DNA of 64,000 nucleotides, from assembly GCA_019828565.1 (NCBI GenBank), contig JAHDYR010000012.1, positions 558,001 through 622,000 on the forward strand, read 5' to 3'. This document shows, piece by piece, positions 1-64,000 of this stretch. Numbering within the stretch: the first letter of the stretch is position 1; each line of letters begins with the position of its first letter. The notes beneath the pieces are model-generated. The model had not been told where the DNA came from, searched no databases, and saw nothing but the letters and a program-made list of their open reading frames with translations. Source of the DNA: Carpediemonas membranifera BICM. Lineage: Eukaryota; Protista; Fornicata. Position numbers and translations under genes: made by a program.

Positions 1-1960
1 ACCTGGGTCGGCTTTGAGACCTTCCGCAAAGTTGCATGTCGACCCATCAACTGTATCACGTAGTTGATGTCGAGCCTGGCGCACTCCGCCCTAAAACTCT
101 CCAGCGCTCTACTCTGATCGCCATCGAAGGGACGCCGCACTGTCAATGCATTGCCCTTCTCGTTACGGTAAATGTGCGTGATCATCTTCTCATCAATGTT
201 GACAAGCATGGTCGGCTTCCCTGTCATCGAAGTCCACACTCTGATTGCTTCAACGCATGCCCATCTCGTCACTGTCCCGTCACTATTGACGTGCTCAGGA
301 AACAGCTCATCCAGAAGCTCTATCTCTGTCATCTTTGAGAATACGGCCATGGTCCTTGCGTGGGCGAGGAGCGTCTGGCGGTAAGCTGTCGCCTCATCCT
401 CAGCCTTGAGCTTCTGCGACAAGGGCAATTTGCGTCTGAACGCAGTAAATGTTCTCAGACCCGACATCATCATCAGGCAGTGAATGATGCAGTTCCCATA
501 ACCCAGGGTCGGATACGTAGGCCAACCTGAACTCGGAAGCCTTGTCGTGATGATCATGTCGAATGCCACAGTTCGGTTGTAGCGGGTTGGGTCAGACCTG
601 GCGTTGACCACTCTTCCGCTCTCCTCGGTTTCACCCTCCTCCTCTGCCCCACCCTCCTCGTCTGACTCGGCCTTCTCTTCCTCCTGCTCCTCCTCTGACT
701 TACTCTTGGCCGGAGAGTGCTGTGCGATGATATCCTTCATCTCAGGCGTAAAGTTGAGGTCTATGGGGTCTGCCAGGTCATTCGGAGCGGTTGCTTGTGC
801 AGACGCTGAGCAAACATCCTCGTCGTCGCCGGAGTTGCCGCCCTCGAGGTCGCCAAAGTGCAGCTCCTCCATCAACTCATCCGCCACTGGCTCCTCTTCC
901 TCCTCTGACTCGACCTCCTCCACTGGCTCCTCTTCCTCCTCTGACTCGACCTCCTCCACTGGCTCCTCTTCCTCCTCTGACTCCTCCTCCGAGTCCTCTG
1001 GCCTGGCCTTCTCGGGCGTGATGATGAGGGCCTTGCGCTTCACAGACATGGCTGCCTGCGCCTCGTCCGTATCGCGTCGGGGACAGGAAGTCCTGGAGAC
1101 TGTGCCAGACTGTGGCGGGATGGGGCTGCATGGGAGTGATGCATCCATGGACTTGTCAGCGTCATAGGCTGCCTCTCGCTCAGCCTGCTGCTGCAGAAGG
1201 CGTCGATGCAGCGTGATGACTTCCTCACTCTTTGCCGTCAAGCTCTTCCTCAACTGCTTGACTCTCTTCTTGTATCCTCGAACAATTTTGTGATAGTAAT
1301 CGATGATAGCGCCAGTACCTGGGGGGAGCAGGGGCGTACCTTCTCCCGCGGGGGTCTCCAACCATTCCAGGGCGATGATGTACTCTTCGAAGTACGAGCG
1401 GCAGGAGTGCTTCATGTAAGCAAGGTCTGCCTCCTTGCTGCGCACCCTGGCAACCATTGCTGTGACATGGTCGCGCACAAGCGCGTTGGTGGATGTCGCG
1501 TTGCGCCACGCCCGAACCTTGACACTCAGCGCCTCTTTTTCGATACGCGCGCCCTCATTCTCCTTGGCATACTCAGCCCTCTTGGAGTTCTTGAAGGCTG
1601 TGACAGCGGCCGACTCAAACGCCTTCATCTCCTTCTCCGTGAAGGTTGCCTCGATGTTCTCGTTCGAGGTCTTATCCTGCACCTGCTGAGACAGCAATGC
1701 CTCGAGTTCTGCCTTCTTCTCGCCCTGAATCTCGAAATATGAGCACAGGTGGTTAAAGTTGATCCCTATATAAACATTTGCACCAATTACGTACCGTTCT
1801 TGACGACTATATCGAAGATATCGTTCTCGTCGAGCAATTTGTCCCGAAGAACGGCACTCTTCGCCTTGTTTGTCTTCTTCTCCTTGAATTCGGTGATAAC
1901 GGCCTCAATCACATCATCTGAGGTGCTCTCGATCCACTCGTGAAGGAATTCGAACGTCAT
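1..1960 (-). CDS. OTU-like cysteine protease gene, copy 1 (coiled-coil N-terminus, acidic linker, C-terminal OTU-like domain; 3' end runs off window). Exon 1 1960-1795, 29-nt intron 1794-1766, exon 2 1765-<1
   Basis: Manual translation of the minus strand is open to base 1. Cys motif PTLGYGNCIIHCL and His motif QLMGRHAT. Removing intron GTACGT...TATAG joins ORF 1787..2059 in frame; the nearby TTT/TTC difference versus copy 2 is synonymous in that frame. Confidence 0.7.
884..985. repeat. About three 36-bp tandem repeats encoding the acidic linker (ESEEEEEPVEEV)
   Basis: tccactggctcctcttcctcctctgactcgacctcc repeated. Confidence 0.85.
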
Positions 1961-2620
1961 TCTTCTCTTCGTTATATCCCAATAATGGACATATAACAGA
2001 GATGAGAAAATTGCCAGTAACCGTAGGCAACGGGGTGTCGGAAACGTTATACCATACAAACGGGGGATATAATCGCTCCGAAAACATCCATTATGTGGAC
2101 TGAATGGCGATATAACGTATGGGGAGTGATCCGACGAGCTTTCGGGCGGTGCAGGCTAAGACACACCAAGTCTGTGGTGCTATAACGTACCTCGGGACGC
2201 ACTGTGGAGGCCCCTAGAGTACTCGGTCATGGCATGTCAGACCAAGGGTCCCTCAAATCTGGCCCCATTCAGGATGCTCCCCCTAAATGTTCCGTTGCAA
2301 GCGTCTGACGGAGGTTCTCTGGATACCGACCAAGATGGAGGTCACGTGAATCAACGGACGATAATTGCGGTATTCTGGCCATGCCTGGTACTTTCAAATC
2401 AGCTGTACTGATCTATGCTCCATTTATAGTTCATATCGTATGGTCCTGGTGGACTTATAGTTGTTGATGTTGTTTAGGGATAATTGTTGCTTTAATGATG
2501 CTCTGCGCCCGCATACTGATGTTTCTTAGTGTTGTACACATGCCTACTACGTTAAAGCCGCCAGTATTCTTTCTATTCTTAAGTTCGCCATTTCAATCTC
2601 GTTGCGAGCATAAAGTGCAC
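970..2620. repeat. Near-identical duplication of ~9722-11370
   Basis: Direct comparison, offset 8752; homology ends at cgagcataaagtgc. Confidence 0.95.
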
Positions 2621-3088
2621 ATTGTGAAAGGAAAGTGGGTGGTTATCTAATGGATACAGGGCAGGAAAAGGTACACGAATGCCGTCCTGAGGTTTGGCAT
2701 GGGATACTGATCTCATACGTCAAAAATGGGCGGTGGTATTCGAATTTCAGAATTTCGGCATGTCCGAATTCCGAGGCAAGCGGGAGGGTGTACAAAACCT
2801 GGCCTGGGTACCTATTAGAGCGAATAGAGAATGGCAGCACCATGGATTCGGTTTTCAGAATAATAATTGCATTTGGATCGCCATTTCAGAATTACTTCCA
2901 GCACCGGAGATTATCATTAAATCTGGGAGTGTAACAACACTTTTAAAAAATGAAAGGTCCCCATTCACCCACTCAGGCCCCAGATCACGTATCTGAGCTC
3001 AGTTTGGGTCAATTCCCAATACTTTAGAGTTTTGTATGGTCGAAATTCTGGAATAGCAATCCAAACTGAAGCAGCAAAAACTCATCCC

Positions 3089-4451
3089 ATGGAGGCTGTA
3101 GCGGCAATAGACGAAGATATCATGAAGCGTTGGTTGAAGAATGTTCCAACCAAATCGCGTACGAACTACAACAAGCTTCTGAAAGACGTTTTGGCCAGAA
3201 TTTGTCAGGAAACCGCCACAGATATCCAGAAGGGCATCGCGATTGTTCGTAGTGACGAGCTGGTAACCCATTTGCGCCGGTACCTCGCTGAGAAGCCTCT
3301 GGGGACGCAGAAGAAGATCGTTTCGGCTGTTCAGTCTTTCCGGAACTTCGACTTGCCACACCCCGCGAAGCCGTTGTCCTGGAAAGAGGAGGAAGAGGTG
3401 TCGCCTGCATCAGTTGAGAGTCTCCCCAGCCCGTATGGCGCCATTGCCATTCTGCTCAACCAGACGGGCTGGGAGTATTCGTATCTCCAAGGTAATCTCC
3501 CCGATGCGATAGACCTTACCTCGTGCCCGAGCTGGATGGGCTTTGGCACGCTCAAATCGGGATTCCCGCAGGCCAGTGCTGTATCGGAGGCGCTCAAGGT
3601 TCAGGGGTTGACGGTTCGCATGCTTCGCTTTGCGCAGCGGATCGACGTGTCCACCGATAGGATGCAGTCTATCGGCACGCTAGAGCGCCGCGGCAGACCG
3701 CGGGAGAAGCCTCAGAAGGTCATTAAGGACAAGCGCATCAGCCTGACCGATGAGCAGTTCAGGCACCAGTTGGCGTCCAGTCACTTAACGACCACGCGGC
3801 GCCCAACGATCCTCGATCTCAACCCGGAGATCCGAAGCTCTGCTGACCTGGTGCCGCCGACGCTCGATGACTGGCTTTACAACAAGCTCAGGATTAGGAT
3901 GGTCCAGCTCCACGACCAGCGTAAGCCCGAGGGGGGGCGACACGGGGGAGGGTGAGTCTGACGATGAGGCGCTGTTTGACGAGACAGCTGGCGAGGCAGA
4001 GATGCCGGAGACCGCAGTGGAGGGCGAGTTTGACGATGAGGCCGGGTTGGAGATGCTGGAAGGAGAGTGGGAGGATGAGGAGAGTTCAGACAGCGATGCC
4101 GAGGATAGCCTCGTCGACAACCTGTCATTTCTTCAGTCACAACAGGTTGAGTGTGATATGTCTGAGAGAGATACCGATGAGGGTGTCCGTAGCGGGGCCA
4201 ATGGAAGTGGGCTCGCTCCGCTCTATGACGCTATGAAGACCAGGGAGCCCAGCAGACGCATTCGCCTTCGCCGCTATCACGAGAGCGAGTCAGACTTGGG
4301 CAGCAGCAGCGACAGCGAGGACGGGATGCCGAAGCTGCCCGTTGAGGCCTTTGAGCACATCCGTGATGCCGGGATGACAACTGTGAGGCTGACGAGGGCC
4401 GAGTATGACGACGTGATGGAGAAGAGAGAGCAGGAAAAGCACCAGAAGTAA
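3089..4451 (+). pseudogene. Tyrosine-recombinase-like protein (catalytic residues degenerate) with AT-hook-like RGRPR and acidic tail, copy 1; +1 frameshift in G-run near 3931-3937
   Basis: ORFs 3032..3955 and 3867..4451 join into one protein colinear with 11828..13216; one extra G relative to that copy. Confidence 0.6.
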
Positions 4452-4581
4452 ATGGCGAGTGATTATCAACTGGATGCAGAGGCTGAGCGGCGTAACTAGC
4501 CTGCCAGGGTCCTTGTACACAGTATGTGTCTTGGCCAAGCTTGAATTCGTCGGTTGGCCGAAAAAGCATAAACTGCACGGG

Positions 4582-4610
4582 TCCAGGTCGGCAACCGTTG
4601 CCGACCTGGA
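4582..4610. other. Perfect 14-bp inverted repeat with 1-nt spacer (second copy 5678-5706)
   Basis: tccaggtcggcaac-c-gttgccgacctgga. Confidence 0.9.
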
Positions 4611-4892
4611 AGCCGCTCCTTGGGCGTTGAAGAACAGAAGAGAAAGCGATCAGCGATGCTTTTATGCAGTATTAAGCAGGTTGTGCGCGTCAAATGTCCG
4701 GTAATGCATTCGTCACCATCTAATCAACATCAACTCTTTTTCTCGGCAATGCAGAGGAGAATGCCCGTCACTAAAGGATGATTTGGTACTGAATAAACAT
4801 TATAATGAGACTGGAATGCTTGTGGACACGAAAACAGCAATGACAACATCGGGAGCAAGACAAGAAGATGATTCAGATTTATGAGGGAGAGG

Positions 4893-4945
4893 ACGCCAGG
4901 GATGACGGCGCCAGGGATGAGGCGCCAGGATGAGGGCGCCAGGAT
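4893..4945. repeat. Minisatellite (ggcgccagg(g)atga)n; inverted copy at 14477-14562
   Basis: Seen directly. Confidence 0.85.
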
Positions 4946-4951
4946 TACCTT

Positions 4952-5882
4952 AAGCTCTGCCGACCTGGTGGCTTTACAAAAAGCTCAGGATGAGGATGGT
5001 CCAGCTCCACGACCAGCGTAATCCCGATGGGGTCGACACGGGGGAGGGTGAGTCTGACGATGAGGCGCTGTTTGACGAGACAGCTGGCGAGGCAGAGATG
5101 CCGGAGACCGCAGTGGAGGGCGAGTTTGACGATGAGGCCGGGTTGGAGATGCTGGAAGGAGAGTGGGAGGATGAGGAGAGTTCAGACAGCGATGCCGAGG
5201 ATAGCCTCGTCGACAACCTGTCATTTCTTCAGTCACAACAGGTTGAGTGTGATATGTCTGAGAGAGATACCGATGAGGGTGTCCGTAGCGGGGCCAATGG
5301 AAGTGGGCTCGCTCCGCTCTATGACGCTATGAAGACCAGGGAGCCCAGCAGACGCATTCGCCTTCGCCGCTATCACGAGAGCGAGTCAGACTTGGGCAGC
5401 AGCAGCGACAGCGAGGACGGGATGCCGAAGCTGCCCGTTGAGGCCTTTGAGCACATCCGTGATGCCGGGATGACAACTGTGAGGCTGACGAGGGCCGAGT
5501 ATGACGACGTGATGGAGAAGAGAGAGCAGGAAAAGCACCAGAAGTAAATGGCGAGTGATTATCAACTGGATGCAGAGGCTGAGCGGCGTAACTAGCCTGC
5601 CAGGGTCCTTGTACACAGTATGTGTCTTGGCCAAGCTTGAATTCGTCGGTTGGCCGAAAAAGCATAAACTGCACGGGTCCAGGTCGGCAACCGTTGCCGA
5701 CCTGGAAGCCGCTCCTTGGGCGTTGAAGAACAGAAGAGAAAGCGATCAGCGATGCGTTTATGCAGTATTAAGCAGGTTGTGCGCGTCAAATGTCCGGTAA
5801 TGCATTCGTCACCATCTAATCAACATCAACTCTTTTTCTCGGCAATGCAGAGGAGAATGCCCGTCACTAAAGGATGATTTGG
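4952..5882 (+). repeat. Tandem duplicate of 3835-4786 (acidic C-terminal half of the YR-like gene plus 3' flank; ORF 4990..5547)
   Basis: Near-identical sequence, mostly at offset 1096. Confidence 0.95.
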
Positions 5883-6173
5883 AACTAACAGGCTTTAATA
5901 AGCATGTCAAGCCTGTGATCACGATAACAGCCTTCAATAACTACATCAAGGCAAATACATCAAGAAGATTGTTTAAAGAGACGGCGGGGAGCAAGATGCA
6001 GGGAGAGCGGCAGGGAAACGAAGGCATGGGGACAGGAGCCCGAGAAGAGCGCCTGGAGAACGGTGAGGAAGAACGGCGGGGAAGAGCAGCCGGGCGCATG
6101 GGTACACACATCTGTCATCATGTGGCATCAACATTGCCACAGTGGTCAACTCAATAACAAGCAATGTCTTCAT

Positions 6174-6875
6174 TTACTCACTGTTCTGGATCACCAATTC
6201 GTACGACGAGTAACAGTCGGGACAGAGCCGAATCTTGGGAATCGACTTGCCACAGATGACAATCTTCAGCAGCTCCATCTGTACGCAGTTGGCAGAGTTA
6301 CAGAACCAGTGCCCGCACTGCCTACAGTGCACGGCTGAGTCGTTGCGTCGGCATGCGTAACACTTCTTCTCATTGAGGCAATAGCTACACGTGTATTTCC
6401 AGCGACCCTTAGTGGACTCGGCCCAGTTCTTGTTCTTTCCAGTCTTAGGCCGGGGAGGGACACAGCGTGAGTTGTCGTGGAAGTTCACTTTGCATTCCTG
6501 GCAAGTCACAAACTTTGACGTCACGCGATTGTCGATCCAGTCCAGACTGTTGCAATGGCCGCAACAGAAACAAAGCAGCCTATTCTGAATGTCGAGAATC
6601 GAGAAAGAATCATCACCGACCTCAGACACATCGTCATCGTTGTCCCCTTGGCTGGCCAGACGTGCCTCCACGGTGGCGAGCCTCTGATCGACACTCATCG
6701 CGACACGGTGAACATCGTGCAGCACAATCGACTCGCGAGGCGCTTGAGGGGAAGCTGGAGAGGGAACCGAAGTGGGACCGGACGATGAGTGCAGGAAAGG
6801 CTCACTTTTCACGCAAAGCTCTTGCTTCACGTGTGTAAGGGCGGGGGTGGCAGGGTTGGGGATTTCAACTGTTCT
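6174..6875 (-). pseudogene. 3' part of PHD/zinc-finger gene interrupted by the 6876-16104 transposon
   Basis: CFCCGHC...CQECKVNFH...C...WKYTCSYC is PHD-like (C4HC3), followed by a second Cys cluster CYAC...CRQCGHWFCN...CPDC. Frame rejoins the segment ending at 16105 once element and TSD are removed. Confidence 0.7.
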
Positions 6876-6949
6876 CATACTGTCAATTCCTTGACTTCAA
6901 GTCAAGTTTTTGTGACTTAAAGTCAAGGCCAAAACTTGACTTTAAGTCA
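6876..6949 (+). repeat. Left TIR with three TGACTT-N-AAGTCA palindromes
   Basis: Reverse complement of 16031-16104. Confidence 0.95.
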
Positions 6950-7131
6950 AGACGTTTGAATTAATCAGAGGAACCAGGCTCTGTCAGTAAATAAGAATGG
7001 TATGGCTGGGTAGCAGTACTAGTTCTCTATTCACTGCATTGATGGCTAACTGTGGGCTAAGCTGTGACCTGAGTATGGGTGACTTCTTCTTGACGACGAG
7101 AGCCATTTTTTTCAAGTTCGACCACTTTGGC

Positions 7132-7214
7132 TCTGTCCCCTTCGCAGTTTTTTGCAGGATCTGATCTACACCAGTAGTGCTTGTGATCCAACAAAAATCT
7201 GCGAAGGGGACAGA
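7132..7214. other. Long fold-back (16-bp perfect outer stem)
   Basis: tctgtccccttcgcag ... ctgcgaaggggacaga, with inner ggatc/gatcc and ctac/gtag pairs. Confidence 0.8.
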
Positions 7215-8624
7215 ACAGATCTCGAGATTTTTAGCAAAAGACTCGGGCCGAGTCGAGAGGCGTTATTGATGAGCGCACAGCTCAGGGAATTTTTCTACGC
7301 TGCAACTAAAAACCAAGAGGCCGAGTAAACACAAGTATTACTACACGATGATGCCCAGACCGTCGTGTAAGGAGAACATTCTTGGGCGGTCAACGCGAAG
7401 AAAAAGTTAAAGTTATTGGAATTAAAAAGACGGCAATGTACTCGCCCTTGGCTGAAACCTCAGGCATAATGGTTTCAGGTGTGAACTCTTCCAATTGGGG
7501 GAGTTATTGTTATTGTTCAGTTTAAGGTCACGCCGCCTGCATGAAAAAAAATGGTAATGACGGAAGCAATGTCGGATATATCCAGAAATGACTGTGATAG
7601 AGCTCATAGCAAGACAGCATTCGAGATATTTGCCCATCTGAGCATGCTTTCGCTCATTCTAGATGGCATAAGCCTCTTTTCCCACAACTAATCAATATCA
7701 AGTCGGCTTTTTACTCAGTATCGCTCGCTCAGACATCTGAAACGTCCCCATTGGCAATATAACACTGCTGGAACAGTGAAGTGGCGAGCATAGAGTTCTA
7801 TTGATGACGAAAGGTTGCGACCGGCAAGCGCCTGGTTCATACGGCCATTTGGGGCGGTGCGAGAGCCAATCTCGTTAATGAAAGGTAAGATGATGCGCGC
7901 ATGAGTGTTTGTAGGGTCACTAACGACCTTAATGACGAGTTAGGACGTGTGTGGCAGGGCCGTGCGCTGCCGGAATACAAAGGGCAGATTCGCCCCGTTG
8001 ATTCCAGAAGCTCGCCGCTCTTCCACGCACGATAGTCAATACAGGGATAGATACACATCTGGACCTCTTTTATACAGCCAACCAGGCTCCGCATAAACTG
8101 CGCATTTCAGATGACGCCCGATGAAGAAAAACACACGAGCGACGCCGGTATCGCCGGCGAAACGTATAGCATTAACGATTGAAGGGAGAATTGGAGCTAG
8201 ACGTTGTTTATGGGATTCAACGAGCGCACTTCATTGATTCTCGCATTGATGGTGAATTAGAGCAGATGAAGCGCTGCACGGCAAGGATCAAGACATTTTG
8301 TTCATACTACATAGCAAATTACAACGAGTTTTCGATGTGAATAGATCTGTAAATAGAGAGAAACCTGTAGCAGCCGATAAACACTGTCAGTCAACAGCCC
8401 AACCGAAGACACGCCAAAACACAAGCACAAGTCAGTTTTACTCAGTTTGATTCCCGCAATTGCAGAGTAGTTCTCATGGCAGTCTTTGCAGAGATTGCAG
8501 AGATGATGGGGTGGGAGACACTCGATATTTGCATTTGTAGATGAGTTGGAGATAAATGTAGTCACTGACGCTAATCACCTTTTGCAATGACACGGATGAC
8601 GGAGTTCGTCATTCAATCTCGTTG

Positions 8625-8880
8625 CGAGCCATAAAGTGCACCAATAGTGGGAACCGACTTCCCACTATTTTCTCAGTGCCAATGAGCTATAGAGCTTTAT
8701 TGAGGATATAAGCTTGCATAATAACACATCAATAGCGTCTGACGGCCGCTATGGCCCATGATACTCATTAACAACATCAAACGAGTCAAAGGAACCACGA
8801 AACCACACAAGGAACGAGCTAGAAGAAACGATAGGAACTTTAATTGCATAAACAACATCAATACTGCCACCAGCTGTCCA
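8625..8880 (+). repeat. About 256-bp direct repeat (second copy 13357-13612) flanking the OTU + YR-like module; contains an 11-bp-stem hairpin (8643-8669)
   Basis: Near-identical copies; aatagtgggaa-ccgac-ttcccactatt. Confidence 0.92.
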
Positions 8881-8952
8881 GTCAGCGCCCCAAAGCCAAC
8901 AGCACCACGGCAGCACCACGACGCCACCGCAATTCATTCATTTACTACTGAC

Positions 8953-10712
8953 TCATTCCACAAAATAACAGTCATCCTCTGTGTTCTGTTGGGCAGACAG
9001 GTGCGATTCTGCCTTCCTCAGCTCAACAGGTGTTGCATGGTACACTTCCGCGTGTGCTGTGACGTCAGTTGGCGTGCCGGAGATATAAATGTAGTCATTG
9101 ACGCCAATCACGTTTGCAATGACACGGATGACGGACATGCTCGCATTAGTGTTTGTCAGGGTGATGTAACCCTTGTCTCTACCCTGGAAGAAGACGATTG
9201 TGCCGTCCTGGATGGATGCAATGGGCACGTTGTGAATCTGTGACCAGACCTGAATTGCGGTGTCCCGGCAGTATGGAAGACTGTCGTTCTTGCCACCCTT
9301 GCCTGTTGAACTGGCATGGCTGTAAAAGAGCTGATAGTCTGCCGGAAGTAGGTCGCGCTTCTGCATAATCCCTGCAGCAGCTTGAAGCTGCTCACGCCAA
9401 TCTGTTGTCGGTACGTCACGCTCGTTAGACACATGCCTGAGGCAGTGGCCAACACAGTCACCATCGCCTGGGGGGTTGTACGGCTTGAACTTCGACCGGA
9501 GGTGACGTGTGAACTCGTCCAGGCAGTCCTCTCTCTCCTCGGTCTGGACATCCTTGTCATCTGTCGGGGTACGGTCGTCACCTTCGTTCATCTCAGTTCC
9601 AGTCTCGCAGGTCACAGGTCTGGCCTTCTCGGGCTCAGTCTGGATACAGGCGTCGCATTTGGTCACGTCCTCCTCATCTGACTCACCCTTCTTCTCAACA
9701 GTCACCTCCTCCTCTATCTCCTCCTCCTCTGACTCCTCCTCCGAGTCCTCTGGCCTGGCCTTCTCGGGCGTGATGATGAGGGCCTTGCGCTTCACAGACA
9801 TGGAGGCCTCGGGCTCGTCCGTATCGCGTCGGGGACAGGAAGTCCTGGAGACTGTGCCAGACTGTGGCGGGATGGGGCTGCATGGGAGTGATGCATCCAT
9901 GGACTTGTCAGCGTCATAGGCTGCCTCTCGCTCAGCCTGCTGCTGCAGAAGGCGTCGATGCAGCGTGATGACTTCCTCACTCTTTGCCGTCAAGCTCTTC
10001 CTCAACTGCTTGACTCTCTTCTTGTATCCTCGAACAATTTTGTGATAGTAATCGATGATAGCGCCAGTACCTGGGGGGAGCAGGGGCGTACCTTCTCCCG
10101 CGGGGGTCTCCAACCATTCCAGGGCGATGATGTACTCTTCGAAGTACGAGCGGCAGGAGTGCTTCATGTAAGCAAGGTCTGCCTCCTTGCTGCGCACCCT
10201 GGCAACCATTGCTGTGACATGGTCGCGCACAAGCGCGTTGGTGGATGTCGCGTTGCGCCACGCCCGAACCTTGACACTCAGCGCCTCTTTTTCGATACGC
10301 GCGCCCTCATTCTCCTTGGCATACTCAGCCCTCTTGGAGTTCTTGAAGGCTGTGACAGCGGCCGACTCAAACGCCTTCATCTCCTTCTCCGTGAAGGTTG
10401 CCTCGATGATCTCGTTCGAGGTCTTATCCTGCACCTGCTGAGACAGCAATGCCTCGAGTTCTGCCTTCTTCTCGCCCTGAATCTCGAAATATGAGCACAG
10501 GTGGTTGAAGTTGATCCCTATATAAACATTTGCACCAATTACGTACCGTTCTTGACGACTATATCGAAGATATCGTTCTCGTCGAGCAATTTGTCCCGAA
10601 GAACGGCACTCTTCGCCTTGTTTGTCTTCTTCTCCTTGAATTCGGTGATAACGGCCTCAATCACATCATCTGAGGTGCTCTCGATCCACTCGTGAAGGAA
10701 TTCGAACGTCAT
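8953..10712 (-). CDS. OTU-like cysteine protease gene, copy 2. Exon 1 10712-10547, 29-nt intron 10546-10518, exon 2 10517-8953
   Basis: PPGDGDCVGHCL (OTU D-x-x-C) and EVYHATP; N-terminal half near-identical to copy 1. Confidence 0.72.
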
Positions 10713-11827
10713 TCTTCTCTTCGTTATATCCCAATAATGGACATATAACAGAGATGAGAAAATTGCCAGTAACCGTAGGCAACGGGGTGTCGGAAACGTT
10801 ATACCATACAAACGGGGGATATAATCGCTCCGAGAACACCCATTATGTGGACTGAATGGCGATATAACGTATGGGGAGTGATCCGGCGAGCTTTCGGGCG
10901 GTGCAGGCTAAGACACACCAAGTCTGTGGTGCTATAACGTACCTCGGGACGCACTGTGGAGGCCCCTAGAGTACTCGGTCATGGCATGTCAGACCAAGGG
11001 TCCCTCAAATCTGGCCCCATTCAGGATGCTCCCCCTAAATGTTCCGTTGCAAGCGTCTGACGGGCGTTCTCTGGATACCGACCAAGATGGAGGTCACGTG
11101 GATCAACGGACGATAATTGCGGTATTCTGGCCATGCCTGGTACTCTCAAATCATCTATACTGCTCTGTGGTTCATTTATTGTTCATATCGTATGGTCCTG
11201 ATGGACTTATGATGATTGATGTTGTTTAGGGATTATTGTTGCTTTAGTGATGCTCTGCGCCCGCTTACTGATGTTTCTTAGTGTTGTGCACATGCCTACT
11301 ACGTTAAAGCCGCCAGTATTCTTTCTATTCTTAAGTTCGCCATTTCAATCTCGTTGCGAGCATAAAGTGCGCGAATGCGCGGGTCAGTTCCCCCGTTTTC
11401 AGCGAAGCTGATGCGACAACACAGAGGCAAGCGAATCCTTACACCTCAGGCGTCGCCAGGAAGCCGTTGTCTGCCATGAACACTAAGCAGTGGTGAGATA
11501 AACGGAATTCAGACTTTCTGCCTGCACGACCTCAAATTTTGACTCCCCTCGGCACCGAAAAGGCACCTATATCCATGAATACCCTCTACAGTGATGTATC
11601 CACCCGATAAATGGATTTCAAATTTGTCGGGTCTCATGATAAATGGATTTCAGACTTTCGTACTGTTGGCCATCTGAGAATTTATGAACGACCTCTAGAA
11701 TATTTTGAAATGCAAGAACGTGCCTATGGCACTCTTTTGTACCCCTGAACACGCTTTGACCACTGTTTTGGGCATTTGGAGAGATTCGAATTTTTGTGCA
11801 TGACGAAAGTCTGAAATCCGTATATCG

Positions 11828-13216
11828 ATGGAAGGAAGCCCGCAGGAGATGGAAACAACCATGGAAGCTGTGAAGAATGCTTGGTTGTGCACCATCAGTA
11901 AGAAATCTTCCCGGAAAGCGGTCGCAAACAACCTTTCGCGGTTCGTTCAATTCGTACAACGTGAGCGAGGGAGTACCGAGGACGAAGCGCTCTCCGTGAT
12001 CCGGTCCGAGGAGGTTAGATCGCTTGTGCCCGGTTTTGCTGCATCATTGAACAAGGCAACCGCTGCTGTCACTCTCAGTGCCGTCAACTCATTCCGAAAC
12101 TCCGGCAGAGACAATGTCAAGCCGCTTGGGCAGTTTGAGCCTGTCGCATCGGAAGCTATTGTCCGACTAGTCTTCCCCTACAATGCGCTGGCTCTTATCA
12201 TCAGCCACACGGGCATGACTGCCACATCAGCCCGCGATATTGATGTGAGCGAGCTCCAGATTCCCCCGGAACTCGCTGACTGGTTGCTATTCACCGGGGC
12301 ACCATCCGCGATGTCCGCTGTGATGCCTAGCACCTTCTCGCAGGCTCTCAAGTCGGTCGGGCTGAGTGTTAACCAGCTTCGCTATGCGCCCACTGTGCAT
12401 GTCGATCTCAATCAGCTCAAGAAGCGGGTGATTGAGACACAAAGACGGACTGGCAGGCCCAGGGATCCGATCAAGGTTCGTAAGGTCATTAAGGACAAGC
12501 GCATCAGCCTGACCGATGAGCAGTTCAGGCATCAGTTGGCGTCCAGTCACTTAACGACCACGCGGCGCCCAACGATCCTCGATCTCAACCCGGAGATCCG
12601 AAGCTCTGCTGACCTGGTGCCGCCGACGCTCGATGACTGGCTTTACAACAAGCTCAGGATTAGGATGGTCCAGCTCCACGACCAGCGTAAGCCCGAGGGG
12701 GGCGACACGGGGGAGGGTGAGTCTGACGATGAGGCGCTGTTTGACGAGACAGCTGGCGAGGCAGAGATGCCGGAGACCGCAGTGGAGGGCGAGTTTGACG
12801 ATGAGGCCGGGTTGGAGATGCTGGAAGGAGAGTGGGAGGATGAGGAGAGTTCAGACAGCGATGCCGAGGATAGCCTCGTCGATAACCTGTCATTTCTTCA
12901 GTCACAACAGGTTGAGTGTGATATGTCTGAGAGAGATACCGATGAGGGTGTCCGTAGCGGGGCCAATGGAAGTGGGCTCGCTCCGCTCTATGACGCTATG
13001 AAGACCAGGGAGCCCAGCAGACGCATTCGCCTTCGCTGCTATCACGAGAGCGAGTCAGACTTGGGCAGCAGCAGCGACAGCGAGGACGGGATGCCGAAGC
13101 TGCCCATTGAAGCCTTTGAGCACATCCGTGATGCCGGGATGACAACTGTGAGGCTGACGAGGGCCGAGTATGACGACCTGATGGAGAAGAGAGAGCAGGA
13201 AAAGCATCAGAAGTAA
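11828..13216 (+). CDS. Tyrosine-recombinase-like protein, apparently catalytically dead, with AT-hook-like GRPR and acidic tail, copy 2 (intact, 462 aa)
   Basis: Core-binding-like LNKATAAVTLSAVNSFRN; box I-like ALIISHTGMTATSA (no Arg); GLSVNQLRYA (H-x-LR-like); LASSHLTTTRRPT (Pro at the Tyr position). Confidence 0.55.
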   Translation: MEGSPQEMETTMEAVKNAWLCTISKKSSRKAVANNLSRFVQFVQRERGSTEDEALSVIRSEEVRSLVPGFAASLNKATAAVTLSAVNSFRNSGRDNVKPLGQFEPVASEAIVRLVFPYNALALIISHTGMTATSARDIDVSELQIPPELADWLLFTGAPSAMSAVMPSTFSQALKSVGLSVNQLRYAPTVHVDLNQLKKRVIETQRRTGRPRDPIKVRKVIKDKRISLTDEQFRHQLASSHLTTTRRPTILDLNPEIRSSADLVPPTLDDWLYNKLRIRMVQLHDQRKPEGGDTGEGESDDEALFDETAGEAEMPETAVEGEFDDEAGLEMLEGEWEDEESSDSDAEDSLVDNLSFLQSQQVECDMSERDTDEGVRSGANGSGLAPLYDAMKTREPSRRIRLRCYHESESDLGSSSDSEDGMPKLPIEAFEHIRDAGMTTVRLTRAEYDDLMEKREQEKHQK

Positions 13217-13356
13217 ATGAACGAAGTAAATATGTCGTGGGAATGACTCAAACACTGACTAAGCCATCGACTTGGCGCAGCTGACCAGACAGTCAGATAT
13301 ACATTCATTTATTCCTGTCTCGCTCTCTTGCCTGTCGGAGACCAGCGGATTGAGAT

Positions 13357-13612
13357 CGAGCCATAAAGTGCACCAATAGTGGGAACCGACTTCCCACTAT
13401 TTTCTCAGTGCCAATGAGCTATAGAGCTTTATTGAGGATATAAGCTTGCATAATAACACATCAATAGCGTCTGACGGCCGCTATGGCCCATGATACTCAT
13501 TAACAACATCAAACGAGTCAAAGGAACCACGAAACCACACAAGGAACGAGCTAGAAGAAACAATAGGAACTTTAATTGCATAAACAACATCAATACTGCC
13601 ACCAACTGTCCA
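13357..13612 (+). repeat. Second copy of the 256-bp direct repeat
   Basis: Matches 8625-8880. Confidence 0.92.
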
Positions 13613-13642
13613 TTGGATTCCAGAAATAGCCATTGTCTCTTC

Positions 13643-14111
13643 TGGAACGTCCGGGAGAGAGCACAGGGGAGAGAGCCCCAGGAGAAGAGAGCCCGGGGGA
13701 ACGTCCGGGAGAAGAGCCCGGGGAGAGAGCCCGGGAGAAGAGAGCCCGGGGGAACGTCCGGGAGAGAGCCCGGGAGAGAGCACGGGGGAACGTCCGGGAG
13801 AGAGCCCGGGAGAGAGCACGGGGGAACGTCCGGGAGAGAGCCCGGGGGAGAGAGCCCGGGGGAAGTGAGAGCCCGGGGAACGTCCAAGAGAGAGCACGGG
13901 GAGAGAGCCCCGGGAGAAGAGAGCCCGGGGGAACGTCCGGGAGAGAGCCCGGGAGAGAGCACGGGGGAACGTCCGGGAGAGAGCCCGGGGGAGAGAGCCC
14001 CAGGAGAAGAGAGCCCGGGGGAACGTCCGGGAGAGAGCCCGGGGGAGAGAGCCCCAGGAGAAGAGAGCCCGGGGGAACGTCCGGGAGAGAGCCCGGGAGA
14101 GAGCACGGGGG
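13643..14111. repeat. Purine-rich compound minisatellite (gggagagagccc / ggaacgtcc units)
   Basis: Seen directly. Confidence 0.95.
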
Positions 14112-14476
14112 CAATTCAGGGCCCAGAAAACACCAGCACCAGCGCAAGTAAGCTATTTTATTGCAAAACGCTCTACTTGCGCTGGTACTTCAGCGTTTTC
14201 GGGGCCCTTTGCCCATCTTTCGTTGTCTGAATTTTTTCGTGCAGAATTCAGACGAGTGTCGCCTGGCAGAGGCTGAGCAGCGGAGCTTAGTCCCTGTGGC
14301 ACCACTCGTCTGGCCCAGCTCCCGGGTATGCTCCAGAAAATTCAGGTGCAGATTTGGGAGCAGAAATGTCGACGAACCCCGAAAACACCATAACCGGCAC
14401 CAGTGAGCGCATCTTCGTTGATAAAGCTCATTGGTGCTGGTAATATGGCGTTTTCGGGGTTCAAATACTGTACTCC

Positions 14477-14562
14477 TCATCCCTGGCGCCTCATCCCTGG
14501 CGCCCTCATCCTGGCGCCCTCATCCTGGCGCATCATCCCTGGCGCCCTCATCCTGGCGCCCT
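14477..14562. repeat. Minisatellite (tcatcc(c)tggcgcc)n
   Basis: Seen directly; inverse of 4893-4945. Confidence 0.9.
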
Positions 14563-16030
14563 CAACAGCAAGTTCCATCATCCACATCACTCCCTAACAA
14601 CATCAACGACTCGCCTACCACCGACAGCGATGGCGAAGTCTGCGTTGATGTCGCCAGTGCCAACCCAGCTGGCATACGCGTCGCAATGAATGTAAATGTT
14701 TACGTGTTCTCTTCGTCCCTTCTATCGTCCAGGATCTGCTGTCAGACGTCCATGAGCGATCATCCCTTATCCTGCGGAGCAGCCCAACATCAGCTCCAGC
14801 GGTTCAGAGCATGCGTACAATGCTTCCGGGGCATGTAGAGTGATCGTGTAGGAGCTTTATGACGATTCCAGGACGTGGAGTTCAGGAATATGTCCGTATT
14901 ACCCAGCAAATTTCATCATCTCCATTATTGCTGCAGTATTCAAAGTAAACGCGAACAACACGATTTATCTCCATTCATTGGCGCCTCGAGGAGCGCTTCA
15001 GTGCCTCTAGAGCGTGCTTCAGCAGCATTTCGATCGAGATTAAAAATCACCCGAATTCTAGCTCTGTTCTGGCCGCTGCAGGCACCGCTGGGCGCAATAG
15101 AGCTCGGAGCGGCGTTGTCTGCCAAAAAGAGCATATTGCTCCCGGTGAAAATTGAACCCACGATCTGGAGGCTGTGTACAAAGTCTCTTCCCTCTATGCC
15201 ACGACTTATGGGAAATCCGCCCTTATTAAGCTTCCTACAGGGAATATAGGCCATTTTGGAGGTATGAGCGACTGGGAGGGGGGGAATGGGGGACATTTAC
15301 GGTATGGCTGGACTCTACTCGGGCAGACTATTATAACGAGGCTCAGATCAGACCTCTACGGCCGCTATACGAGGAGAAACGTGCCAGTAAGGGCACTAGC
15401 GGCCTATGGCCGCAGCAGCGCCCAGCCAAGCTCAGCTATAGGGTCACCTGAGGCCCCGAATGACGTGCTGATCAGGTCGACTCCCATCTATTGACTTGGT
15501 AATTGCAGAGGCCGTCTGAACGCGATGTCCTAATAACCGACTTGGTCGGAGCGGTTCGGCGATGACTCCGCTGTATTCCGCGCCTTCTTCTGATGCCGAA
15601 ACATGCAGTCCTTTAGAGTCAACGCGCGTCCTGTCCGTCAGGCATGAAGGGCATTCAGCAGAGGCATTGCTGCGGTCTGCAGGCCGCCCCAGCGCTTCAG
15701 GATGGCCAACTGGATGATCTGGACCCATGTCTATCAAATCCATTTTGATCACATCAAACGTGTGTCAAATCCGGCAAATCGATTTTGCGATAAAAAAAGG
15801 GGCAGAGGGGAGGAAGCGACCCATAAGTCGTACCTATGGACCATTTCCTCCCCCCTGCCCGCTTTTTGAGTCTCAACTCTCAATTCCAATTTGTCCCTAT
15901 GTTACTTTTTTCTAGCAGGATTTAAAGTTTGATACTGCGCATGCGTATTGCTTAGGTATAGCCAAGTACTACCATACCACTTTGAAGATCCAGCTCCGTC
16001 TCATCGTCGAGTTCATTTTTTCTTGCAAAA

Positions 16031-16104
16031 TGACTTAAAGTCAAGTTTTGTCCTTGACTTTAAGTCACAAAAACTTGACTTGAAGTCAAGGAATTGACAG
16101 TATG
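16031..16104 (-). repeat. Right TIR of the 9.2-kb element
   Basis: Reverse complement of 6876-6949. Confidence 0.95.
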
Positions 16105-16686
16105 CTGCACTTGCCCACAAATCTCTCCGGGTCATTGATATCGGGCACACAGAGATTAAAGTCTCGGGAGTCGAGATTATCTGGCACAGGAATATTGAGT
16201 CTCGACAGGACGGATCTGATCGCGCTGGTTAGCTCCGAACGGACTGGGCGAGGAGCTCTTGCAGAGAGCATGGACAACCTTGGGTTTCCCGTCAGATATG
16301 GCCACAGTCACCCCCATCGTCTCAGCCCAATCTCGGACGTTCTTCGCAACAACCCTTCCCATCGAGACGCCAGGTTTCAACTTCAGCTCATCGAGGAAGT
16401 CCGGTGTTTCGGAGCACGGCTGAAGAAACGACACGATGATGTGGTTGAACGCATTTCCGAGCTTTTTGATGGACAGGCCAGTTGGGTCTGAGTCAAAGAC
16501 GTCAAACGCAAACGTGAAGAAGGCCTTAAGCATGCCCATCATGAGAATTGACCGGCAAGTACTCAAAGCGGTTGTGTTCCACTTCGTCATCGGTCTCGAT
16601 CTCTTAGAAACAGCCTTAACTGCATGATCGTCCGCCATGTTCTCATTTACGGCCGCGCGCTTCGTTTCTAGCTCCGTTTCTGTCAT
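16105..16686 (-). pseudogene. 5' part of the interrupted PHD-finger gene (frameshift or small intron near 16180-16300)
   Basis: Overlapping ORFs 16177..16686 and 16086..16277; the latter joins 6873 in frame. Confidence 0.6.
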
Positions 16687-16783
16687 TCCAGAGTAGATTT
16701 TCTACTAAAAATTGGCATTGTTACAACCAATCATTAACATTAATAGAGAAGGAGAATAAAGACTCACCAGCCCGCGGCCAATC

Positions 16784-19399
16784 GTGACTCAGGTTCGCAT
16801 CAGACGTCGACAGAGACGAGTTAAACATGAGGCTGGGCAATTGTCTTCTGAGCTAATCCTTAACCTTTCAAAGAGGATGCTAATACCGAAGTGGACGCTA
16901 TTACACGGCACTATTTATGCTCCTCAAGAGGATACTGGCATCAACACCATTCTATGCAGCGTGTACCTTTCCATTGACTCAGATAACGTCAGCACACATC
17001 GGTTTCGTGTTTCCAAAGCTCCCCAACGCCGTGAGTTCGTCCAGGTTGTTCAAGAGTTGCTCAGTGCAGGATATATATGTCGCCAGGATGTTTCAAAGCA
17101 GCTGTACCCCTCTCCGACTGCCACATCTATCGCTGCGGAGAAGAGGAATCACACGACTTACCCAAGAGCCTACGTGAAGCATACATCCGCAGTTGACACT
17201 CTCGCAGCCGAGAATGAGTGTCTACGGAAGCGTCTGGCCGACACGGAGCGCCTGATTCAACTAACGAACCAGCTCAAGTCCATCACAAACGGATACAATG
17301 CCGTTAACGACGAGATCCGCATAATGAACTCTCTTGCAGGTAGGCTTAACCTTGATATTGTGCGGATATCTCCTGTTACCTCGAAGATCAAGTCTCTCGC
17401 GTGTAATATCCAGAATATGGAGGAGATAGAATCACTTCTCCAATCTGACACCGCTTGGAGGAGATTTATCCGCAGTCACGTTCCCGCCAACATTCAGCAC
17501 AGGGTAACGGCGAGAAGGTCTGATCAGGCCAATCAGGAATATGAGCTCGACCTCATCACCCATGTCGAAGCTCCTCTTGATGTTGTACGATCATCTATTC
17601 AGGGCGACTCGGCCCATGCAGAGCACGTTGCAGGAAAGATCGTCGTCTTCTATGACTCAGAGCAGGACCGTGAGACTCACTATAGCATCATGAAAGAGCA
17701 AGGCCTCACCCCTCGGATGCAGACGAGTGCAAGATATACCCATGTATATCATGCATCATTTGATATCATGGAGTATTATCGCCAAGCGGTTGCATTCCCC
17801 GTATCGCTGGAGACGTCACGATCCGGGCGCAAGAGTGCAGCTCGGACATTAAGACGACAGAGTCATTCCGCTGAGACGGGGACGATCCCACTCGTGTTAG
17901 AGGTGTGGGTCGATGCGTGGAGAGGGCTGACAACCGCTGTTAAGATTCGTTTCCTCGACGACTCCCACAAAGTCTTTCCGTCTGGTGCGACTCCTCCTTT
18001 CCGGATTCTTGAATACAACGGCCCAGAAAGTCTCATCACTGAGCATTTTGCCTTCATTGAACAGTCCATCGAGAGCACACACCGCGAGGTGCTGGAAGTC
18101 AGGAACACGGGTCTCCTCTGCCGAGTAACGCGTGTCTTTATTATCGCTGACCATCCAGCCATGTCCAAGGTTTGCGGGGCACTCATTGGAGGCAATTACC
18201 CCTCGCCATTCAGTCCCGTTCATTCGAAGAACAAGGGCTGGAGTCCCTTTGGTCGCACCCCGCGCTGCACCTTGGCAGATATCCTGCTGGCGAAGCATAA
18301 GTCACAGTTCGACACTATTATGGACAGAGAGGCCAAATGGGGATCCTTCTATAACCATCAGAAGAAGTGCATCGCTCCCACTTTGTTTGAGACGTCGACT
18401 GCGTCGCTGCCCAGAGACTGCGTCTTCTTATTCCCTCCAATCATGCATGTCAGTCATGACTTTGTGTCGTTGATTCATGCCATGTGCCGCATGTTCAAGC
18501 CAGAGCCAATTGACCCAGAGAGCGACCCTCGTCAAATTAAGGAGGTGAAGGCAAGGAACGCGATGCTAGCGAATCTGGCGTCGTTTGAGCCACCCAGCCG
18601 TACGACGGGCTGCAACGAGCAAGTCAAGGGGAGAAAGATGATAGCATCGATTGGACTTAAGCTGCATCGTGCGTTCCCGCCACCCGTGCAGTCATTATTC
18701 ATACTCGCTGCATACCTCCAGGAGCACTACTATTCCCACGAGGATGTAACTGAGAACATGGTCGTGTGGCATCGCTTGACAGCACTTCTCGTGCACCTCT
18801 TCTCTGTGACCATGTGTCTTAGCACATCTAACACGGTTGCCCCAGACATTCCGATCCGTCAACCATCTGCGACTCCCGATACGGCGCCGTGTGTTGATAC
18901 ACTTCACGGATTGGCGCGTATTGCCGCGCTGCCGGAGATACAAGCGAAGACTCGGGCCTCCTTTGGTCGAGTCATCGAAGAGTGCTTTGAACGTGATTTC
19001 ATTGGGAATCAGGAGAGTCGAGTGCGATTGCGTCAGAACCAGACGGTTCTTGAGAGCACTATTCTGAAGGAGCAGGTTGAGTTGCTGTTCAGATGCCTTC
19101 GTGGAGTGATTTCCTACGGAAGACGCGAAACAGATGTCCCACCCCAGTCACCCCTGAAACTTATGCGCATTCATAAGTGTTGTAAGGATGCCAATTGGTG
19201 GCTTCGTATCCGGAGTGTGCATTCTAAGACGCTGACAGCGACTGAGTGCCAAAAGCTGCACATGGTGTTTACGAAGGAAGTCAACGGCCTATGGCGCACT
19301 GTCTTGTCGAAAGCAGACTGTAGCTTTGACTCAGACTGGCTGGATGTTCCCATTCACGAGCAGGGACACACTCTTGATGTTTGCATATGCAAGAGATAG
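16784..19399 (+). CDS. DDE transposase of the Transib/RAG1/CMC group (start uncertain; first in-frame ATG 16877)
   Basis: EVWVD (D1); FIIADHPAMSKVCG...YPSPFS (D2, degenerate CxxC); FPPIMH; TLHGLARIAALPEIQAKTRASFGRVIEECFE, resembling the RAG1/Transib H...PEI...G...E-x-x-E segment. Confidence 0.7.
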   Translation: MTQVRIRRRQRRVKHEAGQLSSELILNLSKRMLIPKWTLLHGTIYAPQEDTGINTILCSVYLSIDSDNVSTHRFRVSKAPQRREFVQVVQELLSAGYICRQDVSKQLYPSPTATSIAAEKRNHTTYPRAYVKHTSAVDTLAAENECLRKRLADTERLIQLTNQLKSITNGYNAVNDEIRIMNSLAGRLNLDIVRISPVTSKIKSLACNIQNMEEIESLLQSDTAWRRFIRSHVPANIQHRVTARRSDQANQEYELDLITHVEAPLDVVRSSIQGDSAHAEHVAGKIVVFYDSEQDRETHYSIMKEQGLTPRMQTSARYTHVYHASFDIMEYYRQAVAFPVSLETSRSGRKSAARTLRRQSHSAETGTIPLVLEVWVDAWRGLTTAVKIRFLDDSHKVFPSGATPPFRILEYNGPESLITEHFAFIEQSIESTHREVLEVRNTGLLCRVTRVFIIADHPAMSKVCGALIGGNYPSPFSPVHSKNKGWSPFGRTPRCTLADILLAKHKSQFDTIMDREAKWGSFYNHQKKCIAPTLFETSTASLPRDCVFLFPPIMHVSHDFVSLIHAMCRMFKPEPIDPESDPRQIKEVKARNAMLANLASFEPPSRTTGCNEQVKGRKMIASIGLKLHRAFPPPVQSLFILAAYLQEHYYSHEDVTENMVVWHRLTALLVHLFSVTMCLSTSNTVAPDIPIRQPSATPDTAPCVDTLHGLARIAALPEIQAKTRASFGRVIEECFERDFIGNQESRVRLRQNQTVLESTILKEQVELLFRCLRGVISYGRRETDVPPQSPLKLMRIHKCCKDANWWLRIRSVHSKTLTATECQKLHMVFTKEVNGLWRTVLSKADCSFDSDWLDVPIHEQGHTLDVCICKR

Positions 19400-20545
19400 T
19401 AAAGATCGGATTTAGTCTCGCGGTCAATCTCACGTGGCCCAGAGCAGCGTGCTCCTGGAATCAACAGGGCATAAAACACCCTGCGTATTCCGGTAGCACA
19501 CCGTTCTGACTCACGTCCGTCTCTGGTTGTCGTACAGGTCTATTTACGTGTTTGGCGATGGCGCTCCTGACATAAGCTTAATGGCGTGTCGTGGCTGTCA
19601 GTATGCTGCAAATGTCTCAGCGAGAAAGGAGTCACCAATCGCGTTCAGCTTACTTGTTTCTCGCCTGATACTGCTCGTAATATCGTTCAAGCGTGAATCT
19701 ATGAAGTAATGGGACTGAATGGCCTCTATTGCGTCAATTTCCTGCGTAATCGTTGTTGAATGGTCTAGAATAGATGTTGCAGCTACTTCCAGCTCATGTT
19801 GCATGCTAAATGCTGTGTTTTGGACAATTGGTCGTGTTCAGGCAGAATTTTTTCGTGCAAAGTGCAGGCTAATACCCGTCCTTAAACTGTGGGATCAGCC
19901 GCTGGGTAAATATACTGAGAAAAAACCATATAGCTGAGTTCACTGTCTTGTGCTGAATACGGTGGCGCCATTTATTTCTCTGAATCGTCAAGTTTTGTCA
20001 GCGTTGACCGCGCAAGACCGGTCGTCCTTACGCGATGTCACCAACACCATCATATTCTTCCCCCTGACATTCTACGTGTCCCCCAGTCTGGATTCGTGGT
20101 CTGCAATATTCACAGAGATATTCGCCTTCTCTTTCGCGAATTTGACTCTGATCAAGTCGAAAAACGAAAAAACGACCATATCTCGAAATCTACACGTTGG
20201 AATCGGTACCAGAGTGATTTTGCGCATATGTACATCCCGTCAGCAGTCTGCAAAATCACTCTCGTACCGATTCCAACGTGTCAATTTTGAGATATTGCTC
20301 GTTTCATCCTTTTGCCTTAACCTGCGTCGCAAAGAAGTCGAAATCAGTGGTTAGACCGCACTGGACCTCTTGCAGGCTCTCTGCATACGCGCTTTAGTAT
20401 GCAATGAAGGTATTCATTTTCCCGTAAATTGTTTAAATTCAATGAATACTTCATTTTCGGTCCGGAAGAAATAGATAATCTAGGGTTTTTAGGCCCTAGA
20501 TTATCTAGAAAAAATCGTAGATTATCTGCCGACTTTCACAGTATG

Positions 20546-22276
20546 CTCTTGCGATAGTCGTCGGAATAGGCCATTGTGAAACTCAGATCCGCCGTCTGAC
20601 TGGAGTACTTGCGGCGCTCCATATCTTAGGACCCAGGTATTGATAAAGGCCTCGGCTGCTTCTTTTCCGGAGTTGTTCTTGGCAGGGACTAATTCAGTCC
20701 AGCGAGAGCACATATCTACCATGACGGTAATATACGAGTACCCGTCACAGGACGGCAAAGGACCCATCGTGTCGATTGCCACGCGTTGTAGTGGGGTGTC
20801 AACAGCTGTGTGGAGACCGTCGGGTTGGTCGACCGGCGGCCGATCGAGGACTTGGCAGATCGGACAGTCGGATACGACCCTATCAACTGCATCGCGTGAG
20901 ACTGACAGTCCTTGGCCACGGAGGCGCTCGATCGTAAGACGTCTCGACAGGTGGACGTCGGCGAACAAGTGAGCTTGGTGAATCTGTTCGGTCGTTGCTG
21001 TCTTCTTGGCCATGGCAAACACCCTAGACAAACCGTCAGCGGCACCGTTATCGAGACCGGGAACGTGGGAGATAGTGAAATCGAGATCGGCGATAGAATC
21101 GGCCCAGCGCCTGACCTTAGCGTTGACCGACTTATACATATAGAGCAAGTTACGTTCTAGACGGAAGGTGAGCGTAGCTACTTGGTTCGTCCGAACCTTG
21201 TGGTTATCCCCTAGGGTCACAGTGATCCACTCTCCAGTGTCAACTGATACAGCGTCCCTGGGTAGCTGGCGTACAACCTTCTGGCTCATAAAGCATATAC
21301 TTGCTCCAGTGTCGACAGTAAAAGAATACTCACGGCCATTTATAGTTGCCGTGGTTGTCATGGGACCGGCAGACGAAGTCTGGGCCGCGTTGGCCTGAGC
21401 CTGGCGCTCCTCAGCGGCGAACTTCGGGTGCTGAGGGCAGCGGTAGTCCTTGTGCCAGCCCTGACAAAACTTGCAGGGTCTGGTAAGAGGCTGAGGAGCC
21501 TGCTGGCCCGAAGGGCGCTGACCCTGAGGTCTGGAGAGGTTGGGGCCCTGAGGGCGCTGGCTGTTGGCAGGATGCGTAGGGCCTCGGCCCACACGCTTGA
21601 CGTGGCCGGCTGGAGCCGGGACGTGGGCCTTCTGGCCCCTGGGGGGACCCTGGCGGTCAAGGAACTTAGCCGCCTTGACCGCCGACTTGACTGTATCGTC
21701 GAAGGAGTCATCGCCCCATAGGAGCGAGATCCATCTCGTCTTAGTCTTCAGGGCCTTAGGCCGCTGGAGGGCGTCGATGAGCAGTCTGCTACAAAGCTGC
21801 TCAAAGCGGTGACGTCTGGAGGATACCTCCTCGTCCGTGGCGGCCTCGGGGAGGTCCTCGCCCGGAGGAAGGGAGTCGAAGAGACGCATCCGGTTTCGGA
21901 AGCTGGCGACCAGCACACGGGTTGCTCGCTCGATAGAACCCATGGCGGTGCCGTTGGGGACATTACGGGTACTGTCCCAGTCAAGAGAGAGAGATGCTAG
22001 GTTATCTAGCAGGTCGATGACGTTGTCAGGAGTTACGAGCTTGCGCATCAGAGTGGAGAGTTGATCAAGGGTAGCTCTCGTGAAATCGACGTCGGGGTAT
22101 TGTGCTTGAAGTTCTGTGATGTCTTCGAGTGACAAGAAGTCCGTGGGAGCAACCTTGCTGTTCGTTGCAAGGAAAATCCTGCCCATACGCTCAAAGGCGT
22201 CGATACTCTCGATGGTTGCATCTTTCAGCTTGATAGTGGGGTAATTACCTGTAACGGTGTTGATTGAAGTACTCAT
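20546..22276 (-). pseudogene. Chimeric Gypsy ORF: gag-protease of element A fused in frame to RNase H end and integrase of element B, truncated by the DNA transposon
   Basis: 22276-~21153 near-identical to 26621-~25498; ~21154-20546 identical to ~28271-27663. Confidence 0.92.
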
Positions 22277-25200
22277 GAACTAGTTCTAGAACTGAAGAGA
22301 GAATTCGTTTACTTGGGGAAATCCGCATAGTTGGACCAAAGGTCAATCGTGGTCAAACCCACGTCACTACCCCCTTCGACGAGAAAAACCCACCTGCTAA
22401 AGGAAGGGAAAAGAGGGTACTTAGTACTTGTCGAGGGACTTACGAGCTTTGCGTGCCTTACGCTTGATGATCTCGAGGTGCTTTATGGCACCGAGAGGCT
22501 CGTCGGTCAATTCATCGTAGCCTAGCCACTTGACCCGGGCTGAACCCTTTTTCCAGTCGATAGATACTATATCTTCGACTCTGTACTGCTCCTGATCCGA
22601 CTCAGCTAGCTGCCTCATAAGGTCTTCGCTAACATCAGTCTCGAACTTCATCAGCTTGTCAATATGCGTAGCCTTGAGCCGGTTATCGCTTAGCGACATG
22701 AGCTTAGCTCTGTTGTTAGGGAGTACCTCTACCACCTTCCACGGACCTGTGTGGGGTGTGTCAAGTTTTTGAGGGGCTTCGTTCTTCCAAAGAACGTAGT
22801 CCCCTGGCTCTAAGCCTGTGGTCTCAATCGGGCTCTGGTGAGGCCCTACTGCCTGTTTTGCCGCCTCTTCGAGGTTAGCCAGGGTGACCTTAAGGTTTTC
22901 GTAGAATCCTTTGTAGTCGAAGACGCCTAGCGTCTCTTCCGACCACAAAGTACTGTCCATTATGTTGTGTGGGTGGCCATAGACCAGCTCGTGGGGGGTA
23001 AATCCCGTGGCCGCCTGCAGTGTACCGTTGATTATCATCCGTACTGTTGGAAGTAGGGTCGACCAGTCGTCCTTAGGAGCGATAGAGAGAGCCATCCACC
23101 TTAGGTGTCTTGCTACCTCGGCGTTACGCCTCTCCGCCAGCCCATTGCTTTGTGGGTGGTAAGGTGTCGTGAAGTGACGGCTGACCCGTAGGGTGTCCGT
23201 CAACGCTTTGACTATCTGGTTTGCGTATTCTGGTCCGTTGTCTGACAGGAGCTCCTTAGGTAGCCCGTGCCTCGAGAATACGTTGTCCCATAGGGCTTGC
23301 GCGACGGTGTCTCCGTCGATGCTCGCTACCGGAATGAGTTCCGTGTATCGCGTGAACATATCCGTCGCTACAATGATGTAGCGGGCGCCCCTCTGATCCT
23401 TCGGTAGAGGTCCCATGGAGTCGACCGCTACGGTCTCCCAGGGTGACGTTCTAGTCGACGACCCAGCCTCAGGCTGCAGATAGTTCTTGATCCTCGCCTT
23501 AAGGCAGATCGGGCATGTGCGAACAATCCGCTTGCAGTCTTGCAACATGCCTGGCCAATAGGCCATGGTCCTCAGGCGCTGGTACGTAGCGTTGGTTCCA
23601 CTATGGAACTGGTGTGCGACCTTGAGGTACCGCGAGCGAATATCGCCTTCTGGTATAATGGGGACGGCGTCCTTCAAGTAAACGCCGTCCACCAGGGTTA
23701 CTCCGTCGAGTTTCACCCAACCTTCCTTAGTAGACTCGGGCTGCTTGGCCTGGTCATCCCGAACCTCCTCTAAGGATGGTCCCAGGGTCGCTTCCCCCAC
23801 GTCTAGCAGGTTCGCTTGTTCCTGGTTACCAGAAGGAATATCCCTCGACAGCATATCCGCCATCTTGTTTGACTCACCCGCAATATGCGTGATGGAGAAA
23901 TTGTAGTCTGATAGAATCATAACCCATCTGAGCAGCTTTTTTGAAAGTTCTTTTCTCTTCAAGAGATAGACTAAGTTCTGGTGATCAGTATGAATCTCGA
24001 TCTCGTCTTTAAGACGGAAAAGCTGTGCCATGTCGGGACGAGTCAGACAGTAGATGATGGCGTGGAGTTCTTGCTCATATGTGGGCCAACGCGACTGAGC
24101 CGGCGTGTGGACACCTGCGAAGAAACTCACTAGTTGGCGATTTCCGCCGTCACTGTCCTCCTGGTACAGGATTCCCCCTAGACCCTCATTCGACGCGTCC
24201 GTCTCGAGGATCCATCTCTTAGAGATGTCAGGGAAGCTTAGAACAGTGTCAGATGTAAGCTTAGCTTTGTAGGCTTCGAAAGCTTGGGTATGCTCGTCCG
24301 TCCAAAGGTCGGAGAGTGAGCCCTTGACCTTTAAGGCGGTGGTGAGTAGGTGGTTCAGGGGACGGAGTGTCCGAGCAGCGTCTTCGATGAACTGCGCAAC
24401 GTAGTTGAATGAACCTAGCACCCTCTGGAGTGACTTAGCCGTCTCAGGGACGGGAATATCCCAGATCGCCTGTACACGCGATGGAGCCAGCTGCTTCCCT
24501 CTCTCAGAGACGATATAGCCTACGGCCTCCTCGTGGTCCGTGCCGATTTTGCACTTGCCTGCTTTCAAGCGTAGCTTGTACTCGCGGCAGATGGAGAAGA
24601 CTTTCTCCATCAGGGCGACGAACTCGTCCTCCGAGCGAGCATATACCATGATATCATCAAGGTATATGTCGACTCCTTTATGGAGGATTTCCGCAAAGGC
24701 CCGCTGCATAGCACGCTGGAACCTTGAGGGAGCGTTCGTCAGACCAAAAGGACACCTAGTGAACTCGAAGTACGAGTCCGGGGTAACGAACGCGGTCTTA
24801 GGAATATCCTTTTCACTCATGTTCATCTGATAGTACCCCTGCCTTAGGTCTAGGCCTGCAAAATATTTGCAGCCTGCCGCGCGATCCACGAAATGTCTAA
24901 CATTTGGGATCGGGAACTTGTCCTTGATCGTTAGGTCGTTCAGCTCTTTGTAATCTACGCAGAGTCTGATTTTCTGGGAGCCCTTGTGACCTTTCTTCAC
25001 CACCACTATGGGGGGAACTGTAAGGGCCTCGAGACTCACGGATAATCCCAGATCTCCAGAGTTCCTCGAGCTCGGTCGCTACAAGCGCCGCTGTCGCGTC
25101 GGCAAGGCCTCTAGCTCTCGCCTGGACAATGTCCCGCTCGTTTACGAGCTCTATAGTCATCTCCTCCAGGTTAGACCCTTCTGCGGGGAGAGACTCTTCC

Positions 25201-26711
25201 CAAATATCGGGGAAAGCGGACACGAGCTCTTCGAGCTGGGGCTTTATCGCTGAGTCCGGAATATCCGGGTGGTTCTCTTCCACTTCAGCTGTGTTCAGAT
25301 CCTCGTCGAGGTATCTGTGAGTGAATGGAACCCACTCTGATTCGTCCTCTGAGCCTAGCTTCTCGAGGTTGAAGTTGAGTGTCTCATCGTCGATGAACTT
25401 GAGCGACCTAAGAAGGTCACAGCCCAATAGGACCTTAAAGGCTTCACCTGGAAGCACATAGAACTTCCAGGTCGTCGTAATGGGCACTGGGCCGAGCCGT
25501 TCTAGACGGAAGGTGAGCGTAGCTACTTGGTTCGTCCGAACCTTGTGGTTATCCCCTAGGGTCACAGTGATCCACTCTCCAGTGTCAACTGATACAGCGT
25601 CCCTGGGTAGCTGGCGTACAACCTTCTGGCTCATAAAGCATATACTTGCTCCAGTGTCGACAGTAAAAGAATACTCACGGCCATTTATAGTTGCCGTGGT
25701 TGTCATGGGACCGGCAGACGAAGTCTGGGCCGCGTTGGCCTGAGCCTGGCGCTCCTCAGCGGCGAACTTCGGGTGCTGAGGGCAGCGGTAGTCCTTGTGC
25801 CAGCCCTGACAAAACTTGCAGGGTCTGGTAAGAGGCTGAGGAGCCTGCTGGCCCGAAGGGCGCTGACCCTGAGGTCTGGAGAGGTTGGGGCCCTGAGGGC
25901 GCTGGCTGTTGGCAGGATGCGTAGGGCCTCGGCCCACACGCTTGACGTGGCCGGCTGGAGCCGGGACGTGGGCCTTCTGGCCCCTGGGGGTCCCCTGGCG
26001 GTCAAGGAACTTAGCCGCCTTGACCGCCGACTTGACTGTATCGTCGAAGGAGTCATCGCCCCATAGGAGCGAGATCCATCTCGTCTTAGTCTTCAGGGCC
26101 TTAGGCCGCTGGAGGGCGTCGATGAGCAGTCTGCTACAAAGCTGCTCAAAGCGGTGACGTCTGGAGGATACCTCCTCGTCCGTGGCGGCCTCGGGGAGGT
26201 CCTCGCCCGGAGGAAGGGAGTCGAAGAGACGCATCCGGTTTCGGAAGCTGGCGACCAGCACACGGGTTGCTCGCTCGATAGAACCCATGGCGGTGCCGTT
26301 GGGGACATTACGGGTACTGTCCCAGTCAAGAGAGAGAGATGCTAGGTTATCTAGCAGGTCGATGACGTTGTCAGGAGTTACGAGCTTGCGCATCAGAGTG
26401 GAGAGTTGATCAAGGGTAGCTCTCGTGAAATCGACGTCGGGGTATTGTGCTTGAAGTTCTGTGATGTCTTCGAGTGACAAGAAGTCCGTGGGAGCAACCT
26501 TGCTGTTCGTTGCAAGGAAAATCCTGCCCATACGCTCAAAGGCGTCGATACTCTCGATGGTTGCATCTTTCAGCTTGATAGTGGGGTAATTACCTGTAAC
26601 GGTGTTGATTGAAGTACTCATGAACTAGTTCTAGAACTGAAGAGAGAATTCGTTTACTTGGGGAAATCCGCATAGTTGGACCAAAGGTCAATCGTGGTCA
26701 AACCCACGTCA
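22276..26711 (-). mobile_element. Ty3/Gypsy LTR retrotransposon A with ~91-bp LTRs (26711-26621, 22366-22276) and PPT 22367-22376
   Basis: TG...CA repeats, AAGGGGGTAG before the 3' LTR, gag-pol inside. Confidence 0.85.
22421..26621 (-). CDS. Gypsy A Gag-Pol (zinc knuckle, protease, RT, RNase H, integrase, chromodomain); single +1 frameshift in a C-run near 25010-25015
   Basis: CKFCQGWHKDYRC, VDTGA, YLDD, ETDAS, H-H-C-C, VDS/SDNG/AERRN, GPW, VKWLGY. Confidence 0.92.
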
Positions 26712-26831
26712 GTTGGTCTCCAGTATGCGCTCCTCTCGCCATTCAGTATGCAAAGCATCAATTAACAACATCATATGCTGTTTTCTAGAGGTTGTGGCTA
26801 ACGAAAATGCGCAAATCAAGCAGAGCATGAT

Positions 26832-29800
26832 TTACAGACCGTCGATCTTGGCTTGCTCTGACTCTAGGTACTCAGTGAGCGCGGCCAAGTCTTTGACGAA
26901 GCTGTAATCCTGCAGGGTGGCTTCGGAGTCCTCGAAGCCTGTCCAGTGCACCAGATAGCGGCGTCTGGACATCGGACATCTCTTGCTACCGTCGGGACCC
27001 TCTGAGCGGCTGATCCGATCGACGTACCACTCCTCGGTAGCGGCTGCGGCAAGCTCCTTGATCTGAGTGTCGGACAAGGTGCCAGGGTTGAACCGTCGGA
27101 CTCTGGCAGCGTCGACCTTGATCGTCGGGCCGTCTCTCGGCTGCGACAGGTCCTGTACAATGTAGCCCACGGTGACACCGTCGCGCTTGACTGACTCGAC
27201 TCTTCGCATTGGGCCACGCCACCCCGGCGACAGCTTATCTGGGGGTCTTTTGGCGTACTTGACGAGCACGTAGCGACTGAGGATCTCTGAGCGGGTAGAG
27301 GACGCTCTGGCGAGCGCCTCTTCACGCATAGTTGAGATCCTGGACTTAGCCAGCTGTACCGCAGCCTCGGCGGCCTTACGGTGGGACTGGGTGATGCCTG
27401 CGGAGGAAGCGTCCGTGGTATAAAGCGTCGATGGGATAGTGATGTTGGCTCCCAGCATGATCTCGGCCGGGGACAGCCTCGTAGGGATTCTCGGCGTCGA
27501 ATTGGCAATGAATCTTGCGACTGGCAGGTGTGTGAGCCAGTTGGGGTTTCTTAACTGGAACTTACGGGCCTTAAGGATCCTCTCGACTTGCTGGTTCGCT
27601 CTTTCCACCATCCCATTGGCCTGAGGATGGTACGCGGTGGTGATATGCTGCTGGAACCCCACCTCTTGCGATAGTCGTCGGAATAGGCCATTGTGAAACT
27701 CAGATCCGCCGTCTGACTGGAGTACTTGCGGCGCTCCATATCTTAGGACCCAGGTATTGATAAAGGCCTCGGCTGCTTCTTTTCCGGAGTTGTTCTTGGC
27801 AGGGACTAATTCAGTCCAGCGAGAGCACATATCTACCATGACGGTAATATACGAGTACCCGTCACAGGACGGCAAAGGACCCATCGTGTCGATTGCCACG
27901 CGTTGTAGTGGGGTGTCAACAGCTGTGTGGAGACCGTCGGGTTGGTCGACCGGCGGCCGATCGAGGACTTGGCAGATCGGACAGTCGGATACGACCCTAT
28001 CAACTGCATCGCGTGAGACTGACAGTCCTTGGCCACGGAGGCGCTCGATCGTAAGACGTCTCGACAGGTGGACGTCGGCGAACAAGTGAGCTTGGTGAAT
28101 CTGTTCGGTCGTTGCTGTCTTCTTGGCCATGGCAAACACCCTAGACAAACCGTCAGCGGCACCGTTATCGAGACCGGGAACGTGGGAGATAGTGAAATCG
28201 AGATCGGCGATAGAATCGGCCCAGCGCCTGACCTTAGCGTTGACCGACTTATACATATAGAGCAAGTTACGGTGGTCGGTCTTGATCTCGAAGCGCTCCC
28301 AGCACAAGAACTTGCGCCAGGCCTGGAGCGCGGACACAATGGCGTACGCCTCTTTTTCACCAACACTCCACCGCGACTGTACATCATTAAATGCCTTCGA
28401 TAGATAGCAGACGGGCTTGCCGTCTTGGAGGAGAACCGCTCCGTATCCCACGGCAGAAGCGTCAGTCATAACAACGTGTGGACGCGTGGCGTCGAAGATC
28501 GCGAGTGCATCCGCGGAGCAGAGGGCGGCTTTCGCGTCTTCTAGTGCTTTGGAGACGTCAGCGCTTGTAGAACTCGTCTTACCGGACATTGCATCCGTTA
28601 TAGGCTTGACTCGCTCGGCGAAGAAAGGGATATGATCGCGGAAGTAGTTCAGGAACCCGTGAAGGGCCTGGAACCCTCTTGTGGACTTCGGGACTTTCAA
28701 CTGTGCTATATCTTCAACACGCTGAGGCGAAATGCGAACCGTACCATTGTGGATGATCCACCCCAAGAATTCAACTTCGGCACAGCCGAACTGGCACTTA
28801 TCCCGACCCAGGTGGAGTCTCATCTTTTCGACTCGGGCCATCACTCGCTCTAGGTTATCCAGATACTCTGCCTCAGAGTCTCCCATTACAATAATGTCAT
28901 CAATATAGATAATGCAGGAAGATCCGACCAGACCCTCGAACGCAGTCTCCATCGCGCGCTGGAAATAAGCCCCAGCGTTCCGCAGGCCAAACGGCATGCG
29001 AGTGTACTGATACTGTCCGAAGACAGTTCGGAAGGCCGTTAGGTGGCGACAACGCTCGGTTAGCGCGATTTGGTGGTAACCTGCGGCAAGGTCAAGAGTG
29101 GCGAAGATCCTCTTGCGACTCAATTGTGCCAAGATCTCGTCAATGCGAGGAATCGGATAGTCAAACGGCTCGGTCAAGGAGTTAATTTCCCGGAAATCGA
29201 CCACGAACCGCGTCTTCTCACCCTTCTTGGGGACAACGATCGTCGGGCTAGAATAATCAGACTGACAGGCCTCTATGAAGCCTTTTGCAAGCAAGGTGTC
29301 AACGTGCTCCTTAACGATGGGGACCTTAGGAGGAGGCACGAAGTATGGACGGACGTTCACGACCTTGTTTCCCTTGATCACCAGGTCGTAGGGGTCTAGT
29401 AGGCTAGGTGCATCACGCTCTTTGAAGTTGGAGGCGTATCGTCGAAGTATAGACGACTGTCGGTCGCGTGCCTCTTGGGACAGCTCGGACATGGCTTGTG
29501 CGATGTATTTCGTGGCCGGTGGGGTCTCACTAGAGTCCTCAGTCGGGTCGGAGGAGCTGGGAATGGCGCTTGGCAAGAGTCCGAGACTTACCATCTGAGG
29601 AAATCCGATGATGATGTCGAACGCAGTGTCTATCACGTAGGCGCGGAGAGTGAGTGTACAACCATGAGGAGTGAACGGAGATGGATCCAGCTTGAGGGTT
29701 ACTTCTACCTCGCCTTCTGCTTGACGGGTATCTCCGACGGTGTGGATTTGCGTGGGTTCTCTCGAGATCCATTTGCAGCGTTTCTCGTCGACTAGTCTGG

Positions 29801-30191
29801 GGCTTATGGTGGAACAGTTGGCACCAGAGTCGAGTAAAGAATTGGCTTTGCGCTTGCCGAGACGAGCGTTCACAACAGGGAGGTCACCCGGGGAAATCTC
29901 CTTCGGGGCATTCAGGGCCGCGACGAATTTTGAATCCGAAACAGAATGAACACACCGGCGCTGATTTACTCCCTTCTTGGTAGGGCAGTAATCGGCCAGG
30001 TGTCCTGACTTGTGGCACTTAGGGCAGAATGCCTTCGGCTCAGCGCACTTGAAAGACGGATGCCCGGGCTTACCGCAGTTGTAGCACACGTACTGCTTCT
30101 TGGGCTTGTTCTGACGGTTGGGCTTCACTATGGGCTTCGAACCTTGGCGGTCGTGGCGCTCCGAGGGATCTTGGTGGTCACTGCGTGGCTC
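26832..30191 (-). CDS. Gypsy B Gag-Pol, 3' portion (two CCHC knuckles, protease, RT, RNase H, integrase, chromodomain)
   Basis: CYNCGKPGHPSFKC, LDSGA, YIDD, TDAS, IDT/SDGG/VERAN, YLVHWTGF. Confidence 0.95.
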   Translation of the reverse strand, partial: EPRSDHQDPSERHDRQGSKPIVKPNRQNKPKKQYVCYNCGKPGHPSFKCAEPKAFCPKCHKSGHLADYCPTKKGVNQRRCVHSVSDSKFVAALNAPKEISPGDLPVVNARLGKRKANSLLDSGANCSTISPRLVDEKRCKWISREPTQIHTVGDTRQAEGEVEVTLKLDPSPFTPHGCTLTLRAYVIDTAFDIIIGFPQMVSLGLLPSAIPSSSDPTEDSSETPPATKYIAQAMSELSQEARDRQSSILRRYASNFKERDAPSLLDPYDLVIKGNKVVNVRPYFVPPPKVPIVKEHVDTLLAKGFIEACQSDYSSPTIVVPKKGEKTRFVVDFREINSLTEPFDYPIPRIDEILAQLSRKRIFATLDLAAGYHQIALTERCRHLTAFRTVFGQYQYTRMPFGLRNAGAYFQRAMETAFEGLVGSSCIIYIDDIIVMGDSEAEYLDNLERVMARVEKMRLHLGRDKCQFGCAEVEFLGWIIHNGTVRISPQRVEDIAQLKVPKSTRGFQALHGFLNYFRDHIPFFAERVKPITDAMSGKTSSTSADVSKALEDAKAALCSADALAIFDATRPHVVMTDASAVGYGAVLLQDGKPVCYLSKAFNDVQSRWSVGEKEAYAIVSALQAWRKFLCWERFEIKTDHRNLLYMYKSVNAKVRRWADSIADLDFTISHVPGLDNGAADGLSRVFAMAKKTATTEQIHQAHLFADVHLSRRLTIERLRGQGLSVSRDAVDRVVSDCPICQVLDRPPVDQPDGLHTAVDTPLQRVAIDTMGPLPSCDGYSYITVMVDMCSRWTELVPAKNNSGKEAAEAFINTWVLRYGAPQVLQSDGGSEFHNGLFRRLSQEVGFQQHITTAYHPQANGMVERANQQVERILKARKFQLRNPNWLTHLPVARFIANSTPRIPTRLSPAEIMLGANITIPSTLYTTDASSAGITQSHRKAAEAAVQLAKSRISTMREEALARASSTRSEILSRYVLVKYAKRPPDKLSPGWRGPMRRVESVKRDGVTVGYIVQDLSQPRDGPTIKVDAARVRRFNPGTLSDTQIKELAAAATEEWYVDRISRSEGPDGSKRCPMSRRRYLVHWTGFEDSEATLQDYSFVKDLAALTEYLESEQAKIDGL

Positions 30192-30663
30192 AGTTCACCA
30201 ATGATTTCAGCAAAGTGGAAACACTTCGATCATGGATGGACAAGGACCAACAGGCCTGGCCTATATGGATAGGGCATTGCCCCATGGAGCTCAGAAGGAG
30301 CGGCCTTGGCCTCCTGTCTGAACATTCAAGGGTTGCTATCAGGGCATACCGCTGGGCGCGAGTGGGAGCTCCACGCCCATACCAAGGAATCAAAGTGTCT
30401 TCATGGAACGTATGTTTACAAGGAAAAGGAAAACAACCGTCGAGGGCCAGTGCTAGCACCGGCGGCTACATGGTTTTGTCAAGACCACAAGGAAGGAAGG
30501 GCAGCACAAAAGGGAAACAGGGGCCGTCGATAGAGGCTAAAAGGAGACTACGAACAAAGCAACAACAACTACACAGAAAGGCCCCGCTACTCAGAAAAGG
30601 GCGACGCATTTTTAGGACCGCGCCTTTTTGAAAGAATGGCCTATATAGTTCGGAGCATGGACA

Positions 30664-33600
30664 ATGGGAGAAACTGGAAGGCCTGGACGGAGACCTCACC
30701 CGGATATGTACATGTGGCCCGACTTTCGGACCCAAAAATTCCGACCCAGTTTATGGACTAGGAAAAGGGGAGAAATTTTGCACTCAACAATGCAGGTAGA
30801 AATACCGACAAGGATCAGGGATTCCACGCAGAAGCAGTGGGAGGACATCAGGGAACTACTGGACAGCTTCCTCGCTGAAAGGAACGATTCAAGGACTCTA
30901 CTTCTTCGTAGAACAGGTAAGTTTACAGGAAAGTCGCTCAATGCGAACTCCAAAGGACGCAAGGAAGTAATCATGAACGCCAGACGCATCCTCTTCGCAA
31001 CCGGCGTCACTGACAACAAGGACATCATCCTCAGGAACCCATGCGGCATCCACGGCCTCCGCGACCTTTTCTACATGCTCACAGAGGCGCTCAACCCCAG
31101 AGACGAGGAAGCAAAGGACATGGCACAGGCACTGGAGCCCAAGACGCTGAAAGCGGGCTTCACTGGCATGGCAAGATGGCCATCTGAGAAGGACATCGAG
31201 ACGGCGATCCTCAAGCCGAAGGAAGATGGGCCCATCGAATGGGATGTAGACAGGGACAGCGTCAAGAAGGCCGAAGGGTCGTTCATACTGGTATCAGGGG
31301 CTCATGGAGACGAGGCCGTAGAAGGCGTGCCTTACGACAAGGTATGGGATCCGGCAAACCAAGGCCCGGTCACCAGAGTGGCCTACGAGCAAGAGGACGG
31401 CAAGTACAGGGTCATCCTAGAGCTAAGCGACACGTCAGCATGGTCCATCAGCCGCTTCATGGAGGAGGCTAGGGACATCCTCAGGCTTCAGGCACCGGAG
31501 GCCCCGGCCATATGGCAGGCAGCATGGAACAAGTCAGGGATCTACCTGAAGGGCAGAACCAATATCCTGGGCGAAGGGGAGGAGACCCCCCTTAGCAACG
31601 AGCCGCCGTTCCGGAAGGTGAGGCTGGAAGTGCTCAAGGCCACCTCGGTCCGCAGCAATAGGGACGAACATGCCGATCTGGACAGGTCGTCCGCTAGCAC
31701 GGTCATCGACGGAGACGAGGAGCAACATGTCAAGGACAAGGAGGAACGACGCCAGCAGGCCACCATGCCCGGCAGAAGAAGCCTCGACGACAGCCTCCTG
31801 GAAGTGAACAAGGACATGGTCGGGGCCAACCAAGGCAAGATCGACCAGGACGAGGAGGTCGACTCAAACAAGGTCAGCAGCCAGCCGCCGAGGATGCCTA
31901 GAAAGGACAAGGAGAAACGACTGGTGATCGGAGCCATCGACTTCGAGTGCGCAGACCCTGGCGTCAAGAAGGCAGGGATCCCTGCCATCCCGGTTGAGGG
32001 CGGGATCGTACTCTTTGACCTCAGCACTGGGGACATTCTTGGACACGGGCATGGCCTGTATTACCAGGACATACCGGCAGCAAGCATGGACCAAGCGAGG
32101 TACACGGCATGGGCAGTGACGGGGCTGCCGCCGGCCACCTTCGTGGAGGTCGGGACGGGGCGGCCGCCGATCGAGTATGAGAAGCACATACATACTTTCA
32201 GGGACTGGGCCAACCGCCTGGCGGCTCAGCTGGCAAGGATCGAAAGGTCGGAGGGTTGGAAGATAATCATGTATGCAAAGGGGGTGGAGATGGAAAGCTT
32301 CCTCCTCACGAACCCCACAAATGGACTGGAGCAAGGAACCAGGGAATTCTTCCAAGCTAGGCTGGTGGACGAGAAGAAGCTACCAGAGATCCTGGAGAAC
32401 AACGGCAAGGAGGAGGCTGGCCAAAACCTCAGGGACAACCTCGACAAGGCCAACTACCTGGAAGCAGTAACAACATGGTCAAATGGATGGCAGAACAGGA
32501 GCGAGCCCAAGGGAGTCTGTCCGTACCACAGACACACCGCGGGTTGCTACCACTGTGGGTTGGCGGATACAGTAGTCTTCACAGCCAGGATCAGGGCCCT
32601 ATGCAAGGAGAGGATGAGCACCCCAGACGTCTACCACTACATGGGTAAGGCACTCGACAAGACCATGGAAGCAGTCGGGAAGGCGGAGCCGGGCATGGAT
32701 ATCATGGGAGGCCCGGAATTCGCGACAAGGAGGGACACCTTTGAGATCTTCGGCACGTACCCGATCGGGGACGCAAGGGACGTCAGCAGGGAAGTCGGCG
32801 ACAGGATCCTCGTAGTCCCGGACAACGGACACCGCTTCGGCATCGGCTTCGGGTTCGGGGAGGTTCTGTTGGGCATGAAGGGCATCTTACTGCCCCCCTC
32901 ACAATCATGGACAACGAAGGTGTACTGGAGAGAAGCCCGCTATGGACCATCATGGAAAGAGCCACGGCTAACCAGCTCCGCATGGTACGCGTCAGGAAGG
33001 GCCTAGGGGCAGCAAGGGAGGAGGACATCATAACCATGGCCATGCTATACGAGTGGTGGCCCTCGAAGGAGGCTACGGCTCATCAAGGAGTCTGGGGCTG
33101 CGACGACCTAGCAGAGAGCCTCAGGGACTATGAGAAGGTCATAGTCAACGTCAAGGCCCCCAGGAACAGGGGTAGGATCACCCTAGGGGCGAGCTTCATC
33201 CCGAGAGACTGGGGGCATGGTCAGGGTCAGCGAGGCTGGGACCATCCTAAGCCGCATGCGCAAGGAAGGGGCCAGACTAGTCTCGGCAGCTATCCCGGAC
33301 GAGCCCAGAGCCAACACAGTCAATGTCCCAGGCATCACGTATGTCCCCACCATCGACGGAAAGTCCGAACAGCCATACCAAAGTAGGTTCTTCGACAACG
33401 GCCTGGAGGAAAAGGCGAGGCGGATTAGCACCAGGATGGTGGGCAGGCACTTCGGCCAGGACGCGGATCAAGGACATCACGACCAGCATGGAGACAGGGA
33501 AGAGGACAGAAGGGTAGGACACGGAGCCGGCGGTAGAGCTGGTGTCAGAGCTGACGACAGAACCGGCGACAGAGCTGGTAACATGAACAGGACCTCGGAT

Positions 33601-34167
33601 CGTAACCACGGAGGAGACGACAGGGAGAGACAGGACAACACGGGAACGCAGATGAGAGGCTCGTTCAGCGGGAACACCTGGGCCGGTAGAGGCTCAGAGG
33701 GAGGCATGGACAACAGCAAGGATCACTCTTCCTCCACGACGCTCAAGCGCAAGGAGGGCAGCACGAGTAGGATCATGGACTCGGACAGCGGAAAGAGAAG
33801 CAGGCACGAAGAGGACATGGACTGGGAGTCTGGAAGCAGACAGGCAACCGGCATGGACTCGGAGAAGCTGCGGCTCCGAAAGCAGTTGGCAGAGGCGCAA
33901 CAAGAGATCTCAGCGCTCAAGTCTGCCCGACTCATGCAAGAGCAAGGCCACGGAAGGTTGGTGCTCTCCGGCGTCGCGACTAAGCCCAGCAAGGAGAAGC
34001 CCACGATCCCCCGGCACAAGCACAAGAAGGCTAAGAAGGCCAAGCAGATCTCACCCATGGACCTGATGACCCAGTTCATCACGGTAATGCAGAGTCTACA
34101 AGGACAGCAAGTGAGTCAGGCCGAGGACAGCTGCAGCGGCAGTGGGGAGTCCACGGAGGAGGAGTAA
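30664..34167 (+). CDS. LINE ORF1 copy 1 with Maelstrom-like DEDDh nuclease domain (~31921-32600); two indels at homopolymers (~32898, ~33213)
   Basis: Colinear with the intact ORF 38114..40954. Confidence 0.8.
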
Positions 34168-34499
34168 GGACATGGTAAAGCAGTATTCTTTCAAGGAACA
34201 AGCAACATTTTCTTTATAATTCACAAGCCCTGGCTCCCACCCAGGGCCCGGCATTAGCTGAAATGCACTGCCGGTAGGCTGTAGCGGCAGCCAAAGGGGG
34301 GGTCACGTCATATCGTCCCCCTCCTAAGTACCCTGCCCGAAGAATGGAAGGTCACCAGGTGGTAACAAGGTTGGCCTGACAAGGGTCACCGAGACCGGCA
34401 TCTAGGCCCCTTGTTAGGACAAGGATAGCAGGAGAGGAGCGGGAAGCTGGGGCTCCCAAATTCTGGGAATTCGCAGGATAAGGAAACAGGACAAAGGCA

Positions 34500-36695
34500 A
34501 TGGTAACCTACAAGATACTTAGTCTGAACACAGAGGGACACATAGGAAGAGGAAAGGACTTCACGGCGTCTATGGCAACGGCGATTCAGCTAAGGTTGAA
34601 GGACATAGAGGCAGTACTCATACAAGAGACATGGAGAACGGCGAATACGAGGGTTCATTGCTTCATGGACCTTGACTACGCACTAGCAGGGAGGGAGACG
34701 GAAGAGGACCTGGTCTTAGCCAACGAAAAACGAAAGGCGGATGTCAAAAGTCAGCACCGCATCAACCGACAACTAGGCATAGCAGGCAATGACGAACCTG
34801 CGCCAAGATGGAAGGGAACAAGGGAAGGCATCGGCACGAGAGTGAGCCCACACGCAACTGCAAAGTGGGACATCGGCATAACGGACAGCCTATCGGGAAG
34901 AGTGCAAGCCAGCATAATGAGAACCGGCAGGGACATACTAGTCATCAACGTGTATGGCCCTCCATCCGGCCACAGCAAGCAGGAGAAGGATGGATTCAGG
35001 GACACTATACAGAAGATCATGGACATGAAAGGGAGCATGGAGGCCATAATTATGGGAGACTGGAACATCGACCCAGGCCAGATGGAAAGATCCACCCGGT
35101 GGAAGGATATGATGGAGAAGCACAGGCTCAAAGCCATCATACCCAAGTCTGGGACGCTCACATCAGGAACATCAACCCCGGACTTTGCAGTGACAACACC
35201 AGGAATCCAGGGGGCGGAGATTGAGGTGGTAGAGTCTCAGAAGGTCGGGGTATGGGGCTCAGCACACAATGGAATCACACTAGCATGGAAGGAACAACGG
35301 TACTATGGCAGAAGTGAGCGAGACGTGGCTCTGGCCATACCCGAGGTGCACACCTGGCCCATGAAAAAGAAGGAGGGGCCAGTCACAGTCTCAAAGCTGA
35401 ACAGGATCAAGAGCTCGGACCAATGGGAAGAGACTATAAGAGCATGCATGGGCGACCCAGTGAACAACAGGGGAGCAAAGGCAAGGGACAAAGTGTTCGG
35501 GAACGGAGTGTGGAGCGAACTCCAGCGAACCCCATGGACAGAAATAGACATTTGGGAAGGCCTCACGGCAGGACTACGGGAACTGGCAAAGGTTTACAAC
35601 AGCTTCAAGGTGGAATAGAAGCATGTCATGAACCCCTGACTCCAGGACCGGGAAGGGATGGACAAGGAATCAGCCATGGACCACCCTCGCTGGGTGCTAA
35701 GCTCCTGGGATCAGTGAGGAAAGGCCCCACGTATCCCGGTAGCCAGGAACCAAAGCAAGGGAAGGAACGACTGCAAGGAATTAACAGGAAGGACAGACCA
35801 GAAATAAGAAAGAAAGGACATGCAACAAGGACAGAGCAAGGATAAGGTCAAGGAAATCCATATTATGGAATGGCTGGCAGTCAAAAGGATAGTCAACTAC
35901 AGGGACCAGGATATACCAGTCAGAAACAGAGAATGGGGGCGGGGCACGGTTATGTGGGAAGCTAGGGAGAGAGTGCAGCATCTACTGGAGGGCACCAGAG
36001 AGGGAGCCCCTAAACCAGCGCTACTGGATTATGGCATGGAAACGATCAGGGAGGGGGTGGATGAAGCGGTGCAAAAGCCGTACGGCACTAGGACTAATGG
36101 AAATCATGGGGACAAGGAAATTAAGCAAGTGTCTGCAAGGTAAGCCTACGGTAGACCGAAAGGCTGGGAAGGGGGCAAAAGCAGGGCGGAATGGAAGAGA
36201 ATTGTATCCATTGCAGCCAATGTCAGCCCATCCCCATCGTCGGCAGAGAGAGGGGAGGGCCCTATGAGAGCCATCACAGAGCTGGCCCAAGGCGCTGACC
36301 TGAAGAGAGAAATTAGCAGACTATGCCCCCTATGCTCGGAGGAGTCGGAGGTGAGCCTGTTCTACAGGATCATTAGGGAAAAGCCAGGACCAGCAAGGAA
36401 GCAGGAAATGATCAGGGAGTGGGCAGAGGGCCAGAGGCTAGGATCGGCAGCGCACATAATCTGTGAATGCCCGGCAGTAGACAGGGGAGAAGCTTGGACA
36501 AAGCTGTGGACAGCAGCGAAGCACAAAACTAAGGACTTGGAAGTAAGGCAGGGCCCCCAGGGCGAATGGTACCAGGAAAGACCCATCCTAGAATTACAGC
36601 AACTAATAATATGGGGCTCGGAGGACATTTGGGAAGGCCTCACGGCAGGACTACGGGAACTGGCAAAGGTTTACAACAGCTTCAAGGTGGAATAG
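34500..36695 (+). pseudogene. LINE ORF2 copy 1: APE endonuclease, internal deletion of RT, C-terminal CCHC
   Basis: SLNTEG, IQETW, NVYGP, MGDWN; jumps at ~35548 to 3'-end sequence, then back at ~35865. Confidence 0.88.
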
Positions 36696-37595
36696 AAGCA
36701 TGTCATGAACCCCTGACTCCAGGACCGGGAAGGGATGGACAAGGAATCAGCCATGGACCACCCTCGCTGGTGCTAAGCTCCTGGGATCAGTGAGGAAAGG
36801 CCCCACGTATCCCGGTAGCCAGGAACCAAAGCAAGGGAAGGAACGACTGCAAGGAAAGAACAGGGAAGGACAGATCAGAAATAAGAAAGAAAGGACATGC
36901 AACAAGGACAGAGCAAGGATAAGGTCAAGGAAATCCATATTCATATGGTTGCACCACTCGTTGGGACCCCAAGGAAACTGCAGGGACTGGCCACGGGGGT
37001 CGGAGGGGCACAGGTGCCCCTGCCGCCCTTGTTAACGACATGGGAAACCAAGGACATGTAGTGCAAGCGAAATGTTGTAAGGGGTAACAGGACAACCAGG
37101 CCTAGTGCCTGGGGCTGCCGCTGACCCACGCCACCTAACCGGGGTAGACAGCATGGACTTAGTCACTTTCCCCGCCTTCGGGTAGGCTTCTTAACAGAGT
37201 CGAGGGGGCATGGAATTGGGGAACCGGACAGACGAGAGGGTGCCGTGGCTGAACGGCTCTACAAGGACTGCAGGGAAGCAAGGAGTGTCATAGTCAAGGT
37301 TCTGCAGGACGATCCTGCCTGTCAATGCCCCGAGGACAGACCCCCAGGCTCCCCGGATAGTTGCCGGACTTTCAGGGAGACAGGAAAGCATATTTGCACG
37401 GAGATGGCCGCAGGGCCTCTGGGGCGATTGGAATCGGCTTTCCGCGGAGACAGTAGCACCGAAAGCCCAAGGCAAACGCTGCTGACCAGTTTGCCACGGG
37501 AAATAGGCAGTACCCCGGGGCACTCAGCTCCAAGACAACGGGAAACAAGCTCAGTCCGGGGTCAGAATCCAAGCACCATAAATTTCTTTCTTTCT

Positions 37596-38063
37596 TCACT
37601 GCGTGGCTCGCGCTCGTGAACATGTGGAGCTCTGGGACGGGCAGCAGCGGGGGAGAAGGAGTTCACCATCTCTTGCGACTCCTGTAGGTCGCGTGACATT
37701 GCCATGACTTTCGGCATGATCGAGGGGATGTCGAGGCCTTCTGCGAGCTCCTTGACCTTGTACATGATCGTGTTGGATCCTTGCACGCGGAAGCATCTGC
37801 AGTACGTCTCTTTGAGCACATCCTCAGGTACATCTGGATTGACTAACAGCTGGAGCGCCTTGAACTTCCGATTGACGTTATTGACCTCGACGGGGTCGAA
37901 GGTCTTGGCGCGTAGACGGAAAAGATCGAGCTGAGCGGTGGATCTGCTGGGACGCAGTACGCTGCCTAGGCGCTTGAGGATTCGTAGATCGCTGAAGTTG
38001 CGCTTTTGACGGCGGCGCTCGGTAGTTGCCATCAGTAACGGTACGTAATCATCGTCTTCGGAG
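37596..38063 (-). pseudogene. Middle fragment of Gypsy B gag between the two LINEs
   Basis: In frame with both neighbours after TSD removal. Confidence 0.88.
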
Positions 38064-38113
38064 GGTCGTTCATACTGGTATCAGGGGCTCATGGAGACGA
38101 GGCCGTAGAAGGC

Positions 38114-40954
38114 GTGCCTTACGACAAGGTATGGGATCCGGCAAACCAAGGCCCGGTCACCAGAGTGGCCTACGAGCAAGAGGACGGCAAGTACAGGGTC
38201 ATCCTAGAGCTAAGCGACACGTCAGCATGGTCCATCAGCCGCTTCATGGAGGAGGCTAGGGACATCCTCAGGCTTCAGGCACCGGAGGCCCCGGCCATAT
38301 GGCAGGCAGCATGGAACAAGTCAGGGATCTACCTGAAGGGCAGAACCAATATCCTGGGCGAAGGGGAGGAGACCCCCCTTAGCAACGAGCCGCCGTTCCG
38401 GAAGGTGAGGCTGGAAGTGCTCAAGGCCACCTCGGTCCGCAGCAATAGGGACGAACATGCCGATCTGGACAGGTCGTCCGCTAGCACGGTCATCGACGGA
38501 GACGAGGAGCAACATGTCAAGGACAAGGAGGAACGACGCCAGCAGGCCACCATGCCCGGCAGAAGAAGCCTCGACGACAGCCTCCTGGAAGTGAACAAGG
38601 ACATGGTCGGGGCCAACCAAGGCAAGATCGACCAGGACGAGGAGGTCGACTCAAACAAGGTCAGCAGCCAGCCGCCGAGGATGCCTAGAAAGGACAAGGA
38701 GAAACGACTGGTGATCGGAGCCATCGACTTCGAGTGCGCAGACCCTGGCGTCAAGAAGGCAGGGATCCCTGCCATCCCGGTTGAGGGCGGGATCGTACTC
38801 TTTGACCTCAGCACTGGGGACATTCTTGGACACGGGCATGGCCTGTATTACCAGGACATACCGGCAGCAAGCATGGACCAAGCGAGGTACACGGCATGGG
38901 CAGTGACGGGGCTGCCGCCGGCCACCTTCGTGGAGGTCGGGACGGGGCGGCCGCCGATCGAGTATGAGAAGCACATACATACTTTCAGGGACTGGGCCAA
39001 CCGCCTGGCGGCTCAGCTGGCAAGGATCGAAAGGTCGGAGGGTTGGAAGATAATCATGTATGCAAAGGGGGTGGAGATGGAAAGCTTCCTCCTCACGAAC
39101 CCCACAAATGGACTGGAGCAAGGAACCAGGGAATTCTTCCAAGCTAGGCTGGTGGACGAGAAGAAGCTACCAGAGATCCTGGAGAACAACGGCAAGGAGG
39201 AGGCTGGCCAAAACCTCAGGGACAACCTCGACAAGGCCAACTACCTGGAAGCAGTAACAACATGGTCAAATGGATGGCAGAACAGGAGCGAGCCCAAGGG
39301 AGTCTGTCCGTACCACAGACACACCGCGGGTTGCTACCACTGTGGGTTGGCGGATACAGTAGTCTTCACAGCCAGGATCAGGGCCCTATGCAAGGAGAGG
39401 ATGAGCACCCCAGACGTCTACCACTACATGGGTAAGGCACTCGACAAGACCATGGAAGCAGTCGGGAAGGCGGAGCCGGGCATGGATATCATGGGAGGCC
39501 CGGAATTCGCGACAAGGAGGGACACCTTTGAGATCTTCGGCACGTACCCGATCGGGGACGCAAGGGACGTCAGCAGGGAAGTCGGCGACAGGATCCTCGT
39601 AGTCCCGGACAACGGACACCGCTTCGGCATCGGCTTCGGGTTCGGGGAGGTTCTGTTGGGCATGAAGGGCATCTTACTGCCCCCCTTCACAATCATGGAC
39701 AACGAAGGTGTACTGGAGAGAAGCCCGCTATGGACCATCATGGAAAGAGCCACGGCTAACCAGCTCCGCATGGTACGCGTCAGGAAGGGCCTAGGGGCAG
39801 CAAGGGAGGAGGACATCATAACCATGGCCATGCTATACGAGTGGTGGCCCTCGAAGGAGGCTACGGCTCATCAAGGAGTCTGGGGCTGCGACGACCTAGC
39901 AGAGAGCCTCAGGGACTATGAGAAGGTCATAGTCAACGTCAAGGCCCCCAGGAACAGGGGTAGGATCACCCTAGGGGCGAGCTTCATCCCGAGAGACTGG
40001 GGCATGGTCAGGGTCAGCGAGGCTGGGACCATCCTAAGCCGCATGCGCAAGGAAGGGGCCAGACTAGTCTCGGCAGCTATCCCGGACGAGCCCAGAGCCA
40101 ACACAGTCAATGTCCCAGGCATCACGTATGTCCCCACCATCGACGGAAAGTCCGAACAGCCATACCAAAGTAGGTTCTTCGACAACGGCCTGGAGGAAAA
40201 GGCGAGGCGGATTAGCACCAGGATGGTGGGCAGGCACTTCGGCCAGGACGCGGATCAAGGACATCACGACCAGCATGGAGACAGGGAAGAGGACAGAAGG
40301 GTAGGACACGGAGCCGGCGGTAGAGCTGGTGTCAGAGCTGACGACAGAACCGGCGACAGAGCTGGTAACATGAACAGGACCTCGGATCGTAACCACGGAG
40401 GAGACGACAGGGAGAGACAGGACAACACGGGAACGCAGATGAGAGGCTCGTTCAGCGGGAACACCTGGGCCGGTAGAGGCTCAGAGGGAGGCATGGACAA
40501 CAGCAAGGATCACTCTTCCTCCACGACGCTCAAGCGCAAGGAGGGCAGCACGAGTAGGATCATGGACTCGGACAGCGGAAAGAGAAGCAGGCACGAAGAG
40601 GACATGGACTGGGAGTCTGGAAGCAGACAGGCAACCGGCATGGACTCGGAGAAGCTGCGGCTCCGAAAGCAGTTGGCAGAGGCGCAACAAGAGATCTCAG
40701 CGCTCAAGTCTGCCCGACTCATGCAAGAGCAAGGCCACGGAAGGTTGGTGCTCTCCGGCGTCGCGACTAAGCCCAGCAAGGAGAAGCCCACGATCCCCCG
40801 GCACAAGCACAAGAAGGCTAAGAAGGCCAAGCAGATCTCACCCATGGACCTGATGACCCAGTTCATCACGGTAATGCAGAGTCTACAAGGACAGCAAGTG
40901 AGTCAGGCCGAGGACAGCTGCAGCGGCAGTGGGGAGTCCACGGAGGAGGAGTAA
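38114..40954 (+). CDS. LINE ORF1 copy 2 (5'-truncated) with Maelstrom/arenavirus-NP-like DEDDh nuclease (~38708-39390) and coiled-coil/basic C-terminus
   Basis: AIDFEC...IPVEGGIV...YAKGVEME...CPYHRHTAGCYHCGLAD. Confidence 0.8.
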   Translation: MPYDKVWDPANQGPVTRVAYEQEDGKYRVILELSDTSAWSISRFMEEARDILRLQAPEAPAIWQAAWNKSGIYLKGRTNILGEGEETPLSNEPPFRKVRLEVLKATSVRSNRDEHADLDRSSASTVIDGDEEQHVKDKEERRQQATMPGRRSLDDSLLEVNKDMVGANQGKIDQDEEVDSNKVSSQPPRMPRKDKEKRLVIGAIDFECADPGVKKAGIPAIPVEGGIVLFDLSTGDILGHGHGLYYQDIPAASMDQARYTAWAVTGLPPATFVEVGTGRPPIEYEKHIHTFRDWANRLAAQLARIERSEGWKIIMYAKGVEMESFLLTNPTNGLEQGTREFFQARLVDEKKLPEILENNGKEEAGQNLRDNLDKANYLEAVTTWSNGWQNRSEPKGVCPYHRHTAGCYHCGLADTVVFTARIRALCKERMSTPDVYHYMGKALDKTMEAVGKAEPGMDIMGGPEFATRRDTFEIFGTYPIGDARDVSREVGDRILVVPDNGHRFGIGFGFGEVLLGMKGILLPPFTIMDNEGVLERSPLWTIMERATANQLRMVRVRKGLGAAREEDIITMAMLYEWWPSKEATAHQGVWGCDDLAESLRDYEKVIVNVKAPRNRGRITLGASFIPRDWGMVRVSEAGTILSRMRKEGARLVSAAIPDEPRANTVNVPGITYVPTIDGKSEQPYQSRFFDNGLEEKARRISTRMVGRHFGQDADQGHHDQHGDREEDRRVGHGAGGRAGVRADDRTGDRAGNMNRTSDRNHGGDDRERQDNTGTQMRGSFSGNTWAGRGSEGGMDNSKDHSSSTTLKRKEGSTSRIMDSDSGKRSRHEEDMDWESGSRQATGMDSEKLRLRKQLAEAQQEISALKSARLMQEQGHGRLVLSGVATKPSKEKPTIPRHKHKKAKKAKQISPMDLMTQFITVMQSLQGQQVSQAEDSCSGSGESTEEE

Positions 40955-41285
40955 GGACATGGTAAAGCAGTATTCTTTCAAGGAACAAGCAACATTTTCT
41001 TTATAATTCACAAGCCCTGGCTCCCACCCAGGGCCCGGCATTAGCTGAAATGCACTGCCGGTAGGCTGTAGCGGCAGCCAAAGGGGGGTCACGTCATATC
41101 GTCCCCCTCCTAAGTACCCTGCCCGAAGAATGGAAGGTCACCAGGTGGTAACAAGGTTGGCCTGACAAGGGTCACCGAGACCGGCATCTAGGCCCCTTGT
41201 TAGGACAAGGATAGCAGGAGAGGAGCGGGAAGCTGGGGCTCCCAAATTCTGGGAATTCGCAGGATAAGGAAACAGGACAAAGGCA

Positions 41286-44200
41286 ATGGTAACCTACAAG
41301 ATACTTAGTCTGAACACAGAGGGACACATAGGAAGAGGAAAGGACTTCACGGCGTCTATGGCAACGGCGATTCAGCTAAGGTTGAAGGACATAGAGGCAG
41401 TACTCATACAAGAGACATGGAGAACGGCGAATACGAGGGTTCATTGCTTCATGGACCTTGACTACGCACTAGCAGGGAGGGAGACGGAAGAGGACCTGGT
41501 CTTAGCCAACGAAAAACGAAAGGCGGATGTCAAAAGTCAGCACCGCATCAACCGACAACTAGGCATAGCAGGCAATGACGAACCTGCGCCAAGATGGAAG
41601 GGAACAAGGGAAGGCATCGGCACGAGAGTGAGCCCACACGCAACTGCAAAGTGGGACATCGGCATAACGGACAGCCTATCGGGAAGAGTGCAAGCCAGCA
41701 TAATGAGAACCGGCAGGGACATACTAGTCATCAACGTGTATGGCCCTCCATCCGGCCACAGCAAGCAGGAGAAGGATGGATTCAGGGACACTATACAGAA
41801 GATCATGGACATGAAAGGGAGCATGGAGGCCATAATTATGGGAGACTGGAACATCGACCCAGGCCAGATGGAAAGATCCACCCGGTGGAAGGATATGATG
41901 GAGAAGCACAGGCTCAAAGCCATCATACCCAAGTCTGGGACGCTCACATCAGGAACATCAACCCCGGACTTTGCAGTGACAACACCAGGAATCCAGGGGG
42001 CGGAGATTGAGGTGGTAGAGTCTCAGAAGGTCGGGGTATGGGGCTCAGCACACAATGGAATCACACTAGCATGGAAGGAACAACGGTACTATGGCAGAAG
42101 TGAGCGAGACGTGGCTCTGGCCATACCCGAGGTGCACACCTGGCCCATGAAAAAGAAGGAGGGGCCAGTCACAGTCTCAAAGCTGAACAGGATCAAGAGC
42201 TCGGACCAATGGGAAGAGACTATAAGAGCATGCATGGGCGACCCAGTGAACAACAGGGGAGCAAAGGCAAGGGACAAAGTGTTCGGGAACGGAGTGTGGA
42301 GCGAACTCCAGCGAACCCCATGGACAGAAATAGGCAACAGGACCAGGAAGGAAAGGATGAAAGAGGAGCTGGAGAAATACTGGGGAGAGCGCAGGGCCAA
42401 ATGGGTGGCCGACATCAGCAGAAGTGCAAAAGGGGGTATAGGGCCTCAAGGGCCTCAGTGGAAGCTGCCATCAGAAGGTGGTGGTGTGACAACCAATACA
42501 AGGGAATGCCGGAGAGCCTCCTCAAGGACGGAGTGATAACCACGGACAAGGCGGCCATCAGCGAGATCCTCTTGCAACAGTATGCTAGAGTCAGCAGAGG
42601 CAGGGAACCCACCTGGAAGACATGGAGGGGCAGGGACGGAAATGAGTTCAAGGAAAGCGAGGTCAAAGCCGCAATCAAAAAGGATCAGGAGGGACACCGC
42701 ACCAGGGCCTGACCTCACATCTGGAGACATGCTGAGAGAGCTGGATGAGAAAGGCCTTAGGGAAGTGACGAGGCTCATCAACAGGGTCTACAGGGAGGGC
42801 GACGTACCCAAAGCATGGAAGTATGCCACAGTGTCGGCCATACACAAGACAGGGAAGCCAAGGGTCAAGCCGGAATCATATAGACCAATATCCTTGACAC
42901 CACTGCTGTACAGGGTCTATGGTAGATTGCTCAAGATACGTCTGGAAGCAGCAACGAAAAGGTTCATACCAAGAGAACAGGCTGGTTTCCAGTCAGACAG
43001 GGACGTCATCCAGCAGATACAGTACATTGTGCAGCGGCACCAGGAGGGGGGTGAGACCACGTCAATCTTTCTGGACATCGAGAAGGCATATGACACGGTA
43101 CCAAGGGACATTCTCATGGATAAGCTACAGGGTATGGGGGTGGAGGAGCACTTGATCAGGGCAATTCAAGGCACAATAAAGGAAACCTGGATATCAGTCA
43201 AGGGGGCAAAGGCATGGGAAAGAACCAACAGGGGAGTTAAGCAAGGGTGCGTCCTGGCACCGACACTGTTTGTGCTGTTCATGGCTAACTGGCCCCACCT
43301 GGCCAGAAAGAAAATCAAGGGAGAACGGTACGACATCAGAGAACCGCCAAGGACCACGAGCCACCTCAGCGACCGACTACCGGCAGCACTTACCATGTTT
43401 GTGGATGACACTGCGGTCACAGGGAGCAAACCGGAGCATAGCCAGATGGTCGCCAACATAATGGTGGACATAATCAGAGAGCATGAAATGAGGGTGAACG
43501 CCCAGAAGAATGTAATGATTAGCGTGGACAGAACAGCCCTAGTCAGGATCGAGGGGGTAACACTACTGCCAGAGAAGGAGGCGAGATACCTGGGATTATG
43601 GATCGCAAGTGGGAAGGACCCTATGTCGGCCTGCATAAGGCGGAAACAGGAGCAGAGCGAAAGGTACAAGAGACTGGTGAGATGGGCAGGGTGGACCAGG
43701 GCAAACATGCCAGCACTAGCGAGCAGGCTACTACTGGAAATATATATATGGCCCAGGATCCTCTTCGGAGTCGAGGTGTGGGGGAACGCACCGGGAGGTA
43801 GAAGGATCTGGAATGACTGGCAGGGAATCATGGCAGGAACAGGACCGGGAGGGGGCGCAGCCATGAGGCTGATGAATGGATGGGTGGACCTCCAGGCACA
43901 CATGGAATGGCTGGCAGTCAAAAGGATAGTCAACTACGGGACCAGGATATACCAGTCAGAAACAGAGAATGGGGGCGGGGCACGGTTATGTGGGAAGCTA
44001 GGGAGAGAGTGCAGCATCTACTGGAGGGCACCAGAGAGGGAGCCCCTAAACCAGCGCTACTGGATTATGGCATGGAAACGATCAGGAGGGGGTGGATGAA
44101 GCGGTGCAAAAGCCGTACGGCACTAGGACTAATGGAAATCATGGGGACAAGGAAATTAAGCAAGTGTCTGCAAGGTAAGCCTACGGTAGACCGAAAGGCT

Positions 44201-44729
44201 GGGAAGGGGCAAAGCAGGGCGGAATGGAAGAGAATTGTATCCATTGCAGCCAATGTCAGCCCATCCCCATCGTCGGCAGAGAGAGGGGAGGGCCCTATGA
44301 GAGCCATCACAGAGCTGGCCCAAGGCGCTGACCTGAAGAGAGAAATTAGCAGACTATGCCCCCTATGCTCGGAGGAGTCGGAGGTGAGCCTGTTCTACAG
44401 GATCATTAGGGAAAAAGCCAGGACCAGCAAGGAAGCAGGAAATGATCAGGGAGTGGGCAGAGGGCCAGAGGCTAGGATCGGCAGCGCACATAATCTGTGA
44501 ATGCCCGGCAGTAGACAGGGGAGAAGCTTGGACAAAGCTGTGGACAGCAGCGAAGCACAAAACTAAGGACTTGGAAGTAAGGCAGGGCCCCCAGGGCGAA
44601 TGGTACCAGGAAAGACCCATCCTAGAATTACAGCAACTAATAATATGGGGCTCGGAGGACATTTGGGAAGGCCTCACGGCAGGACTACGGGAACTGGCAA
44701 AGGTTTACAACAGCTTCAAGGTGGAATAG
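41286..44729 (+). CDS. LINE ORF2 copy 2: APE endonuclease, reverse transcriptase and CCHC finger, with several frameshifts
   Basis: APE motifs; YRPISL, QAGF, FLDIEKAYD, GVKQG, MFVDD, RYLG; CPLC...HIICEC. Confidence 0.92.
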
Positions 44730-45642
44730 AAGCATGTCATGAACCCCTGACTCCAGGACCGGGAAGGGATGGACAAGGAATCAGCCATGGACCACCCTCG
44801 CTGGTGCTAAGCTCCTGGGATCAGTGAGGAAAGGCCCCACGTATCCCGGTAGCCAGGAACCAAAGCAAGGGAAGGAACGACTGCAAGGAAAGAACAGGGA
44901 AGGACAGATCAGAAATAAGAAAGAAAGGACATGCAACAAGGACAGAGCAAGGATAAGGTCAAGGAAATCCATATTCATATGGTTGCACCACTCGTTGGGA
45001 CCCCAAGGAAACTGCAGGGACTGGCCACGGGGGTCGGAGGGGCACAGGTGCCCCTGCCGCCCTTGTTAACGACATGGGAAACCAAGGACATGTAGTGCAA
45101 GCGAAATGTTGTAAGGGGTAACAGGACAACCAGGCCTAGTGCCTGGGGGTACACCACCCATGCCCTGACCCACGCCACCTAACCGGGGTAGACAGCATGG
45201 ACTTAGTCACTTTCTCCGCCTTCGGGTAGGCTTCTTAACAGAGTCGAGGGGGCATGGAATTGGGGAACCGGACAGACGAGAGGGTGCCGTGGCTGAACGG
45301 CTCTACAAGGACTGCAGGGAAGCAAGGAGTGTCATAGTCAAGGTTCTGCAGGACGATCCTGCCTGTCAATGCCCCGAGGACAGACCCCCAGGCTCCCCGG
45401 ATAGTTGCCGGACTTTCAGGGAGACAGGAAAGCATATTTGCACGGAGATGGCCGCAGGGCCTCTGGGGCGATTGGAATCGGCTTTCCGCGGAGACAGTAG
45501 CACCGAAAGCCCAAGGCAAACGCTGCTGACCAGTTTGCCACGGGAAATAGGCAGTACCCCGGGGCACTCAGCTCCAAGACAACGGGAAACAAGCTCAGTC
45601 CGGGGTCAGAATCCAAGCACCATAAATTTCTTTCTTTCTTTC

Positions 45643-45845
45643 TAATCATCGTCTTCGGAGTTACCGGCCTCGTCGATGCATTGCGAGACATAGTCAGCGA
45701 TAGATGGATCGACGAGTTCGGAGATATCGGCCTTACCGCCGAGGGAACGGTACGTTTGGAGGTGAAGGTAAAAATCAAGCAACGCCTTCATTGAAGGGTC
45801 GCGGAATAGCGGGGGAACCGCTTTTTCTTTGTTCTTAAATGTCAT
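45643..45845 (-). pseudogene. 5' fragment of Gypsy B gag (ATG at 45845)
   Basis: ...GNSEDDD continues as YVPLLMATT at 38045; reconstructed ORF is 3999 nt. Confidence 0.88.
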
Positions 45846-45958
45846 GATGAAAGGGGAATACTAGTATTGTGGTCTGTCAAGACTTAGAAGAACTTTTAGT
45901 AAAAGCAAAGAAGAGAGGGTTTGACCCTGCTGTGGTAAATATGGCAATAATAAATATA

Positions 45959-47335
45959 TCAACTATGTAAACAATGGGTAGGACCCTGACAGTGGTTCAC
46001 GGTGCGTGCCCTGCAGAGAGGGCAGACGTCAAATCCGGGCGTGAATGTGGGGAGGCCCAGGTGATTGCGGAAGATGGGGGCAACAGCGGCATCGGTTACC
46101 GAGCGCCCAAGAGAGGTCGGGTCGACCATCATGAACGACCGAACGACGTTGGGCGAGACGGCGGCACTCACAGAGAGCTTGGTGGCAATAGATTCCTCAA
46201 CGAGGCGAACCAAGTTCTTCTGCGTGTGGTCGGCGTCAAGAGCCTTCACATCGTCCAAGCCACTAGGCCAGTTCGACGGCGTGTTGAGCTGGGGCGGGAG
46301 ACACTTGATGGCACCCGTCACGCTGTCAGGTGAGCGTGTAACACCCAGCCCTGCCAGTTGTCTCGTGGCCGCGAGGAACGCGGGAGCCCACACGACTGAT
46401 GGCATTGCCAGCGCAAGCCCGCGTCTTTCTACCGGCATACTCAGGCGGAGAGCAAAGTCGTCATCGACCTCAGCCTCGCTCGACAGGATTCGGAGGATGG
46501 CCGGGACCGCCTCTTTCTTCTCAAATCCGAGCTCAGCCTCGTAGAGACCGTTGCCGACTCCACCCGTTGCGGGGGGAACGTTACGGAAGAAGTGCTCCCA
46601 CTTTGTGAGCGCACAATACTTCGCAATGATCAACGCAGGGGCAGTTGCCTCCGGCCCCTCCTTGGCCACCATCTCTCCGGCAGCGTTAAGGAGTTGCATC
46701 ACGCGACAATTGACCTTGGCCAACTCACCCATCGCATGAGCAGCGGACCCAACCGGAACGCCCACGAGGTTTAGGCTGCGTCTTCTTGGGACGCCTCCCG
46801 AGGTGTTGCCGTCGGTAACGTCTCTGTGCGCCACAACGCACTTCGACTTGTTGAGCCGCAGGCCGACTTCGAGGAACTTCTCCCTCGCGATCTCGACAAG
46901 GTTGTTAGCCTCTCGGCCGACACCGGGCGTCTGCAAAGGCCGATCAGTCGTGGCGACAAGATCGTCTTGGTACGCTTGGAGGTGCCAACCCGGGAACGCC
47001 TCGCGCAGAACGTCCAGAATGGGCTTGATGCCCAGGCTGAACAGAATAGGGGACAGGGGATCTCCTTGATGTATGCCCTCAGCTGACCTTATCACTCCTC
47101 CTGACGTGGAGAATAGGAGCCCTTGGCGATACATCGTAGACAGGTAGGGCATGAGAGCAGGCATGTAAGCGCGTACCACGTCGAACATGAACGCCCTAGA
47201 TAGGCATCCATAAGCGTTCGATAAGTCGAGGGAGACAACAGTCCCTCCCTCCTCGTAGACCCTGGTCACGCTGTCACTCAGCCTCTCCAGGCCGCACTTC
47301 TCCCCCACCCCATACTGATCCTTGAGGGTCCGGGA
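45959..47335 (-). pseudogene. Non-LTR retrotransposon RT fragment, CRE/SLACS-like; 5'-truncated and cut at the zinc knuckle before the expected REL endonuclease
   Basis: QYGVGEKCG, LDLSNAYG, GIHQGDPLSP, AYQDD, RLSMPVERRGL, CPLC...THC. Confidence 0.8.
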
Positions 47336-47814
47336 GGGAGCAAACTTTTATGTAATCAACGACGAACTGTCTAGCGAGCGGCGAGGCGCAGCCGAGCTTC
47401 GCGAGCCTGAGCGCAGCGAAGACGTCACTCTAGTGATCAGTATGTCGGGTTTGAGGCACTGCTCGCTCCGAAATCTCCCTTTCGACTCTCCACTCAGTCA
47501 CAACGAACGTAACAGCCAATGACCCTCAGATCACGTTCGAAGTACAGAAACAACATCAATATTAGTGGTTGAGGCCATTAGCCTCAGCTTGACGGTGTGC
47601 AGCATCCGCCTGGCGCACGAATGCGTCAAAGACATGAATTTGCTTGCGCATGGGAGTCTATTGTCGATCCGTCGTTGCGAGGGTTCAAATCTTAAACTGC
47701 GAAATGTTTTTTTTACTTACATACTCATAGCAACACTCACGAAGCACTCAATGACTAACGTGCAACCTGCGTGTGGTCCTGGCGCCAAGTTCAACCGACT
47801 GTAAAAGTTTAATC

Positions 47815-50057
47815 TTAGAAGAGTGGCTCGGCGTACATGCGGTCGATCTCCCCGGCAAACTGGGTGACGAACTCCGCCCTGACGGCCTTGAGGCTAGGGG
47901 TGACGAGCCCCGTGTCGGGGGTCCAGTCGAACGCAGTCACAGCAATGCTCTTCGGCATCTCGAACGGCCTCAGCGCACCCTGGGCCTGTTCTCGCATCCT
48001 GCCGAGCAGCTCTCGCTTGAACGAGTCGGCCTGCATGTCCATGGGTGTCGCCCCGGCCGGAAGAAGACCGTCCGCGATGCAGCGGTCCTTATCAACGGCG
48101 CAGATGACGACCGGGAAGGGCTCCGTGCCGCGGGCGAGCGTGACGTGGGCAGACGTGTACGGCGTCTCGATGGCCGCGTCAATGGCGTCGAGGCTGATGA
48201 ACTCGCCCTGACTCAGTTTCAAGACGTTCTTGAGCCGCCCGATGAGGCGGAAGTTGACGAACCCGTCGACGGTGACGGCCTCGGCGACGTCGCCTGTGTG
48301 GAACCAGCCATCCTCGTCAATAGCCTCGGCCGTGAGCTCGGGCCGCTTGTAGTAGCCCTTGAAGATGGCGTGGCCCCGCATGCAGAGCTCGCCCCTGGGA
48401 TTGGCCCCGCTGGCCTCGTATCTGCCGGGGACGGACACCAGCTTGAGCTCCGTGTTGGGCGTCTGAGCCGCCATGTGGCCCGCGGACGTCTCGTACTTGA
48501 CGGACGAGGCGCCCACGGATTGGGTTTCGGTCAACCCGAAGCCTTGGACGCAGTCATCGAGACAGAGGGCCTCCTTGAGGAATATGAGAACGTTACCGTC
48601 GATAGGGGCAGAGCCGACGAAGATGTTGCGGATTCTACCACCGAGGGCGCCCCTGAACTTCGAATAGACCAGGCGCATGCCCAGAGGCGACGGCTTCACG
48701 GGCTCGCGGCGGAGGTTCTCCTCGAGCACCTGCCTATGGCGCAGGGCGAGGTAGCGGTTGAGGAGGTACTTGGAGACACCGGTGGCCTCCTCGATCTTCT
48801 GAGTCATCGAGTTGTACATCCTCATGAGCACCCGTGGCACACACACAAGCAGGGTCGGGGCGAGGGCCTGTAGATCGGACGTCAACAGCCTGATGTCGCC
48901 GGAGTAGTAGCCGACCGCGTCGCCCCGCCAGAAGGCCATGTGCTCCACAGACCGCTCGAACACGTGGGCCAGGGGTAGGTACGACAGGAGCGTGTCATAG
49001 CGGGGCTTGCCGGGCTTGATCGAGCTGGAGTCGCGGGGTCCGTTGCCCATGATGCTGCTCGCGACAACAATGGCCGTCACGAGGGCGTCGGCGCGGCAGG
49101 GGACACCCTTAGGGCGGTCGGTGGTGCCAGACGAGAACAGGATGGAGAAGGTCTCCTCGGGCTTCCAGCTGTGGTCGGGCTGGGTCGGGGCGGCGTTGCC
49201 CCTAGTGAGAGCGACGTTCCATTCGACGATGGCGGGGCCCTCGGGATAGGGTGCCGTCGAGTCGAGTATCGCCGTGAAGTGGGCCATGTCCGGGGGGATC
49301 GGCGTGTTGTTGACGTCCACGGCGGTCAGGATCGACGGCATCGACGGGGCCGAGGAGAAGACCTCCGAGCGGATCTCCTCCATGGCGAAGACCGCGCTGT
49401 CGTCCTTGTTGCGGAGGTCGATGTTGTGGCGTTCGCAGTACAGTGCTGCCGTGCTGGACAGCAGGCCGTGGTGGTCGACCGGGTCGAACGAGACGACCAG
49501 CTCGAGCGAGGGGATGACGTCCTTGAGTGAGAGCATGAGGGCAGTGTGGCGCTTGTCGACGAAGGCGGCCTTGATCTCGGTCAGGTCGCATATGTACATA
49601 AGGTTATCGATGCCCAGGGCGTCGTAGAGGGGCACGGAGACGAGGCCAGCGGCCTGGCAGGCGAGGTCAGCAAGCATCCACTCGACGCGGTTGCGGCCGT
49701 AGATGACGACGTTGTCGCCGGGCCTTAGCGTCGTAGTGCTGAGGAAGTCGCGCATCTGGTCGACGTAGGTGGCGGTCTGGCGGTACGTGAGCCATTCGAA
49801 TTCACCGTCTGTGTTAGCTGCAGGGAGGGGGACGAACAGTGGTGGATGTCGAGCTTCTTCCGGGCACCAACCATAGGACGATCGGCGTAAAGCTCCACGG
49901 ACTCTCTGTAGGACTTCAGGGGGTTGTAGTTAGCCCAATCGTAGGACTTCATGCGGTCAGTTACGACGTACTCGTTCGATTCGCCGGTAAGACCGCGAGG
50001 GTGTACAGGCAGGATGTATTCTGTGGGTTTCTCAGCGTTAGAAATGTTTTCAGACAT
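47815..50057 (-). CDS. Long-chain acyl-CoA synthetase (ACSL/LACS family); 29-nt intron 49837-49809
   Basis: FSSGTTDRPKG, YLPLAH, GFGLTET, GWFHTGD; intron GTTCGT...CTAACACAG joins HH-Y-GEFEWLTY. Confidence 0.93.
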
Positions 50058-50251
50058 GCTGCTTTTCTCACTTGCTTTTTCGGCTGCGTCAATCCTCCTG
50101 GTAAGTGGAATCGAGCAAAAGTCGCCTGGCCGAAAATCTGGATATGAATGCATCTCGGCCCTGTACCATGCCATGCCCAGGCCAACCCGCAGCCATCCAA
50201 TAGTAGTTTACTGAGAGAGAGTGTGATTCGTCATAAAGTAGTCTAGTTCTA

Positions 50252-52726
50252 TCATCCCCAGAAGAAGTCCCAGAACTCCTCGGGCTCGTCGTCCTGGTCA
50301 ACGATCGCGACCGGTCGCCGCTCCGTCTGGTCGAATGCGGCGGCGATGTCGACGGGGTCCCACTCGCCATCGTACTCCTCCCCGACCCAGACGAAGAGGG
50401 TGCTGCCGATCAGAGGGTCGAGGATGAAGACGCTCGTCTCGGTCAAGTCATCCGAGTCATACAGCTCGAGCTCCTCGAAGTCAACCGACGCCTCCGAAAG
50501 GACTGTCACCTCGAACAGCCGAGCCAACGCCTTGCCCGTGGCGTCGACCTCGGGGGCGGCGTGGGGCTCGCTGCCGCAGCCCTTGACCTGCCCCACTGTG
50601 GGTTGGGTGAACAGTTCGAAGGCGGCATCGAACTCTGTGACGGCCTGGGGGAGGTTCAGCAGCACCCGGTCGGCCGCACCGGGTGTCGGGCGGGGCGGGA
50701 GGGCGACCTTCTGCTCGTCGTACTTGCGGGTCCTGCTGTAGGCGTCGAGGAACGCCATGTCAGCGGCGGACCCCATGAGCTTGAGAGTGTTGCCGTCCCC
50801 ACGAGTGACTGGTGCGTCAGGAGGCAAGCCCAGGGCTGCGAACAGCAGGGGGGCGGTGAGTCTGCCCGACGCGATGAAGTCCGCCTCCTGGACGATGGCG
50901 ACGGCCCCATCCATGAGACCGTACTCCGTGTACAGCCTGACCACGGTGGTCGCCCGGGAGACGTGGGCGGCCTTGTGCTCATCGGGGACCAGCGCGCCGA
51001 CGTACACGTAGATCATGGAGGGCATGGCCACCACGGACACGAAGCGGGAGTCGAGCATCCGTGCTGATGGCCGCTCTCCTGGCCGCTGCGTCGTCACGAG
51101 CGTCGTGTTGGTTGGATCGACGAGCTGCAGCATGAACAGCGTCGGCGTCGAGCACAATCCGTTTTGTAGCCTCTGGCGCCAGTGCAGTAGCTGGCACATG
51201 AAGCCGGCGTTAGGGGAGGCAACTGGTCGCAGTGCCTTCACGCGGCGGTAGACGTCGTCGTAGCTGCCCCTCGTCTGCCACATGAGGTACGCGATGACGA
51301 CGGAGGAGCTGCGGGAGACGCCGAGCTGGCAGTGCACGAGGACCTTGCCTCCCTGCCGCCGGGCGTGCTCGATGAAGTGGATACAGTCAATCAGGAGACC
51401 CTCCAGCCGCTGCGTGGGGCCGTCGTAGAGGCTGTACGTGCGGTACTCGAAGTTGCCCGGGAACATGTTGGGGCAGACAGACCCGGCCATGTTGAGGATG
51501 TGGGTGATGCCGTTGGCTTCAAGCGTCGCCCTGTTGGATGCCACCGTGTACGACGCCAGGAACAGGAAGCTCGTGATCTGCGAGCACATCGGGTCGCAGG
51601 CGCTGACCTTAGCCTTCCTGTCGAGCTCGGGAGGCCTGACGTCCCCGATGAGGTGCTCCATCTGAAGGGCCACCCGGTTCGTCGGTAGCGCGACCACCGG
51701 CGACTCCCGGTCGACAGCATGAGGACCCCGGGCGGTCTGGGGCCCGCTTGGCGACATCGATCGTGGTGTGACGTTAAACTGCACTGACTGTAGCGAGTCT
51801 TTGATGGACGGGGGAACGAAGGCAGTCAGCTCAAGGGGCGAGGACGCCCTGCTGCAGCTGTGTGGTCCGGAGGGGCCCGCGGTGAAGTCAGACGCCGACT
51901 CCGAGAAGATCATGTACGAGTCGTCCGAATCGGAGAACCCGTCTGGACTCGAGACCATGCTGTGACGGACGCGCCTCCTGATCTGTCTGGACATGCACTC
52001 GGTCGGGGTTGGCTCGCACGGGAGGTCCAGGAAGCGTCGGAACCGGCCCTCGTGGAGGCGGGTGATCACGGGATGCGCCTCGAGCGCGGCCTCGGTCGCA
52101 GGCTCGTTGAAATTGAGTAGGTCGTCCTCGAACAGCGATGTGGCAGCGGCGGCCGAGGGGGAGTCCAGCAGCGAGGGCAGGGCCTGGCCGTCGTCGTCGT
52201 GGAGGATGCTCTGCAGCTGCACGGCCTTGGCAAGTGCCATCCCGGATGCAAAGGGCGACGCGCTGACCCCCCTGGCGACATGGATCTCGTATGTTATCCA
52301 CCGTCCGCCCCCGCCCTCGCTGTCGAGCGTCCTGATGTCCCGGGCGCCGTAGTAGGGCGCCGTGAGGGGGTCGGCGCTGATAGAGTCGGCGAAGGACCGC
52401 ACTAGCGCGGACAACTTCCTAGTTTCTCTGTTGCGTGCGCTGTCGAGGCACATGCGCTTCATGTCAGGCGATGTTGTTGCGGAAAGATCGGAGCAACCGA
52501 GCACCTCGCAGCCGGTGATGAAGACATGGAGGATCACGTAGACGCATCGTGCCTCAAAAGCCTCAAAATTCGAGAAATCAACCAGATTAGAGTCTACAGC
52601 CAGCTCATTGGCTATGGTCCCGTCAGAGAAGCGCCAAACTTTCACGTTTGACCTAAATACAGAATCTACCGCTTGTTTTTGGCTACTGTTCTCTAGTTTT
52701 CGTTCTAGAGACAAGTAATTTCCCAT
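50252..52726 (-). CDS. Dual-specificity (MAP kinase) phosphatase with gelsolin-like repeats, plant MKP1-like
   Basis: VHCQLGVSRS, SPNAGF, LDSRFV...IYVYVG, FVWVG...EPEEFW. Confidence 0.88.
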   Translation of the reverse strand: MGNYLSLERKLENSSQKQAVDSVFRSNVKVWRFSDGTIANELAVDSNLVDFSNFEAFEARCVYVILHVFITGCEVLGCSDLSATTSPDMKRMCLDSARNRETRKLSALVRSFADSISADPLTAPYYGARDIRTLDSEGGGGRWITYEIHVARGVSASPFASGMALAKAVQLQSILHDDDGQALPSLLDSPSAAAATSLFEDDLLNFNEPATEAALEAHPVITRLHEGRFRRFLDLPCEPTPTECMSRQIRRRVRHSMVSSPDGFSDSDDSYMIFSESASDFTAGPSGPHSCSRASSPLELTAFVPPSIKDSLQSVQFNVTPRSMSPSGPQTARGPHAVDRESPVVALPTNRVALQMEHLIGDVRPPELDRKAKVSACDPMCSQITSFLFLASYTVASNRATLEANGITHILNMAGSVCPNMFPGNFEYRTYSLYDGPTQRLEGLLIDCIHFIEHARRQGGKVLVHCQLGVSRSSSVVIAYLMWQTRGSYDDVYRRVKALRPVASPNAGFMCQLLHWRQRLQNGLCSTPTLFMLQLVDPTNTTLVTTQRPGERPSARMLDSRFVSVVAMPSMIYVYVGALVPDEHKAAHVSRATTVVRLYTEYGLMDGAVAIVQEADFIASGRLTAPLLFAALGLPPDAPVTRGDGNTLKLMGSAADMAFLDAYSRTRKYDEQKVALPPRPTPGAADRVLLNLPQAVTEFDAAFELFTQPTVGQVKGCGSEPHAAPEVDATGKALARLFEVTVLSEASVDFEELELYDSDDLTETSVFILDPLIGSTLFVWVGEEYDGEWDPVDIAAAFDQTERRPVAIVDQDDEPEEFWDFFWG

Positions 52727-53372
52727 CAAACCGGGTAGATCACAGGCTTTTCGCTCTTGAAAATCGCAGGTTTGCCGAGGCGGTCGATGTGGGTCCGATT
52801 CACGTCAGCTGCGCATCTTTCTCCCAGCACCCTGCTCAGCGGTCGTCATGCCCCCACGCTAGCTCTGCAGTCGCGACATGTGCCGTAGGCTGTATCAGAC
52901 GGGCACCCTCAACAGGGCCGGGCGGACTGTGGTTCTGTTCAGACAGTTGGCCATCGCGTGTCAGTGGGGTTCTACTATAATTTTCATTATTTTGATTCTA
53001 ACGATCTCTGCCGCGGCTGAGGATCCGACAGCTGACGAGGGCCCTTTGACTCAATCGGCCGTTTAATAAAATGCGGGGCAATCGGAGTGCCATCATGGGA
53101 CAAGGCGACACAGCGCCCTTCAGCCCCCATCCAGGTCTGCTGACCCGACCGAACAACCGGTTAAACCCCACGGCCCGGCACACGGCAGAAGAAAGAGCAG
53201 ACAGCCGCGCAGTCTCTGAACACACTGGGCATGCCCATGGTGTCCCTGGCCGTGACGTGGAATGACGGGATCACAATGTGACAGCTGATCTTCATCGAAT
53301 CGAGTCCAATCAGCTGACTTGATGTACTCTCTAAGCCAAGCAAGCCCTGCTCCGCGTGCACGTACGCTCGCT

Positions 53373-54980
53373 ATGCCTAGAAATAGCTCAAAATGCCTTT
53401 CTCGCGATTGCCTGGCCGAACTCGTCGTTGCACCACCGAATGTTGCCCGGAGGTCGCGTTTGAGCAAAATTCTCGCCACTCTCGGCCCTCAGACGACCGA
53501 ACAGCAAATCATAGACTTCTTTGACGCCGGTGCCGATCTGTTCAGGATTAATATGTCGCACATGAAGGAACGCGACCACCGAGTTACCGATATGGTGAAC
53601 GCCATCCGCAAGGTGTCGTCTGACCTCGGCGTCCATATCGGCGTCCTCGTCGACCTCCAGGGCCCCAAGATCCGTTGCGGGTCCTTCGCCAACGGCCCCT
53701 ACGTCCTCGAGCGGGGGCAGAGTTTCACCTTCGACATGGAGCTCGACACCCCCGGAGACCGGACCCGCGTGGGCCTGCCCCACCCTGAGATCTTCAAGGC
53801 CATCGAGGTCGGCCACAACATCCTTGTGAACGACGGCGCCATCGCCATGCGGGTCGATGCAGTGGACCGCGAAAACCTCGTCATCGAGACGACGGTCACC
53901 CAGGAGGGCGAGATCAACAACCGCAAGGGCGTCAACGTCCCCGACACCCTCCTGCCGATGTCCGCGATGACAACGAAGGACCGCCGCGACCTTGCCTTCG
54001 CCCTCGAGCACTCGCCCGACTGGATCGCCCTGTCGTTCGTCCAGACGGCTAGCGACGTCCAGGAGTGCCAGGCTATGGTCCAGGGTAGGGCCCGCGTCAT
54101 GGCAAAGATCGAGAAGCCCCAGGCGCTCGAGAACCTCGTCGAGATCGTCGAGGCGGCCAACGGCATCATGGTAGCCCGCGGTGACCTTGGCGTCGAGCTC
54201 AGTCTGTCCCAGGTGCCGGCCGCCCAGAAGCGGTGCATCAAGCTCGGCCAGGTCCACGGAAAGCCAGTCGTCGTCGCCACACAGATGCTCGAGTCCATGA
54301 TCAGCCGGCCCGTCCCCACCAGGGCCGAGGTCAACGACGTCGCCTGTGCAGTTTATGACGGTGCCGACTGCCTCATGCTGTCCGCCGAGACGGCCATCGG
54401 CAAGTTCCCCCGCAAGGCTGTCCGCACGATGTCCGACTGCATCTGGGAGGTGCAGAAGGACCCCCTCTACCTCAAGTCCGTCCACGCCATCGCGCCAGGC
54501 AGGGAGCACCTCTCCACCCCCGACGCCATTGCCGCCGCCTCGCGGCTAACCGTGAAGGCCCTCGCCGCCTCCGTCATCGTCGTCTACACCCGCTCCGGCG
54601 GCGCGGCTCTCCGTATCTCCCGCGAGCGGCCATCCGCCCTCATTGTGGCGATGACACCCGTCCTGGAGACCGCACGTGCCCTCTCGGCAGTCTGGGGCGT
54701 CCGTGCGGTCCACCTTAAGGAGGACGCCAAGACTTTCAAGGACATGACCCGCATGGCGAACGCGGTGGTTACAGGCCTCGAGGTCGCCTTCCCTGGGGAC
54801 TCCGTCGTCTGCGTCTCCGGCTGGCCGTTCGGGCAGCAGGCCATCAACCTGATGCACGTCCTCAGCGTGACTGAGCCCGAGATGGTCGACGGCCACGTCG
54901 GCTACCGCAACCCCGAGCTCTCCCACAGCAACGAGGACCTTGTCCACGCCCTCAGCGCCACCGAGCTCAACGAGGGCTGA
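53373..54980 (+). CDS. pyk: Pyruvate kinase, bacterial (alphaproteobacterial-like) type; start uncertain (ORF open from 53319)
   Basis: KILATLGP, FRINMSH, DLQGPKIR, AKIEK, IMVARGDLGVE, ATQMLESM, PTRAEVND, MLSAETA. Confidence 0.96.
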   Translation: MPRNSSKCLSRDCLAELVVAPPNVARRSRLSKILATLGPQTTEQQIIDFFDAGADLFRINMSHMKERDHRVTDMVNAIRKVSSDLGVHIGVLVDLQGPKIRCGSFANGPYVLERGQSFTFDMELDTPGDRTRVGLPHPEIFKAIEVGHNILVNDGAIAMRVDAVDRENLVIETTVTQEGEINNRKGVNVPDTLLPMSAMTTKDRRDLAFALEHSPDWIALSFVQTASDVQECQAMVQGRARVMAKIEKPQALENLVEIVEAANGIMVARGDLGVELSLSQVPAAQKRCIKLGQVHGKPVVVATQMLESMISRPVPTRAEVNDVACAVYDGADCLMLSAETAIGKFPRKAVRTMSDCIWEVQKDPLYLKSVHAIAPGREHLSTPDAIAAASRLTVKALAASVIVVYTRSGGAALRISRERPSALIVAMTPVLETARALSAVWGVRAVHLKEDAKTFKDMTRMANAVVTGLEVAFPGDSVVCVSGWPFGQQAINLMHVLSVTEPEMVDGHVGYRNPELSHSNEDLVHALSATELNEG

Positions 54981-55025
54981 GCCTTCACTAAACTTCCGGC
55001 GGTGCATTTTATGTACATGAGACTC

Positions 55026-55940
55026 TCAGTTGTTCCGGCTCATCAGGCTGCGGATCGAGGCCGCGATGCCAAGATGCGAGGCGCTCTTCGGCCTTTCGTT
55101 CCCCTCGTTCGAGTAGTAATTCTGCGGACGGTTGTAGCGCTCGAGGAGGTCCTGGAAGAAAGTCTCGGGGTGCTTGATCGGCTCGGTGTGTCCGTTATAC
55201 TCCAACTTCATCCCGTCGCGGCCCTCGAAGTAGAGGCGCGTGCAGTTCGTCTTCTCGATGCTGTGCATGATGTTGAACTCGTGGGCACCCCCGTCGGCCT
55301 CGACATACTCGATGCGGGCAATCACTGCCACGCTATTCGAGCACAGCCTAAGGACCACAGCGAAGGGCTGGGTGTCGAGCGAGACTACGGCGCTGCTGAA
55401 GGCGGGATGGAAGTAGTACCGGACCCGAGTGATGGTGAGGGCCGCGCCTTTCGGCGGGATGATGTTGAGGGCGACGTTGGACCACCCTGTCTGCCGGAGC
55501 CCCCGCGACCTCGACGACGGGCTGGGCGTGGTCGACATGGCGCTGTTCCGGATGGCCCAGGTGCGGCCGACAGTCTTCGGCGACACCTGGCCGTTGCAGT
55601 TGGGGCAGCGGTTATAGCCCATGTGCATCCAGTGGCTGAGGCACTGCGGGTGGAAGGTGTGTCCGCACGGCAGCGTCTCGATGCCCTCGGCGGTGGAGAT
55701 GCAGCACTGGCACACAGTGCAGAAGGGCGCGGACGAGGGCGAAAGAGGGCTCTCGCCGCCGTCACAGCGATGCAGCTGCTCGGTTATTTTGTCCTTCGTC
55801 ATGTTCTCGGGGCTCAGAAGGGAATCAGTGACGTCGTCGTCAACGGGATTCATGTTTGTTGGTGGATTGCTCATCGGAATCGTGATTTGTGGAATGTAGT
55901 CTGTTATAAGCTGTCGTGCTCGCAGGAATAAGTTCGCCAT
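55026..55940 (-). CDS. RING-H2 finger protein
   Basis: CTVC...LPCGHTFHPQCLSHW...CPNC. Confidence 0.85.
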   Translation of the reverse strand: MANLFLRARQLITDYIPQITIPMSNPPTNMNPVDDDVTDSLLSPENMTKDKITEQLHRCDGGESPLSPSSAPFCTVCQCCISTAEGIETLPCGHTFHPQCLSHWMHMGYNRCPNCNGQVSPKTVGRTWAIRNSAMSTTPSPSSRSRGLRQTGWSNVALNIIPPKGAALTITRVRYYFHPAFSSAVVSLDTQPFAVVLRLCSNSVAVIARIEYVEADGGAHEFNIMHSIEKTNCTRLYFEGRDGMKLEYNGHTEPIKHPETFFQDLLERYNRPQNYYSNEGNERPKSASHLGIAASIRSLMSRNN

Positions 55941-56267
55941 AAGCTACAGCCGTTGCTGTGTCATCGCCATCCATCACATTCGCACTGACACGCTGTAACT
56001 CCATGCGAGTCAGGGGGGCATCGGGGCCAGGGCGGGCCTAGGTGCCATCATGTCGTGGCTGTGGGTGGCCCCACGGCATCGGCAGCGGCGTCCGGGAGGA
56101 GGGGGTGATGAGGGGGTCGAAAAGTGGGAAGAAGCGCTTGCTGAGCGGCATGCTGCTTGTATTACTCCCACTCGCCGCGACAATTGATATTATGGCACGA
56201 CTGCCGTAAACCGTGAGTTTTTCGTTTTTTCGCGCAGGGTAGCCTTCTTCGAGGGCGCATACCAAGA

Positions 56268-58286
56268 ATGGGTCGCAAGAAATCGAAGGGTGGTTCTGCT
56301 GCTCGTAAGAAGGCTATCAATGGCCGTCTTGTAGCTCTATACCACCAAGATCTCGAGGAAGCCCGTAAGGTTGTCCTGGATGCCGTCCCCGATGATATTC
56401 GGGAATGCATCAACGAGTTTGTTCGGTTGATGCCTGATAAGCGTAAGCGGGATTGCAAGTTCTTCGAGGGCCTCCGTTTCTTCTCCGAGGCGCAGCTGCA
56501 CATGATTCTCATCGTTGCAGGGCGGATTCTTATGAGCGAGCCAAACGTCCTCAAGCTGGACATTCCCAAGCCCGCGCTGCAACCCAGCGGTCGCGTCTCT
56601 CCCAAAAGCCCGCGTCTGGTGCTCATCGGGGACCAGCACGGCACGTGGAACGTACTCGACACGGTGCTGAACGAGAACCCGGCCATCGAGGAGAACGTGT
56701 ATGTGTTCAACGGAGACTACGTCGACAGGGGCTCCTTCGGCCTGGAGATCTTCATCTACCTCCTCTACCTCAAGATCAAGTACCCCAAGAACATCTATAT
56801 GCTCCGGGGCAACCACGAGATCACCGAGACCACTAATGTCTACCAGTTCCTTGCCGAGATCGAGCTCAAGTACGACACATCGTCCCAGCCCATCTTCTCC
56901 ATGTGCGCATGGGTCTTCCGTGCCCTCCCCCTCGCAGCCGTCATCGACAGCGCCGTCTTTGTTGTCCACGGTGGGTTGGGCCGGCCCAAGTTCTCCATAG
57001 AGAAGCTCAACCAGCTCAACCGGTTCCGGGACCCCACGCCATCCCCGATCAGGGCGGACTGCTCCCGGGCAGGCCCCAGCAGCGCCCTCGACGACCTCGA
57101 CGGCATGCTCAACTCCCAGCCCGACGAGGCCAAGGCCCCACCCGGTGTTCAGGACATGGCCGAGGAGTCCGACGACGACGACTACGATCCCGCCCCGCCT
57201 GTCCCCGAGACGGAGCCGTCGGCGTCCGAGTCCGACCTCAGCGACCCCGAGTTCATGCCCGACCCAACCGACGAGGAGCTGCTGCTGGACGTGTTGTGGT
57301 CCGACCCCGACCACGCCGGGGACCTCGAGCCCTACACGAATGCCATGGGCTGGTTCTACAATGTGTACAGGAACGTCGGCATCGTGTTCAACGAGGAGTA
57401 CGTCACCCGGTTCCTCGAGCAGGAGGGCCTCAAGATGGTCATCAGGTCGCACTCGTACGAAGAGCAGGGGTACAAGCGATACTTCGGGGGCAAGTGCCAC
57501 ACCATTTTCTCCGTCCCGAACTACATCCCCGACGAGAGCTCGACCGGCGCATACATCACGTTCACAGGGTCCTACGATAAGATGCGCATCAACAAGATCC
57601 GCTTCCACCCGATGATGGACCTCACCGACGAGGCCTCGTGCATCCCCATGGGCGTCACCATCCAGGGCCACACCGTCATGCAATCCTGGCCCCTAGTCGG
57701 CACCGCCCCCGGCAACGACGTCAAGAGCGTGCGAGTCATCCCACATGACTGCGACATGACGGCCTTCCTGGAGGCCGTCTACCTCATCGAGAAGGCCCCC
57801 AAGGTCACTTTCAGGGACGGTGTCACCGTACTCAAGCGGCTCAACGGTCTCCGGTCCGAACCCCGTGAGACCCTATTCGTCCGGCTGCCCCAGGCCGTCG
57901 AGGCGGACCAGAAAGCGCTCATGGCCGCGACGCTGCCGTTCGACGAGGTCTACGCGATGATCCCCGACGACCCGGTCGACCCGGACACCCAGGCCGCTGC
58001 ACCAGCCATGGTGACCATGTCGGAGCTGCAGGAGATGCTCGAGCGGGACGGCAACGGGCTCGAGATCGACATGACCGGCCTCAGTGCCGATGACCTCGTC
58101 CCCATTGGCCCGGACGGCCAGGTCACCCTGTCCATAGGGCCCGACGGCCGCGCCGTGCCAGCCGTGTTCCGAGACGTGTCGGCCAGCCCCAGCCCCAGCC
58201 CCGAGGCAGAGTCGACCACGGAGGCCGGGCCTGTCATGAGGAAGGCCAAGAAGGCGACCGGCCAGAAGGTTGCGCTGGAAGAGTGA
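56268..58286 (+). CDS. PPP-family Ser/Thr phosphatase (PP5/PP7-like, no TPR, acidic insert)
   Basis: GDQHG, GDYVDRG, LRGNHE, VHGG, LWSDP, RSH, FSVPNY. Confidence 0.92.
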   Translation: MGRKKSKGGSAARKKAINGRLVALYHQDLEEARKVVLDAVPDDIRECINEFVRLMPDKRKRDCKFFEGLRFFSEAQLHMILIVAGRILMSEPNVLKLDIPKPALQPSGRVSPKSPRLVLIGDQHGTWNVLDTVLNENPAIEENVYVFNGDYVDRGSFGLEIFIYLLYLKIKYPKNIYMLRGNHEITETTNVYQFLAEIELKYDTSSQPIFSMCAWVFRALPLAAVIDSAVFVVHGGLGRPKFSIEKLNQLNRFRDPTPSPIRADCSRAGPSSALDDLDGMLNSQPDEAKAPPGVQDMAEESDDDDYDPAPPVPETEPSASESDLSDPEFMPDPTDEELLLDVLWSDPDHAGDLEPYTNAMGWFYNVYRNVGIVFNEEYVTRFLEQEGLKMVIRSHSYEEQGYKRYFGGKCHTIFSVPNYIPDESSTGAYITFTGSYDKMRINKIRFHPMMDLTDEASCIPMGVTIQGHTVMQSWPLVGTAPGNDVKSVRVIPHDCDMTAFLEAVYLIEKAPKVTFRDGVTVLKRLNGLRSEPRETLFVRLPQAVEADQKALMAATLPFDEVYAMIPDDPVDPDTQAAAPAMVTMSELQEMLERDGNGLEIDMTGLSADDLVPIGPDGQVTLSIGPDGRAVPAVFRDVSASPSPSPEAESTTEAGPVMRKAKKATGQKVALEE

Positions 58287-58422
58287 GGGGACAGATAATA
58301 AGCTTGTAAACAGCGTCGGGTTTCTCGGCAATGGAAATGGGGCATGGGAGAAGTTACATGCCTCACGTAAAACGCTAAACTGCACCACGTACCATACAGA
58401 GCGGCGCGCAACCACAGAGAGC

Positions 58423-61400
58423 ATGCTTCAGAGCCCTCTTGAAGCTGCAGATCTTGTGAGTGAGATTGAGAATCGCTATGTGAATATGACATACCCAGAA
58501 CAGGTCGAATTCTGCAAGAAGTTTGCCACAGAGGTGATTGTCGAGTTTGACGTACGTAATACGCACTACCGTCCTCACACAGATGCTGAACATATACTTT
58601 GACGACACGGTTGAAGCCCGAGACCAATTGATCCGTCTCTTCGACATCCTCGTGTTCCGTTCGACTGACATCGATGGGACCATCGCTGCACTCAAGCACG
58701 CCCACCCGCCCCGCACATGCGGTCACACGTGGAGGCCAGGGTCGCGGGCGTACCGCTGCCTGACGTGCTGCCACGACCCGACGTCGGCCATCTGCATGAG
58801 CTGCTTTCGTGCCGGGGACCACGAGGGGCACAACTACCACCTCATATCGACCGGCGGGGGCTGCTGCGACTGCGGAAACGGCACTGCGATCTCCCGCGCG
58901 GGATTCTGCTGCCACCACAAGGGCTACGTCGAGGAGCCCATGGAGGACGTCCTCACCGACGTCGAGGAGTACGAGCACGCCGCCATTATTGTCTCAGCGC
59001 TCGTACAGACCGCCAGGACATGCCTGGACGTCTTCGCCCAGGCGCCCGAGATGGAGCAGCCTATGGTGCACTCACGCTACTTCACCACGGTCACCTACTT
59101 CATCGAGAAGCACGTCAGGGCAACCCGACTGGACTGGCTCACCCGCATCATCGGCATGACCCTGACCATCCCGACGCCTCTGGCCCGGGCGCTGGGTGGC
59201 ACGTGGCCGCGGCTGTCGGACTTTGCACAGACCAGTTCCTTCTTGGACACCCGCGACGTCGACGTCGAGACCATCCCGCTGCTGCCGTACTACCGCGAGC
59301 TCACGACACGCCGGCTGGTGGTGGTTACCGTCGATGAGCAGTGGGCGTCTATCGTACTGAACGTAATCAGCGATCCCCACGTCAAGCACGCCGTCCTGCC
59401 CCTGTTCTGTGTCTCCTTCTACGACAGCGTGCTCTGCGGCAGCGGGATCATCCCCAACCGGCCGTTCGGGACGCCCCTCCACCTCCCCCCGATCACATTG
59501 CCCCCACCGACCCCGAGGCTGGGCGGAATCTGGACGACACTGGACGTGCAGCTGCTGTCGATCCCGACGTACATCATGGAGGCGATGGACCGCTTCTATC
59601 TCATACCCGTCCTCGTCAACACGATGCTCGCATGCCTCGTGCCCTACACGTCCGAGGGCTCCCTCAAGATGCCCCCGCCCCTGCCCGACCTGACCCCCGA
59701 CTGCTCCAACTACTTCCCCCTCCGGCCATACCGCGCGGCGAGGTTTGTTCCCGAGCACATCTCGTCACCTGGGGCCTATTCAATGGCCCTGTACAACCTC
59801 AGCCTCGTCTTCGCACACGTTCCGGCCACCCAGCGCGTGCTCTTCCCCAAGTCCGGCCTGGTCTCGGCGCCATGGGCTGCCCTCATCGGCGTGCTCTCCT
59901 TGCTCCAGGGCATGGGCGGGCAGGTTCGGGTCCCGGAGAGCAGGCCCCACGTCGGCCAGGACGACGAACTGTGGCGCCAGACATTCAACCTCGAGTACGA
60001 CATCGAGAGCATCTACACCAGACTCGGCATGGGTGTGGCTGCGGGCCTGCAGGAGCTGCCCGCGGAGCTCTACTCGGGCGACGTTGCTCGCACCATCCCA
60101 CCCCCGCCGTCGCCGCGGTCGCCAGAGCTGCAGAAGGCCCTGCAGAACGTCTTCGTCCCCCTGCTGGCGAACGTCAAGGCGACGATGGCTGGGCAGCTCA
60201 AGGAGCCCGGACACAGGGCCCTGGAGGCGACGGACGGCACGCAGTTCAGCCCGCACATCATCCTGCACCGCTTCATCTCCCTCTTCCTCCGGGTTGTCCG
60301 CGAGCGGTGGGGCTACGACATCGCCGACATGCTGCCCGAGACGATGGAGTTTCTCTGCACGGACGGCATCGAGCGGCCCCGCCCGACGTCGACCCTGCTG
60401 GCCGTCCTGCCGCTCCGGGTGCACCTTCTAATCGCCCAGATGGTCTCTGGCTCCTGGGTCCGCAACGGCTCCTTTACCAGCGGCACCCTGCGACTCTACG
60501 GCAACACGTCGATGCTGTGGGAGAGCACGCTCGACCCCGACGTCCATCTGCTGCAGGTTTGCCTCGCTAACTCCCCCAACCCCGGAGAGCTCCTGGTCGA
60601 GATCCTCAACCTGTCCTGCTTCGTGCAGTCATCGGACGCCGCACCGGTCATCTCCATGCTCACGCCCGACAGGCTGCCGACGTTCATCGGTAAGATCATC
60701 CACCTCGTCGTCTCCCTCGTCACGACCCGCACGTGGCTCGGTGAGGGCGACGAGGCCGTCCTCCGCCGAGACCTTGCGCTGTCTCTGGGTGGCCGCAGCA
60801 TGTCGTACTCGGCCCTCATCCAGGCAGTCCGGGTCGGGCTGCGGGGCTCGCAGAAGGACGCTGCGGCCGAGATCATGCAGGTGCGGTCCCCCACCGCGAT
60901 GTTCGAGACCGCTGTGGCCGACCTATGCGACTTCACACCCGCCCAGGGCCTCAACGGCGGCACATACACCCTGAAGAAGGACGCATGGGCGCTGTACGAC
61001 ATTTACCATACCCACGCCGACGCCACGAATGTCGCCAGCGACATCGAGTCCTTCCGCCGGGTCGCCCCGGGCGCTGTCATGCCCTCCCTGGTGACGATGC
61101 CCGCCCCCTCCGCCCTCGCCGTTGACGGGAGCTGCCCCATGGTCGGTCTGGCGGCCGACCCGACTGTGCTCAGGCTCGTCTGGGCGATCTTCGTCCGGGC
61201 CACGACCCTCCCCGCCGCAGCCGTGCTGGCCTGCCTTCGTCTGCTCTTCGTCGGGCTGGGGAGCATGCCCGACACGCCCGAGCTGCCCCTGAACCTGACG
61301 ACCGTCTTCCACGGGTCGTACCAGGAGATGATGCTGTGCTGTCTCGCCGTGCCCGAGGGCATCGCATTCACCCCAGTCGGGCGGGAGGACGACGGCACCG

Positions 61401-63529
61401 CCTGCCTCGTGGACCTCGTCTTCGCCGCCTCGGTGGCCAATCCCAAGAGCCCGCTGGCGTCGGTCGCCGACTACGCCAAGATCGTCCGCGGCCAGATGGC
61501 CCGTGTGGGGCTGCGCGGCGTCATCGCTGCCATGACGGCGTATAACAGCGCTGTGCAGGTTCCAGAGGGCGAGAGCCTCAAGGAGCGCGCCGCCAAGCTC
61601 GCTGCTGACCGTCTGAAGCGACTCCAAGAGAGTCAGAAGCGGTTCCTGTCGACGTCGGCTCTGCCCAAGGACCCCGAGACCCCCGACACCGGCACCGACT
61701 GTGGCACCTGCCCCATCTGCCACAAGCTGCTCGTGGCAGACGGAGACCCGTTCGGCTTCCTCTACCATGTCACGGGCTCGTCACTGCCGGCACATACGGC
61801 CTGGGGCGCTGAGGGGGCGGTCGCGGGGAGGCCCGGGGACCGCGAAAGCAAGGCTCTCGCCGCGATGCTGGAGTGGGCCGGCCAGCCCGACGAGGTGGCG
61901 GCCGACCAGATGCGGCTCGACCGGGGCCTCGCGATGGCCGAGATCCTGTCGGGCGTGCGATCGGACTTCCTCAGCCGGAACTTCCTGGGGTTACAGACGA
62001 ACCTGCAGACGCTGCGGGCGCTGTTCGAGGCCGAGACGGGCCGAATGAGGACGGCCCCGTCGATCGATGCCATGGTCGGTCGGGTCGTTGACTACTTGCT
62101 CGACCTCGACAACCACGACCAGGAGGTGACCGGCCCGACGGTGCAGCGGTCCCTGGGCCGTCTCATCACGTCCGTCTTCGGCCGGCACCGCACGCTGGCC
62201 TTCCCATTCCTGCGGATCTGCGATAAGGAGGCGACACACCCTCACCTCGGCGGGTGTGGCCACCTCGTTCACGTCAAGTGCTTCATGGAGCACCGGGCGG
62301 CCCAGCTCGAGCACTCAAAGACGCTGAGCCGCGTCTCGGGGGCCGAGCCGCTGATCTTCCGAGAGATCTCGTGCCCCTTGTGCAAGGCCGTGACGACCGG
62401 CATCATGCAGCACCCAGCCTGCACCCAACCGACCGGCCCTGATCCCCACATCCACATCCGGCAGCTGTGCTCCTGGACCAGGCCCGTGGTGCGGGGCGAC
62501 ATCACGCGGTACCAGCTTACCCGTCTCGGGGCATCCCCGGGCATGCAGGAGGGCAAGATCATCGCCCGGCTCGCAGTCGCCCTGCACTCTGTGGCATATA
62601 CGGCCATCTGCCTCGACATGGCGTGCTCGGCACCCACGAGGGAGCTGGCGCACGGCCCGCACTACCTCGAGAACCGCGTCCAGATCCTGGCGGCCACCCT
62701 CGGGTCGGTCCTCGCCCTGCTGAGGGACACAGACCGCCAGCTGCTGGACAGACTTGTCGAGACCGCCCAGGGCTTCTCCTGCCCCGAGGACCTCCTCGAC
62801 GGCGGCATCACCGCCATGCTCCTGAAGACATGCGCCCGGGCCGTGACGAGCTCCAGTGGACCCGAGCAGTGCGAGCCCCTGGCCCTGCCCGACCTCAGCG
62901 GGGTGCCGGGGGGCGTCGTGCGGGCCCTGCAGGGCCAGGTCGCCATCCTCAACGCCGCGTTCGAGATGCTCTCGGTGGTCTCCGTCCCGGGCCCCGACAC
63001 TGCACTGCAGCGCCACTCGACCGCCGTCTCCCTCGATGCCCAGCTGAGTGGCATGCCCCGCCTCTCTCCCCTGATCCTGACGATCCCCTGGACGGACTTG
63101 CTGGACATGTTCCATGACACATACGAGGCGTCGTGTTCCAACTGCGGCGGCTCGTACAGCACCGCGACAGAGCTGTTCGTCTGCCTGCTCTGCGGGGCGA
63201 AGTTCTGCAGCCATTGCGAGGATTCGATCGAGTTCGACTCGATGCGGACCCACGGGTTCGTCCACGGCACGATGTTCCCCCTCATCGCGCTGAAGACGGG
63301 CCTTGTCACCATCTACCACGACCCCCGCGTCGTCGTGTGGAACGCAGTCCACCTCGACCAGCACGGGGAGGCAGACCCCCAGCTGCAGCGGGGCCGGGCC
63401 ACAACACTGTGCCCGGCCCGGCTGGACGAGCTGCACGCGTACCTGCTGCACCACGTGCCGACGACGGGGCCGAAGCTGCTGGGGGACGCGAGGGTGCTGT
63501 TTACCCACCACCGCGACACGTCGCCATGA
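58423..63529 (+). CDS. UBR1/PRT6-like N-recognin E3 ubiquitin ligase; 31-nt intron 58552-58582
   Basis: UBR box CGH...YRCLTC...CMSCF...HEGH...GGCCDCG; WVRNG; RING-like CPIC...CGHLVHVKC...CPLC; C-terminal HLDQHGEAD; intron GTACGT...CACACAG in phase 0. Confidence 0.93.
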
Positions 63530-63596
63530 TAAAGTATACTGTTAAAACATGCACACCAGAGGCTGCTTTTTATTGGTATCGGTCGAGCAACCAGCC

Positions 63597-64000
63597 CTAC
63601 AGCCCGGGCCGCACGCCCTGCCTCGACGTCGCCGTCCGCACCTCGTCGACAACCTGGCGGAACTGCACCCTGAGCGCCTCCAGCTCGGCCTGGCCCTGTT
63701 TGCGGAGTTGCTCGCTCTGGTCGAGTTGGGCTCTCAGCCGCATGACCTCGAGCTCCAGCGCATGGACCCGCGCCTGCTCCTCGGTCAGCCGGCGGAACGA
63801 CTCCCGCTCGGCGTCCTGGGCCTCTCTGACGACGTCAAAGGATCTGCTCGACTCAGTGGAGCGGGCCTGCTGCATTTCAAAGATGCAGTTCACCGTTGCC
63901 TTCAAGGATTGGTCTAGAGACTTATTCCGCGCTATCAGCGCCTGTACGCTGCTGCTGGTGATCACGTTGGTCTCTGAGCACACGCCCAACGACGCTCCCG
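63597..64000 (-). CDS. Coiled-coil protein, 5' part outside window
   Basis: Open frame with E/R/Q-rich heptads and host-like codon usage. Confidence 0.6.
   Translation of the reverse strand, partial: GASLGVCSETNVITSSSVQALIARNKSLDQSLKATVNCIFEMQQARSTESSRSFDVVREAQDAERESFRRLTEEQARVHALELEVMRLRAQLDQSEQLRKQGQAELEALRVQFRQVVDEVRTATSRQGVRPGL

Follow-up and report, generated by a model that had tools for sequence, protein, structure and literature searches.

The elements described here appear, as judged from sequence and from protein models, to make up a CMCT-like lineage that has not been described, has degenerate zinc sites and lies within or beside the CMCT clade. Representatives of this lineage in Carpediemonas membranifera are 9-28 kb long and recently active, and three transposase genes of its family A with different flanks show 0 differences. 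The explanation that covers the observations best, and which we regard as quite probable, is that of RAG1-fold cut-and-paste elements with family-specific TIRs, 2-bp TSDs and exchanged cargo, the left end of one of them having been replaced by recombination. The stretch of DNA that was analysed (64 kb, G000:C1:558001-622000) is referred to as the window; the genome searched comprises 24,237,836 bases in 69 contigs. The features of the window are listed in Table 1. No paper describing these elements was found, and the string "transpos" is absent from the main text of the genome paper (PMC8516963).

Extent and ends of the family-A element

The family-A composite element is 27,570 bp long (G000:C1:550976-578545), and the window holds its right 20.5 kb (positions 1..20545, + strand); about 16.7 kb is left once the nested family-B element and an extra left piece are subtracted. 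As stated in the preliminary description, which was made from the letters of the window, CATACTGT points inward at 6876 (+), 16104 (-) and 20545 (-), with CT outside each. The window contains six matches to CATACTGT against 1.27 expected, a count reached by none of 100 shuffles. The remaining three matches (4519 and 5615, both within one tandem duplication, and 42577) are not demonstrated as ends. At 4519-4526 and 5615-5622 (-) the match directly follows the tail of the tyrosine-recombinase-like (YR-like) gene in both tandem copies and could be a relic end of another family; this type of end had no match in the other loci retrieved in this analysis.

The three ends were originally ascribed to one family, which proved incorrect: those at 6876 and 16104 differ in TIR type from that at 20545, having only the first 8 nt in common with it, and delimit a family-B element nested in A. 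That the 20545 end has no left partner within the 64-kb window, and that the element exceeds 20 kb, was anticipated correctly. The predicted left junction (CCCCACCT followed by CATACTGTGAAAG) was found 7,025 nt upstream of the window, at G000:C1:550976 (locus L051). The composite sits in a Gypsy integrase gene: the left flank of L051 matches window positions 26712-27665 and the right flank matches 27663-28271, and the target CT is present once in the intact Gypsy copy and twice at the occupied site.

The upstream end starts as 20545-19866 in inverted orientation, and a deletion separates this from 17040-16105, to which the B right TIR is joined; it is an inverted right-end piece and no true left TIR. 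In canonical A left ends the A TIR precedes 1 kb of sequence with 97% identity to the B right subterminal region, and in C1 the B TIR occupies the exact place of the A left TIR. The interior of the A left end starts 1,124 nt past the B TIR in C1, the same as in canonical copies, and window position 1 lies at an offset of 5,405 in C1 vs 5,402 in the C32 copy (for C1:552642-558000 the mapping is by position-only searches). The likeliest cause of the replacement, as far as can be deduced from these alignments, is recombination between the inverted 1-kb repeats.

Table 1. Features of the element and of its right flank in window coordinates.
Feature	Position	Strand	Remark
OTU-like cargo gene of A	3..1904	-	frame of 634 codons that continues beyond the window start
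1.67-kb module (OTU gene, 5' part with the region upstream)	949..2618		98% identical to 9704-11370 in B
Tyrosine-recombinase-like gene of A	3032..4451	+	acidic tail
3' part of the PHD and FYVE-like finger partner gene of A	6174..6875	-	cut by the B insertion
Left TSD of the B insertion	6874..6875	+	CT
Family-B element	6876..16104	+	9,229 bp; non-autonomous deletion derivative nested in A
B left TIR	6876..6949	+	74 nt; 99% complementary to 16031-16104
Last codons of B's own transposase	8502..8545	+	by comparison with L026
OTU-fold gene of B (putative protease)	8953..10449	-	G-D-G-D-C motif
Tyrosine-recombinase-like protein of B	11828..13216	+	462 aa; acidic tail
B right subterminal kilobase	14991..16028		97% identical to the interior of canonical A left TIRs (L054, L056-L060)
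B right TIR	16031..16104	-	followed by TSD CT at 16105-16106
5' part of the PHD partner gene of A	16105..16686	-	oriented head-to-head to the transposase gene; a single extra base near 16254
Family-A transposase	16877..19399	+	840 aa (probable start); RAG1/Transib fold
Subterminal inverted repeat inside the A right end	20178..20295		46-nt arms; inverted-repeat search
A right TIR	20472..20545	-	74 nt
TSD and continuation of the interrupted Gypsy integrase	20546..21154	+	TSD CT at 20546-20547; identical to intact copy 27663-28271

The nested family-B element

The insertion site of B is empty, with a single CT, in 12 other A copies. The full B arrangement is found in L026, where the B transposase is 39% identical to that of A. 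Relative to L026, the window copy has lost about 3.7 kb, including the PHD and transposase genes of B, just upstream of the remaining transposase codons. The element also contains a GA-rich tandem array on a 12-nt unit (13644-14111) and a short repeat (14475-14564) which has an inverted copy at 4886-4945 and is seemingly what is fused into the C-terminus of P0004.

Families, copy number and target sites

Genome-wide, 37 A, 32 B and 22 C ends were counted, family C being a third TIR type found mostly as pairs of 14-17 kb (loci including L029/L030) with a different upstream gene. In the three families and in L061 the termini are CATACTG..CAGTATG. A pairs of canonical appearance are 20.5-30.5 kb long, and miniature derivatives measure 0.75 kb. 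One 743-bp miniature element (L047, G000:C13:68039-68781) has two right ends and flanks that are an inverted repeat of each other over 489 nt; it is either a palindromic rearrangement or an assembly feature. A further region, G000:C26:1032686-1071066, holds three right ends and three transposases, inverted and in tandem, without an A-type left end.

The 2-bp TSD proposed at the outset was observed in five A pairs (CT, TC, CA, AA and GC), in five B pairs (CT, AG, AG, AT and AT) and in L061, and the remaining four B pairs are compatible with it. It did not hold throughout: a TSD is absent in four A pairs examined (C6, C68, C55 and C13), and TSDs are inconsistent among the family-C pairs tested, four of seven fitting no 2-bp TSD and the C67 pair having none at any length from 2 to 11 bp. 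The suggestion that the target is specifically CT is refuted by the mixture of duplicated dinucleotides. A CT or AG flank is present at 6 of the 30 A ends and at 9 of the 32 B ends, and a mild CT/AG bias is possible.

The transposase

The 871-codon frame noted previously 1.1 kb inside the 20545 end occupies 16784-19399, i.e. 1,146 nt inside it. Comparison with homologues suggests that the true start is M32 at 16877, which would give a protein of 840 aa. The presumed catalytic residues are D346 (codon at 17912), D425 (18149) and E705 (18989), all three of which are invariant in every alignment row covering them. In the AlphaFold model (pLDDT 83.5) D346 and D425 lie at the ends of β-strands and E705 at the start of a helix. 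Structure comparison matched this RNase H-fold model to RAG1 (Foldseek E 2e-8; Z 14.7, rmsd 5.8, 435 residues aligned) over residues about 122-748, and further matches were HzTransib (Z 13.8) and the P-element transposase (Z 12.4). The likeness is one of fold, the identity to RAG1 and HzTransib being only 7-11%; the RAG1/Transib-like DDE enzyme named in the preliminary description is thus borne out at this level. No structures of EnSpm, Mirage, Chapaev or Plavaka were among the PDB fold matches, so RAG1 may rank at the top only as a representative of what has been solved.

Searches by sequence returned little. No match to the transposase was obtained in Pfam, even at E 10, or in a sequence search of the PDB. 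With a profile, 29 hits were obtained among 1.84 billion proteins, and the 20 that were looked up are from C. membranifera or from unnamed contigs; one weak metagenomic profile hit aligns over the core with a probability of 99%. The word-index search with the 16-row alignment gave two close hits only, and the Atlas look-alikes include DUF1280 and Transposase_21 clusters.

Conservation of the CMCT motifs is uneven. The MH motif (M523-H524) is present in 15 of 16 rows, and an ExxE surrounds the last catalytic Glu. The C(2)C motif after the second Asp, which we take from its spacing in the RAG1 layout to fall at 443/446, reads S/S in the window protein; the first position is Cys in 6 of 14 rows, in none of them together with a second Cys. 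As for the H(3-4)H motif before the Glu, a single His stands at column 679 in 8 of 16 rows (Leu in the window protein), and the second His is found in none. Distant members keep one Cys and one His at the most, the window protein neither. A C-terminal HxC...CxC motif is nearly invariant and may bind zinc.

Between A and a 60%-identical subfamily, dN is 0.31 for the transposase, with dS saturated, and 0.43 for the PHD part, with dS of 1.7. Since dN is well below dS, both appear to be under purifying selection.

Cargo genes and exchange of modules

The types of cargo recognized initially (PHD, OTU and YR-like) were recovered by profile hits to PHD and FYVE-like fingers, by the OTU fold and by Atlas integrase features, respectively. 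The PHD partner gene occurs in A and B, in the 60% subfamily and next to the transposases of distant relatives, down to an identity of 22-28%. Its profile matches PHD structures (E 5e-4 to 5e-3) and FYVE (2e-3), with no Pfam PHD hit; in the PHD-like C4HC3 finger the Cys preceding the His is not conserved. The gene is broken in the window, and among the 12 other A copies examined an intact one (426 aa) is found in L006 only.

By its fold, the B gene at 8953..10449 is an OTU-type gene and a putative protease. The top 24 rows of the wide search with its model are OTU-domain proteins (best Z 8.4, for a model with pLDDT of only 62.9). The fold was tested on this B paralogue, and the catalytic Cys is invariant. 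The A gene has the stalk and the acidic region in common with the B gene and a different OTU domain. The 1.67-kb module is present in many copies genome-wide. Altogether, the one N-terminal stalk is combined with three OTU domains, with an identity of 29-35% to the first of them.

The YR-like protein of B resembles integrase clusters in Atlas language-model features (0.94-0.95); by eye it lacks the Box I Arg as well as the catalytic Tyr, and it looks catalytically dead. The A gene has a frameshift near 3950, and its 3' part is 99% identical to the B paralogue and has a tandem duplicate at 4969-5886. Hence there are two YR-like domains, 49% identical, with one 99% identical tail. Comparison of the copies shows that modules are exchanged between the families.

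In another assembly, GCA_002919055.1, a Gypsy pol gene contains a complete element of 11,629 bp; its ends read CATACTG, its TIRs measure about 71 nt and its TSD is GC. It carries a 22%-identical transposase, a PHD partner and an OTU-like gene, as well as genes that are SET-like and caspase-like by eye. At further loci there are SET (Pfam E 9e-4), GNAT and kinase genes as well; a protein kinase gene (L017:4517-5488, Pfam E 9e-19) adjoins a transposase of the 60%-identical subfamily. Three contigs of GCA_002919055.1 (L063-L065) stop at the same base about 490 nt past the transposase, which is probably the end region of the element.

The cargo may act on chromatin and ubiquitin at the element and keep it expressed or mobile. 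VANDALs are Mutator-like elements, and Starships move with an active tyrosine recombinase. Starships likewise carry accessory genes of their own; here mobility would be due to a DDE enzyme, the YR-like protein looking inactive. Chromatin-directed or accessory genes of the element's own are also described for the anti-silencing VANDAL/VANC transposons of Arabidopsis (PMC10398659). Fungal transposons carrying TET are a precedent for chromatin-protecting cargo (PMC12730594).

Relation to the CMCT clade

Mirage has a TSD of 2 bp. The CMCT clade (EnSpm/CACTA, Mirage, Chapaev, Transib, Plavaka, ESTA as well as Lanisha) is characterized by CA..TG ends, TSDs of 2-5 bp and the C(2)C and H(3-4)H motifs (PMC12730594), and an [L/M]H motif has been described as well (PMC4079192). 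The present elements resemble it in their termini and TSD length, in a DDE transposase of RAG1-like fold with MH after the second Asp, and in extra genes, which some members of the clade possess. They differ in the degenerate or absent C(2)C and H(3-4)H, in the C-terminal HxC...CxC, in the absence of sequence hits to library families and in a length of 9-28 kb with PHD, OTU and YR-like cargo. With CA..TG ends, a 2-bp TSD and the fold but neither C(2)C nor H(3-4)H, the enzyme would be CMCT/Transib-like while lacking two motifs that mark membership. The separation from the named lineages was made by published descriptions (PMC12730594, PMC4079192), the quick tree comprising this family alone; the distinctness of the lineage, suggested earlier, agrees with the blank Pfam and PDB sequence searches and with the degenerate zinc motifs.

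Among the individual lineages, Chapaev has CAC..GTG termini and TSDs of 3-4 bp (PMC4079192) in contrast to the CAT ends and 2 bp found here. ESTA of fungi is RAG1-like by HHpred and also has a 2-bp TSD, which is TA-specific, whereas the dinucleotides are mixed here. PlavakaB of fungi is alike in CAT-starting ends and TSDs of 2-3 bp, but its termini are CATCA..TGATG (PMC12730594) and those of the present elements begin with CATAC. Both PlavakaB and ESTA keep the zinc motifs, and some members carry an epigenetic enzyme (TET/JBP), a cargo different from that described here. Transib, RAG1 and RAGL provide the best fold match and are alike in the ExxE at the last catalytic Glu and in a heptamer-like terminus, but their canonical TSD is 5 bp, and the present elements have neither ZnC2/ZnH2 ligands nor a RAG2-like kelch gene.

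Alternative interpretations

It is possible, albeit doubtful, that the elements constitute a new superfamily sister to CMCT, defined by loss of the ZnC2/ZnH2 site, a dedicated PHD partner and exchangeable chromatin/ubiquitin enzymes, and shuffled by homologous recombination, the host lacking NHEJ. That they are instead a very divergent member of a named CMCT lineage with 2-bp TSDs (Mirage, animal/fungal EnSpm, PlavakaB or ESTA), masked by the long branches of metamonads, seems unlikely. The CA..TG ends with the 2-bp TSD, the PlavakaB termini and the DUF1280 and Transposase_21 look-alikes would suit such a placement, but Pfam is blank at the most permissive threshold, the few profile hits are Carpediemonas or unnamed as far as looked up, and the two zinc motifs common to all named lineages are degenerate. 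A true element of the Transib/RAG1 line, with a changed TSD and a PHD partner serving as a transposase cofactor like the PHD finger of RAG2, is very unlikely. RAG1 and HzTransib are indeed the best folds, CATACTG and the Transib heptamer CACAATG agree at 5 of 7 positions, the length of the TSD is variable within Transib (bioRxiv 10.64898/2026.08.26.747230) and the PHD gene travels with transposases of as little as 22-28% identity. However, sequence identity is low and the P-element transposase scores nearly as high, neither a zinc site nor a kelch domain is present, the heptamer match is weak (p of about 0.1 by our own estimate) and most A copies that moved recently have a broken PHD gene. We keep to the reading of a CMCT-like lineage with degenerate zinc sites, which would be a new, deeply diverging metamonad branch of the enzyme family from which RAG1 arose. 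Its enzyme apparently works without the zinc site of all named relatives, and this makes the need for that site testable.

The structure and content of the window copy may be read differently, too. An assembly error as the source of the odd left end is highly improbable. The region is repeat-rich, with many 1-nt indels between copies, yet the left piece differs from the right end in the window at three positions, two of which are TIR alleles present in other copies; this argues against simple misassembly. Moreover, this piece has a deletion junction of its own, and the Gypsy target runs continuously across both ends. As for the cargo, passive capture of DNA in the Pack-type manner, with no role for the element, would account for the frameshifts, truncations and tandem duplications of the window copy, but is rather improbable: distant families and different assemblies retain the catalytic Cys motifs and the zinc ligands, dN values are far lower than dS, and L061-L066 again contain these types of gene.

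Proposed mechanism

By analogy with RAG/Transib chemistry, a transposase dimer would pair the TIRs, the element would be excised, probably via hairpins on the flanks, and insertion would proceed with a 2-nt stagger. Metamonads lack NHEJ, with neither Ku nor DNA-PKcs (PMC8516963), so the donor break would presumably be repaired by homologous recombination, often from another copy. Such repair may be the reason for the module swapping, the hybrid ends and the mismatched flanks. In the present copy a right-end piece would have replaced the left TIR via the 1-kb sequence common, in inverted orientation, to the A-left and B-right subterminal regions. The cargo is envisaged to read histone marks, remove ubiquitin and bind DNA at the element. 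The hybrid ends and swapped modules may illustrate the course that the evolution of cut-and-paste elements takes if recombination repairs their breaks, and large, recently mobile elements with chromatin and ubiquitin enzymes are a candidate anti-silencing system.

Remainder of the window

The element is followed at 20546-30128 by Gypsy/chromovirus-type retrotransposons nested one within another (21153-22366 repeats 25498-26711), with integrase and chromodomain hits. Tandem, strongly AT-skewed repeats (4.3 kb at 99.9% and 1.7 kb at 99%) with long ORFs occupy 31272-45640 and are probably a retroelement array. At 46000-64000 the GC content rises up to 0.62-0.68, and the long ORFs of this part (up to 1663 aa) are probably host genes.

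Follow-up and report, generated by a model that had tools for sequence, protein, structure and literature searches.

The first open reading frame (ORF1) of a LINE retrotransposon in Carpediemonas membranifera carries what is most likely a protist-type homologue of Maelstrom (MAEL), with its active site residues intact and nearer to MAEL than to the arenavirus nucleoprotein (NP). We read the domain in this way because of its structural matches, the conservation of its residues, and its motif matches to the Entamoeba and trypanosome proteins; homology to protist MAEL is very probable, and the domain is likely to act as a Mg/Mn-dependent RNase. The element probably employs it either against silencing RNAs or in the processing of RNA of its own. 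Members of the Maelstrom family are known as host proteins that silence transposons; with the active site intact, the family is known from RNases of protists and from a viral antagonist of immunity. In these LINEs the domain is fixed in many families and keeps its active site residues, and it would define a new type of ORF1 and place this fold on the transposon side of the conflict.

The window (the whole stretch of 64,000 nucleotides that was analyzed) holds two copies of the element, both on the forward strand. Copy 1 (30192..37595, also examined by self-BLAST) retains the ORF1 start and an upstream leader, is internally rearranged, and has no RT core; copy 2 (38064..45642) is 5'-truncated at ~38064. 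Copy 1 is flanked by a 14-bp TSD (30178-30191 and 37596-37609) and copy 2 by an 18-bp TSD (38046-38063 and 45643-45660), and both insertions stop at the same position, where a short (TTTC)n repeat forms the tail, poly(A) being absent. With an APE endonuclease, an RT, TSDs, the tail, and 5' truncation, both are genuine APE-type LINE insertions, and the family has been recently active, recent insertion being counted as established.

Full-length ORF1 spans 30664..34167 in copy 1, starting at the ATG at 30664 or at 30790, where the relative P0002 begins; compared with copy 2 it has two single-base indels (32899 and 33211), both downstream of the domain. In copy 2, ORF1 is open from the truncation point through to its stop (38064..40954). 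The initial annotation had taken the ORF at 38114..40954 as ORF1, which is not its natural extent, since copy 2 is truncated and the start is found only in copy 1. The protein of ~1,130-1,170 aa consists of an N-terminal domain, an acidic linker, the MAEL-type domain (~aa 415-655), a third domain, and a low-complexity tail that is probably coiled-coil. It had no Pfam match at E<=0.1, be it to RRM, CCHC, PHD, esterase or HMG domains, and the N-terminal and third domains may hold a remote RRM.

Structure prediction, structural matches (Foldseek and VIA) and conservation place the MAEL-type DEDDh (here DEEDh) exonuclease domain at 38708..39390 in copy 2 and at 31921..32603 in copy 1, the two being identical in DNA. 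The motifs that had been claimed for both copies are all where they were said to be. In copy 2 these are IDFE at 38723 (D at 38726, E at 38732), PVE at 38777 (E at 38783), AKGVEME at 39062 (last E at 39080), and CPYH at 39305, followed after 7 residues by HCGLAD at 39338 (D at 39353); in copy 1 they start at 31936, 31990, 32275, 32518 and 32551. None of 20000 shuffles of ORF1 produced the pattern CxxH-x(2-20)-HC[AG]LxD. Numbering residues from 38690, we predict D13, E15, E131, H217 and D222 to be catalytic and E32, C206, H209 and C218 to bind zinc.

The confident AF2 model of the domain (pLDDT 80.3, pTM 0.80) has a predicted RNase H-like DnaQ fold, with Z of 11-12 over 160-190 residues. All 42 PDB rows listed by Foldseek were DEDD-superfamily nucleases or proteins carrying that domain, and the best Foldseek and VIA matches were DEDD 3'-5' exonucleases, so that the DEDDh fold proposed in the initial annotation is borne out by the model. 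Among the rows listed, the highest query-normalized TM values were those of Drosophila and Bombyx MAEL (0.54, 0.54 and 0.52). By VIA, the MAEL structures 5AF0_C (Z 11.7, 189 aligned residues, rmsd 3.8) and 9NHC (Z 11.6, 186 aligned, rmsd 4.2) tied to within 1 with the generic DEDDh enzymes DinG exonuclease (12.3) and 3'hExo (11.8), the 5AF0_C alignment being the longest among the 50 rows listed in its comparison, and the MAEL structure 4YBG reached Z 10.8 (193 aligned); by Foldseek E-value, MAEL ranked 12th. When the 5AF0 alignment (7..239 to 116..323) is read by the offsets at its ends, D13 falls on D122 and C206/H209/C218/D222 on C290/H293/C302/R306 of Bombyx MAEL (numbered as in PMC4408791), with the same spacing of +3, +9 and +4. 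The residues of the predicted E-C-H-C zinc site thus lie in the Maelstrom register, as had been suggested. A single-sequence AF2 model (pLDDT 33.6, with only weak RNase H-like matches at Z <=4.9) was discarded.

Conservation was scored in an alignment of 14 rows, in which the full-length rows were mostly 23-53% identical. D13 was kept in 9/10 rows, E15 in 10/11, E32 in 10/10, H217 in 11/12, and E131, C206, H209, C218 and D222 each in 12/12; the nine key residues are all among the 11 of 44 D/E/C/H columns that are at least 90% conserved. Exceptions include P0003, with Tyr at D13, and P0015, with Leu at H217. The ExoII acid is Glu (E131) rather than Asp. Of the further histidines of the EHHCHC set, mapped by eye, the first is H50 (8/11 rows) and the second is Thr here (His in 3/11); P0012 has all six EHHCHC residues. 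Within ORF1, it is the domain that has been preserved best relative to the distant P0004 (39% vs. 7-26%). Two of the 17 profile matches (P0022 and P0023) were spurious repeat proteins and were dropped. The sole locus confirmed among 462 metagenome contig pattern matches (L001) has the domain followed by an endonuclease ORF, with 38% protein identity to the window domain. Occurrence across many diverged families speaks against a one-off capture; the domain was probably acquired once, prior to the divergence of the families, and then kept by selection.

Sequence comparison by eye brings the domain closest to the protist MAELs, the residue match spanning ExoI, P-x-E, the first His, ExoII and the whole zinc/ExoIII motif. 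The C-x2-H-x7-HCGLxD spacing is identical in Entamoeba MAEL, with 11/17 residues shared, and the ORF1 KG-x2-ME corresponds to the ExoII KG-x2-MD of the trypanosome MAEL/RIF4, Glu here taking the place of Asp (both in the alignment of PMC2628886 supplement 1). EhMael (EHI_192630) of Entamoeba histolytica is an active RNase that degrades ssRNA (PMC4408791), and Trypanosoma brucei RIF4, connected in PMC3359990 with the MAEL screen of Zhang 2008, acts on duplex siRNAs as a processing 3'-5' exonuclease and is required for RNAi against retroposons. Like the present domain, both have the DEDDh residues and E-C-H-C; they are, however, host genes, whereas this domain sits within a LINE, and it differs from them in its ExoII Glu, in the second MAEL His being mostly Thr, and in matching at no HMM level. 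Metazoan Maelstrom (4YBG, 5AF0, 9NHC) shares the fold, the longest structural alignments and the zinc-ligand register but has an HMG box and lacks the catalytic acids. Assignment to the Pfam Maelstrom family, or as a metazoan orthologue, was rejected: PF13017 and HMG gave no match, and the acids are kept.

Searches by sequence alone were otherwise negative. Pfam Maelstrom (PF13017) and Arena_ncap had no match to the domain even at E<=10, and Pfam, PHROGs and NCBIfam scans found no relevant family. Run against 1.84 billion representatives, a 5-sequence profile brought up no named MAEL. Nothing meaningful came from sequence searches of the PDB, whether with the domain or with 5-row or 14-row profiles, and tblastn against phages gave no match.

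We favor, at a probability of roughly 0.4, a role for the nuclease as an anti-RNAi exoribonuclease that would degrade duplex or small RNAs and blunt host silencing of the element. ORF1p would coat the element RNA, and close to the RNP the nuclease would work inward from the 3' ends of siRNA duplexes or antisense-paired strands and remove them; an enzyme that hosts use against transposons would in this way be turned on the host. Somewhat more tentatively, a LINE lineage may have captured a host anti-transposon MAEL/RIF4 homologue as a silencing suppressor, which would do for a retrotransposon what the NP exonuclease does for arenaviruses, and such elements may also have ferried MAEL domains from cellular genomes to viruses or back. 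We found no report of Dicer, Argonaute or other RNAi genes in Carpediemonas in the literature, including most of the supplement files of PMC8516963, and related diplomonads are reported to lack Dicer and Argonaute (PMC11437800); if RNAi is absent in this host, the anti-silencing role fails. An RNase within the element's own RNP would, moreover, require tight control. As a small enzyme that lends itself to testing, the domain offers a way to ask if silencing suppressors that are nucleases are encoded by retrotransposons, and it adds a third data point on how MAEL and arenavirus NP arose.

The same active nuclease might instead work in cis for replication, trimming read-through or poly(A) as far as the (TTTC)n end in preparation for target-primed reverse transcription, or removing the RNA template or 3' flaps at integration. 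The common, poly(A)-free end of both insertions is consistent with this role, as is the absence of an RNase H domain in ORF2 by Pfam, but the 3' end shows no significant stem-loop that could halt an exonuclease (z -0.27 and -0.63), and microsatellite-tailed LINEs without such a nuclease exist (CR1/L2). A further pointer is P0021, whose predicted chain holds the domain together with an APE endonuclease domain, although this gene model may have been joined wrongly. The degradation of ssRNA by EhMael (PMC4408791) and the proposal that the DEDDy ORFs of rotifer retroelements process 3' ends (PMC5408684) fit such a role, which we consider somewhat less likely than the anti-silencing one. Less probable still is that the domain, as in metazoan Maelstrom, binds RNA without catalysis and stands in for the RRM/CCHC of other ORF1s. 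ORF1 has no RRM, CCHC, PHD or esterase match, so that RNA binding must fall to some domain; Bombyx MAEL holds ssRNA but does not cleave it (PMC4408791), ExoII is Glu, and two family members each lack one catalytic residue. The five catalytic positions have, however, stayed 90-100% conserved among rows 23-53% identical, and metazoan MAELs have lost theirs (PMC4408791).

It is improbable that the domain is a generic DEDDh exonuclease (ERI1/RNase T/DnaQ-like, or of giant virus or phage origin) in which a comparable zinc site arose separately and which perhaps acts on DNA ends. The best Z and E-value matches are indeed to generic DEDDh enzymes; Atlas feature matches were to unnamed viral and bacterial exonucleases (0.95, commonest in Nucleocytoviricota) and to Rv2179c-like clusters, and BFVD matches were to phage and giant-virus exonucleases, but none of the 50 BFVD rows listed exceeded a query TM of 0.50. 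The residue-level match to protist MAEL also argues against this origin, as does the finding that, among the DEDD structures compared in PMC7968707, ECHC was described only for MAEL and arenavirus NP. Capture from an arenavirus-like nucleoprotein is very improbable: the DEDDh plus ECHC layout is shared, 3R3L offsets (5..233 to 381..544) align D13/E15/H217/D222 with D389/E391/H528/D533, NP has the highest identity among VIA rows (17-18%), for P0021 the runner-up by features is an NP cluster (0.90, with only 136 features in common), and LINE ORF1s have already captured viral helicases (PMC5563155), but NP scores only Z 8.6-9.1 with ~35 fewer aligned residues than MAEL, 0/33 viral contig pattern matches were confirmed, and Arena_ncap gave no match to this domain within a LINE.

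Of the resemblances first drawn, to MAEL and to arenavirus NP, the layout is common to both; the nearest kin are protist MAELs rather than NP, and the tetrad is D-E-E-D. The NP C-terminal exonuclease (3R3L, 4O6H) is likewise an RNase that a parasite encodes, in its case against RNA sensing by the host, and Lassa NP digests dsRNA, but it has the lower structural score and the LINE domain lacks its viral context. Nuclease capture by retroelements is itself already known. The DEDDy ORF3 of bdelloid rotifer LTR retrotransposons and Terminons is a retroelement-borne DEDD nuclease, also DEED, and in some cases has a Cys-His-Cys motif that the authors likened to Maelstrom's (PMC5408684); it is, however, RNase D-like and a separate ORF3 of LTR or Penelope-like elements, whereas the present domain is of the DEDDh/MAEL class and lies in a LINE ORF1. 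Other enzymes have been recruited to ORF1, namely an esterase (type IV, PMC4120745) and a viral SF1 helicase, captured from a virus and proposed as a silencing suppressor (PMC5563155); the word "exonuclease" is absent from the main texts of both papers. In agreement with the initial annotation, which knew of no such LINE, our literature searches found no MAEL-type domain in one.

ORF2 of copy 2 (41286..44729) encodes the APE endonuclease (Exo_endo_phos_2, 4.8e-7), the RT (RVT_1, 6.1e-33) and a C-terminal Cys/His motif, and shows about four frame changes relative to the intact P0025/P0026 (tblastn). One contig from the shallow run X1 lacks the base at 42677, coverage being too thin to tell whether the ORF2 frameshifts are assembly errors. 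The ORF2 remnant of copy 1 (34500..35618) has the endonuclease fused in frame to the final 23 ORF2 codons. The 3' UTR of copy 2 (44730..45642, ~0.9 kb) runs to the (TTTC)n tail with no AATAAA near the element's 3' end, and the RNA folds at the 3' and 5' ends were not significant. The best PDB relatives of the window RT are L1 ORF2p and R2, and in a tree of 41 rows (the window RT and the best 40 of 120 listed matches, with no named LINE references among them) it groups only with P0025/P0026, with a support of 100.

Both LINE insertions in the window are true target-primed insertions: copy 1 (30192-37595) is marked by a perfect 14-bp duplication and copy 2 (38064-45642) by a perfect 18-bp duplication, and each has a (TTTC)n end. 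Self-comparison of the window, whose source is an intron-poor protist, matched 31272-35547 to 38059-42333 at 99.9%, showing the copies to be near-identical. ORF2 carries an APE endonuclease and a reverse transcriptase (RT), to which L1 ORF2p and R2 are nearest among solved structures; it has about four frame changes in copy 2 when compared with the intact relatives P0025 and P0026 (38-39% identical), and the RT core is absent from copy 1. The start of ORF1 is seen in copy 1, at 30664 or 30790, and the ORF start at 38114 in the initial annotation proved to be a product of the 5' truncation of copy 2. At 35547-35865 in copy 1, the endonuclease is joined in frame to the last 23 ORF2 codons (equivalent to a step from 42333 to 44658 in copy 2); 318 bp follow this join before the sequence returns to the equivalent of 43902 and runs on to the tail, an arrangement that an assembly artefact or, alternatively, template jumping on a deleted RNA would explain.

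The ORF1 domain (31921..32603 in copy 1, 38708..39390 in copy 2) carries the motifs IDFE, PVE, AKGVEME, CPYH and HCGLAD where they had been reported, alike in both copies; its C-terminal pattern arose in 0 of 20000 shuffles, and the domain is a real feature. Its closest proteins are annotated C. membranifera sequences, among them P0011 (98% identity across 45% of the domain's length), which makes this species or one very near to it the host. A word-based search found four relatives among 1839 candidates, and a five-row profile run with HMMER against all 1.84 billion representatives gave 17 matches at E<=0.001, 15 of them genuine (eight named C. membranifera proteins and seven from short contigs); the other two were rejected as spurious. 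LINE context was seen directly in copies 1 and 2, in the metagenome contig L001, where the start of an APE ORF2 comes after ORF1, and in P0021 (C. membranifera J8273_6114), which has the domain and an APE on one predicted chain. This APE is only 24% identical to that of the window over 104 residues, and P0021 is possibly a single-ORF LINE family or else a gene-model join. For the remaining relatives we infer a probable LINE context from their common ORF1 architecture. The ORF1 regions flanking the domain (30790-31900 and 32630-33300) are also kept among families (41-61% within C. membranifera) and matched no Pfam family.

The predicted DEDDh fold, as first proposed from motifs, is solid. In the AlphaFold2 model (pLDDT 80.3, pTM 0.80), built from a 14-row domain alignment, strands and helices follow one another as they do in DnaQ. 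Foldseek gave 36 PDB matches at E<=0.001, and all 42 matches listed are DEDD-superfamily nucleases or proteins carrying that domain; among these, Maelstrom (MAEL) stood 12th, 21st, 30th and 35th by E-value and had the highest query-normalised TM (0.54, 0.54, 0.52). VIA structural comparison of the model with 48,161 chains gave Z 12.3 for DinG exonuclease (166 aligned, rmsd 3.4), 11.8 for 3'hExo (178, 3.9), 11.7 for MAEL 5AF0_C (189, 3.8), 11.6 for Bombyx MAEL (186, 4.2) and 10.8 for Drosophila MAEL (193, 4.4). By structure alone, these scores make MAEL only tie with generic DEDDh enzymes.

What tips the assignment towards MAEL is a by-eye comparison with a published MAEL alignment (PMC2628886, supplement 1), from which we consider the domain a protist-type MAEL homologue with a probability of about 0.9. 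In Entamoeba MAELs, ExoI reads DFE, strand 2 has P-x-E, strand 3 a His, and C-x2-H-x7-HCGLxD is present; one E. dispar row is like ORF1 at 11 of 17 positions without a gap. At ExoII, trypanosome MAELs have KG-x2-MD whereas ORF1 has KG-x2-ME, giving a predicted catalytic tetrad of D-E-E-D. Five residues of the EHHCHC set are present in the window copy, with Thr for the second His (His in 3/11 rows), and P0012 has all six. Against the assignment, no profile method (Pfam scans, PDB sequence searches, the 1.84-billion-representative scan) tied the domain to MAEL, and language-model features pointed to unnamed exonucleases of viruses and bacteria or to DEDDh_C, arenavirus NP (nucleoprotein) coming second and weakly. 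By alignment end-point offsets, provided that the stretches from alignment ends to motifs are ungapped, D13 falls on Bombyx D122, and C206, H209, C218 and D222 on C290, H293, C302 and R306. We class the domain neither as a Maelstrom orthologue nor as a member of PF13017.

As to function, we tentatively favor an ORF1 nuclease that would act as an RNase and blunt silencing, since RNA is the substrate of every characterised active relative, and duplexes that of two. EhMael, an Entamoeba protein that has the two motifs, is an RNase dependent on Mg/Mn (PMC4408791). TbRIF4 digests duplex siRNA, and RNAi against retroposons depends on it (PMC3359990). The same paper remarks that the Zhang 2008 screen had noted its DEDDh residues, and from this we infer it to be the trypanosome MAEL. 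Lassa nucleoprotein (NP) digests dsRNA (PMC3429428) and suppresses innate signalling (PMC7968707). The main weakness of the silencing proposal is that the literature gave evidence neither for nor against RNAi in Carpediemonas; Dicer and Argonaute are absent from some diplomonads (PMC11437800).

Only slightly less probable is a role in processing RNA of the element itself, favored by the lack of a poly(A) tail and of any RNase H match in the element. A non-catalytic RNA binder is doubtful. In the alignment, which omits near-duplicates and fragments (P0005-P0007, P0010, P0011, P0024), the two spurious matches and P0018, a model that looks mis-joined, the predicted catalytic and zinc-binding residues are kept as follows: D13 9/10, E15 10/11, E32 10/10, E131 12/12, C206 12/12, H209 12/12, H217 11/12, C218 12/12 and D222 12/12, the exceptions including P0003, with Tyr in place of D13, and P0015, with Leu in place of H217. 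Identity among the nine rows that span most of the domain is 23-53%, save one pair at 68%; columns at least 90% conserved number 27 of 235 overall and 11 of 44 among D/E/C/H columns, counts that are descriptive and carry no formal probability because the rows are kin. The domain is also the best-kept part of ORF1 against P0004 (39% vs 7-26%). Its spread over relatives and kept residues thus point to a domain that is old within the lineage and constrained, as opposed to a one-off capture.

A convergent generic DEDDh enzyme is unlikely. Capture of a viral NP is very improbable, with VIA scores of Z 9.1 for LCMV NP (151 aligned, rmsd 3.8) and 8.6 for Lassa NP (152, 4.0). D13, E15, H217 and D222 would fall on Lassa D389, E391, H528 and D533 if no gap lies between alignment ends and motifs.

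Searches of the open-access literature gave no report of LINE ORF1s or transposons with a MAEL or DEDDh domain, and Repbase or subscription papers may contain an earlier description. ORF1 surveys describe RRM, CCHC, PHD and esterase types, and their main text does not mention exonuclease, DEDD or Maelstrom (PMC4120745, PMC5203782). The general theme has precedents: rotifer LTR elements and Terminons carry DEDDy ORF3s, a Cys-His-Cys motif being present in some of them (PMC5408684), and LINE ORF1s can include viral helicases, which have been proposed to suppress silencing (PMC5563155).

The gag-like frame of one minus-strand Ty3/gypsy element (29595-30191, 37596-38063 and 45643-45960; two CCHC knuckles and a protease motif) is split by the two LINE copies, which entered it about 450 bp apart. 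Nested minus-strand Ty3/gypsy ORFs at 20522-29594 encode protease, RT, RNase H and integrase, and 26832-29594 gives a weak hint of a chromodomain at its end. An additional minus-strand RT fragment (45959-47188; RVT_1, 1.1e-11) was unmatched to either LINE copy in self-comparison. The region 949-19399 holds segmental repeats (0.25-1.7 kb, 98-99% identical), along with a purine-rich tandem array at 13644-14111 and long ORFs, such as 16877-19399 (840 aa), that matched nothing in Pfam. Ordinary host genes occupy 47815-63529: an AMP-binding enzyme, pyruvate kinase, a RING protein, a metallophosphoesterase, a UBR-box E3 ligase and a dual-specificity phosphatase with a weak gelsolin match.
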